DNA of 64,000 bases, from contig NW_021835953.1 in assembly GCF_006345805.1 (NCBI RefSeq), positions 62,001-126,000 on the forward strand, in the 5' to 3' direction. The notes under the pieces were generated by a model. It saw only the letters and a list, made by a program, of their open reading frames with translations. It ran no database searches and was not told where the DNA came from. Made by a program: the position numbers and the translations under genes. Each line of letters starts with the position of its first letter. Within the stretch, counting starts at the first letter, position 1. Below are positions 1 through 64,000 of this stretch, piece by piece. The DNA is from Octopus sinensis (lineage: Eukaryota).

Positions 1-840
1 TACATGGATTTACTTGCTAAAGGGATCAGCTACATATCTACAAAATCCTGTCTATAGAACGGAAAATGTCCAGAAGGCTGACATCTCCGGAATTTGTGGG
101 TGTGTGGAACAGGCATTTTCAATCTGGGATGCACACAAGACAGACAGGAGAGTAAAAAGGAGTTGAATGTTGTATGGTTTGATCTGGCTAATGCTTCTGG
201 TTCTGTACCACTCAGTAGATAGCTCCAATCAGTTGATGAAAGGAATGGACTTCTTTTATATACTGGAAAATATTATCTGATGAAGAGCTGCTATAACAAT
301 TTCAAAATGCAGTTCATGGCAGAAAATTTCACAACAGAGTGGGATCGTCTTGAAATTGAAATACCTGTAGGTTGCACAATATCGGTCATTTGAGCTTGTT
401 ATGGAGAAGCTACTTAGATCAGCAGATTGATCAGAAGAAATGGCTCAAGTGAAATCACCTGAGAAGGCATTAATTGATGATATAACAATAATAACAAGAG
501 AGTAAAATGATATACAAATCGTCCTGGATAGACTGGATGGACTAATTACTTGGTCAAGAGTGTGGTTTAAAGCTAATAAGTAATACAGTCTGTCAGTTGT
601 CAAAGGTCATCAGAAGAAGTTCAAAATAGCAGGTGAAACCATGTCAAAGGTTGAAAAGAAACCTGTAAAATGTTTAGGACAATGGTACACTACCTCATTG
701 TCCAATAAGAGTAGAGGCATTGAGATCATGGCAGAAAGAGAGGATGGGTTATAAGCAATAGATAGGTGAGGACGTCTCGGAAAAAACAAGATTTGCGTCC
801 AGTTTGATCTATATCTCCGTCTTGCGTATATATTCTTGAG
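1..840 (+). mobile_element. Degenerate RLE-type non-LTR retrotransposon (HERO/NeSL-like) reverse transcriptase fragment
   Basis: Broken frames give VVWFDLANASGSVP (cf. WLDLANAYGSVPH), KALIDDITI (cf. AFMDD), WSRVWFKANK and EKKPVKCLGQWY; many stops and frameshifts. Confidence 0.75.
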
Positions 841-899
841 CATCCGTTCTTGTGTACCATTTCAGATATTTTTCACCGCCATAACGTGTGGATAATTAG

Positions 900-2167
900 T
901 TATATGAAGTTAATGAGGTTTGTACAAATGTAGAGTGTAGCGTGTAAAATCTAGCATGCATTAATTTCAACACTTCTTATTAATAACTGCACTTTTTGAT
1001 TCCATGTAAATTGATAACTGAATGTTCAAAGAAGACTTGTAATGTGACTAGTAGCGACCTTTTTTGAAAATGAACAAAATATGACATCGTGCAGAAAAAA
1101 GGGTTTATTCCCCAAGGGCGAGAATGCTGACATGGTTGCTATATTAGGTGATGACACTCCAACTTTATCAACTGTGCAAAAGTGGACAGTTGAATTTAGG
1201 AGGCGAACTGAGAGTATTGAAAAGGACCCAATGTCTGGACGTCCTGCTACTTTCACCACCGAGGAAAACATTTAACATTTTCACCGCATGGTGATGGATG
1301 ACGGGTGATTGACTATAAATCAAATAGCCAATGGTATTAGCATTTTCCGTGACATATTTGAGAATATTCTGCACTAGGCATGACAATGGTTTCTGTTTGG
1401 TGGGTGCCACGTCTTCTGAGACCTGATCAAAAGCACACTAGGCTGATCACATTCTTCTAAAATCCGACATTGCTTGAAGCAGACTCAGCTGAATTCCTTG
1501 AACCATTCTTAAGCTACGATGAGTGTTGGATTAAACACTTTGAGCCTCGGACAAAAAGATAATCCATGCAGTAGAAACACACGTCTTTACCTGTTCCAAG
1601 GAAGGCCAACATCGTTTCATCTGCATGGAAGTGGATAGTCTCAGGTTTTTGTGATACAAAAGGCATTGTGTTTATTGACTAATTTCAGAAGGGCTCTACC
1701 ATCAATGGGGGGAATTGTACCATCTTACTGAAGCAGTTACAAAAGACTATCGAGACCAAATGCCCCGGGAAACTAATGCAAAGGGTTTCGTATCATCAAG
1801 ACAATGCCCCAGCACATACGTCCTTGCCTTCAATGGCTGTTGAGCATGGCCCTGGTTTTGAACTAGTTGATCACCTTCCTTCTTCCCCCGATTTACCCCC
1901 TTCTGACTATCGTTTGTCCATCAACTTTCAAAAATACTCGGTTGGGAATCGTCATCGTAATGATGATGAAATTATATCGTCTGTTGATGAATTATTTTAG
2001 CAACAGGATGAAAGCTTGTTCACAAATGAAATTCATTCAAGAACTAAAACACGAATGGAAGAAGTGTGTGGACCTCAAGGGGGACTGTGTTGAAAAATAG
2101 ACTTCATTTGGTCACATTCTATGTGAGTGTATTTGTCATCGTATGAAACTCTAAGCGGACCTTCATA
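900..2167 (+). mobile_element. Mariner (Tc1/mariner, Mos1-like) transposon relic, transposase pseudogene
   Basis: Motifs SGRP, WVPRLLRPDQK, DECW, YHQDNAPAH, HLPSSPDLPPSDY and WKKCVDLKGDCVEK across frameshifted ORFs; 5' end approximate. Confidence 0.9.
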
Positions 2168-2380
2168 TGTTGGATGCCTTAATTAAAAAAAGAAAATTAG
2201 AAAGGTTAGTCTATTGTGTGGTGGACCTGAATATTGAGCTAATATATGGTACCATTGTAAAACTTATAAAAATGTTGAGCGAACATTGAAGATAAGAATA
2301 TCTTATGATAAGATATACTTTATTAATAAATATTAAGAGATTCTACTGTAAAGTGTAAACCATGGAGATATTTATTTCAG

Positions 2381-2452
2381 GTTTTCAAAAACTGGATGAG
2401 AGGTATCTCCTAAAGTTGGCATGTCAGTTAGGAGGCAATTGGTGGAAAGTTG
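2381..2452 (+). CDS. Gene A penultimate exon: death domain helices 1-2 (72 nt, phase 1-1)
   Basis: tttatttcag acceptor, gtgagt donor; encodes (G)FQKLDERYLLKLACQLGGNWWKV(G); same length and phase as paralog exon 36801-36872. Confidence 0.85.
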
Positions 2453-3229
2453 GTGAGTAGAAAATAACAATACCTAATTGATTTCTGTAAATTTTACCTT
2501 CACTTGAGCCTTTATGACTGAGAACCAGTTGCATTCCATTTGAAATGTTAACTGTAAAATAATTCTATTAAATATATTAATGTAATTCAGTAAAACTTGA
2601 GGTTAGTAAGGTTGGTAAACTGGATAAATTGATAAAACACAGTTGAGTAGATATTGTCTTTTGGAAGAAGGGATTAAAATATATTGTTGTTTAAGGCTAA
2701 ACAGATGATCGAATGACAATGTTTTTGCGTGTTTTACATTTTTACACAGTTTATTCCTTGGTATTTTGAATGAAGCAAAGGTTACAATCGGAATAAGTCT
2801 TGTTTATTCCATCGTAAGACGTTGAGTTAGGTTCTTCTTAGGATCATTGTGTAAAAAGCAGATCATTTCAGCTCATATAACAAATATTAGAATGTCGTCT
2901 TAATGACATGACGTATGTCTCTAGATGCTTCCGTGAAAGACTAAATAGAGGACACTGATGAATCATATCATATTCTCTCCAGCCAAGAAGAGAGAATTCT
3001 TCTAAGGGAATTTACCAGAAAATGAATATTCTCAGGTCAAGCCAAATGAGGTGACCTCTCTCACTGAAACTGATATAATAATAACAGAATAGGCTCAGGA
3101 GAATTGGTCGAATCTTGAGTTCATTGAGAATTAGTGAGAAGAATTATTTGCAGAAGACTGAATTGGGATTGAATTTGACTCGGAATTATCGACTCTTCAA
3201 ATATGAATGATTATTCGATTTTCAGTGTC

Positions 3230-4650
3230 CTGTTGGTAACTTTTCAAGGTGATAGATTGCAAAGAAAGACTTTCCTGACCCTTTGAATTTTAGATCTGGG
3301 CATACTGAGGAGGGGGTTGATTCAATGTATTCAACCTCATTCACTAAAGGATCATATTGGGACTTAACACAACATTTCAAAACACAGGACCTGGGTTACT
3401 CAACCAAGTTGGAATTGATGTCTCATTTATAGATTGTCTGGAATAAATGGACATTCCTCGATGGGTGGGGGTACAATAGATGCTGTAGAAAACAGGAAGC
3501 AGATTGAGTGAGGTCCATGTTTCACGTTTAGCTTTTGGAGTGGCAGGCAAGTTCCATAGCTTTCCAAAGAAAACTATTGTATCATTCACACTGTCCATTT
3601 ATGTTGGGATCATATGAGTATGTCTTAATAAAGGCAATAATTTTACTGTGAAACCATTTTTACAAAACCTCTGACATGACGCAGCAGGATGTATCGAAAT
3701 GCACATCACCAGGCATACTGGGTGTCGAGAATATTCAGCAAGGACACTCGATGTCAGTTGAAGTATTAATCTCTATGCATGGAAGAGCAACACACTTCTA
3801 GTATATACATCCACCATTGTTAAAATGCGTTCATTATGAGCAGCATAATTTTACTACGAAGCCATTTTTTACAACGCGTAAAAACGTTTTTTTACAACGC
3901 ATTTTTTACAGCAGCCTCTATCTAAATGCACATCGCTAGACAAAGTGAATATCGAGACTATTCAGTAAAGACACTCGATGTTGTGTTGAAGTACTAATCT
4001 CTACGCATGGAAGAGCAAAAGGAAATCTAGAATATTCATCCACCACGGTTAAAATATATTGATTATGAGCAGCAGACAGAAGCAAACCTTTAAAATATAA
4101 GTCAATTCATTCGAATGATTGGGACACTTTCACTGAATGCATATTAGGTTTTAAAATGTGGGGGTTACATTCATCACAGGTTGTTCACAGGGAAATCATT
4201 GTTTTGATTTCATCAAGTGATTCTGGAATATTCTTACTTTCCACATAATCATACATTCGTGTCATGCCTGGATGACAAAGGTAGTTATGCAGTTCAGCAA
4301 TTTGATTGGAACTGACAACAGAACAAAACAGAAAGCAGACATGTCAGAAATATTCTCATTTCTTTTATTTTATGATCACATTTAACATCAAACATAAAAC
4401 TAAATTCTTTTTTTCAGCAGTAAAAAGGGTGAATCAATTTCAGCTTAGGAAGCGCTTGTAATGGTGTAATAAACTCTGTGATTGGGGAGGTTTCTTTCTC
4501 ACTTTAAAGATGTTTTAACTCAGAATTCTGCGAGACATTTGAGAAAAGAATCAATAGGCCTTCCTCCCTGATTTACTGATGCAACTATTGCAAAACCAGA
4601 AGCATCTCTTTCAACACGAATGGGTCAAGTTTCATCTTAGCCACAACTAC
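3230..4650 (-). mobile_element. Gypsy LTR-retrotransposon relic: RNase H and integrase
   Basis: Minus-strand translation gives DASGFAIVASVNQGGRPI, LHNYLCHPGMTRM..TTCDEC, YILTVVDEYSRFPFALPC, IPTWLSNPGPV and QYDPLVNEVE; integrase core partly tandem-duplicated at ~3625-4075. Confidence 0.8.
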
Positions 4651-4779
4651 TGAGTCTTCGACATCTTTCTTCAGTTGGTGAAAAGGTTCAAGTCCAGCTC
4701 CAGAAAAAAGGAAATATATTAGTTTTAATTTTAACCTAAATATTACATATCCACTTTAAATGATATGAAAAGTGGACAT

Positions 4780-5130
4780 GTTATGGTCAGTTTGTGTCTT
4801 CAGGACAATGCTTATGATGTCCCCCTATGACTGTAAACCTATTGCTATTAAGTCTCGTTCTTACAATAAATCATATCAAGATTCGTCAAATTACAAGTCC
4901 GATATCTCCAGGCAGAAAAGATTATTAAGACTTTTTCAAGTTGCTGTTTCTACCAAGGAATGCCATAAAAAATGAATGGTTGTTGATTATTCTCAGAAAG
5001 AGAATCGATTCACCAAACACGATGTGAATCAACAACATTGAATTTCTGATGAAATCAATTATAGGTTCTTGTGTAGGAAGCTGATAATTAATTTCAATTT
5101 AAATCACCATACTGGAATGACTTCTTACCA
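4780..5130 (+). mobile_element. Gypsy reverse transcriptase N-terminal fragment, inverted relative to the adjacent RNase H/integrase
   Basis: DCKPIAIKSRSY and HKK*MVVDYSQKENRFT resemble Gypsy RT motifs (DCKPIATKSRRY, KKRMVIDYSQTINRFT). Confidence 0.65.
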
Positions 5131-6113
5131 CATTGCTTCAATATAAAGAAGAAGCTTAATAGAGGACACTCAACAGAACCATATCACTTATTATCGTTAA
5201 ATATCTGTGTTAATCCAGCAGACTTAAGTTTAAAGGCGTTCCAAGTGTGACGTCTCTGTCTTTTACATAGGACAACATCCTTAAATGGTCCTTTTTAAGA
5301 TGACAAGTTGTAGTTCTAGTGACCGGTAGCTTCTCCACTGTCCAGTGTCCATCTGGATGTGGATCACACTTCACTCACATGTAGGGCTTAATTGTCCGTA
5401 AGTGAATGATGTCGATGTTGAATAAGTTCTGTCTACTTTCCTTCGACCTCTTTACAAATTGTGGCTTTGATCCAGTGAAAGATATCGTCATTATGTGCCA
5501 TGCATCCAGAGAGATTAAGCCAGTGTCTTCCATAATTTGTGTTGTTTACCTAACAGTTTATATTAATTAGTCAGAGCAGGTGAGGCATCACACTCACAAA
5601 TGACTTATTTCAAGCATTGAACATGTCAAGTACACATTTTCTAGTATGATGGACAAGCGATTAGAATTTTACAGAAAAGGATAGCAAGCTTAAGCAACCA
5701 TGAGGAAACCACGAATGAGATAAACCCAATTGGTCACACATGAAAATCCAACTGGAAAGTCTTAAGATGGTTTCTTCTGATTGGAAATTATTTGGGAGGT
5801 GCCTGAGAACTCTAGCCTTGTAACCGTTCTAGAAATACTGTGCTGAGAAAATGAATGGATGAATGGACTGAGTGGTGTGTCTGTTTGTCGTCGATATTGA
5901 TTCTTTAGGTTCTGACACACTTTTGATTAACCAAACACTTCTGAAATCTATTTTCCATAAATTTTCGCAAATAAACAATGTCTTATATTTTTCAGGTTTC
6001 TTCACTATTTTGTATTTCTCTATCGATATAGTTTTTTGTTATATTTATAACAACAACTTTTATATTATTGTTAATGTTTTTCCTGTAATTTCTTATTGTT
6101 CTATCTTCAACAG

Positions 6114-6319
6114 GCATATTTTTGGGGATTAAAAGTATCCAACTGGGAATTATCCGGCATGACTTTTCTGGTAATGTTCAAGAGCAGAGCTTCCAGATGC
6201 TGCTCTACTGGTCAACACATTGTGATCCGCAGGAAGTTACGGTGGATACATTGAGGGCAGCTCTTGTGGAAGCTGAGTGCTTAACTGCACTCGAAAGTCT
6301 ATCATTACTTGAAGAGTGA
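6114..6319 (+). CDS. Gene A last exon: remainder of C-terminal death domain to stop codon
   Basis: ttcaacag acceptor; in frame with 2381-2452; GIFLGIKSIQLGII...EQSFQMLLYW...TVDTLRAALVEAECLTALESL* matches the death-domain pattern (W..L...L, ML..W, T...L..AL). Confidence 0.88.
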
Positions 6320-6577
6320 ATTGTTGCGTAAATGTTGTTTAGTCACCAGATCAACCATGACCAAACAATGATCTATGATCAAATGTCTCCCAGCCATGAC
6401 CATCCTGTCTTTATTGCTAATGTAGAAAACTCAGAACCACATTGTCCCACTTGTCCTACCTTAAGATGATGAAGTGTGAATTTTGGTAAATTTGGTTATT
6501 ATTTCTAGCAGATCTGTCAACCAAATAGAGACCACTTTACTGGTTTGGCTCCCTTGTAACCAGAAATTACATTCTGA

Positions 6578-6583
6578 AATAAA
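6578..6583 (+). promoter_or_regulatory. Polyadenylation signal of gene A
   Basis: AATAAA ~260 nt after stop followed by a GT-rich tract; context conserved with paralog signal at 30645-30650 (-). Confidence 0.6.
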
Positions 6584-6724
6584 TATAAACTTTGAAATGT
6601 TCAATTGTTGTTGTTGTTATTGTTGTGCATAGAATCACCTCCCTAAACAATTCCATTGCTTTACAGAGTATTTTAATAACATCTGACATATTCATAGATA
6701 TCCTTAGCCTTGAATAGAATGTCT

Positions 6725-6764
<40 letters not shown>

Positions 6765-6922
6765 AGGAGTGGCTGTGTGGTAAGTAGCTTGCTTAGCAAC
6801 CACATGGTTCCGGGTTCAGTCCCACTGCGTGGCACCTTGGGTAAGTGTCTTTTACTATAGCCTCGAGCCACCCAAAGCCTTGTGAGTGGATTTGGTAAAC
6901 GGAAAGTGAAAGAAGCCCATCG

Positions 6923-7005
<83 letters not shown>

Positions 7006-7193
7006 TTGTGTGTCTGTATCTGTCGCCCCAACATTGCTTGACAACTGATGCTGGTGTGTTTACGCTCCCGAAACTTAGCGGTTCGGCATAAGAGGCCGAT
7101 AGAATAAGTCCTGGCGTCGATTTGCTCGACTAAAGGCAGTGCTCCAGCATGGCTACAGTCAAATGGCTGAAACAAGTAAAAAGAGTAAAAGAG
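6765..7193 (+). mobile_element. tRNA-derived SINE with central (TA)/(TG) microsatellite
   Basis: A/B-box-like head (tggctgtgtggtaag...ggttcagtccc), 3' ctccagcatggc..cagtcaaatg.ctgaaac; several copies in the window. Confidence 0.85.
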
Positions 7194-7221
7194 TATATCT
7201 ATCTATCTATCTATCTATCTA

Positions 7222-7312
<91 letters not shown>

Positions 7313-7881
7313 TATATATATATATATATATATTGATGTCTTTTTTATCTCTATATATAAAAGTAAAATGGGCGAATGTTACAAGTTTGCGTGTTTCATT
7401 TAGTGGTTATGCAGGTTTCAATGGCAGTAGGCGTGCTCGGAATTCGGCGAAAATTTACAGGGACATGTACAATGAGGCGAGAAAGCGACTTGACTAGGTT
7501 AGAAATCTCCATCACAAAAGCTGTGGTTACTAGGGCAACAAAACCCAGACTTTGACAAGTGTTTGTCGTTTCTCCCTTGCGGTTACCAACTTGTCTTCCT
7601 CGATCTCTCGCTTTCATAACTTCCCTCCAATTTCTTTCTATATCAACGTTCGACAGCTTCCACTTTCTTTCCCTCTCCGCCTTCGCCATCTCTCTGTCAC
7701 TCTTCCTCCCATCACCCCTCTCTCTGTACATCAGTCTGTATCTAAGGGAGGAAACCGTTGACAGCCGAAAAGTTTAAATATTCCCGCCTCAGGTCTTTTA
7801 CAACGGTGGATTTTTATCGACCACCACCACCACCACCGCATAGTCGTGGTAACAGATATTGATCAGATATTTATTGTGTTA

Positions 7882-8049
<168 letters not shown>

Positions 8050-8300
8050 TTAACAATTAAGGATAACCTCCTACTAAGGAATCTTAACAAGAAATTATCA
8101 GGTAGATAGCGTGAAAAACCTCATAAGAGAAAAATTTCGAAAATAATTCTTTCTTATTGAACATATTAATTTATATATAGAGGGCATTATTATACATACA
8201 TGCCACACGCTACGAGGGACATTAGTCATTTCTACCAAAAATTTTACTAATCCTACCCAATGCAATTTTTTCAAAGCAAGACATTTAAAAAAATGAATTT

Positions 8301-8380
8301 AGTCTTGTATCACCTGTGATTTCGTACATACCGCATTTGCGACCGTAACCGCAGTTGCGTCTGTCCTCATCAGCAAGACT
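8301..8380 (-). ncRNA. Type I hammerhead ribozyme, copy 1
   Basis: agtcttg-CTGATGA-(imperfect stem II ggacagac..gtatgtac)-GAAA-tcac ag gtga-TA-caagact; perfect 7-bp stem I. Confidence 0.8.
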
Positions 8381-8798
8381 GATTCTGAACATATCATAAA
8401 TAAACGACCCTGTACCGTCAAGACCGAACAGCTAACTGTTCAACCCCAACGAAGCACATGGGGGAGTTTACATATAATACATCCGGTAAATGGCAGGCTT
8501 CTTCGAATTGCATTTCGGGTAGGAAAAGTTTTTTCGGAATAAAATTATTTAACAATTAAGGATAACCTCCTACTAAGGAATCTTAACAAGAAATTATCAG
8601 GTAGATAGCGTGAAAAACCTCATAAGAAAAAATTTCGAAAATAATTCTTTCTTATTGAACATATTAATTTATATATAGAGGGCATTATTATACATACATG
8701 CCACACACTACGAGGGACATTAGTCATTTCTACCAAAAATTTTACTAATCCTACCCAATGCAATTTTTTCAAAGCAAGACATTTAAAAAAATGAATTT

Positions 8799-8878
8799 AG
8801 TCTTGTATCACCTGTGATTTCGTACTTACCGCATTTGCGACCGTAATCGCAGTTGCGTCTGTCCTCATCAGCAAGACT
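8799..8878 (-). ncRNA. Type I hammerhead ribozyme, copy 2
   Basis: Same motif as 8301-8380 in the second repeat unit. Confidence 0.78.
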
Positions 8879-9096
8879 GATTCTGAACATATCATAAATA
8901 AACGACCCTGTAACGTCAAGACCGAACAGCTAACTGTTCAACCCCAACGAAGCACATGGGGGAGTTTACATATAATACATCCGGTAAATGGCAGGCTTCT
9001 TCGAATTGGGTAGGATTAGTAAAATTTTTGGTAGAAATGACTAATGTCCCTCGTAGCGTGTGGCATGTATGTATAATAATGCCCTCTATATATAAA

Positions 9097-9159
<63 letters not shown>

Positions 9160-9185
9160 TTTATAGAAGGGGCTATAATTTAATT

Positions 9186-9244
9186 TACTCTGCAATGTAT
9201 TGAGTACCTTATTTACTGTGATTAACCCGACTCAACCCGGGACC

Positions 9245-9323
<79 letters not shown>

Positions 9324-9399
9324 GGGAGAGAGATAGATAGATAGATTTATACATAGATAGATGATAGATAGATAGGTATGTATATAATGTGTATACATA

Positions 9400-9451
<52 letters not shown>

Positions 9452-9516
9452 CATACCTATCTATCTATCATCTATATATGTATAAATCTATCTATCTATC
9501 TATCTATCTCTCTCTC

Positions 9517-9599
<83 letters not shown>

Positions 9600-9656
9600 T
9601 CCCGGGTTGAGTCGGGTTAACCACAGTAAATAAGGTACTCAATACATTGCAGAGTA
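9186..9656. repeat. Long fold-back inverted repeat including microsatellite arms
   Basis: 9186-9246 is the reverse complement of 9596-9656 (1 mismatch); the inner GA/GATA/TA tracts are also mirrored. Confidence 0.85.
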
Positions 9657-9721
9657 TATATTATATATATATATATATTATATATATATATATTATATGT
9701 ATATATAATGTGTATATATAA

Positions 9722-9801
<80 letters not shown>

Positions 9802-9814
9802 ATAATGTGTGTAT

Positions 9815-10045
9815 ATGGGGTGAATGCAGATGTCTTTAAATAAAACTGGATCTCTTTCTGTCAGGTGTCCCAGATGACCCAACTTCACGGCAGGAGGTGC
9901 AGATGAGGGCAGCTGCATCGAACTCTCTCATGCACCAAATGGCAATTGCTAAAAGGAATTCGTGAAGTAAAATCATGTAGCAATACCAAATGGCGGTGCC
10001 CCAGCATGGCCACAGCTCGTGAGCTGAAACTAGATGAAATGAATA
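9815..10045 (+). mobile_element. CR1-like LINE 3' end whose tail is shared with the SINE family
   Basis: NKLDLFLSGVPDDPT...RAAASNSL, then ggcggtgccccagcatggccacagc...gctgaaac, matching the SINE 3' end. Confidence 0.65.
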
Positions 10046-10048
10046 TAA

Positions 10049-10088
<40 letters not shown>

Positions 10089-10829
10089 CATATATATATA
10101 TATATGTATGTATATATATATAATGTGATTACATATGTATATATAATGCGTATATATGTAGTATATATATTTAATGCGTGTGTAAATATATATGTGTGTG
10201 TGTGTGTACATATAATGTGTGCATATGTGGTCGGATTGAGTTGAAAATATGCACACCTATGTTAAAAGTGCTGGCGAGTTTGCTCAATTGAAAGGCGTGA
10301 CCTCTAGAGCAAATTTCCTCATCTTTTAAAATGTGGTCCGCGTAGACCCGAATGAAATCGTGTTATAATAACCAAACAAGTAAAACAATTAAAAACTATG
10401 CTATTTTAATCCCGAGCAAGACTGGGTACCTCTGTAAGTCTACCAAATATTTGTGAAAAGGTCGGACGTTGTCTCACAAGCAGTTGTGCAAGCAAAATGT
10501 TAGTAAATGTGGTTGGATTGAGCTGAAAATATGCACACCTATGTTAAAAGCGCTGGCGAGTGTGCTTGGCAAGTTTGAGTTTGCTCAATTGAAAGGCGTG
10601 ACCTCTAGGGCAAAAGTACTCATCTTTTAAAATGTGGCCCGCGTAGACCCGAATGAAATCGGGTTATAATACTGAAGCAAGTAAAATAATAATAAACTAT
10701 TTTAATCCCGAGCAAGGCCGGGTATCTCTGCTATTCTAATATATATTTGTGAAAAGGGCGGACGTTGTCTCACATAACAATTGTGCAGGCAAAATTGTTA
10801 GTAAATGTAGTCGGATTGTGCTGAAAATT

Positions 10830-11297
10830 TGCACACCTGTTGAAATCCTCAACAGCCAACTACCTCCCGGAATTCCACCTCATGACTTTAGACTGAAGAT
10901 TGGTGTTCCAGTTATGCTGCTAAGAAACGTGGAACCACCAGAACTATGCAACGGTACGCGTCTGATCATCAAAAACATGGGACCTTAATTCTGACGACAA
11001 TCATTCTGAGCGGACCATCTGCTGGCGTAACAAAGTTATTAAGCCCCATGAGCCTTAGTCCCTCGGCGGTGCCATTTGAATTTACGCGACGGCAGTTTCC
11101 CGTCAATGAGCATCTACAAGGCACGGAGACAGTCGTTACAAGTAGTTGGCCTAAATCTGACACAGCAGTTATTTATCCACGGTCACCTATACGTCGGATG
11201 CTCCCGTGTCGGCAGTCCACACAATCTCTTCATTTCTGGTAATCCGGGCAACACCAGGAACGTCGTCTACAAAGAAGCCCTGCAAGAACACTTTTGA
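10830..11297 (+). pseudogene. Helitron Rep-Hel helicase C-terminal pseudogene fragment
   Basis: [57 protein letters not shown] and TRNVVYKEAL; frameshifted. Confidence 0.9.
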
Positions 11298-12779
11298 ATC
11301 TTCCGCCATGACTCTCCCGTCGCTGGAGTCATTGTAACTTTCTCAAATTTTTAGCCCAACTGCATCCACCTTCTTCATGTTGCTGGCCACATCTGCAAAC
11401 TGACCACCTCTGCCACCAGTCAAACTCCCAACCCATGGGTTCACGTCCCGACACTGATTCCGCAAAATTAGGTTGGGTGTGACTACATATTGTATCCAAA
11501 ACATTGCAAGTGCAGTCGTATTATACTATTTCAGTTTTGTGCAGAGACCAGACTGGTGTTTTGTATTTTTCCAGCATTTTCCCGTCATTCTTTGCCCTTC
11601 ACATCTGCATCCGCGAGGTTTCTTCAATCACTTCTCAAAGTCTGTTTAAACATTTGGCATTCTTTTTTACATTACCAATTTCTAATAAAAGTTTTTTTTT
11701 TTTGGTGGGTGGGAATTCCTCATCCTTAAAATGTGGCCCGAGTAGACCCGAATGAAATCGGGTCATAATACCGAAACAAGTAAAACAATTAAAAAAACTG
11801 CTATTTTAACCCCGAGCAAAGCTGGTTTTCTCTGCTAGTGTATCATATAGGAATAGTATTTCTATGTAATATATGATGTGTCTATGGATGTTTCTATTTG
11901 TTCTGTAGTGATTTAAGGCAGGTTTTCCCAATGTGGCAATGGTTGCATGTTCTTTATTTTATATTCTACCATTATGATCATTGTTACTCAATAGTTATTG
12001 TAGATTTTCAGCAAAACGTCAAACTTTACCATTGTACATATAAAAAATAATCCATAAATTTAAAATTTGAAAATTTAGTGAAACGCAACTCGTAAGTATT
12101 GTCCAATTGTTATTGGATTCTTACGTGATACGAGTGAACAAACCTGATTATTTTGAAATTTAACATAAAATTATTTAAATTACGTCAAATTTATTTCAGA
12201 AATTGATAAGCAATTATTATTAGAAATTATTGGTTTAGAAACAAATTATATGGTATAATACTTTATACAAAATTATTTTGAATAAATTGCTGACATATCT
12301 TACTAATTTTGAGCTCCAAAAACGTGGAATGAACGAATATTCAAACATTATATGTGATGTAAAAAACAACAAAAATATAATAAACATGATCTTTCTTCCT
12401 GAAAGTTGTACAAAACAATGTCACTGATTATGTAAGCTACGAGGAACATATTATTTATAAATGTGACGTTTTGATAAAAACAGAGAAAACAGCACTTTAT
12501 CACTGACTCTCTGAAACCAAAAGGATAACTTTCAAATGTGATGACTCAGAATCAGTTCCTTTACTAGGTGAGATCTTCATCTTGTTCAGCTCAAAGACTG
12601 TGACAGTAATTAGCATATTGTAATTAACGACAAAATATATTCTCTATAGAAAAATGGTCAAATCTATCGAGGAATAAAACTGCAGAAAGTAACGACGATG
12701 CTATAACTGAGGAGAGTGAAGAACTTGAAAGAGTGTCATGAATTCAGAAATAAGTAATTCTTTCAGACCGACAAAAGAG

Positions 12780-14330
12780 GAAATATAATGGATTTACTTT
12801 TACTTTGGACAAATATTGAAAGAATTCCGGTCAGCTTTATTTGTAAGAATTGTTTGGTGTCTGAAAATATGAAGCCCACAAAAATTAAAAACGTTTTGAT
12901 TCAAGACATTCCTTTATAATAATAAGACTATAGAATTGTCTTGAAAGGCTATCAGTACACAGAAACAATCTCTTGAGCAAGTTATTCACTCAATAGACAG
13001 AGTGAAATACTTAAGGGCATCTTTTGAAGCTGCTTATTTAATTGCAAGAGATAAAAGAAACCCCAAACAACATCGGCGAAGAACTTGTATTAGCAGCAGC
13101 AATGAAAACATCAGGAATTATTCATTGAAATAACATGCAGATGAATCAAAGTTCGTCTGCGAAATGATAATGTTGGTATTTGTATTTCAGAAATTAATAA
13201 TGATTAATTGGAGTAAATTATGCGAAGGTTTTTAAACAACGTCTCTAAACATGCAATTCAATTAGATGAAGCAAGTAAAATTACAAACTATAGTAATATA
13301 GAATAGGGTCCAGGAAGATTGGTTCGTTAGATGGAGACTTTGTAGCTAACAGTAGACGATAGGCACAGGAGCGGCTGTGTGGTAAGTAGCTTGCTTACCA
13401 ACCACATGGTTCCGGGTTCAGTCCTACTGCGTGGCACCTTGGGCAAGTGTCTTCTGCTATAGACCCGGGCCGACCAATGCCTTGTGAGTGGATTTGGTAG
13501 ACGGAAACTGAAAGAAGCCTGTCGTATATATGTATATATATATGTGTGTGTGTGTGTGTCTGTGTTTGTCCCCCTAGCATTGCTTGACAACCGATGCTGG
13601 TGTGTTTACGTCCCCGTCACTTAGCGGTTCGGCAAAAGAGACCGATAGAAAAAGTACTGGGCTTACAAAAGAATAAGTCCCGCGGTCGAATTCCTCGATT
13701 AAAGGCGGTGCTCCAGCATGGCCGCAGTCAAATGACTGAAACAGGTAAAAGAGAGATAGAACTAGGCCTTGGATGGTATAAATGTAATGTAGGATGTAAT
13801 AAAGATGCAGAAGCTATGATAAGGAGGGAAATTGGGGTTCAAGTTAAATTTGTAAGATAAAAACCCTATTTCTGTCACTTATTGCAATCTTCACTGAGAG
13901 GTGTTTGTTTCTCAGAAAATATTTCCAGATACTTTTGCAATATTACAAGAAGCGGTTAAAATTATTAACGTTATTAAAATTCTTGTTCTCAATAGTTTCC
14001 TCTTCTCTGAGAAAATGGCATCCAATTTCAGCAAAGTTTTATGAAGAACAGAAGTGTGATGAAGCTGAAATGGAGAAGCTTTGAAACAATTGTTAGAACT
14101 TTAAGAAAATGAAGACATAATATTCCTGCTGGGATTAAATTCAGATTTGTTTCACAATGAAGATTCGTTATACAAATTATTCTACTTGTCAGACGTTTTT
14201 GGACAACTTAATAAACGTAATATGTCTGTACAAAAGGGAAAAACACTGAAATTTTTTATTTAAATAAAAGATTCAAGCTTTCATTTAAGACAAATGAAAC
14301 ACATGGTTGATTGTAATGACTGATGCCACT
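12780..14330 (+). mobile_element. hAT (Charlie/Buster-like) transposase relic interrupted by a SINE
   Basis: ENMKPTKIK, LRASFEAAYLIARDK, IGEELVL, AIQLDE, LQEAVKIINVIK and LFYLSDVFGQLNKRNMSVQ in broken frames. Confidence 0.75.
13361..13753 (+). mobile_element. tRNA-derived SINE (full length)
   Basis: Homologous to 6765-7193. Confidence 0.88.
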
Positions 14331-15068
14331 TCCCCTCAGCTGAATTTCGTCGAGATACCTGTGCATCTGTCTCAATCTTCCACCACCGACCAGATATTTC
14401 TGCCGTCGACCTACATGCTGTTAACAATGGGAACCGGCTTCTTACACATTTTATGCCGTTGATGCTTCAAAGAGTCGAGGCTTAGGGTACATGTCAGCTG
14501 CAGATGGACAGCTACTTTCTCTGTCATTGTCGGTCTTAGGTCAGGTGAGGATGATTCTGATGGTTGGGTAGGGCTGCAACATAACCCTCAGAGAGAAAGA
14601 AAGAAAGAATTAGAGAAAGAGAGAGAGAGAGAGATGTTTGTGAGGATAAGAGACGACTCAGATGGTGCTTGGATTTGACGGTAATGTCCCACCGACACAC
14701 ATAGATGCGGGAGAGGAGAGCCGAGAAGCTTTCCGACTGGAACAGCGATTTCCAGCAGAAGACCCGTGCTGGGAAGGCAGCCATTCTCACAGATGTGTGC
14801 GACGAATCGAATTTGTTTCCTCATAACTCCCAACCAAGCGGACATTATTTAATTAAATTTTCTGTAAATACGCTTCAGATGGTGATCATTCTGATTATAT
14901 TGTCTGTGGGCGGAAAGATGAGTTTCGTAAAATTCACACGAATAGTCTGTGTTTGCTCAGAACTTTAACAAAAATGGGTTATTTTCTAATGTAATTTTCT
15001 ACAAATACGTTACAGTGTGTGTAAAATGCGATTATATTGGAATTTAATGTGGAAGGAAAAAATAATGA

Positions 15069-15128
<60 letters not shown>

Positions 15129-15274
15129 ACACACACAATGACGTACATCACAATTTTCTTCGAAATTTCAAGTTTCCTTTTGTCGATATGTGACCTGTTG
15201 TAATATGTATGTGTAATAATACACCAAATTAATTTTCTCATATTCATTTCCGATATAATTTTTCACGCTGAGAC

Positions 15275-15440
15275 TTGCTGAAGCATGGAACAAACTGCCG
15301 GCATCAGTTGTTAGTTGTTGGGGCACTGCATCCTTCAAAACTTCCATGCTTCCTGAGATTCGCCAACACTACACCTGATTTTCTCCCCTCCATACACACA
15401 CAAGCATGTATCTGACTCATACATTGTTCGCTTTCCAGAC
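15275..15440 (+). mobile_element. CR1/L2-type LINE 3' fragment
   Basis: AEAWNKLPASVVSC..TASFKTSM resembles the WN.LP..VV...S...FK terminus of CR1 ORF2. Confidence 0.55.
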
Positions 15441-15441
15441 A

Positions 15442-15482
15442 CCGGACTGCAGTTTCGAGGTTGTTGCCTCTTATCAACGGGC
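15442..15482 (-). ncRNA. Minimal type I hammerhead ribozyme, U3-A8 core variant
   Basis: ccg-TTGATAA-gagg caacaa cctc-GAAA-ctgcag-TC-cgg; palindromic stem III actgcagt. Confidence 0.7.
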
Positions 15483-16627
15483 GGTAATCACCGGATCACG
15501 ATGAAAGAGAAAGCCTGTATGCATATATATAAGAGTTTTTCTAGTAACTTCTGTCACTGATTTCGAAAAACTGTCTGCAAGCATTATTAAATCTCAGAAC
15601 GAGATGGAAACAGATAGTGTGCCTAAAGCCAGCTGGATACGATGATCTCCTGGGGCTAAAAGCTACAGTAACACCCACTCTTAGTGGTTAGCCATATTGA
15701 GATGGCTATTCTACTGTTGTGAATAGTTCAGGGACAGTACTTCTTGACCTACTTTGCTTGGCTTGGAGACGGGAAGTCTGCAGTGTAAAGTTATAGTCCT
15801 TTGTTCTGCCATGTTCTGGAAAGAGTAACGACTTAGGAAGTGACATTTTGGCCCCTACGGTCAGGGAAAGTTCAAGAAACCACCCTTTAAAATGCGACGC
15901 GCTGTGAGCTTGTGGTCAGTCGAGGACAGAGCAAGTGAGTAACAGGTTGTTTCTGCTGTGAGAGATGAAAGGCAGTTGGCAGTTGGGATTCATCGAGTTA
16001 GCAGTGGTTGTTCTGCTGTGACGATGTACTGAAAGAGGAAGACAGATAGAGAGTCTAAGGGGCTGACAGGCGAGAGTGTGACGGTAACGTAAGAGAGAGG
16101 GAGATACACAGAGAACTGAGAGATGACGGGCGAGAGCGTGAGAGGATGACAGCGTTGGGAGAGACGGACACAGAGAACTGAGGGCGAAGGAGGAATTACG
16201 GCGGATAGAAGGCACAGCTGTTATAGTAGGAATTGTTACTTTATGTGGTATTTATGTTCAGAATTGTTGTGGAAAAAAAAGGCTAAAGAAATGCATAAAG
16301 ACATTGTGTTAAAGAATTAATGTGAAAAGAAAGAGAGTAAAAAGAAAGAACAGTGCTAAAGGCTGAAATGCTAAAGAATTGAACAATGGGAATTGAGTAA
16401 AGGACTTGTTGATGTGTTGATTATTGAGTTGTGTTACTTATGTAAAAGAAAGAAAAAGACTTTGAAGGACTTTGAACTGTAGCGTGTATTGTTGAACATT
16501 GATTTGTAACGTGAATTATTTGTCTATGAACACTGTATATTGCATCTGCATGCTGTTGTTTCCTTCTTTGATATATCTGATGTTTTCTTTAAATGTATTT
16601 GATGTTGTAATGATTATTATAAACTAG

Positions 16628-16816
16628 TGTTAAATGCAGCCGATTGCCTTTGTGTCTCTCTCTGTGTCTCTCTCCTCTCTGAGTTCCGTGGCGAACTTTC
16701 CCGACCGATCGAGCCTGGTCAATCATCGTCGCTCGACTTATTGGGATCTCGGGTTCGAGTTCGAGCGACGACAGGTCGTAACAATACTTTACATTGTCGA
16801 GCGGTTACTGTTTACA
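16628..16816. mobile_element. Possible solo LTR
   Basis: TGT...ACA termini, CpG-rich, flanked by actag/tctag (5-bp TSD with one mismatch). Confidence 0.35.
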
Positions 16817-16949
16817 TCTAGTTCTGAGATTTAAAAAACAAATACAATTTAAAGCGAGAAGGGATTCAATAAGAGTTATTGTTCTTACCCTTTCAACGTT
16901 GACACCTCCCACCACATTGTATAATGTAGACTGACTCCGCCCATTTTGC

Positions 16950-19339
16950 TTTCTTTATTAACTCATACCTTTCCCCTATTACTAAATATATATCGTCCAA
17001 TAAGCGCGCTCTCCCTCTTTGTCTGTCTCTTTCTCTTCGCCTCCGTCTCCCACCTCCTCATATATTACCCAATGCTTCACCCTCCCTCGCTTTTAGTCTT
17101 AATTCCCTCTGTCTGTACCTCACTAAACCCATAATGCATTTTTATACTCTTTCTCCCTCCCCTACAAAACATATCCTCCCACTTCTCCCTCTTTGTCTTC
17201 TTTCTCTCAGAACCTCATTATATATTCATTTTAATCACCGCCCACCTCCCTTGCAAACGCGTTCACCTCTTCTTCTCCCTCACTAACTGTATATCTGTCT
17301 CTCTTTTTCTGTGTGTGTATCTCTCTCTCTCTCTCTCTCTCTCTCTCCCACGCATTCTGTCTGTCTCCCTCCCACTCTCTGCTTCCTCATACATTAATAT
17401 ATCCCTCCCCTTCCCTAGGGTTTCTCTCTCTCACACACTCTTTATTTCCTTCTCTCTCTATCTCCCCACCTCCTTATATCTTACCCTCTCCCTCTTCCTC
17501 TCCTTTTATTCCTAAGAAACCTTACTTTCTTACAAATAAATTATATTTTCAGATTTACCTTCAAATTTCTCTCTCGCTAATTATTTTACCAGAAGCTAAT
17601 TATTTAACTAACCATTAATTACATAATTACTGTGTAGTTCTTAATTGAGCAAATTAAATAGCCGAGACATTGACGGACAATTTAAGAAGCATTTATTCAA
17701 AGAATCGTCCTACACGTGGTTTGACATCCTGCTAGAAATAACAGCCCACTACACTCAATGTTGCTTTGTTTTTCATAGAAAATTGAAAGACAATTTAAGA
17801 AGCATTTATAAAACTTTTTCCCGGATCTGGTCAGACTTCTTCCTCGAATGAGAAACCAAGTGAAGAAGCGTCAATAAAACGTATTGGAGGTCTGTTATCT
17901 TGCTAGAAATAACAGCCCACCACACTATACTTTACATCGTTTTTATGAAGGTCACTTTAAGAAGCATCTGGAGAAATATAGTCCAATTGGGGATCAAATG
18001 TGATGCTAAAAATAACAGCCAAGTATGTTAAAGTTTGGTTTTGTGTTTCATATGAAAATGAAGGACACTTCGAAACTCTTCTCTCTCCTTCCTCATTCTG
18101 TATTAATACCTCATCCTCCCCCTCTTCCTTTCTCTAATATATGACTCCCTCTCTTATCACACACATAATTCCTTCTCCTTCTCTACTCCTCTCCCTCTCC
18201 CTCTTTTACTTATTTATGTTATTGTTTAACCCCGCCTCCCTCATCCCTCGTTTTCTCTCAACTCTTACTCTCCCTCCCTCACAAAGCCTATATCTCATAC
18301 GTCATCTCTGTTTCCTTCCCCCTCCCTTACTTTTTGTCTCTCTCCCTCCCTCTTTACCACCTCATATCTCATACTCTCCCTGTATCTCTTTTGCGCTCCG
18401 CCCCACGTCACACTCTCCCTCTCTTTCTAAACCTATGTATCATTCTCTCTCTCCCTCCACCTCCTTATATAATATTCTTTCATTCTCTTACCTCATTCTT
18501 TCCCTCCCTTTCTCCTCCCATTCCATCTCCCTCTCTTTCTCTATGTCTGTCTTTCTCTCTCTTTGCTCTCTTGATTTCTCTATTTCAGTCTCTCTCTTTC
18601 GCCCTCTCGCTTCTTATGTCTCTCTCTGTCTCCGTGTCTCTGTTTGTCTGTCTCTCTCTTTCTCCCTCTCTCCCTCTCCCTCTCTCTATTACCTTATTAT
18701 ATATTAATGCTCCGCCTTTTTACTCTTTGTCTCTCATCTCATACTCCTCCTCTCTTCTTAACATTTATTACTCTAATCCCTCCTCCTTCCTCCCCTCTCC
18801 CTATTTCTTCTCATCATTTTTTTACAGAATTACGTGGCCTTTCTCTCTCTCATTCTTTCTTTCTTTTTTGTTTCCTCCTTTCTTTTTCTTTCTTTCTTTC
18901 TTTCCTTCCTTTTCCTTTCTTTCTTTCCTTCTTTCTTTCTTTCGTTCTTTCTTTCATTCTTTCTTCCTTTCTTTTTTCTTCCTTTCTTTCTTTCATTCTT
19001 CTTTGTTTGTTTGTCTCTTTCCTTCTTTCTTCATTTCTCTCATTCTGTCTTTCTTTCCTTCTTCTATTTTCCTTATTTTTTGTTTTTCTTTCTGTTTTTC
19101 ATTTCCTTCTTCTTACCCTTCATTCATGTTTCTTTCTTCGCTCTCATCTTTCCTTCTTCTTTCCTTCTTTCCTTTTTCTTCCTTTCTTTTTTTTTGTCGT
19201 TGCTTCGTTTCCTTTCCTTTTCTCCTTTTTCTCTCTCTCCCTCTCGCCCTGCTCTTATCCTTCTCACTTTCTTTCCTTCTTTCTTTTTTCCTTTTTTCCC
19301 TTCATTCTTTCTAACTTTCCCTCTTTTTCCTACTATCCT

Positions 19340-19376
<37 letters not shown>

Positions 19377-19498
19377 TTCCCTTTTTTCTTTCTTTCCTTC
19401 TTTCTTCCGCTCTCATTTCATGCATTATTACAGAATCACGTTACTTTTTTCCTTCCTTGCTCTTTTCTTTCATTCCTTCTTTTTTTCTCTTTTCATTC

Positions 19499-19540
<42 letters not shown>

Positions 19541-19650
19541 TTTCATTCTTTCCTTCTTTTTACTCTCTCTCACTCTCTTTCTTTCCCTTAATCTCATTGT
19601 TTCCCTCCCAAAACTATTTCGACTTTTATAAAAGAATCTCACCTCTCTAT
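16950..19650 (+). repeat. Long polypyrimidine (CT/CTTT) low-complexity region with interspersed gctagaaataacagcc-containing repeats
   Basis: Direct inspection; repeat motif at ~17730, ~17900, ~18005 and just downstream at ~19775, ~19880. Confidence 0.9.
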
Positions 19651-20384
19651 TGTCTCGCATCATTCGTGAAACAGCAAGCAAAAACCTTGATATTTCTAAA
19701 GTTTTTATTTTATAAAAGCAGGACACTTGAGGAAGCGTCTATCAAATATATTGTCCTACAGGTGGTTGAGTAATATGCTAGAAATAACAGTTTAGTATTT
19801 TGTATCGCTTTTCATGAAGGATTAAAGGAGACTTTAAGAAGCATCTGGAGGAATATTATCCAATTGGTGGTCCTTCCTGATGCTAGAAATAACAGCCAAG
19901 TATATCAAAGTCACTCATATAAAATCCTCTCTCTCCTCTTCAGCATATATTAATATATCACCCCAAATCTAACCCGAATACTCCTAACCTCTAAGCCACT
20001 TCACTCCAGCGACCATGTAAACTGTGTGATGATTGCAGGCAGAGTGAAAGGAAAAGTAAAGAATTGGAAATGTGAAAAAGCGAAATAAAAAACGAATCAG
20101 TGACGTGGAGTCGCAATCTGTACTAATTCCATTGATCAATGTTCGATATTTATCGATAATGTGTTATAAACACTATTTTATATTATTCTCACTCTTTTTA
20201 ATAATAGGCATCATTCGCCGTCGCTCCGTCCCTTTCTCTCCCTCCACACACCGCACGATGCTCTCTGAAGCGGCGTTCCATCCAGATGTCCTCACATCCG
20301 TTTCTCTCATCAATAGGCGAACCGTTGTTCCGTCCGTCTCTTTGCCATTGTCGGCCGACACGTGTGTGTGTGTCCGTCCATATA

Positions 20385-20629
20385 TTGGGTTGGTCCATAA
20401 TTATGCGGTTTTTTTCAATAAATTTTATTCAACAAAATCAATAACATGTAGCAAAAACATCTTTAAATCATTATTCCGGAGCATATTCACCATCTACTTC
20501 AATAACCGCTTCCCATTCGCTTGACAGACGGTCAGACCGTCATGTAAAGATGTTTTGATAAATATTTTTATTGTTTTTGTTGAATAATATTTGTTGAAAA
20601 GAAGCCGCAATAATTATGCACCAACCCAA
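20385..20629. mobile_element. Mariner-type MITE
   Basis: TIRs ttgggttggtccataattat / ataattatgcaccaacccaa, flanked by TA on both sides. Confidence 0.8.
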
Positions 20630-21960
20630 TATTTTACCTGACCCTGGGATGGTGTGATATCTTGAATTGAGCGTGACATGGATTAAAGTGAGGGAAGGTT
20701 GCACAATAGCATCTGGCTCACTCTCTCGTCCCTTCCTCTGTGATTCCAGTGGAAGGATGAAGTCAAGAAAACTACAGACAGGTTGCAGTTCACCCTCCAC
20801 AAAGCTTGCGGGTCCGTTGAGCCTGTCTAGTGGTTTCCTCAGCACACTCAACCGGTTCACATCCTTAGATAGACAAGCCCTAGCCCACCAATGGTTAAAG
20901 GCCGTGTGCTACCCTTACCATGGTTTAGCCAGCCTCTGGAAGCCGTGACTCTGGGTGTGAATACTGTTGCATGCAGATAGCATTGATGAACCACAGGTGA
21001 GAGGTGGGAGTCACGGAAGGACCAAACCGGACGGACTACTCCAAGGAGGACTACATATTCCCCTGATAGAGGTACTACTTGACCCAGATACACCTTGCAC
21101 CCTAGAACATAATTTACAAGGGCAAAGAAAGCTTGAATGATGCGGGTCCAGAGTCGGCTTCTTGCCTTCAGACCCAGCAGACAACCATTACCCGACCTGT
21201 GGGGCGGAGAATGCATCGGACAGGACGGCAACAACCGGACACACCTTTACCCATCTTCTTCACCCTTCTTATGTATTTGGTCATCGTCGACAACGACGGA
21301 AGAACTGCCCCTGACTTGCTATTCCTCTAAGATGAAAATACAAACATGCTAATCTCTCTCTCTTTTCTCCCTGTCTCTGTCTCTCTCTCTCTCACTGTCT
21401 CTGTCTCAGTCTGTCTATATGTCTGTCTCTCACCCCTGTCTCTCCTCCTCTCACTCTTCCTGCCTGTCTAGCCTTTTCTCTCTCTGTCCCTATCCGTCTC
21501 CCTCTCTCTCTTTCTCTCAAACTCTCTCTTTCTCCTCCCTCTCTCTTGTCTCTCACTCCCACTCTCTGTCTTTCTCTCTCTGTCAGTCTCAACGAAGGAA
21601 TTTAATTAACAACGGAAAGGGAAGTAATACTTCATACTCAACACAAGAGTTATTGCCCTTCAAATGTTGAATTTACGTTTCGTCGTAAGAGAAATGATAA
21701 TACAATATTGCAGCTATGATAATTCCGATTTACGGCTAGGATAATCCTATTCTGTATACATCTTAAAAAGTTTAAAATTTTAAGATTTAATATTAAATAT
21801 ACAAAACAGGCGCTATCGTGGCTGCGTGGTTAAGAATCTTGTTTTCCAGCCATGTGATCGTGGGTTCAATCACACTGCCTCTATCCTTGGAAATTTGTCT
21901 TCTATTCAAGCAAAGGTTTATATGTATACATATATCGTATGTATGTATGTATATTTAGTG

Positions 21961-22270
21961 AAGGCGCGTGGCTTAGTGGTTGGGGCATTCGACTCAACAT
22001 TGTAAGGTCGTGAGTTCGATTCCCGGCGACGCGTTGTGTCCTTGAGCAAGACACTTCATTTCACGTTGCTCCAGTCCACTCAGCTGGCAAAAATGAGTTC
22101 TACTTGTATTTCAAAGGGCCAGCCTTGTCACACTCTGAATCTCTCTGAGAACAACGTTAGGGGTACGCGTGTCTGTGGATTGCTCAGCCACTTGCACGTC
22201 AATTTCACTAGCGGGCTGTTCCGTTGATCGAATCGGCTGGTACCCTCGTCGTCGTAACCGACGGAGCGCT
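21961..22270 (+). mobile_element. Second tRNA-derived SINE family
   Basis: Head ggcgcgtggcttagtgg...gagttcgattccc followed by tgtgtccttgagcaagacact core-like block. Confidence 0.7.
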
Positions 22271-22278
22271 CCTATCTC

Positions 22279-22389
<111 letters not shown>

Positions 22390-22431
22390 AAACACACACA
22401 CATTCATACACATATATATGTATATAGACAC

Positions 22432-22503
<72 letters not shown>

Positions 22504-22548
22504 AAATACAAGATGGGCCAAGAACGCAAAACATCCGGACAACTAGGG

Positions 22549-22585
<37 letters not shown>

Positions 22586-22619
22586 CGTATGTACGTATGT
22601 ATGTATGTATGTGTTTGTG

Positions 22620-23070
22620 ACTTTGTAAACTTTGCTTTCCACACAAAATGCATATCCAGTTTGAACCAGCAAGAGCTGCATTTACGTTCTGATCTTTGTG
22701 GATCTTAAAATGTATTTTGAGGCCTCCCTTAGATTTGCAGACCTTCTAGCATACACGGCATTGAAAGTTGTGCACAGATATATAGACAGAATGGCTGGTG
22801 GAGGTTCGTTGTTCAAGGGTCCGCAAATGAGATTTGAGTCCAGCAAGAGAAATTTCAGAGATTCTGCTCACAAAAAAATAAATACTGAGATTCATATTCT
22901 CGTTGATAATAACATTTTTTCTTCGAAATTCTTTTCACTTTTCATTGGGGCATCCTGGTTCTTCAAAACTTTCATTGCATTTTTGTTCGCCATCCAACTC
23001 GGTCTCATGCAAGGGTTTCTATGGCTTTTGGATCAATTCCCACTGACTCTGACTTCACGATATTTTGTTA
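22620..23070 (-). mobile_element. RTE (BovB/Expander-like) LINE 3' fragment with C2H2 zinc fingers
   Basis: ETLA*DRVGWR, AGLKSHLR and C..C.KVCKSKGGLKIHFKIH, typical of RTE ORF C-termini. Confidence 0.65.
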
Positions 23071-23109
23071 TACAGTCCTTAATATATATATACAAAAACA
23101 AACGATAAA

Positions 23110-23700
23110 TGCTCTTGTAGGGATAAATCAAAATGTCCTTTGATGAACCTCTGTATGAGTACAAATCATGTATATAAATGTACCGTGCACAGAAAGCGAG
23201 GGCCCTATGTTTACATTGGGCAGACGGTTGATTCATTTAAGAATCGTTTTCGTAATCATGTTGCCAGCTTTAGGTCAATCAATAAGAGACATTCGACATC
23301 TTTGGCAGATTTTATATGGCGACTGAAGGAGGCTAATAGGAAATAATACATCACTTAGTCCGTAGTTTGGCATGCAAAACCATACAGTGCAATTTCCAGG
23401 AGATGCCGTCTCTGCTCCGAGGAATCCCTGTCTATTCTGTGGACTAACGAAAAGTTACTTAATAGAATTTCTGAAAAACTACGGAGACTAGTAATTTTAA
23501 TATTTCTATTATTGAAAACAAGTGAATGTATTCCACTGTAACTAGGTAAATAAAATCTTCGAACAGACGGTTAGTAGCGACACCTGCGGGTCTGACTACG
23601 CTGCATTGATAAAGGGCAACAACTCTGAAACATGTCTGCAGCTGTCTGACTAGCAAGGTGAAACGGTTGACCTCCCCTGTTCGAAGGTTTGTAATGGACG
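23110..23700 (+). mobile_element. Penelope-like element 3' fragment (GIY-YIG endonuclease)
   Basis: CPLMNLC..NHVYKCTV..YIGQTVDSFKNRFRNHVASF..TSLADFIWRLK..PYSAISRRCRLC.EE..LLN. Confidence 0.85.
23600..23642 (+). ncRNA. Minimal type I hammerhead ribozyme, U3-A8 core variant, in Penelope 3' end
   Basis: gctgca-TTGATAA-aggg caacaa ctct-GAAA-catg-TC-tgcagc; 6-bp stem I, palindromic stem III acatgt. Confidence 0.72.
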
Positions 23701-24235
23701 CAAGTTCGTGTGTCAAATAGCTAGCTAGAGGCGATGGCCTCTTGGAGCTAATCAGCGACAGTTTTAGTCTTATATTTATAGACTACCATATTAGTATGGC
23801 GATAACTATTAATAACGAGATGCCTACGCGCATATAAATGTACTTTCGCACAATGCAGTGGGAATGAATTTTATTTTATTTTACTTTAAGGTATGGGTGA
23901 CTTAAATTTACTTTAAACCTCCCCGTTCTTCTAAACACCTACTAAATATCTAACTCGCTTTGTAATTATGAGTGCGCCTAACCTCGCGTGTGCCTATGCT
24001 CACATTTTTTCTAATGCTTGTATGAGCGTGTGTACTCGTGACATGCAGCTTACCCGAGGGCATTTATACATCCATATCGGTTAACGGTTATTTTCAATAC
24101 TTTTCTCGCTGGATTAAGTTTTCGTTTCTCCTTTTGTCTTCTGCAATTTTATTTTTGGATTTTCTATATATATGAAGAGCCCTCCGCAGGACCAAGCATA
24201 AAGGCCGCCCTATCGGGCGACATTTACTTTACTGA

Positions 24236-24264
<29 letters not shown>

Positions 24265-24267
<3 letters not shown>

Positions 24268-24790
24268 AATGAGAATTTACAAAAAAAAACGAAGACGGGT
24301 GTGTAAACAACAAACGTATTAGTTTAACGCTCGGGAAGTGAGAAAGACTTTTACGTTTCGATCCTACGCTCTTCGACAGGTAAGAACACAAAAATAAACA
24401 GGGAGAGAAAATCGAAAAAGGTTTAGTGGCTAGCGATCCATCATGGCGAATGCCGGACAGAGGGCTCACACAGGAGAGCTAGGAAAAAAGGGAGATAATA
24501 AAGTAGTGGTGATACCAAAGCGAAGGTGCGCGTGCGTCTATGTGAGACCGTATATATACGTGTTGAAGCGGGTTCGTGACATTGATGTGTGCGTGTGCGC
24601 ATGTGTAGTTATGTGGATGATGGTGTGGGTGGTGCGAAGTAGTCAGTGCTAGTGTGTGCGTGGTGGTGTGATGTGATATGGTGTGGTATTGTGGTTTGAT
24701 GGTGTGTGGTTGTGTGGTGTGGTGGTGTACGGTGTGGTGGTGTACGGTGTGGTGGTGTGGGGTGTCGGGGAGACGACAGAGGGCGAAGCA
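24265..24790 (-). mobile_element. Penelope-like 3' end / pseudo-LTR fragment related to 52380-52700
   Basis: Shares ctgt(c/t)gaagagcgtagg(a/c)tcgaaacgt hammerhead-like motif (~24345-24380) and flanks with ~52400-52560. Confidence 0.65.
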
Positions 24791-25012
24791 AGTGTGGTGT
24801 CTACTTTCAACTTACGTTGAAAGTTTGCTTTAGATACATTGAGATGTATTGAAAGATACAGGTAAGAAAACTGTTTTATTCTGAAACGCAGGATAACGCT
24901 AACAACACAGCACGAACTTTGTTGAATTTCAACGTAAGTTCAATTTAACGTAGGATAGCGTCTTACAGAGCTAATTTTTATATTCTAAATTTACAGAAGA
25001 ATTTGTTGTTCG

Positions 25013-25084
25013 GGCAGTTTAGCTCAATGGTAAAGTAACTGACGTGTAATCACAGGGATGTGAGTTAGAGTCTCATGGATGGCC
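25013..25084 (+). pseudogene. tRNA-like sequence (degenerate tRNA or SINE head)
   Basis: tagctcaatggta A-box, gtgag ttagagt ctcat T-arm; acceptor and anticodon stems imperfect. Confidence 0.45.
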
Positions 25085-25290
25085 GACAGATTTTTCTGCA
25101 AAATATGGATAGTTTATCCTGTTTATGCTATATTATCAGCATTAATCTACGTTTGAGAATTAAAACATTTCCTTATCTGTATCATACGTACATACATCAC
25201 GTGATCACGTGACCGACCAGACCATCAGATGTTGTTACACATCGCTGGTCACAATGCGTTCGCATACCTACATACATACATACATACACA

Positions 25291-25346
<56 letters not shown>

Positions 25347-25482
25347 CATAACTAATATATATATAACCAATAGCTAAATTCTTTGGCTGCTATTTCTAAG
25401 AGATCGGTATGTGGTAAAGCATAACCCTAATTATATAAATTATATATTGCTGAACCCTAATTATATAAAGTAATGTTATATG

Positions 25483-25591
<109 letters not shown>

Positions 25592-25605
25592 ATATATATA
25601 TATAT

Positions 25606-26099
25606 GGAATGGTCATATTGCCAGTTTAGCCAATAAAAACACACGCACTATATATTTGGTGTTATTTTGCTTCAGTGATATTTATTATTTACATTAATCT
25701 TAATCTTATTTCGGCCAAAGTTCTTTCGTCACACTCCTGTGACCGCATCAGTGGTCCTTTGTTTTCTTCTCACTTACTTGTGTCTCTCCTTACTAACCGT
25801 CAGCCATTTTGTATTTCTATTGTATGTCTTCATTTGCGCATGCTTATATCTCTATGTGCGTCTATGTTTATTTAGTGTGTGTGTGGGGGGGATGCCTGTA
25901 ATATTTGTATCTTCTGGTTATATACATTCTTGTAATTTGTATTTTGTTTTTGTTGTTGTTGCTTTTGTTCTAATTTTGTTCATGTGTTTACATCCACCCA
26001 TTATTATCATTACATATGCTTGTATGTATGTATAACTACAATATTAGTAATAATAATAATAAATCTAATCGAAAAAAAAAAAAATATATATATATATAT

Positions 26100-26148
<49 letters not shown>

Positions 26149-27744
26149 TATACATATATATATATATATACACACATACATATATATAGTTATTCATTTC
26201 TATTTCTTTAATTATCTGTGTATTTATTATGTTTGCAGGATCCACTATCGTCATATGTTGTGGTGTGTGCTATTGCTCCATTCTAGTTTTCTATTCAGGC
26301 TAGGTTTATTTTCTATTATATGTGTAGCTTCTGTAATTTGTCTAATTGTTGCATCTGTTCTATGTGTGGACAATATCTTAATCTCTATGTTATTGATTGA
26401 TCCCCGTGTTCTTGTTCGGCGTGTTGGTACAGAATCGATGAGCTTTTACCTTCCTTGAGTTGTCTCCAATGTTCATTCACCGGCTCTCCAATGCTTCTTG
26501 CTGTTTCCCCTACGTATGTTACTGTCTTGTTACTGCATCGTCCCTCTATACATCTTATACTATAGACCACATTTCTGGCTTTACAGTTTGTTTGTGGGCT
26601 AAATCTACATACAGTGCAATAGTTATCCGTACAGAGAGTTCTACTAAAAGGATAGGTTCTACCAATTATAGATCTGATAGGGTTGCCTGGCTTTTCAACA
26701 ACCTTAATTCTTAGTTTAAGTTTATCTAGGGTCTTTCTAAAGCAGTACGCCAGTTCACCTCCAGGGGTGGTGTCAACGAACATGACACTCTGGTATTTAT
26801 GGCTATCATACCAAGAGTTGGCCTTCCCTATTTTCTTTTTTGTCCTTTCTATAGTGTTCCATGACTTGTTCCTATAGAGTGGGCAAATCCCATTCCTATC
26901 ATTACATAATATATTATCAAATTTCTTCATGGCTCCTTTGTATACTCTGATCCTTTCTTTATGGCTGTAACCTGAGAACTGCATGCGGTGAATGAAATAC
27001 TGTATGTGTCTCTTTAATTCTGTAGGCTCGCACATGCGTGACACATTTCTCATTATTCTGACGAGGTCCGCCATCAAAATATTGAATTTGGCATTGCCCG
27101 CAATGGCTGAGTTCCGGTGGATCAGGTATTTTGAGGCCATAGGTTTTGCATAGTATGAATGAAGGATTTGGGTTTTATTTTTCACAATTTCTAGCCAGAG
27201 TTCAGTGTCTAGTACTGGTAGTCTATGGTTGGGGTGTTTAGTGGGGTAGTCTATTGTGACCTTAATACTCTGGTGGATGGAGTTAGCTATTTGCTGGATG
27301 CTCTCCATAGTATTAGTTTCTATTACTATATCAACATTACTCTCTTGTGGGGGTGCCTTTACTACTATATTGATATCATCAACATAGCGAGAGTACATGT
27401 TTACGAGTATGGATTTCTGCAGTAGGCATTCTTTAAGCCTTCTGTCCATGAAGAGGTTGGCCACATCACCAGCGATACTAACACCGATGGCTGCCCCCTC
27501 GTCCTGGGCATATATTTTATTAAGATATTGTCCACACATAGAACAGATGCAACAATTAGACAAATTACAGAAGCTACACATATAATAGAAAATAAACCTA
27601 GCCTGAATAGAAAACTAGAATGGAGCAATAGCACACACCACAACATATGACGATAGTGGATCCTGCAAACATAATAAATACACAGATAATTAAAGAAATA
27701 GAAATGAATAACTATATATATGTATGTGTGCATATATATATATA

Positions 27745-27837
<93 letters not shown>

Positions 27838-28301
27838 GATTAGATTTATTATTATTATTACTAATATTGTAGTTATACATACATACAAGCATATGTAATG
27901 ATAATAATGGGTGGATGTAAACACATGAACAAAATTAGAACAAAAGCAACAACAACAAAAACAAAATACAAATTACAAGAATGTATATAACCAGAAGATA
28001 CAAATATTACAGGCATTCCCCCCCACACACACTAAATAAACATAGACGCACATAGAGATATAAGCATGCGCAAATGAAGACATACAATAGAAATACAAAA
28101 TGGCTGACGGTTAGTAAGGAGAGACACAAGTAAGTGAGAAGAAAACAAAGGACCACTGATGCGGTCACAGGAGTGTGACGAAAGAACTTTGGCCGAAATA
28201 AGATTAAGATTAATGTAAATAATAAATATCACTGAAGCAAAATAACACCAAATATATAGTGCGTGTGTTTTTATTGGCTAAACTGGCAATATGACCATTC
28301 C
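25606..28301 (-). mobile_element. 5'-truncated Penelope-like element (possibly Naiad-type) with inverted pseudo-LTRs
   Basis: Inverted repeats 25606-26382 / 27519-28301 enclose an RT plus GIY-YIG ORF. Confidence 0.9.
26251..27518 (-). pseudogene. Penelope-like RT C-terminal half plus GIY-YIG endonuclease (frameshift near 26400)
   Basis: GAAIG, YSRYVDD, LPVLD, CTDNYCTVC, NVVYSIRC, YVGETARS; after the frameshift [22 protein letters not shown], stop at 26251-26253. Confidence 0.9.
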
Positions 28302-28366
28302 GAAATATAACAATATCTGTTTCAACACACGACTTCACATAAAAAATCTTGCACAACAAATATTTA

Positions 28367-28968
<602 letters not shown>

Positions 28969-28971
28969 CCC

Positions 28972-29023
<52 letters not shown>

Positions 29024-30039
29024 CATACACGCACATAGATACATACTTTCATGCGTACATATTCGAGAAGTTCTTTCAGTCTGCGATTACTAAATCCATT
29101 CCCAGGATTTTAGTCAACGGAAGGCTAGAGTGGAAGATACTTTTCCATGATCCCGTGCAGTAGGACTGAACCCACAACCTCCCAGTTGTAAATCCCTGGC
29201 CGTATTAAGAAGCCACACAACCATGCTTGCGTCAAATTTGTATAATTAATGTAAAATCTTAACAATTCTACATATTTAGTTAGGAAGTATAAGAAACGGG
29301 ATTATCATAGTTTAAGAAGGGATTCTAATCGCTATATGAAATCATTAGCAGTTGAAGGGAAATCACTCTTGCAGAATAGGAATGATTACTTCCCTTTGAA
29401 TTCCCGTTGAATTCATTTTGAAACACAATTTCGAATTGAAAACTGTTTAACTCAGTGGGCAATAAAGTAAATCAGCAGATGTCGCGTCTTCTGTGTGTTT
29501 TTACGATTGCAATTACAGTCGATGATTCACTTCCACTTCTCCGAATCACATTGAAAACCGTATGTCTCGTGGGCCGCAACGGACACCTGACAGTTATGGT
29601 GAGTGTGTCCGTACGTCATTGGAACCACTCAAACGGTGATCCAGCATCGGTCCGCTCACCGCTGCCATCCGATGATACGAAAAAAACAATCAGTCTCCCG
29701 GGCGCCTGTTCATTCGACGAGGTGTAAACCATCGTTAGTTTAGGATCAGCGATTCTGTTCGGAGAGACTTGCTTAAGAGAACAGCTACCACACTGCGGTG
29801 TGTTGCGTCTATTCTTGCGGAAGACATGATCCAGCATCGGAGGCGTGGTGTAGCTCGGTGTCAAGAACTTAGTATCATCCGACGACATCGGTGACGTGAA
29901 TCACTCGGGAAACGATCAAAACTGAACGGTGCCGGAAAAGATGGCTCTAAGCGCCAGAATATGCATCCTCTTGTGTCATGACGTCTAGATGTCTGTCTGT
30001 CTGTCTAAGTCTCTTTCGGAGTTTAAGCAAAGCTGGGGC

Positions 30040-30200
30040 ATCCTTGTAGTTTTCAACCTTTTTCACTCGCTACAAATCCTTTCACAACAGCCACAAATGA
30101 GTCCCATGCTCTTTTTCTACGTCAGTCATCGAGCACGAGAATGTCTGGCATTTCATTAACTTTCGGATTTGTGACCCATCAAAAAACACCATCCATTATT
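30040..30200 (-). mobile_element. DNA transposase fragment, probably CMC/Chapaev3-like
   Basis: GVF.GSQIRKLMK..F...MTDVEKRAWDSFVAVVKGF..K.ENY resembles the GIF.GPQIR.L...AW..F..VV..FLGN.KA.NY block. Confidence 0.55.
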
Positions 30201-30644
30201 TTATCATAACACAGGAAATGCTAAACATATGAATTTGAAACAGCTACTCTCCACATTAAGAGCTTCGATATATTACTTCATTAGTCCTAGTTTAATATGA
30301 AGGGTTGAGAAAATGATTTTCTCTCGCTCACAACCTGAATTTTTATTCAACCACCGCCACTTTGGAGAGGCCTGTCTTAAACCACAACAGGACAAAGTGA
30401 GATATATCCTTAGACACATCATGTATTATATAGAAATACTATCTCTATAGGATATATAGAGGGAAAAGACATCAATATATATATATATATACCAGGCATT
30501 CTACTCTCAGATAAACATGAAGGTAGATAACTATCAATATATCAGAAGATATTAAAGCTGTCTATATAACAATGGGGTTGTTTAAGGAGGGGATTAGATA
30601 TACAACAACAGAAACAACAATAAATGAACATTTCAAAGTTTGTC

Positions 30645-30650
30645 TTTATT
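30645..30650 (-). promoter_or_regulatory. Polyadenylation signal of gene B
   Basis: AATAAA on the minus strand ~240 nt after stop, GT-rich downstream; homologous to 6578-6583. Confidence 0.6.
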
Positions 30651-30891
30651 TTAATGTGATTTTTTAACAAAGGAGCCAAACCAGTGAATGGATCACTATG
30701 TCGTTGATATACCTGCTAGAATTAGTAGCTAAATTCACACGATACCACTGTACAGAAGGGCATATTGAACAATGTGGTTGTGGGTTCTCTTTGGAAATAG
30801 GCATGATGGTCCTGGCTGGAATGCGTTTGATCATAAGTCTCTGTTTGGTCAAGGTTAATCTGAGGCTAAACAACAACAGTAACACAGAAAT

Positions 30892-31091
30892 TTACTTTGC
30901 GTCTAATGACAGACATTCCATCGCAGTGAAACATTCAGCTTCTTCAAGAGCTGCACTTAATGTTGCGTGTGTCCGTGTTTCTGGGTCGCAATTTTTTAAC
31001 CATTCGTTAAGCATCAGGTAGCCTTGTTTTACAGTGACAATAGACTCGTCATCAATTTTCAGTTCAGTTGTATCAACTTCTAAAAAAATAG
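30892..31091 (-). CDS. Gene B last exon: death domain C-terminal part
   Basis: cttttgcag acceptor; (A)IFLEVDTTELKI...KQGYLMLNEW...THATLSAALEEAECFTAMECLSLDAK*; paralog of 6114-6319. Confidence 0.88.
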
Positions 31092-32960
31092 CTGCAAAAG
31101 ACACAACAATAAGAAATAAATGCAACAACATTGACAATAACATAAAACGCTGTGTACTGTAGGTTGTTATGAATATAACAAACAAACTTTATCAATAGAG
31201 AAATAAAAAAAGAAATAGCAAAGAAACATGAAAAATATAAGACATTGTTTTCTATTGACAAAAATAACAAAGAGTTTGAATTAAACGAGATTTTTAAAGA
31301 AAATTAATTAAAAATTATACTTGAGAAAATATATGGTAAACGAGGGTAGGAAAACTTTTGTGAAGGCAAAAGTATATCAGAACCTCAAGAATTAACATTG
31401 ACCTCTAACAGTGAAAGCATATGATCCATTCATTTCCTCTGCTCAATATTCTTGAAAGGGCTGTGGGGAAAGAGTCCTCAGACACCTTCTCCATAGGGTC
31501 CTATCAGAAGCATCCATCATTAGACATTCTGCTTGTATTCTATGATGTGAAGAACTAAGACTATGGATATCATCCAACCATTTCTTTCTTGGCCTCCCCC
31601 TCGGTATCCTGTTCCATTGGTTTGACTTTGAGAACCTGTCCTGTAATTCATTTCTGCAACACCCTGATCACATGTCCGAGGTACCACAGATGTGGAGGAG
31701 ACGTGGTTCAATCTGGAGAGACACCCAGATCTCTGAACTATAAATCCTTTTGAGTAACATTACTCCAAAGACCCTTTAGAAGAATCCCATATATCTGTCT
31801 TATTCTGGTAGATTTCAGACCTGGTATTCAAAGGGTCATGAAAGTACTGTCCCTCTGTGCCATCTACTACCTTGAAAAGTTCTCAAGAGGACACTGGAAA
31901 TTGAATGATCAGTGATTGTCCAACAGTCGATAATTCTAAGTCAAATTCAATCCCATTTCAAACTTCTCCAATGAACTCCAGGTTCGATCAATTCTAAAGA
32001 GCCTATTCAGTTATTATTATGTCAGTCTCAATGAGAGATGCCACCTCCAGTTCGGCTTGACTTGTGCATGTTCATTTTCTGGTAAATTCCCTTAAAGGAA
32101 TTCTCTGTTTTCGCCTGAGGAGAATGATAGGATTTCACTGTGTCACCTTTATTAAATCTCTTTTTATTGAAGCATTTACAGACATATGTCATGTGGTAAA
32201 GTCATTGCAAAATTGCAAGATAAATTGGAATTATCAGCTTCCAACACAATAACCCAATAAATAATGGCTGCAAGAAGAACCAAACTCAAAGTCTTCTGTT
32301 TGAAGAAAGATGCTTTGTTTTAGATGTTAACTTTGGTACTTGTCCTTCATTACAATAACCTAACAGTGAACCTAAAGAAAATGTAAAACAAATTCACTCA
32401 CCTGTTTACCCTTAAACAATATATTTTAGTTCCCTCTTCCAAAAGATAATATTAAATGCCATTTCTGTTTTCTAGTTTATCCATTATTACCAACCATGCT
32501 AACCTCAGTTGATATTCTTTGAAATGATCTGTTCCCCTTTCGTTTCTCTATCTCTAAAACATGGCGTCTTCATGCATTTTTAAAGTTTATCTTTTCTTTC
32601 AGCACCATCTTCGTTGTTTATTCCATTCTCCTTATGCCCCCTCGTATCATATATCATATCGTATTTTTTATTATTTATCTATTTTCATTCTCTCTCTGGC
32701 TTTCATTCATTTATCTAATTATTTTTCCCCTCAAATATAGTATTCAAACTAGCTGCCGATTTTCTCGACCGCCCTCCCACCCCCTCCACCAATACCGGAA
32801 GTTCTACCCCTGCCTTACTTAACTACCCCCTCCCCCACTAGCACCTATGTAGGGTTTATCTGATCATATAGCGCAAAAAATTGTGAAATGTATGCAGGTT
32901 GTAGTCTAGTGTTTCCATATGAGATCTGTCAAATGCAAGCTTTCTTTTCAGGTACATGAC

Positions 32961-35900
32961 ATGGCTGTCCCTCATCCCAGGGTCTCAGATGCCCACACCT
33001 CCTAAACCCTCAGAGTTGGCACACTCAATGTTGGCACACTCAATGTTGGCACATTGAAAGGTAGGTCTGGAGAGATTGTAGAGCTGCTTGAACGGAGACG
33101 TGTGGATGTATGCTGTATCCAGGAAGTAAGGTGGAGAGAAGGTTCCGCTAGGCTCCTCACAGGCAAGGAACACAGGTACAAGATTTTCTGGGCAGGGAAC
33201 ACTGACGGGGTCGGGGGCGTGGGTATACTTCTTGCGGAGAAATGGGTAGGTAAGGTAATCGAGGTAGTCAGAGTAAGTGACAGAGTAATTAAAATTAGAT
33301 TAGTCCTACACCATAGGACAGCTACCATCATCTCGGCATATGCCCCTCAACCAGGGCTACCGGAAGGGCAAAAAGACCAATTCTATGACACCCTATTGCG
33401 GACTACCTCGTTGACAAATGACAGTGACCTTCTTTTAGTGGCAGGTGATTTCAATGGACATGTTGGACGACATGTCGGGGGCTTCCATGGCGTCCATGGA
33501 GGCTACGGTTTTGGCTCTCGTAATGAGGAGGGAACCAGGCTGCTGGAGTTCTGCGATGCAAATGACCTTATGGTCTGCAATACCAACTTCAGGAAACCCA
33601 CCTCTCACCTAGTCACCTACCGTTCTGGCAGACACACCAGCCAGATTGACTACATCCTTGCCAGAAAAAGGGAAAGAGGGCTGATTATAAATGCCAAAAC
33701 CTTTCCAGGCGAAGAATGTACTCCTCAACATAGATTAGTAGTTAGCGACATCAGGATCAGAGTTAAATGGTTGCCCAGAAGAAGACCAGCTTGGAGGAGA
33801 AGGGTCTGGAAGCTTAATGATCCTGCAAATGGACAGATATTTAGAGACATACTACTCGAAGCCTTTGACGAAATAGAAGGGGATATAGCTTCACTTAACG
33901 TGGAAGATAACTGGCGATTCCTACGAGACAATCTGCTGACAGCTACTGAACAGATCTGTGGATGGAGCAAAGTACCATCTCGACCCAGAGTAACATGGTG
34001 GTGGAACACCGTGGTTGACAGGGCTATTAGACAAAAGAGACAGGCTTGGAAGGACTGGAAGAACGGTGGTAGCAGGGAATCGTATCAGACAGCCAAAAGG
34101 GAAGCTAGGAGACAGGTTTATTTAGCCAGAGGGGAAGCGGATAAGAAAAAATTTGCCAATGTTCTGAGCCGTGAGGATGAAAGACTTGAGGTATTTCGTG
34201 TTGCAAGACAGTGTGTGAGAGAGAATCGTGATGTGGTAGGAGAGAAGTGTGTTCGCATGGATGATGGTTCACTTGCGCTAAATGAGGATGCAAAGAGAGA
34301 GGTTTGGAGATGCCACTATGAAAGGTTGCTGAATAAAGAAAATGAATGGGATAAAGAGAGTCTGCCGAATGTTGACCCAACAGAGGGACCAGCTATCCGA
34401 GTTGATAGTTCCGTGGTAGCTAAGGCAATTAGAAGCATGAAGACAGGGAAAGCCCCAGGCCCATCAGGAATCACTGCAGAGATGCTCAAAATATCTGGTA
34501 GTGTCGGCTATAACCTAGTCACCCGTATAGTCAACCAGGTGATACACGAAGGAGTCATACCCAATGACTGGTGTAGCAGCATACTAGTCAACTGCTACAA
34601 AGGTAAAGGTGATGCCCTAGATACAAATAATTACAGAGGTATCAAGCTGTTGGATCAGGTAATGAAGGTTACGGAGAGGGTCATAGCCCAACTAATTAGA
34701 GAGAGAGTTAGTTTAGATGAGATGCAGTTTGGGTTCGTGCCAGGGAAAAGCACCACTGATGCTATATTCCTGGTAAGGCAGCTGCAGGAGAAATACCTAG
34801 CCAAAGATAAGCCCCTGTACCTGGCTTTCGTTGACATGGAGAAAGCTTTTGATAGGGTCCACCGATCCCTTATCTGGTGGTCAATGAGGAAACTAGGGAT
34901 AGATGAATGGCTGATGAGGGCTGTACAAGCCATGTACAGAGATGCCGTAAGTAAGGTTAGGGTTGGCAACATGTACACAGAAGAATTCAAAGTAGAGGTT
35001 GGGGTCCACCAGGGTTCAGTACTCAGCCCCCTCCTATTTATCATAGTCCTCCAGGCAATTGTGGAGGAATTCAAGACAGGTTACCCCTGGGAGCTCCTCT
35101 ATGCTGACGACCTCGCTCTAATTGCTGAGTCACTATCAGAACTGGAGGAGAAGTTCCAGGTGTGGAAGGAGGGTTTAGAATCGAGGGGCCTTAGAGTCGA
35201 CCTAGCTAAAACCAAAGTACTAATAAGTAGAAAGGTAGACAATCCACAAATATCCTCAGGAAGATGGCCCTGCTCGATCTGTAGAAAAGGTGTAGGTAGA
35301 AACTCTATAAGATGTACCCAGTGAAAGCTATGGACACACAAGAGGTGCAGCAATGTCAAAGGTAGGCTAACTGGGAAGATAGTTTTTGTATGTGGCAGAT
35401 GCTCGGGAGCATTGACCTCCGAAAATCTGCAGAAAACAACTTCCGTCACTTCCCAGGGGGAAAAATTAGAAGTAGTTGATAGCTTCCGTTATCTAGGTGA
35501 CCAAGTCAGTAGTAGGGGTGGGTGCGCTGAAAGTGTAACTGCTAGAATAAGAATAGCCTGGGCAAAGTTTAGGGAGCTCTTACCTCTGCTGGTGACTAAA
35601 GGCCTCTCGCTCAGAGTAAAAGGCAGACTGTATGATGCATGTGTACGAACAGCCATGCTACATGGCAGTGAAACATGGGCCGTGACTGCTGAGGACATGC
35701 GTAAGCTCGTGAGGAATGAACCCAGTATGCTCCGATGGATGTGTAATGTCAGTGTACTTACTCGACAGAGCGTTAGTACCTTGAGAGAAATTTTGTACCT
35801 AAGAAGCATCAGTTGTGGTGTGCAAGAGAGACGATTGCGTTGGTATGGTCATGTGGCGAGAATGGATGAAGATAGGTGTGTGAGAAAGTGCCAATCCCTA

Positions 35901-36053
35901 GTAGTTGAGGGAACCCGTGGAAGAGGTAGACCCAGGAAAACCTGGGACGAGGTGGTGAAGCACGACCTTCGAACGTTAGGTCTCACTATGGAAATGACTA
36001 GAGACCAAGACCTATGGAAGTATGCTGTGCGTGAGAAGACCCGGCAAGACTAG
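32961..36053 (+). pseudogene. RTE LINE APE-endonuclease/reverse transcriptase ORF, single frame with two in-frame stops
   Basis: GTLNV, IQE, GDFNGHVG, SQIDYIL, QHRLV, QFGF, DMEKAFD, GVHQG, LYADD, YLG, RGRPRKTW; stops TAA 33003-33005 and TGA 35322-35324. Confidence 0.93.
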
Positions 36054-36229
36054 TGAAGCCATAACCCGTGGCCCCTACCTGGGACGTAGTCAGTCCACCT
36101 GTGCATACCTTCCTTCTTGTGACACTTGTGAAGACCTGTTGAGGCAATTGAAAATCAAATCAAATCAAATCAAATCAAACCAAATCAAAATAGATGAACA
36201 TCAATGGAATTTGTATCCTTGTGGTACCA

Positions 36230-36500
36230 GTGCCGGTGGCACATAAGAAAACCATCGGAGCGTGACCGTAGCCAGTACCGCATCGACTGGCCTCCGTGCT
36301 GAGGGCACGTAACAAGCACCATCCGAGCGTGGCCGTTCGCCAGCCTCGTCTGGCACCTGTGTCGGTGGCACATAAAAACACCATCCGAGCGTGGCCGTCT
36401 GCCAGCCTCGTCTGGCACCTGTGTCGGTGGCACATAAAAACACCATCTGAGCGTGGCCGTCTGCCAGCCTCGCCTGGCTCCTGTGTCGGTGGCACATAAA
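36230..36500 (+). repeat. ~62-bp tandem repeats in the RTE 3' UTR
   Basis: ggtggcacataaaaacaccatc.gagcgtggccgt..gccagcctcg repeated about 4-5 times. Confidence 0.85.
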
Positions 36501-36800
36501 ATCACCCACTACACTCTCGGAGTGGTTGGCGTTAGGAAGGGCATCCAGCTGTAGAAACACTGCCATATCTGACTGGCCTGGTGCAGCCTTCGAGCTTGCC
36601 AGACCCCAGTTGAACCGTCCAACCCATGCTAGCATGGAAAGCAGACGTTAAACGATGATGATGATCAGGAATATCGTAAATAAAATTGTCATACAGATAA
36701 CCTATCAATTGGAAATGAGGAATGTAACTTGTTCTCATTCATTCTGACAAATAAAATAGATCAGGTGAAAGTAAAATATATAGAAATCAAATATACTCAC

Positions 36801-36872
36801 CCACTTGCCACCAATCACGTCCTAACCTCTTAGCCACTCTCAGAAGATCCCTCTCCTTCAGAACTGGACTCT
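36801..36872 (-). CDS. Gene B exon: death domain helices 1-2 (72 nt, phase 1-1)
   Basis: atttatttcag / gtgagt; (E)SPVLKERDLLRVAKRLGRDWWQV(A). Confidence 0.87.
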
Positions 36873-37259
36873 CTGAAATAAATATTTCCAAGTTTTATAA
36901 TTTATTGTAAAACTTATTTATCTCTATAAATATTCTGTAGTTTATTGTTGTGGGACATTGTTATCATCAGTGGTTGGCTGGTGACCACTAGGGTTTTGCT
37001 CAGTATTTTTATACTTTCCATTGTGGGACCATGTAATAGCTCAATATTTAGGCCCGCAACAAAATAGACTAACTTTCCGAAACCTTGTTTCTCTTTAACA
37101 GAGACATCCTACATAATCTAACAATGTTGCAATTATTTCATTTAATTATCATTTCATGAGACTGCTTCTTCTCATAGTTCTCTCTCTCCTTTCATATATC
37201 TGTACCAAATCTATGACACGTGACTGTCCTCTGAACTCTAGATTTCACTAACCACCATT

Positions 37260-38870
37260 CTCCTAATCTTCTGCTAAAGTCCAATATCATCCAAAGATTT
37301 CGTCACAAATGCATGACACACCACTTCAAGTAAAATAAACGTAATACCTGTTCTCTTTGCTGTTAGAAATCTTGAATTTTATCATCCCACATCCCAGTTC
37401 ACCTGGTCATTATCTGGTGCAGGGAATATTCTAAGACTCCTTAATAAAGGTGAGCAATGATCAGTTCTCCACAGATGAAATAAAAAGTGATATCAGGTGT
37501 CCTAAAACACTGTACACTTGTACAAAACCCCATTCACTACATACAACTGAACATCTACACATTATTGCAGGGAAGACATCTGAAATGGTACAAAAGGACT
37601 GATACTCAAAAATATATAAGAAAGACGGGAATACAAAGTGCGAGCGCCAAATCTTTTATTTTCCAGAATGTTTGGCATATTTATTTCTTTGTTCTGTGAC
37701 ATGATCTCAATGCCTTTACTCTTATTGCAAAATTAGGTAGTTTACCATCGTCGTAATAGTTTTTCAAGTTTCCCTTTAAACTTCATCAGGGTTTCTCCTG
37801 CTATTTTGACCTTCACTTGTTTCTGCTGACCTTTCACAAATGACGGGCTGCATTACTCATTTGCATTGAACCACATTCTTCACCAAGTTCCTCAGTCTAC
37901 CCAGTTAATCCAGAACTATTTGCATATCCTTTTTACTTGTTGTTACTATTGTTATGTAATCCCTTAATGTCTTCTCGAGTGTTTTCCTTTGAGCCATTTC
38001 TTATCAATCTGCTGATTTAAGTAACATCTCCATAACAATCACAAACCAAATGACTGATATTGTAGAAACTACAGCAATTCCCGTTTCAAAATGCCACCAG
38101 TCTGCCGAGAAAGTTTTCCTCATGAACTGTATATTGAAATTGTTATAGCAGCTCCTCATCAGATCTTTAATCTTTTCTCATATATAAAACAGGTCCACTG
38201 CTTCCATCAACAATTTATTTGCTAGAGAACCATAAACTAGATCAAATCACACAACATTCAATCCCTTTTATTCTTCTTTCCGTCTTGTATCAAATCCTAG
38301 ATTTAAGACACATGTTCCACCCAGCCAGGAATGCCAGAGGATTCCAGTCTTCGAGATACTTTTAGTCCCATATTCATTATTCTGTAGATTTACAGTTGAT
38401 CTCTTTGTGAATAAAACCTTGTAAATCTTGCCATTTATATTCAATGTTGAAATTAGTCGGAACTAATCAATCGGTATTTGATTGCTGGTTTCAATGGACA
38501 TTTCAAACTGTCTATGAATGGGAATCATTGCTTTTGCTTTGGATCTCCTGCATATATCCATCCAGTTCATCTTTATTGTATTTTAGCTTTCTGTTCTCAG
38601 TATCTGCAAACAGAATTTCCTTGTAGAAGTTAAAGAGGAGCGTTTAATTTTGTTGACATGATCATTTTTCTAGAGCTTTTGGACAAAATTGTGCCCAAGG
38701 CCCTTTTTAAAGAGGTTGATGTTAGGAAAGGCACATCACCATAGAAAAGCCGGAATGTGTTCCTCATCCAATCAAGGCGGACAGTATTTGTTAATAAGAA
38801 CTGACATGGATAGGAATCATCCATCCAATCGATAGGAGCATAGAAATCAGAAGATAAATGATGAGGGTCA
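37260..38870 (-). mobile_element. HERO/NeSL-like RLE retrotransposon relic, paralogous to 1-840
   Basis: ~37700-38350 is a reverse-complement homolog of 1-800. Confidence 0.7.
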
Positions 38871-38883
38871 TCAGTGTCTATCT

Positions 38884-38946
<63 letters not shown>

Positions 38947-39410
38947 GGTTGTCTCAACATCAAACCTAATACTTTTACATGGATAAAGACAATGTTTAGG
39001 GGATGTAATGATAAATTTATTATCAGTGAAAAAAAAAAAAGGCAGGGTGTTCACACAAGGAACACATTTCATTCTAAATCTGTCACATTATGAGAGATAT
39101 TTGCCTAAATAGCAACAACAGCAATAACTTATCAGTAAACTTAGTAACTACATATTTTAGTCCTCCGTTTCAAAATACAGTATTAATTCTATTGTCTTTT
39201 AAATTATCCATTTTCCGAACCATGCCAACCCCATTGGATATTTTGTGAAATTCCATTGATATCAAAATGTCTAATAGAATTATTATACAGCTAATATTTC
39301 AGATGTAAATTAGGAATGGATCTTGTCTTCAGTCATTCTGATAAACTACAAATGCTCAGGTGAAGGTTAAATTTATAGAAATCTATGAGGTACTGTTATT
39401 TGCTACTCAC

Positions 39411-39458
39411 CAACTGGCTGTGATGTTGTCAAGGCATCCTTCACAGAAGTTGGAGTCT
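39411..39458 (-). pseudogene. Gene B linker pseudo-exon (48 nt) with mutated acceptor (AG>AA)
   Basis: Intact gtgagt donor; flanks homologous to exon 36801-36872; would encode TPTSVKDALTTSQPV. Confidence 0.6.
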
Positions 39459-40364
39459 TTGAAATGAATATTTTCAAGTTTTACGTTTTATAGTATAATT
39501 TCATTATAGTTATTGATAATCAATACTTTATTATTTTGGGAAGGGCATACAGCTGTAAAAACTAGTTCGTAGGGATGTGGTTGTGTACCCATGTAAAAGT
39601 TATGTTTATTTTGAGGGTAACAAGGTGTAAAATATCAGATGAGGATACAAGATAATGCTATGGAACTTTCAGACAGACAAGTTTAAGAGAGTTAATGAAT
39701 GATAGCTGATTAGTTATCATGTTAATGCAGCGTATAAACACTAACTATCAATATAGATTGTATAAAATCTGTGTGAAGAACATGTGACATTTGTTACAAT
39801 TATTATGGTTGTGTCTCAGCACAGTTGATATTATGGTAGTTCCATGAGAAACCATAGAAAAATGTAACCATTTCCAGTACCGAATACTAATGATGAATTC
39901 TTTTCTTGGTCAAATAACAATGACCAGGTTCCATGATCTAATTTCAACATAACAATCAAGTCGGAAGTAAAACCAAAATGGGAAAGACTGAAAACAGTGA
40001 CTCTCTTACAATTGAAACCATCTCAAAGCCAACAATTGTCAGTATAACGATGTCTATATGGACAGTAAACGTTATTCAAACACCGTATCAAGCTATAATT
40101 ATATATATATAGTTAGAAAAGAGTTGTGAGTTCAAGTCACACTGGAATCTCATACGTTCATTCCTTTCTATGTATTGCATATGTTAACATCAATGTTTTG
40201 TTCAAATGTGAACATATGTTCTCTGTTCAATATGAATGTTATCAAAATCACTGAACCGGTTTTCACAATCGATATTATTATACTGAGCTAATATGTTATA
40301 CCAGATAGGAAACTACTGTAACAATCTAAGACAAAGAATTATGATGAGTTACTGGAAGACAGCA

Positions 40365-40550
40365 TCATCATCATCATCATCATCATGAACATTCAAAGTT
40401 TGTTTTCCATGCTGGAATGGGTTGGAAATCTTGACAGGATCTGACAAGCCAGACAACTGCACCAGGCCCCAGATGGTTTTTTTGGCATGGTTTTCTATGG
40501 TAGGATGCCCTTAATAATGCCAACCACCTCACAGAGTGAAAGTGGCCCCT
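40365..40550 (-). mobile_element. RTE 3' UTR fragment
   Basis: (CAT)n tail plus homology to ~36510-36660. Confidence 0.7.
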
Positions 40551-41490
40551 TTTTATAAAGCACAAGTACTGGCATATTTATCCAAAAGACATGTAAGACA
40601 AAGACCCCACAGCCGGGAGAGGGGGTATTGCAAATTTCTCTCCCCACATCCTGATTCTTTTGTCATCACATTCCCTTCTCACCTTCTGAAAATGTCATCA
40701 GATTCAGTGAACCAAAACATCATAGAGTAGTGAGGACCGTCTAATTATATAGAATGTAACACAACTTCATTACTATTTGTGCTATAATTAAATGCTCCCA
40801 GAATACACTAGGAAGTGGTTGGTGGAAACTAGGAAAGATGACACCACAAGTTTGAAAGGAACGTTTGATATTGTTGGGAAATTGATGATAATTTCTAATG
40901 CTTGTGCGACAATAAAATATACCCAGGACCCTTTATAAAGTGGTTGGGGTTAGAAAGGGTCTACCACCTTAGAAAAGCTGCAATGTTTAAGTGAGATGTT
41001 TTCCTCAACAAATGACGGTTGGCAGTAATTTCAAATACAACTGACTTGGACAGTGATGACCCACCTAGTGTATGGGAGCATGGAGAGCAGATGAGAAAAG
41101 ATGAAGATGATATCATTTATTGTATTGAAACTTTTAACCAGCATCTTTCTTGAAAAGACGGAGAGAAAGAGCATGAGTGAGAGAGAGAGAATGAATGAGT
41201 ACAATGAGATGACAAACAGGGCGAATATTCTCCTTAACGGGAGAGAACCGTTTCAGTGTTTATATTTAATTTTTCTATCTTTCTTTCTGCGAGTGAATGA
41301 GTAACAGATGTTTGCATAAAGTACATTTATTGGATATTCGTGTTGTTGTAGAAGAACAGAATTTCTTTATAGCTAAGCATTCAATGAAATCTAGCAGTGA
41401 AACCTGTTCTCGGTCATTCTATTGACCAAAATAGCTCAGTAAAAGCTAAAATTTATAGAAATCAATTATGGAATGTCATTCTATACTCAC

Positions 41491-41541
41491 CACGTGGTTC
41501 TTCTACTGTCTGGACCTCTTTGTCTTCAAATATTGGCCTTG
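41491..41541 (-). CDS. Gene B linker micro-exon (51 nt, phase 1-1)
   Basis: atttatttcag / gtgagt; (A)RPIFEDKEVQTVEEPR. Confidence 0.8.
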
Positions 41542-41689
41542 CTGAAATAAATATTTCCAAGATTATAATTTATAGTAAAATTTCTTTAATGAACATCGAT
41601 ATTTTATAATTGTGAAATATTCCTATAACCAATAGTCAAGATTAACCGTCCCAAATCCCCCCACTCTGTAGGTAACGAAGGGCTTCTCC

Positions 41690-42130
41690 CTAAGAGTGTA
41701 AAGCAGATTGTATGAGACTTGTGTACGGACAAATGTACAACACAATAATGAAAGATAGGCTGTGAAGATAGAAGACATGCAAAGGGTCGGAGACAAATGA
41801 AGCCAGCATGCTCCACTGGATGTACAACATCAGTGTTCAGGTAAGTCACAGTGGAAATGTCTTAAGAGAAAATCTGGGTATAAGAGTCATCCGATGTAGA
41901 GTTCAAAAGAGAGATCTTTCATAGTATGGTTATGTGATGCATATGGATGAGGTGATCAGCATGAAGAGATGCGGATCTCTAAATGTGGAGAGAAGCTGAG
42001 GAAGAGGAAGACTGAGGAAGACATGGGACAAAGTGGTGAGAAATGATGTTCAGATGCTGAGCTTCACACGGGAAGATAACTAAAACGACTGAGACAATCA
42101 GCAATTTTCTGTGCTTGAAAAGATCCAACT
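41690..42130 (+). mobile_element. Degenerate RTE ORF 3' fragment
   Basis: Homologous to ~35600-36050 (GLSLRVK, ASMLHWM, RKTWD). Confidence 0.75.
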
Positions 42131-43289
42131 GGCTAAGTAACATCGAGGCCATCAAGGCATGTCCTTTATGTGCATACCTTCCACCCTGAACACAATCTGT
42201 CCCCTAAAAAAACATCCCCAACAACCTTGAAACTATACACTCTTTCCCCACCATGATCCCTAACAAGGTGTAAAATGTTAGGTGAGGGTACACGATGTTC
42301 CTATGACAAAATAAGTTTACATTTCAGACATACAAATGTAAGAGTGTTAATGAATTATAGCTAATTATTTATCTTGATAATTGGGTATATATGTAATACA
42401 ATAGCACTGTGCTTGACGGTGCAATACTAGATATCAATATAGATTGTATATAATCTGAGTAAAGAACATATAGCCTTCATTACTATGAATATGATTGTGT
42501 CTCAGCACAGCTAATATTATGGTAGTTCCATGAGCAAACGAAGAAAGATATAACCAAGTCCACTGCCAAATAATAATGATTAATTCATTTCCTGGTCAAA
42601 TAACAATGACTAACTTCCATTAAATAATTTGAACGCAACAATCAAGACCAAAGGGTGAAACACTCAGAAAACTGTGCCTCTTTTAGCATTAATATCATCT
42701 AAAATCTAACAAGAGTGAGAAAAAGAATGACTATATGGATAATAAATATTGTTCAAACAATGTAATAAGTGTATATTATATATAGTTACAAAGAGGGTTT
42801 GTGAGATCAAGTCACACAGGGAACTCATATTTAATTCCTATCTTTATATTTTATGTCAACACCAATGTTTTGTTTAAATGCAAACTGATGTTCACCGTCC
42901 AATACTAAATTTAATATTTAATCAACGTTAATGATCATTATACTCATAATCTTAGAGCTTTGATTTTTAATTTCTTTAATCTATAACAAAGTTATTCTGA
43001 CCTGAGACATTCAGAGTACGTACCTAAATAACATCATGACAGACATTTGGCTACATAACAATAACAACAACAATAACCTATGAGAAAACTTAGGAAAGAC
43101 CTTAGTAGCAAAAGAAACAAAAGCTTTCTCGTTAACTCACCTGTTTACAAATAAACAACGAAATATTTTAGTTCTCTGTCCTAAAAGACATCATTAACTC
43201 TATAATGTCTTCTTATTAATCAATTTTACCAACCACGTTAACCTCGATTTTATGAAATTTCAGTGGAATATTTAATAGAATCTTTTTAC

Positions 43290-43870
43290 AGCTAATGCGG
43301 AAACTAGGGATTGACGAGCGATTATACGAGTTGAAGAGGCCATGTAGTAATGTGAGGATTGGCAATGAGTATAGTGAAGAATTCCGGATAGAAGTAGGAG
43401 TTCACTAGGGATCATTCCTGAACCCCTCGTTTCAGCATAGTACACCAGGCAATAACAGAAATAAAAAATCAAAAGCAATTCAAGATCGAAATCAAAATGG
43501 AAATTGTAGTTGTGACCGATGCCAGTGCCGCCTGACTGGCACCTGTTCCTGTGTCGTTATAAGTACCATAGAAGCATAGGTCCTTGTCACTGCCACCTGA
43601 CTAGTTCCCTGTGCCGATGGCACGTAAAAAGCACCATCCGAACGTGGTCGATGCCAGCTCCCACCCCGACTGGCTCCTGTGTCGGTGGCACATAAAAAAC
43701 ACCCACCACACTCTCAGAGTGGTTGGCGTTAGGAATGGCATATATATGTGGAAACCTTGCCAGATCCCATTGGAGCCTGGCGCAGCCTACTGCCTTGCCA
43801 GTGAAATCGTCCGACCCATGCTACTATAAAAGCGGACGTTAAACGATGATGATGATGATGATGATGATGA
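43290..43870 (+). mobile_element. Internally deleted RTE derivative (RT piece fused to 3' UTR, (GAT)n tail)
   Basis: MRKLGIDE..EEFRIEVGVH joined directly to 3' UTR repeats and gatgatgat tail. Confidence 0.75.
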
Positions 43871-44121
43871 GTTCTGTGACCAAATGACAAAATTTACTCT
43901 ATTGTGTCTTCTAATTTGAACATTATTACCAACAGCATTAACCTCAATGGGTATTTCATAAACTCACAGTAAATCGATGTCTTTAATACAATTATTATAC
44001 AGATAATCGTTCAATTGGAAATTAGGAAAGGAAGCTGTTTTCAGTTATTCTTTCAAGCACAATATACTCCCGGGAAATAAACCTTACAGAAATCAATTGG
44101 GAACTATTATTTTATACTCAG

Positions 44122-44199
44122 CAATTGCCTGAGATGCAGCCTCTAATTCCTGACATGTAGCCTCTGTTCGTACACACCTGTCCTCAGACTTTGGAGCCC
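44122..44199 (-). pseudogene. Gene B linker pseudo-exon (78 nt) with mutated donor (GT>CT)
   Basis: Intact atttatttcag acceptor, donor reads ctgagta; would encode (G)APKSEDRCVRTEATCQELEAASQAI. Confidence 0.62.
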
Positions 44200-45740
44200 C
44201 TGAAATAAATATTTCCAAGTTTTACATTTAATAATAAAATTTCTTTATCTTTATTTTTATTAAACTCTATCTTGTTATTGTGAGACATTCAATTCCTGTC
44301 GTTACTGGTCAACAGTTGACCATTATGGTTTTGATCAATATTTCTGTACTTTCTACAGTGGTCTCATGTAATAGCCCAATATGTCCACAATAAAACAGAC
44401 TAACATTTCTAAATCCACCCCTCTCTCTCTCTTTCTCTCTCTCTCTCTCTTTAAAAACACATTAAATATTCTAACAATGTTGCAATTATCTCGTTTAATT
44501 AACACTTGATGACAGTTTTCTCTTAGCTTCGTCTTTCTTTTCTTATAACTGTGCCAAATCTATTGCATGGCACTGTCCTCTCATCTCTAGAATTCACTAA
44601 TCAACATTCCTCTCTGATTAAGTAAAACTGAGCCCATAAAGATGTCCTTTATGTGCATACACTCCACTCCGCACACAATATGACCCCTAAAAATCATCTC
44701 CACAAGCCAAATTACATACACCCTTCCCCAACATGATCCCTAACAAGATATAAAATGTAAGGTGAGGGTACACGATGTTCCTATGACAAAATCAGTTTAC
44801 ATTTCAGACATGCAAATGTAAGAGAGTTAATGAATTATAGCTTATTAATTATCATGATAATTAGGTATATATGTGATACAATGGCACTGTGCTTGACAGT
44901 GCAATACTAGATATCAATATAGATTGTATATAATCTGAGTAAAGAACGTATAACCTTCATTACAATGAATATGATTGTGTCTCAGCACAGCTAATATTAT
45001 GGTAGTTCCATGAGCAAACGAAGAAAGATATAACCAAGTCCACTGTCAAATACTAATGATTAATTCATTTCCTGGTCAAATAACAATGACTATCTTTCGT
45101 TAAATAATTTGAACGCAACAATCAAGACCAAAGGGTGAAACAATCAGAAAACTGTGATCTTTTAGCATTAATATCATCTAAAATCTAACAAGAGTGAGAA
45201 AAAGAATGACTATATGGATAGTAAATGTTGTTCAAACAATGTAATAAATGTATATTATATATAGTTACAAACAAGGATTTGTGAGATCAAGTCACACAGG
45301 GAACTCATATTTAATTCCTATCTTTATATTTTATGTCAACACCAATGTTTTGTTTAAATGCAAACAGATGTTCACCGTTCAATACTAAATTTAATATTTA
45401 ATCAACGTTAATGATCATTATACTTATACTCTTAGAACTTTGATTTTTAATCTTGTTAATTTCTTATAATTAAGGGTACATACCTAAAGAGACATTCAGG
45501 GTACATACCTAAACAACATATCCTGACAGACATTTTGCAGTGTGAGATCTTAAAATTAGATAAAGTCAATATTTAGTGGATGTAGTGATAGATATACTGT
45601 CACAAAGAAAAGACCTCAGGAACACCTATCATAAATCTGTCCCAATATGAAGTACCTGGGTCTACACGAAAGCTTGAAGCACATAATTCCACACAATAAG
45701 GTCAACAAGACAACAAACAGAGCCCCAAAGATTATCTTAC

Positions 45741-45883
45741 CAAATTCTCTTTTGCTGAGTGTGTAATCTTGACACATGGGGCATCTCTTAAATGTCATTT
45801 CAGAAGAACAATTCTCGCAGAGAACAAGATCTCCCCATGGTTGCAGTCTCACGGTGGCCATGTTCTCTTCACACAAGCGACTT
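45741..45883 (-). CDS. Gene B exon: degenerate C3HC4 (MIB/IAP-type) RING finger
   Basis: ttccatag / gtaag, phase 2-1, in frame with 57888-58063; SRLC..QPWGD.VLCENC..CPMC. Confidence 0.85.
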
Positions 45884-46227
45884 CTATGGAACAAAATATA
45901 AACACATTTCATCAATAACATTCATGTATAACAATATTTACATGGTATACATGTTTACAGCACAAAATATTATGAATCTCTGCAGTGACCTCCATGAGTG
46001 TCTCACAATTTCTATTTTAAAGAACCACGTTCGGACAGATTTATGTGTGTATAAGTGCTACGCAGACACACACACGTATATATTTATACAGGTATTGTTA
46101 AATATACGTCTTGACTCTGATATATTACAAAAGCAGTACACCACATATATTCCAAAACCATACTTCACTTCTAGACTCCATTTCTGCTGAACAAAACTAT
46201 ATATGTACACAACTTTGTGCCTATATA

Positions 46228-47044
46228 CGAGGTCTGATCAATAAGTATCAGGATTGTTGCTATAGTAACGAAGCAAAAACACGCAGAGTGAAGACGCTTG
46301 GCAAAGATTGATCTCAACCTGTGCTTTACATGCGCACTAATTTTTTTATTTTCTAGCTCATATCCGCTGTTTACAGCAGTGCTTGGAAGCCTACGTAAAG
46401 TTGCAGAAAGTGTATGGAGAGGAGTGTATGAGCCACACACACATGTAAGAATGGTTCAGACATTTTAAGTATGGCCGAAAATGTCGATATTGACGAACAT
46501 TCTGGAAGATCTGCAACGAGCAGAACTGAGAAAAAACATTGCTAATGCGCGTGCAGTTGTGTGGGTAAACCGTCGAATTACCATCCTTGAATTATCAGAG
46601 GATGAGCAGGTTAGTCACGGTTGGGCCATTACCACTGAAGATTTGGCTTTCAGACGCCTGTCTGCCAAATATGTGCCAGAACTGCTTTCAGCAGACCAAA
46701 AGGACACACGGGTTTCAGTTGCACAAGATGTCCTTGATTGTGTCAGGGACGATGAAATATTATTGAAAACTTTCTATGGCCCTCTGAGCAGGAATCGTCA
46801 AACGTTTGACAAAATTTGATGCAGATTCTCTGCTCAACTCTCTATATCATGGTCAATGTGACGATCACACGCTACACACCTTCCTTCCAAGCACTTCTGT
46901 AAACAGAGAAAGTGCGCTAGAAAGTTAAACCTTAGTGTGCATGCACAAAAGAGATAAAGGTCAATCTGTGCCAAGCAACTTCACTCTGTGTGCTTTAGCT
47001 TTGTTACTATGGCAACAGTCTGGATAGTTATTGATAAGATCATG
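46228..47044 (+). mobile_element. Internally deleted mariner element with long TIRs
   Basis: TA|cgaggtctgatcaataag with inverted copy ending ~47044; internal RRITILELSE..LSAKYVPELLSADQK transposase fragment. Confidence 0.85.
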
Positions 47045-47054
47045 TCCAAACATT

Positions 47055-47085
<31 letters not shown>

Positions 47086-48516
47086 CTTCATTGTATCTAA
47101 TCTGCTTCACAAGTCCTCTATATTTAGACAACTGGCTTTGAATTTTATGGCTGGAGAGACGGGCCACCTTTGCTATAGCTTCATATATACGAGATCCGTA
47201 TAACAAAACAAGTCACTGTTCTAAAATAGAAGAATGCTTTGAGAATACAATACAATGTATATGTACAAAACTGTAGAACATTTTAAAAACAGATGAGTTG
47301 ACTGCAATAAATGCAATGTTTCTATGCACCATTAACTTCAGGCCAATCAAAGATGCATTATGGTTGTTTGATCCCCTCGGTTGCTGGCCTGTGTGTCTTT
47401 CCCCATCATTGCAGTCGAACAAAATCTTGCCATCCACAGGAAAATTCTGGACATTTGTTGTGACGGATATTAAAAGCAAAGTTCCTTACATAATCATACA
47501 TTAAAGGACCATATAAGAAAACATCAGGTAAAAATCTACCCCTAGTTATAGCTAAATCCAGGGACATTGAGAAATAAACCACTGATTCTGCCACACATGA
47601 TGTAATTGTTATTGGTGTATCTAAAGAAATCATTGATCTACAAACATGTTTTGACAAATTGTCCACTTCAAATGTATTTCTCCCAAAAATTTTATCTGCC
47701 TAAATTGATTGTACCAAAACCTAGATTTTGCAGATTTACCGTCTACTGAGGCATAGGCATACTGTTTAGTCTCCGGTAATCTTTCCTTTTTAATGTTTAT
47801 AATAGATAAATCCACACATTTTACCTATTTCGGTTATGATACCATTTTTGACAATCTTAAATTATATTTTTTATACGACATAACAATATTGTTTATAAAC
47901 AATCACACATCGTGCCCCATAATAAAATTTCTTCTGTATTAACATCTTTGGTTTCTTTGCGCCTGGCCCCTTTAACTGGTAATCAACATCATGATTTAAA
48001 GTCTTACACTACTAAGCCTCTTTTTTTGGACACTTACTTTATATCCAATTGACTACCCCTAATGTCTTCTTTTTGTCTAGAGGAAAAGGAATACGTACAA
48101 CATTTATGACCACACCTAGCCATGAGCTGTCAAATCATTCTTGTCCTTTATTCAAAACAGGACACTGTCTTCTGGTCTTAGATTTAGTAGTTGATAAAGA
48201 GATAAATGAAATTAGAAATGAATTACAATCCTTTACAACACTATGACCCCAATAGCCTCCATGCGATTCTTGGAAGTGTAGTTTTTTTTTCTTAGCTACA
48301 ATATCGATAACATTAATTTCCTCCATCTTCTTGCTCTGTTAGAATAGTTTAGAAACATTACAGTAATGTGTCCGAATGGTTAAATTCTATTCATATATTT
48401 CTACAGCTAAATATAGCACTGCATTTAGATTGATGTATTGATTGCATTGTTCAATTGAATGGAGGCGCTTGAAACGGTCGTATTGTATCACTACTTGATA
48501 TCCTGTCCTTAATATG

Positions 48517-50931
<2,415 letters not shown>

Positions 50932-50963
50932 TATATATATATATATGAAGATACATAAATCTC

Positions 50964-51721
50964 TGATGTCGTTCATTCTTGCTTAACAAGAAGTAGTCAC
51001 AGTGTAATGATACTACAGAGTCACATCTGAAGATTGGTAGGATCTGTTTAGTCCATTGTTGTTTTATGGAAATGTATTAATTTAATTGATGCCAACTGAA
51101 GCAGTGTTACTCGACGCTATAGATCATGCTTCAGCCTCATCTGGACATTTTGCAGCAAGGTGCTGTCTAAATAAAGCTAGTCGCAGATAGGTGCACCACT
51201 ATACATTATGGAAGGTGACCCAGAAACTGGACCTCGGGATAATGTCAAGAAGGACATTTTGACGGATGATCACATTCTAAAGTCATCAAAAGATCGAAAG
51301 TATCTAGCATCTCTCTGAAAATGCTTCGTCTTGCACTTTGTCAAGTTGTCTATTTAAAGTTACGTATGGGAAATGGTATGTCCAAAAACTTACGGTATGC
51401 ACCTCCAATCTGGAACCCATCCTGTCCAGATTACGTACAACTAGGCAAATACACTCTGTCACTCCCCATATCTTGAAGTATTGTTTCTTGATGTCGTTCA
51501 TTCTTGCTTAACAAGAAGTAGTCACAGTGTAATGATACTACAGAGTCACATCTGAAGATTGGTAGGATCTGTTTAGTCCATTGTTGTTTCTGGAAATGTA
51601 TTAATTTAATTGATGCCAAACTGAAGCAGGTTACTCTACGTATAGATCATTGCTTCAGCCTCATCTGGACATTTTGCCAGCAAGGTGCTGTCAAATAAGC
51701 TAGTCGCAGATAGGTGCACCA
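50964..51721. repeat. ~234-bp direct repeats (50964-51198, 51489-51721) around a 290-bp spacer
   Basis: Direct inspection. Confidence 0.85.
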
Positions 51722-52161
51722 ACTTTCAGAAATATTTTTCGCTGTTCAGAATTTTTGAAGAGCATGAAATAAACTGATATCTCTTGTTAGCTATCAGGAC
51801 ACTGCATTCTTCAAAACTTCCATATTTCCTGAAATTCCCTAACACTCTTCCTGGTGTACCTATGTCTTCTTTCTTTGATATAACTCTTTTACTGTTTCCC
51901 TCCTTTCGGGTTGTTTTATTATATGTATCGTGCATCTACTTCTAGCTTCCATTGCTGCCTTTCTTTGACTAATTGCAGTTTTCTGTCCCCTATTTTGCCC
52001 CTTTCCAGTAACTTCAGCTGCGCTCTATAGACATTATATTATTATTAAAACATTCACATAAACGATCATTTGTAAAAGTAGAGAACATCTTCTGAGGCTT
52101 GTCAATTGAAGAAAACAGAACTATATTTATACAGTCCAAAAATCAATATCTATGAACAATA

Positions 52162-52320
52162 GGTGCAGGAGTAGATGTGTGGTAAGTAGCTTGCTTACCA
52201 ACCACATGGTTCTGGGTTCAGTCCCACTGCGTGGCACTTTGGGCAAATGACTTCTACTATAGTTTCGGACTGACCAATGCTTTTGAGTGGATTGGTAGAG
52301 GGAACTGAATAAGCCGTCGC
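52162..52320 (+). mobile_element. SINE 5' half (split by the Penelope insertion)
   Basis: Homologous to the SINE head; 3' half resumes at ~56927. Confidence 0.8.
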
Positions 52321-52333
52321 ATATATATATATT

Positions 52334-52379
<46 letters not shown>

Positions 52380-52382
<3 letters not shown>

Positions 52383-55300
52383 CGGGAAGCTTTATGAAAA
52401 TAGACAAAAGACGAAGGCAGGTGGAAAACAAACAAACAATTGTATTAGTATGGCGCTCAGGAAATATAAATAAAACAAGTCTTTAACGTTTCGAGCCTAC
52501 GCTCTTCAACAGAAGATACACAGAGAGAAAAAAAACACAGAAGAAGGAGAGAAAAAAAAATGCGTGCAGTAACTAACGAATCAACATGGCGATCTGATTT
52601 CGGCCAGAGGTCAAAGATCAAACATGAGACGCGAGAGCGAAATTAGGGGAGATAATAGGGTGAAATAGGGTTGAATGACCAGCTCCAACAAAGGGTGTGT
52701 GGTGTGTGTATGAGAGAGTATTAGTGCGTATGAGAGGTCTGGACGTGTGTATGTATAGGGTTGGTGTATGTTTAGTATGTAGTATAGTATGTATAAGGGT
52801 TGTGTGTGTGTGTGTGTATGAGAGAGTATTAGTGCGTATGAGAGGTCTGGACGTGTGTATGTATAGGGTTGGTGTATGTATTAGTATGGAGTATGTATGT
52901 ATTAGTACGTATTAGTATGTATAAGGGGTGTGAGTGTGGGTATGAGAGAGTATAAGTGCGTATGAGAGGTCTGGACGTGTGTGTATGTATAGGGTTGGTG
53001 TATGTATTGTATTATGTATTAGTATGTTTAGTACGTATTAGTATGTATTAGTTGGTGTATGTATTAGTATGGCACATCATATATGATGTGATGTGTAAAG
53101 TCGTGTGGAGAGAGGGGAGAGAGGAGAAGAGGGGGAGAGGAAGAGGGGGGAGAGAGGAGGGGGAGAGGGAGAAGGAGGGGGAGGAGGAAGGAGAAAGAGG
53201 GAGCGGGAGGAGGAGGAGAGGAAGGGGAGTGAGGGGGGGAGCAGAGGGGAGCAGAGGGAAGGGGAAGAGGGAGGAGGGAGGAGAAAGAGGGAAGAAGGGA
53301 AGGGGAAAGGGGTGAAAGGATGAAGGACTGAAGAAGAGGACGGGGTTAGATGGGGGGTTCGGGAAAAGGATGAGGTGAGGAGGGGGTCGAGGGGGGATAG
53401 TTAGAGGAGGAGTGGGGGAGAGGAGGGGGGGGAGAGTTGAGACCAAATGGCGTATAAGAGCGATGAGAGAGAAGATTAATTCCTGTTCACGGCGCAAACG
53501 GGAATCCGGATGGCCTCTGTGTAAGGACAAACCGAACACAGATAGGTGTTGCAAGGAGGTGAACCGGTGGAGCGGAAAATGGCGTGAGACCGGTTGTGTT
53601 GTTGCAAGGTGGATGTCACGAAGGTGTCCGCGAACCGATCAGCCAAGCGGCGTCCCGTTTGTCCGATGTACAAGGAATGGCAGAGAAGCAAGAGACGCAA
53701 TAGATAATATTGCTGGAGGTGCACGTGAAGGAGTGGATGATGGGATAGGGTCGATGAGGGTGGGTGCTAGTGAGGAGGGTGGTGTTGGAGAGGTAAGGGC
53801 AAGTGCGGCAACGTGGGCGGGAGCAGGGAACGAGCCAGGGGAACGAGCCGGGTTGGGAGGTGGGGTCAGGGAAGGAGCTATGGACCAAAAGGTCTCGAAG
53901 GTTGTGGGCTCGTTTGAAAGAGGGGAGGGGTCGGTTAGGGAAGAGGTGTGAAGTGGACGGGTCGGACTGGAGATGACGGAAAGCTCGAAGAATGGTGCGT
54001 TGGAGAGGTAGGGTCGTGGGGTGGTAAGTGAGGGGAAACGGGAGGCGGGAGACTACAGGGCGGGTTCGGGGAGAGAGAGCAGATACACGGTCCACGGACC
54101 GTGCTCTGGCAAGGGCGGTGTGGATAGTGGTGAGGGGGTATCCACGTAGGGTGAAGTGGTGAGCCATACGTTGAGACTGAGTCTCAAAGTCATGGTCGTC
54201 ACTACAGAGCCTACGTAGACGGAGGAATTGGGAATAGGGGATGGAAAGCTTGGTGTGTTCTGGGTGGGAGGAAGAGAAGTTGAGGTATGAGTGTGAGTCT
54301 GTGTGTTTGTAGTGAATGGAGGTGGTAAGAGTGGAGTGAAGAATGCTAACCGAAATGTCGAGGAAGGAGACAGAGGCGTTGGAGATAGTGGAAGTGAAGT
54401 GGAGGGCTGGATGGAAAGATTGGACGAAAGAGAGGAAGGAATCTAGATGTTCACGGGAGAGTGAGGTGGCACCGATAATGTCGTCAATGTAACGACCATA
54501 TAGTTCAGGAGTGGGACCAGAGAAATTAGAGAATATTTGGGCCTCAACATAGCCAACGAACAGGTTCGCATAGTTGGGGCCCATTCGCGTTCCCATGGCC
54601 ACTCCCGAGAGCTGAAGGTAGAACTCGCCCGCGAACGAGAAGCAGTTCAGAGTAAGGACAAGTTCGGCCAGACGAATGAGTGTGGAGGTGTCAGGTACAG
54701 GGTTGGAGCGGAGGTCAAGAAAGTGTCGAAGGGCCTGCAGTCCTTCGTGGTGAGGGATAACAGTATAGAGGCTTTGGATGTCCATAGTAAAAAGGATTTT
54801 GGAGGAGCCGGGAGGAAAGGAGAAAGAGTTGAAAAGCTGGAGAGCATGGTTGGTATCGTGGATGTGGGAGGGAAGAGATGCCACTAGGGGGGCAAGGACA
54901 CGGTCGAGGTATTTAGAGATGAGCTCCGTGGGGCAGTTACAGGCGGAGACGATGGGGCGGCCAGGGTTGTTGGGTTTGTGGATTTTGGGGAGGAAGTAAA
55001 TGGTGGGGGTACGTGGGGTTCGCACAATTAGGTTGGATGCGGTGTGGGGGAGACGGGAGGACGAGATGAGGTCGCGGACAGTAGAGGATACCGTCTGTTG
55101 GTAGCTACGTGTGGGGTTAGAGGGGAGTAGAAGGAGGTGTCATTGAGTTGGCGGAAAGCCTCGGTCCTATAGAGGTCCGCGCGCCACACCACTACAGCTC
55201 CACCCTTGTTAGCCGGTTTGATGATAATGTCAGCGCGCCGTTGGAGGGAACGAAGAGCCAAGAGCTCAGCCGGGGAGATGTTGAGGCGGCGTTGGCGCCT

Positions 55301-56925
55301 GGAGAAGTTGAACCGCTCAAATGCACGCTGACAAGCGCCCGCGAAAAGATCCACTGCTAGGAACTGGCCAGGGGCAGGCGTCCACGGGGATGGTCGGCGG
55401 CCCAGGCCAGTGAAGCAGTCCTCCTCGGTGGGTGTGGGTGGCGAGTCGTGGTAATGCGCACCCAACCGGACGCGGCGCACAAAGCTGTGGACATCAACCC
55501 GCGTTTGGAATTCCTTACAGGATGGAGTGAGGGGGATGAAACGCAGACCCCTACCAAGGACGGAGCGTTCAGCCGCAGAGAGGGGAAGATCGGAGGGAAT
55601 GGTAACAACAGACGGAAGTGGAGAAGGGGTGGGTGGAATAGAAGTGGGAGGGGTGGTAGGTCTCGTGGAGGTCTGAGGGGGAGGGATTGGGGAGGTGTGT
55701 GGGGGGTGGTTGGGGGGGCAGTAGGGTTAGGTGTAGGTGGATGGAGCCTATCAGGAGGGGAGAAGGGGTTGTAGGGAGGGGCAGTGGGGTTAGGTGTGGG
55801 TGGATGGAGCCTATCGGGAGGGGAGAAGGGTAGTGGAGGAGTTGGGGTAGTGGCGTCGGGTAGGGTGGAATGGAAGAGTGATTGGAGTTTACGAAGTTTG
55901 GTATCAGAAAGAAATTGATGGAAGAGGTGATTCAAATGGATAATGAAGCGTAGCGTGTTTGGAGCATAGAGAGGCGGCAGAGAGGAGAAGAATGTGGAGA
56001 AAGCAGGAGGAAGAAGGCGGTTGATGGTATGTAGTTTAGAGAGATTGGAGCGAATGGTGGCCCGCATAAGGCGGTAAGATGTGGTGCGGAGTATGGGTAG
56101 GATGGAAGAATCCGAGTGGAGAGCAGGGTGGAAGTGGAGGCGGAAACCTTTAGGGATGAGTCGGTGATGTAGGCAGCGGCTTAGGAAAGAGACATGGCTA
56201 GAGAAGCGGGTTTCTTTAAAAAGAAGTAGAGAGATTCACGGACGGCTGAAGGCAGTTTACGGTGAGAGGACGGAGATGATCCTTCAAACGATGATGGAGG
56301 GTGAAGAGGTAGGACCTAGGATCCGGCATGATGGGATAACGGAAAAAAAACAAACGTTCGAAAAAACAAAAAAAAACAAAAAACAAAAACAAACAACAAA
56401 AAATTATCGTATGAAAAAAATGGATAAAAAAGGATAACGAAAAAAAAGGGGAAAAACAAACGTTCAAAAAAAACAAAAAAATTATAATCGTATGAAAAAA
56501 CTAGATAAGTAAGCGATAGGGGCAGAAAAGACGGGGCAAACGGAAAAGGGAAAGAAAGAAGGGAAGCAGAGAGAGGGGGAGGCAAAAAAGGGGGGTGCAG
56601 GCAGAGGAAACAGAGTATGGACATCCAGAGAGGGAAGAAGACGGAAAGGAGAACAAAAATGCAGGAAACTGTGGAAAGCATGAAATGAATGTAAAAAAGT
56701 GGTAATATATGAGAAAATAAAAATACAACAAACGGGACAAGTTCAAGGTTGAGAGTTCAAGGTTAGAAATGTGTAGACGTCGTGGTATATTTTTTAAGGA
56801 TTTCACATCAATAACAAAGTCACTTTGATCCGCGAAAGAAAGGTGCAGCCAATGGTAATTATCCAAGAGGTAAAGAAAATCCAAGGTAGAGGTAAGTGTT
56901 GATAGTGGTATTGGTAGAATATAGG

Positions 56926-56926
<1 letters not shown>
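52380..56926 (-). mobile_element. Near-full-length Penelope-like element (Neptune-type)
   Basis: ORF from ATG 56329 with HVSFLSRCLHHRLIPKGF, ANKGGAVVV, LPKIHK, GVAMG, RYIDD, FLD, CSRPRCRTC, IIYC..YIGQTGRRL; several frameshifts; tandem repeats and hammerhead motif in 3' UTR. Confidence 0.92.
52478..52518 (-). ncRNA. Minimal hammerhead-like motif (A6>U core) in Penelope 3' end
   Basis: tctt-CTGTTGA-a-gagc gtag gctc-GAAA-cg-TT-aaaga; palindromic aacgtt stem III. Confidence 0.55.
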
Positions 56927-56978
<52 letters not shown>

Positions 56979-57170
56979 TGTGTATATTTGTCTGTCTGTG
57001 TTTGTCCCTCCACCATCGCTTCACAACCGATGTTGGTGTGTTTACATTCTCGTAATCTAGCGTTTAAGCAAATAAGTACTAGGCTTACAAAAAATAAGTT
57101 CTGGGGTCGATTTTTTCGACTAAAGGCAGTGCTCCAGCATGGCCGCAGTCAAATAACTGAAACAAATAAA
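56927..57170 (+). mobile_element. SINE 3' half
   Basis: (TA)(TG) tract followed by the SINE 3' body and ctccagcatggccgcagtc tail. Confidence 0.8.
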
Positions 57171-57887
57171 ATAGTAACAAATGAATTTCAACAGACAAGG
57201 AAAGTTTTGTATATTCACTGAGGGGGAAATGTGTCTGCTTCTTAAGTAGCTAATACAGAGAGATGTATGGCAAAGAAATTGCCAAATCTTATAAAATACG
57301 GGAGTGAAAGGCGGCTAAAACACCTAGTAATGGTGTATGTGTTACTTGAATTATTTACGTTTCCTGGCAGTTTTTTTTTCTGCGAAAATATGTGGCAATA
57401 TTCCATCAGTATTTGCAGAAATATAATATATACAGTGTTGGTGTGTGTTTGTAGGTTATTTTTCTATGAAATCATTCTTAATATTGACTGATTCGGACTT
57501 AGAAGAGTGAGAAAAAGATGTTGGTAGACAGATAAATTCCACTTTATTCTAAGTAACAGTTTCAAGATGGAATTCATTCACTTCATTATTTAGATCTATA
57601 TTTTCGTATTGATCACACATCTTTAAAACAGGGAATGAAGAGGGGTAAGTGGTGATGTACAGTGAAGTATAACTGTCAACACTACGAATCATGTGAATGT
57701 AATCAAAATCATGTTCTTTATTTGATCTCCTGACAACTGCATATTGTTTATTGTGTGGCCTTTGACAAAAACACTAGCGACAGTATAATGTATTGGTAGA
57801 ATTGAAACGAAATAAACATATAAATATGATTATATACAAAATAGGAAATGTACTGGTTTATCTGTTCCATTGCCAGGAAATGCTTAC

Positions 57888-58063
57888 TGTGGTTGTGAAA
57901 ACGCTTCTAATTTTTTTCTCAAGTTTGGGTCCTTAATGAGGTCCAATGGTGTGTTATTGTTGTTGTTTTTATGGTGGAAGTCAGCTCCCTGGCTGGCGAG
58001 ATATCTCGCAACCACTACACCAGAGAGCCTTTCGTCCATGTTCAGGTTAAGGGCAGTGCAGCA
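57888..58063 (-). CDS. Gene B exon: last ankyrin repeat and pre-RING linker (phase 0-2)
   Basis: ttatttgtag / gtaag; CCTALNLNMDERLSGVVVARYLASQGADFHHKNNNNNTPLDLIKDPNLRKKLEAFSQP, as in the last MIB-type ankyrin repeat. Confidence 0.88.
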
Positions 58064-59294
58064 CTACAAATAATGAAATATAAAATGATGAGAATATTAC
58101 ACAAATATTCAAATCAAATGCCCCTAATTACACAAAAGTTCATCTAAATTTACTCATAGGTTGTTTGTCCACTAATTACAAAGTATTGAGTTCCTACATA
58201 ATCCTATTGAGTCCATTTCCAATTTTCATGTTTTTACTTTATTTTCAACACTGAGACACCCTCTAAATATATTGTCATTACATTGAGCAGGACAAACCGT
58301 ATTGATTAACATGAAGCTTATTGATAATTAATGAGTAAATATTTACTTGTCAATCACAAATATCACAATATATTCAATAGAAAAGTCAAATATAGGAAGA
58401 ACAAACCAACAAGAACCTATCTATATAATTGGCTTGATAAAGGCGACCATGTGGCCATAAGAAAGAGTATTGTATATATAAATATTACACAACATGAGAA
58501 GAAAGAACATAAGTTATATCAGAAACAAAAACACCTATAACATAACAAAGTCAATACCACACAGACATAACCAAACATATCAATAATGTTTCCATAATTA
58601 AGCAAGAAGCATCTTTGAATGATGACGGTAAAGTAAAGGAAGCAGGAATTAGTGTCAAGTCAGAAGAGTAATGGAGGAGTATTTTTAATTACGAACAAGT
58701 GAATTTTAGAAGAGGTGACTTGCAAGTCTAACAGAAAGATGGAAGAGCATTGTAGAAGATGAAGGAGAATATGTTTTAGATTAACAGAAAAAAGTACTTC
58801 GTTTATCTTAATTTTGAAAAATATAAGAATTATAAAAAAACTGCTTCATTTATGAGATGACAGCAAAAAGTCCAGTAGTATTGAAGTCCATACTGTTGAT
58901 GACATCAGATAGCCAAATACAGTAAACGGGCTCTAAACAGAATTTTACAAGATATATACTCAAACTCAAAATCATTACTTGTGTGTGTTTGTGTGTGTGT
59001 GTGTGTGTGTGTCTGTGTGTTTGTGTGTGTGAGTGCGCATGAGTGTGTGTGTACTTAAGTACAGAACTTAAATACAGAAAATCTCACTAAGTGAAAGGAG
59101 ATGGAATATTGTTTGTTACATAATATCACTCGGGTCATAAGAGGAGACTGGATCACGGAATGGTAATGGAGGATGGTGTTGATAGGGGAGAATTGATACA
59201 TGACAAGCAAAGTTTGTCTGTCTGTCTCTCTCTTTCTCACATTCATACAAAGACTCACAAATGCACAAATTCACACAGACACACACACACACGA

Positions 59295-59344
<50 letters not shown>

Positions 59345-59367
59345 ACGCAAACAATTTAAAAACTTAC

Positions 59368-59580
59368 TTTGTTTAGTAAATCCATGGGTGCATCCTCGGA
59401 ATTAAACACTTCTGTTTTCACGGCAATGTGCAAACAGCTGTTACCATCACCATCAACAGCATTCATGTTTGCACCCAGGGCTATTAACTTGTGTGTCATT
59501 CCGAGGTGACCCCGGGAAACGGCTTCAAGCAATGGTGTCATTTTCTTTTTGTTCTGAATATCCAGCTGAACTGAACTGAA
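59368..59580 (-). CDS. Gene B exon: ankyrin repeats (phase 0-0)
   Basis: LDIQNKKKMTPLLEAVSRGHLGMTHKLIALGANMNAVDGDGNSCLHIAV; gtaag donor; acceptor at 59580 (in-frame alternative 59565). Confidence 0.9.
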
Positions 59581-60527
59581 CTTTGTGGAAGTAAAAATAG
59601 AAAATGAAAATTTACATGAAAATCAGGATGGATATCAATGTGTCATTATTGTCTTCTACTGTATACTTGATCAAACTGATCATGTACATTTGGTGTTTGT
59701 CCGTAAAATCAACCTTCGTAAGATCCTCTAAGTGTTGCTATGAGAATGTGTTCTAGACAGGATAAAGATGTCCTAAATAGAATGTTTCAGCTTAATCTAC
59801 CTGTATTCCTAACTATAGTAAGTTTTAGGGGAGCTGAACACGAGTGAACACATGATTAACAGATCAAGACTAGTAAAGAACAATTAAAATTTCTAAAGTA
59901 TACTTTTGATGTTGCTATAATTAATAAGAGGTTCATAAAACTGTTGAGGTGGTTAGTGTCCACCACCATGAAATTAATGCGCGTGCACACACACATACAC
60001 AGAGACACTCAAATATATATATATATATATATATAGTGAGAGAGAGATTTATATACATTACTGTTGGATATTTAAATATATATGATGAATGAGGAATATG
60101 TAAAATGAAGTTCACGAGAAACTTTATTCATCACAACAACTGGTTTGACCCATCTTGCATCGATTCCTTGCGGGTGGGAGAGTTCTCGGTGTTGCTTGGT
60201 ATGTTGTTGTTGTCAGTAGGTTCTTGGATTATAGCATTATAGCCAACATCCTCCTGGCAACAACATGCCAAGCGAAACCGAGAATATTTAGTGAGGTTTC
60301 TTCTGTAAAACAAGACACCAGATGAGATGCATCTGCACCGGAGGATGCAACACATCCGATTATACAGTATCCAACCCACAAGGGTCCGATGCAAAATGGG
60401 TCAATACTCCATTTCCCAATCCGCCATTTGTAATAAAACTAAAAAAAACGTGAAATTTCTGAGGTAGACTAAATGACAATTATATCACGTGTGTGTGTGT
60501 GCGCAGACAGACATACAGACAGACGTG

Positions 60528-60563
<36 letters not shown>

Positions 60564-60799
60564 TACATACATACATACATACATACATACATACATACAT
60601 ACATACATACATACATACATCCATAGAGAAACTGTTCACACTTGAGGGAATTAGCAGTCCAGCGGATGTTGACATAAAGGGAAAATTAGAATATCTGGAA
60701 ATAACCTGAATAATGACATACTTACGTATATATATGTTTTCTTTGTAGAAAAGATAAATCCGGAGAAGAAGCACACTCTAAGATGTAGAGCAGTGTATA

Positions 60800-61318
60800 T
60801 TTTAAAACTGGGAAAGGCCGGTTTCCGGGATTACACTTGGTTTCCGGTCCAAAAAGGATTTAGCTTCATGGCGTATCATTAGATCCCAAAACCTGTTGGC
60901 CTAAGACCTCTTCCAAATATGGAGGGTGGAAAAGCCCTTCACCTCATTTGCCTAATCCCGTCCAATAGCTTTTTCAGCTGCATATGGGTGTATAGTTCGT
61001 TGGATGACGTGGTAATGTTATTGCTGGAGTATACGAGGTCAAATTCTTTCATATTTATGGGAGACCCGTGATTTCAGTGAATATGTAGAAACACTTCAAT
61101 GGTGAGATATTTAACAGAAACCACATGGTCACTGGGATAATCTCTTGCCAGGGACTGAAAAGGATCGTTTGCAGAAAACGTAAATCCCAGGCTTTTCCCC
61201 TTCCATAGTTTGAAGAGGTTTTAGGCCAACAGGTTTTGGAGTCTTACGATACGGTACAAAGCTAAACCCTTTATGAATGGGGAACCCAGCGTAATCCCAT
61301 AAACACCCCAATTTTTAA
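60800..61318. mobile_element. MITE-like element with ~130-bp imperfect TIRs
   Basis: cccaaaacctgttggcctaagacctcttc..gaaaagcc mirrored by ggcttttc..gaagaggttttaggccaacaggttttgg. Confidence 0.7.
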
Positions 61319-62155
61319 TATACATATATATGTATATATATATATATATAAGTGTATATGCATGTATGTATATTTACTGCTTCCTTTTTGATATCTTACT
61401 AAATCTCCTTCGCTCTTCTATAAATAACTGTTTTGTAAATTATTGTCTTCCATACATTAATATTTTGAAAATAAAATTCTGTTCTTGTATATGTATATTG
61501 CATTGAAGAATGGATGTAAACATGATATTCTATGAACTGAGGTGCTTGTCATTTATACCTGTTTTACTTTGTAAATTGTACGATGGCACTGTATGATTTA
61601 TAACCTATACACTAATGCAGACATGTAAAAGGATTTATCATACACAAAGATTTCTGTGAAACGATGTAACTGGTGAAAAAAATATATTCATCTTATCATT
61701 TCTTACTTTATATGTATATATATATGTGTGTGTATAAATATATACATATTCCGACGCATAGACATACACACACACACACACATTTATGTATGTGTATGTA
61801 TGTATATATCCATACATATATATACGCACCCACACACAGAGTTCTTTGTGTGTGTATGTATATATGTATGAGTATTCATCTTGTATGTGTGTGCATATAC
61901 GTGTGTGTATGTGTTATATGTGTGTGTGAGTGTCTTTTTGTCTTGACATCTGTGTGATAGTTGTATATGAGTGCCACTGTCATATAAGCAGGGTAACTTA
62001 TTTCCAACATTCTGCAAGATCATGTCTAGTTCTTGGCAAATGTTAGCTTCCTTGAAAAGAAGAGGAGAAGGTTGGCGATAGGGAGAGCATCCAGCTGCAG
62101 AAATTCTGCCCCAAGAAAATATATCTGAGCCAAGCAAGTATAATGATGTTGATGA

Positions 62156-62198
<43 letters not shown>

Positions 62199-62199
62199 T

Positions 62200-62618
62200 T
62201 AGATAGATAGATAGAAATAGATAGACACACACATCCATATATGGTTGTAGTGTAAGGAGCTTTTTTCCCAACCATACACGGTTCTACGTTGAATCGCTCC
62301 GCATGGAAACTCAGGCAAGTATATTCTACCCTTACCTAGGGCTGAACAAAATCTTGGTAGTGGATTTGGTAAATGAAAACTGAAAGAAGCTTCAAAACAT
62401 GGGTGTGTCTATGTGTGTGCCTATGTATGTGTGTGTGAGTGAGTGTTTGTGTGTGTGTGTGTGTGTCTGTGTGTCTGTGTGTGTGTTTGTGTGTGTGTAG
62501 TGGTTCGGTAAAGACGCTGAGAGGATAAGTGATATGCTTAAAATAAAAAAGTACTGCGATCGATATATTTGACTAAAAATTCGGTGATGCCCCAGCATGG
62601 CCGCAGGCAAATGTCTAA
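62200..62618 (+). mobile_element. Degenerate tRNA-derived SINE
   Basis: gtggatttggtaaa..aaactgaaagaagc and cccagcatggccgcag blocks. Confidence 0.7.
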
Positions 62619-62622
62619 AACA

Positions 62623-62668
<46 letters not shown>

Positions 62669-62940
62669 GATATCTATTATATTTTGGTTCATCTCATAAT
62701 GACCTTGTTTCATTTGACCATTAAAGGTATTATCATCAGTGGTGGTGGTCAGTTGGACTGTCAACACCGGTAATATCAACATCAACATGATCAATATACA
62801 ATTCCTCCACAAACACAAGGCTTTTGTAGTACATGTGATTAAATCCATCCCCATTATTTCACTGGTACCTTGATAATATTTATATTATACAGATCAATAT
62901 AATACTGGAGAGTGTATATAATATGTATTTATTAACTAAC

Positions 62941-62977
62941 CTGGTTCAGCATCAGACACACCACTTTATACCATCGC
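62941..62977 (-). CDS. Gene B ankyrin micro-exon (37 nt, phase 2-0)
   Basis: tactttcag / gttagt; completes GDTPLHVAVW-R-RWYKVVCLMLNQ and links in frame to 59580. Confidence 0.75.
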
Positions 62978-63953
62978 CTGAAAGTAATGGATGAGGAAAG
63001 GAAAGCATGAAAAAAAAACAAACATCACACAACTTGAGATAATAGTTATTAGGTCATTAACGAAAACAAATGTAATTAGGTCACAGTAACTTAATTACAG
63101 CAATTATTACACACATACTCACACACACATATATATTTATTCAATACACACTCTACACAGTAGAACAATGATATATACACACCTGAGTAAATCCAGAAAT
63201 GTAAAGACAGGAAAAATACTGCTAAGAATTCTGACAGCTTATATAAACATGAAATTTAGGAAGGAAAGACGGGCTACAGGTAATCATATGAACACCAGTA
63301 CATGACTGGTATTGTATTTTATCAACCCTGCAAAGATGGAAGGAGAAGTTGACCTTGGCAGGATTTGAACTCTGAACGTAAAGAGTCGTAAATAAAATAA
63401 CACAATTTATTTTCTCTAAAAGTAATAAGAAACAAGAACAGGAGAAAAGAAGGAGGATAGTTTATTAAAGGAACCTCTGGGTATTACTGGTACAGATTAT
63501 ATTGACCCCAGAGTGATAGAAAATATTCTGGTAGGATTTGAACATGGAACATAAAAGAGACAAATGTAAACACTGTAAGGGGATGATTCTGTATTTAGCC
63601 CAGGGTTGGAGTAAATAGGGAAACTACAAAGGAGAGAGAGTGAGGAAGAAAAAGAGAGAGTGAGAAAGTAGTTCTAGATGGGATGAAAGGAAGAAGAGAA
63701 AGGATTTGAACCTGTGACGTTGAGGAAATGGAGAACGAGATGAAGTAATGTGTCCAGTCAGGCAACAACAATAACAATTATGGTGATGATTAATTAATGA
63801 AGCAGATTAGTGTTATTTCAGTGCGAAAGAGAGAAGAAAGACAATGACCCCATGGTGGGATTATGACACGAATGACTAAATGAAAAAGAAACAAACATTA
63901 TTGAAAACATAAAAGAAACAGATTTGGATATTCCAGATCCAATGGGGACTTAC

Positions 63954-64000
63954 CTCCAAACTGCCACATGCAGTGGTGTGTCTCCATTTTTGTCCACCAC
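63954..64000 (-). CDS. Gene B ankyrin exon (partial, continues beyond the window)
   Basis: VVDKNGDTPLHVAVW, then gtaagt donor in phase 2. Confidence 0.85.

Follow-up and report, generated by a model that had tools for sequence, protein, structure and literature searches.

A tandem array of short symmetric exons, probably copied from a death-domain exon, in an octopus ankyrin-RING-death-domain gene

The data presented here make it highly probable that four short exon units, found in a 64,000-nucleotide stretch of Octopus sinensis DNA (hereafter, the window), are tandem copies of one exon-plus-intron cassette, whose likely parent is the exon coding for helix 1 of a death domain. The host gene lies on the minus strand and corresponds to an Octopus model named "MIB1-like", with ankyrin repeats, one RING, a linker and a C-terminal death domain; the protein model P0002 matches the window locus at 100% (tblastn identity). 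Specifically, tblastn of P0002 places exons of this gene at 63953-64000 and 59368-59574 (minus strand), followed by a coding exon placed after the ankyrin repeats and ahead of the RING (57887..58063, minus strand; residues 158-216 of P0002, tblastn 100%). The RING exon (zf-C3HC4_3; 45741..45883, minus strand) ends in phase 1 and lies directly upstream of the unit array, and the last coding exon (30895..31091, minus strand), entered in phase 1 through the acceptor cag/CTATTT, carries the remaining death domain and the stop codon. The gene continues past the right end of the window. Ankyrin repeats were recognised in P0002 by Pfam, and the start of this model falls inside the ankyrin region.

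The four phase 1-1 units originally predicted were confirmed on the minus strand at their coordinates, with lengths of 72/48/51/78 nt and with the predicted peptides in the phase-1 frame. U1 (36801..36872, 72 nt, peptide SPVLKERDLLRVAKRLGRDWWQV) codes for helix 1 and the start of helix 2 of the death domain and is present in P0002. U2 (39411..39458, 48 nt, peptide TPTSVKDALTTSQPV) has homologous flanks and an acceptor reading AA, not AG. U3 (41491..41541, 51 nt, peptide RPIFEDKEVQTVEEPR) is a linker exon with both AG and GT intact, and is present in P0002, while U4 (44122..44199, 78 nt, peptide APKSEDRCVRTEATCQELEAASQAI) has the donor CT, not GT, and is skipped in that model. All four units have an open frame and are symmetric. 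Since the RING exon ends in phase 1, all units are 1-1 and the last exon begins in phase 1, any subset of units preserves the reading frame.

To these shared features we can add sequence homology. The alignment of the units, a check suggested by the original prediction, revealed several hundred bases of homologous intron, with blastn E-values from 1e-13 to 1e-54: the U1 unit is 67.5% identical to that of U4 over 646 nt (E 1.4e-54), 68% to that of U2 over 281 nt (E 3.9e-17) and 69.4% to that of U3 over 232 nt (E 2.5e-13), and the U2 and U4 units match with E 7.6e-20. In addition, the intron block upstream of U3 (42134..43051, minus strand) is 90% identical to the block 44619-45538 upstream of U4, and the block 39618-40232 upstream of U2 matches both at 71%; these repeated blocks belong to a tandem unit of roughly 2.1-2.6 kb. 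A motif scan of the whole window returned exactly the four minus-strand units and one plus-strand unit, U0 (2381..2452, plus strand). The latter is a homologous 72-nt death-domain exon 1 of a convergent neighbouring paralogue, and its peptide, FQKLDERYLLKLACQLGGNWWKV, is found in protein P0056. When U1-U4 and this plus-strand unit were aligned together, 93 of 344 columns were invariant. The units resemble one another most in their splice-signal regions: identity is 82% across the final 40 bases of the intron and 85% at the donor, whereas the remaining flank segments reach 54-69% and the exon 39%. The common acceptor context cttggaaatatttatttcag and the donor context g/gtgagta, both part of the original prediction, were likewise verified.

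The exon bodies in the window are weakly alike in register (U1-U3, 23/51; U1-U4, 30/72; U3-U4, 23/51), similarities reached by 52-71 of 20000 shuffles; the U1-U2 comparison (15/48) was not significant in the same test. A far clearer picture emerges from the more distant paralogue A (C27), in which the RING exon is followed by four 51-nt exons with a spacing of 166 bp, then a 72-nt copy (SLNLEENRSHSTSKKVAVKQQQV) and finally the true death-domain exon (TPKLEEKCLQDVAKLLGVDWQQV). Here the death-domain exon agrees in register with a 51-nt exon at 29/51 positions and with the 72-nt copy at 39/72, and 0/20000 shuffles reach either value. The proposed alignment of the array with the death-domain exon thus holds for the flanks, which are significant, and for the bodies of U3 and U4, which are weak but significant, and fails for the body of U2. 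In conclusion, the arrangement is that of a tandem exon duplication, adjacent exons and flanking introns being homologous, on the same strand and in the same phase, and the homologous flanks together with the paralogue A exons bear out an origin by tandem duplication of a cassette that included the first death-domain exon. Descent from that exon is likely; the claim leans on the flanks and on a paralogue, the likeness of death-domain and linker exons within the window being weak (42-45% in register).

One could argue that the linker exons are older and had a different origin, and that gene conversion among adjacent introns later made the flanks of the death-domain exon similar to theirs. Either conversion or recent copying has indeed taken place in the array, as the upstream intron blocks of U3 and U4 are 90% identical compared with about 70% for other unit pairs. 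Conversion of flanks is nevertheless hard to reconcile with paralogue A, where the bodies of death-domain and linker exons are themselves alike in register and a diverged copy adjoining the true death-domain exon retains the 72-nt length. Together with the existence of family members that have no linker exon at all (P0038, P0041, P0046, P0052), this makes such a history highly improbable.

An even slighter chance attaches to the idea that the units are a short mobile or repeat element bearing splice sites, whose insertions became exons, rather than duplicates of the death-domain exon. The cassette is indeed very abundant, each of two queries yielding 272 first-look candidates, and other repeats and satellites are present in the introns. 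However, every copy examined lies inside a family gene, in the same order and strand, between the RING and death-domain exons; in a flank tree, the U2 units of different paralogues cluster with one another, as do the U3 and the U4 units; and the death-domain exon itself belongs to the unit set, which insertion cannot explain. At least 29 near-identical copies of the window segment were found, with relatives in three Octopus species. At least 25 of 28 other near-identical U1 copies have a common 3.3-kb context, and at distant loci a RING exon is found inside the 3.2-kb locus in 7 of 12 cases, an eighth having it further upstream. This common context, together with the RING exons at distant loci, indicates a gene context and not a mobile element. 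Duplication of the death-domain exon cassette therefore stays the preferred reading, and the same flank tree leaves the order of the duplications unsettled.

The splice sites are predicted to determine which units of the array can be used. The positions set in brackets in the original consensus turn out to be the splice dinucleotides themselves: U2 reads ...tttcaA against cag, and U4 reads Ctgagta against gtgagta. To our knowledge, neither AA nor CT is among the known splice dinucleotides, and the deadness of CT donors is judged from this general knowledge of splice sites. The U2 acceptor reads caa in 6/6 copies examined; the U2 peptide was seen in none (0/36) of the annotated Octopus protein models, and no joint at the U2 borders is among the RNA-contig joints listed. 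U2 is hence predicted, on sequence grounds, to be a dead pseudo-exon. Of 30 copies, 28 have GT as the U4 donor, the two with CT being those of the window and of its inverted twin; U4 is predicted not to be spliced in the window copy. U1 has its acceptor AG and donor GT intact in 30/30 copies and its frame intact in 25/30, the remaining 5/30 sister copies being frameshifted. Among 17 near-identical copies, the U3 donor is GT in 4 and CT in 13. Against the deadness of CT donors stands the RefSeq isoform P0007, which includes a U3 exon of a C27 gene though both assembled copies of that gene read CT at this donor. Since P0002 uses U3 and U1 only, U2 lacks the acceptor AG and U4 lacks the donor GT, the combinatorial potential at this locus amounts at most to the inclusion or skipping of U3 and of U1, and the functional array of the window copy is predicted to be U3 plus U1.

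We also considered whether all four exons of the window gene are live and combinatorially spliced, with U2 and U4 served by non-canonical or nearby splice sites. The four open and symmetric frames would fit, as would the inclusion in P0007 of a U3 exon whose assembled donor is CT and that of a window-U4-type exon, APKSEDRCVQTEATCQELEAASQAI, in the Octopus vulgaris model P0003. Two RNA-contig joints, 36872/44122 and 41540/44121, even map to the U4 border of the window, but their U4 side comprises just 21-28 matching letters, and a loose end in run X6, where a U4-type stretch adjoins U1, has the paralogue variant ELGAAS where the window has ELEAAS. Moreover, AA and CT are not splice dinucleotides known to us, use of the closest AG in U2 (+2) or of the closest GT in U4 (+4) would shift the frame, the 100%-matching P0002 skips both units, and the U2 peptide is missing from all 36 models. 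We therefore regard full use of the four exons as very unlikely, and retain the reduced U3 plus U1 array as the predicted state of this copy.

The family as a whole shows a much wider use of the units. Each of the 36 annotated Octopus protein models has between 0 and 4 exons of the 78-nt type; 7 of the 36 contain the 51-nt U3 type and 7 lack the helix-1 exon, and as many as six 51-nt exons occur together. One gene has three exons of the 78-nt type, and its isoforms carry either a single one of them (first, second or third) or the full set; annotated isoform sets with and without linker exons exist in paralogues (P0006/P0008/P0011, P0026/P0027/P0028/P0030 and P0037/P0091). Octopus bimaculoides isoforms differ by one 18-residue unit. 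The junctions found in RNA contigs are U4-U3, U3-U1, U4-U1 and U4-U4, and also U1 to the last exon, supporting at the family level the expected presence of linker exons of the U3 and U4 types in transcripts, the RNA label of the runs being a guess. With paralogues about 95% identical, these junctions are not assignable to the window locus; at 99% likeness one short U3-U1 contig is left (run X6), which differs from the window at two positions. Mutually exclusive exons were rejected as a description, given the joint inclusion of 0-4 exons of the 78-nt type and up to six of the 51-nt type and the U4-U4 junction in RNA contigs. Overall, the proposed modular, skippable linker is supported for the family by annotated isoforms and RNA-contig junctions but not, as originally worded, for the window gene, with its U2 devoid of AG, its U4 devoid of GT and its U3 plus U1 protein; likewise, combinatorial splicing is annotated in paralogues and, at the window locus, does not extend beyond the two in-or-out choices given above.

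Unit number also varies among paralogues, a comparison that the original prediction had called for, since protein models contain 0 to 6 linker exons. Six intact 78-nt units lie in tandem on C11333 and likewise on C12007, and arrays with a 166-bp period comprise 3.9 and at least 9 units. Among near-identical paralogues, exon pi is 0.029-0.042 versus 0.023-0.057 for introns; the exons are no better kept than the introns, and selection on the linker is thus not demonstrated. The locus also draws attention to the ankyrin-RING-death-domain genes as a large, young and uncharacterised Octopus gene family.

The intron between U1 and the last exon carries a copy-specific insertion (32526..36663, plus strand), made of a LINE-type retroelement (33006-36053) and a satellite block (36222-36665), in which Pfam found RVT_1 and Exo_endo_phos; position 36664 is joined directly to 32525 in 25/28 other copies, which are without the insertion. 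A second reverse-transcriptase-bearing element lies upstream in the window copy. As for the RING, the window exon alone scores 29.3 bits with the profile zf-C3HC4_3 (cut-off 27), and 26.3 within the whole P0002. Ligand positions 1, 3 and 4 are S, W and D in the window, against C, C, and D or H in paralogues; judged from the residues, a RING domain is present in the window and the full eight-ligand zinc set is absent.

These features raise the question of whether the window copy, which belongs to a large young family, is in decay, its array being a functionless relic and its open frames a reflection of its youth. The loss of two zinc-ligand cysteines that paralogues have, a P0002 model beginning inside the ankyrin region, damaged splice sites in two of four units, the 4.1-kb retroelement and satellite insertion with the second element upstream, the U1 frameshift in 5/30 sister copies and the lack of better conservation of exons than introns all point that way. 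On the other side, the frame of P0002 is intact from the ankyrin exons through the stop codon and the product is annotated as a protein. We consider decay possible, if doubtful; it concerns the present state of the copy and not the origin of the array, and is compatible with tandem duplication of the death-domain cassette.

The C-terminal domain itself was assessed by profile, sequence and fold. Pfam Death (PF00531) scores 13.9 bits in P0002 and 15.3 and 19.5 in the paralogues P0008 and P0010, under the cut-off of 22.6; of 35 relatives found with P0008, 29 exceed the cut-off, 4 have listed scores that fall short of it and 2 have no match. The best non-RING PDB sequence match is the PIDD death domain (E 0.006). 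In an AF2 model of P0008 (51 sequences), the ten-residue blocks from 41 to 130 have mean pLDDT values of 73-92, and the 20 best Foldseek PDB rows listed are all death domains (probability 0.89-1.00, target TM 0.36-0.76), with E-values of 0.056-0.86, none at or below 0.001. DSSP assigned four long helices to this model, helices 1 and 2 being merged, and the helix start falls within the residues equivalent to U1. The model thus predicts a death-fold helical bundle. In sequence and in fold, the C-terminal 90 residues are matched best by the death domains of PIDD, RIPK1, FADD, RAIDD and ankyrin-G, at about 20% identity.

In the mechanism we propose, the units that separate the RING exon from the last death-domain exon in this octopus gene would have arisen by unequal crossing-over, which may have copied a cassette of about 2-2.6 kb, and of only 166 bp in another family branch. 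The copies would then have lost their death-domain character and now presumably code for a variable-length spacer between RING and death domain; point changes at splice sites would fix the usable units of each paralogue, with cassette splicing varying the rest. The spacer may set distance or flexibility between a ubiquitin-ligase module and a death-domain assembly module. A bolder view, which we hold to be rather unlikely, is that the family is a fast-diversifying repertoire, possibly of innate immunity, whose spacer is diversified on purpose by array expansion (down to 166-bp units), paralogue-specific splice-site switches and cassette splicing, with exon cores under diversifying selection and constant splice-signal flanks.

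The array is a case of tandem exon duplication with cassette splicing, a kind already known, and the mechanism is ordinary. Tandem exon duplication feeding alternative splicing is reviewed in PMC9013439, which cites a 2002 survey reporting tandemly duplicated exons in about 10% of animal genes; as far as that account goes, the octopus array resembles it in that neighbouring exons were copied with their intron flanks, phase was kept and copies are alternatively spliced. Unlike in the textbook mutually exclusive choice of equivalent exons, the octopus copies are co-included (up to 4 of the 78-nt and 6 of the 51-nt type) and, unlike in textbook tandem exon duplication, they no longer code for the original helix, while the parent exon stays. 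Titin PEVK exons and troponin T 5' mini-exons are arrays of same-phase cassette mini-exons that set spacer length, and the octopus exons are similarly short, symmetric and tandem, can be included in any number and lengthen an unstructured segment. The octopus spacer differs in lying between RING and death domain, in having a seed exon from a folded domain and in that splice-site changes set much of its variation paralogue by paralogue. Schistosoma micro-exon genes (MEGs) also have short symmetric exons (3-81 bp) and long introns (bioRxiv 10.1101/2023.06.21.545858), comparable, as there described, with the octopus exons of 48-78 bp and the long introns between them. In that description MEG micro-exons form most of a secreted protein, whereas the octopus ones form only the linker of a multi-domain protein that has no secretion sign; the two have no sequence relation. 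The MEG class was rejected for the host gene, in which only the linker is micro-exonic and the other exons, of 143-207 nt, code for known domains.

What this locus documents is how a piece of a folded domain can seed a new, length-variable linker: the helix-1 exon would have been duplicated along with the splice signals around it, its copies would have diverged until they no longer formed a helix, and because all share one phase any number of them can be used. The family offers a natural series for the birth, spread and death of exon arrays: it starts with genes devoid of linker exons, continues with a 72-nt copy still recognisable as the death-domain exon and extends to arrays of at least six units and to units predicted to be dead, with single-base splice-site changes.

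Finally, the name under which these proteins are deposited deserves comment. Like MIB1/MIB2, they have ankyrin repeats followed by a C-terminal zf-C3HC4_3 RING, and a solved MIB1 chain matches the ankyrin part. MIB1/MIB2 have N-terminal MIB/HERC2 and ZZ domains and several C-terminal RINGs, and we know of no MIB protein with a C-terminal death domain. The octopus protein has instead one RING and a C-terminal death domain, and in the models scanned with Pfam (P0002, P0010, P0037-P0062) no MIB/HERC2 or ZZ domain was detected, only ankyrin repeats, one RING and Death; P0002 lacks its N-terminal part, but an identical domain set was found in longer paralogues of 489-563 residues. MIB1/MIB2 orthology was rejected on the missing MIB/HERC2 and ZZ domains and the single RING, the likeness being one of common repeats and RING type. 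The complete ankyrin-RING-death-domain architecture matched no solved full-length protein in the structure and sequence searches run, and the database name "MIB-like" is misleading for this octopus family.

The gene that carries the unit array was delineated through its protein product. The translated last exon, used as query, matched 36 Octopus proteins with MIB1/MIB2-like database names; among them P0002 (370 aa, Octopus sinensis) is 100% identical to the window. In transcription order its exons all map to the minus strand, starting from 63953-64000, where the gene continues beyond the window end, followed by 59368-59574, 57887-58063, the RING exon (45741-45883), unit U3 (41491-41541), unit U1 (36801-36872) and the last exon (30895-31091). 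In P0002, Pfam recognised ankyrin repeats and a single zf-C3HC4_3 RING, with a Death match below threshold; it gave no match for the last exon alone or for U1 alone. MIB/HERC2 and ZZ domains were not found by Pfam in P0002 and its relatives; the "MIB-like" name thus mirrors only the presence of ankyrin repeats and the type of RING. In the window, the RING exon at 45741-45883 encodes QSRLCEEN...QPWGD, compared to QCRWCQEN...QPCGD in the paralogues, with S and W at the positions of the paralogues' first and third zinc-ligand cysteines. Judging from these residues, the RING of the window copy may be defective in zinc binding.

Different analyses support the assignment of the C-terminal region as a death domain. 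Specifically, the Pfam Death cut-off was passed by 29 of the 35 relatives retrieved with a paralogue, and the PIDD death domain ranked first among solved structures once RING matches were set aside (E 0.006). A 7-sequence RING-plus-death-domain profile searched against the PDB returned RINGs together with the death domains of PIDD (E 0.0095) and FADD (E 0.18-0.6). In addition, an AF2 model built from 51 sequences reached a mean pLDDT of 73-92 in the ten-residue blocks spanning 41-130, and the best 20 Foldseek matches listed for this model were all death domains, none of them with E <= 0.001. On the modelled fold, U1 codes for helix 1 and the initial residues of helix 2. An earlier AF2 model from 24 close paralogues (mean pLDDT 47.8) was kept out of the fold searches, and when the 24-sequence alignment was used as a profile against the PDB, the ankyrin repeats swamped the results.

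The lengths, coordinates and peptides of the original prediction were all reproduced on the minus strand for U1 (36801-36872, 72 nt), U2 (39411-39458, 48 nt), U3 (41491-41541, 51 nt) and U4 (44122-44199, 78 nt), with the phase-1 frame open in each. Upstream of each exon stands cttggaaatatttatttcag or a near variant, and gtgagta follows it. The proposed sharing of splice contexts holds for the acceptor and donor surroundings, common to U1-U4, but the splice dinucleotide itself is off in two units: in the window, the U2 acceptor reads caa in place of AG and the U4 donor reads ctgagta in place of GT. A motif scan of the complete 64-kb window detected U1-U4 on the minus strand and, on the plus strand, a fifth unit alone (U0, 2381-2452). 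The RING exon ends after codon base 1, U1-U4 are all symmetric (phase 1-1) and the last exon likewise opens in phase 1; the reading frame therefore survives any subset of units. Skipping of U1 would likewise be frame-neutral, with loss of death-domain helix 1.

As the original prediction had it, the units and their flanks are similar beyond chance. By blastn of the region against the window, the units align through the exons: U1 aligns with U4 at 67.5% identity over 646 nt (E 1.4e-54), with U2 at E 3.9e-17 and with U3 at E 2.5e-13, and U2 aligns with U3 (E 2e-14) and U4 (E 7.6e-20). The introns follow the same period as the units: block 42134-43051 is 90% identical to 44619-45538, and block 39618-40232 is 71% identical to both. 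In an alignment of the five units (U0-U4), 93 of the 344 columns are invariant. Along the unit, mean identity is 82% over the last 40 intron bases 5' of the exon, 85% over the first 8 donor bases, 54-69% over the remaining flank segments and 39% over the exon bodies (gaps counted as mismatches). Ungapped in-register comparison of the exon bodies gave 23/51 matches for U1-U3, 30/72 for U1-U4 and 23/51 for U3-U4, values reached by 52-71 of 20000 shuffles, and 15/48 for U1-U2, not significant in the same shuffle test. This test replaced a gapped global alignment with harsh scoring, which had yielded mostly weak z-scores. Over 36671-44609, the exons (~39-45% identity) have diverged more between unit types than the flanking intron (54-85%), the inverse of the usual pattern. 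The lower likeness of exons between unit types would fit either functional change following duplication or diversifying selection; between near-identical paralogues, exon diversity (0.029-0.042) and intron diversity (0.023-0.057) are similar.

A more distant family member on contig C27, paralogue A, bears on the descent of the linker exons. Its intact RING exon is followed by four exons of 51 nt (CPKFEEKAVQTVAESV and variants), then by a 72-nt exon (SLNLEENRSHSTSKKVAVKQQQV) and finally by the true death-domain exon 1 of 72 nt (TPKLEEKCLQDVAKLLGVDWQQV). In register, this death-domain exon agrees with the 51-nt exon in 29/51 positions and with the 72-nt copy in 39/72, scores reached by none of 20000 shuffles, and the 51-nt exon matches window U3 at 34/51. 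The chain of exons in paralogue A, together with the shared flanks, supports a derivation of the linker exons from death-domain exon 1, so that the proposed origin of the array by duplication of this exon is upheld. The array originated by tandem exon duplication, an already-known route of gene evolution. In a tree of the flanks (260 nt per unit), unit types group across paralogues; neither which unit gave rise to which nor the order of duplication is recoverable from it. Family members P0038, P0041, P0046 and P0052 are without any linker exon. The earlier interpretation is right on the origin and for the family, and overstated for the window gene.

This last point emerges from the state of the splice sites across copies. 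The 290 bases around U1 recur at 28 further places with 94-99% identity and at 11 places with 80-82%, the scoring having covered 40 places out of 272 candidates. U1 has both acceptor AG and donor GT whole in 30/30 copies and an open frame in 25/30, the other five carrying a one-base deletion. U3 has AG and GT both intact in the window, and its donor among 17 near-identical copies is GT in 4 and CT in 13. The 78-nt frame of U4 is open in 30/30 copies; its donor is CT in the window and in an inverted twin just to the left (99% identical), and GT in the 28 remaining copies. The U2 acceptor is caa in all six copies examined, and no U2 peptide occurs among the 36 protein models. An AA acceptor and a CT donor are not known as splice signals; on these grounds U2 and the window U4 are predicted to remain unspliced, in agreement with P0002, which joins U3 to U1. 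The combinatorial potential attributed to four units is accordingly not borne out for the window gene.

The U4 twin belongs to a convergent plus-strand paralogue (protein P0056; G000:C12424:59125-59385, left of the window, and + 2381-2452), which has its own array. This array includes a 57-nt unit, a separate death-domain exon 1 and a 78-nt unit that shares both the CT donor and 99% identity with window U4. Such a near-copy of U4 in the neighbouring gene suggests either an inverted duplication or gene conversion involving the two neighbours.

One annotated isoform is at odds with the splice-site rules. RefSeq isoform P0007 comes from a gene on C27 (U1 peptide matching loci L016 and L019) and contains a U3 exon despite a CT at the U3 donor in both assembled copies of that gene. 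The simplest account would be that RNA evidence was cross-mapped from GT-bearing paralogues; an assembly error at the donor base, or unusual splicing, could also explain it. In the window the U3 donor site lies at 41491, and the P0007 conflict touches loci L061 and L062.

Across the family, the linker exons are annotated as used, and variably so. Among the 36 models, the 78-nt type occurs 0, 1, 2, 3 or 4 times, the U3 type is present in 7 and another 51-nt type in 5; U1 is absent from 7, two of them chimeric-looking. Isoforms of a single gene lack U1 (P0006), lack U3 (P0008) or lack neither (P0011), and isoforms P0026, P0027, P0028 and P0030 have the first, second, third or all three exons of the 78-nt type. 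In Octopus bimaculoides, P0037 and P0091 are one 18-residue unit apart.

Exon joints were also sought in sequencing runs, putatively of RNA, that hold spliced contigs with at least 97% likeness. Joints U3-U1, U4-U3 and U4-U4 appeared in run X6, U4-U1 in runs X2 and X8, and U1-last exon, with loose ends, in run X8; none was listed for U2 in these contigs. Since the paralogues are ~95% identical, such joints are not assignable to the window locus. At 99% likeness, a single 99-letter U3-U1 contig is left, with two differences from the window, and no contig joins the window RING exon to a downstream exon. The introns and U2 are covered by unspliced low-depth contigs; contig depth cannot rank gene parts and is not taken as evidence. 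The skippable modular linker is supported for the family, on annotated isoforms and contig joints, but not as proposed for the window gene, where U3 is predicted to be the sole usable linker exon.

Tandem exon duplication is common: according to PMC9013439, it affects ~10% of animal genes (a 2002 survey cited there), and tandem duplicates are usually discussed with mutually exclusive exons. In contrast, the Octopus copies are included together, so that their splicing is not mutually exclusive. Titin PEVK exons and troponin T mini-exons are arrays of same-phase mini-exons setting spacer length, and by analogy they would be the nearest functional counterparts of the Octopus array. Schistosome micro-exon genes are also similar. 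No paper on this Octopus family or array was found in the limited literature collection searched.

As regards unit number, the comparison of paralogues proposed originally did uncover wide variation. Contigs C11333 and C12007, which may be two assemblies of one locus, have six intact 78-nt units each, spaced ~2.45-2.65 kb. In a distant family branch (70-75% identity) the arrays have a 166-bp period, in which exons of 51 nt alternate with introns of 115 nt and tttcag and gtgagtat are intact, and comprise about 4 (3.9) repeats at L117 (G000:C27:8163074-8173073), 7 at L118 and at least 9 at L074, the latter a lower bound as the contig ends within the array. Protein models that contain five or six repeats of 17 residues correspond to these arrays. 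The RING exon lies inside the 3.2-kb locus in 7/12 distant loci and further upstream in an eighth.

The array is part of a ~14-kb segment (30334-48533, without the insertion at 32526-36663) that recurs, introns included, in at least 28 other genomic places. These copies are 94-99% identical and are spread over several chromosome-scale contigs as well as many small ones; they mark a large and very young gene family. When six copies of 30 kb each were compared with the window, two were collinear with 36664-48533 or 36664-47143 (~94-95% identity), one up to 44274 and one up to 40747; one shared 914 bases only, and one was rearranged, with an additional U4 unit. Position 36664 abuts 32525 directly in 25 of 28 near-identical copies; the intervening 4.1 kb is therefore an insertion private to the window copy. 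Its first part is a plus-strand LINE-type retroelement, whose ORF at 33006-35324 encodes endonuclease and RVT_1 domains and which continues to 36053; behind it comes a satellite block (~36222-36665), seen again at 43608-43856 and 50559-50863. The long intron that precedes the RING exon holds another element, with a minus-strand reverse-transcriptase ORF (53616-56235; RVT_1, E 9.8e-08), in a stretch at ~52-56 kb that is GC-rich and strongly skewed.
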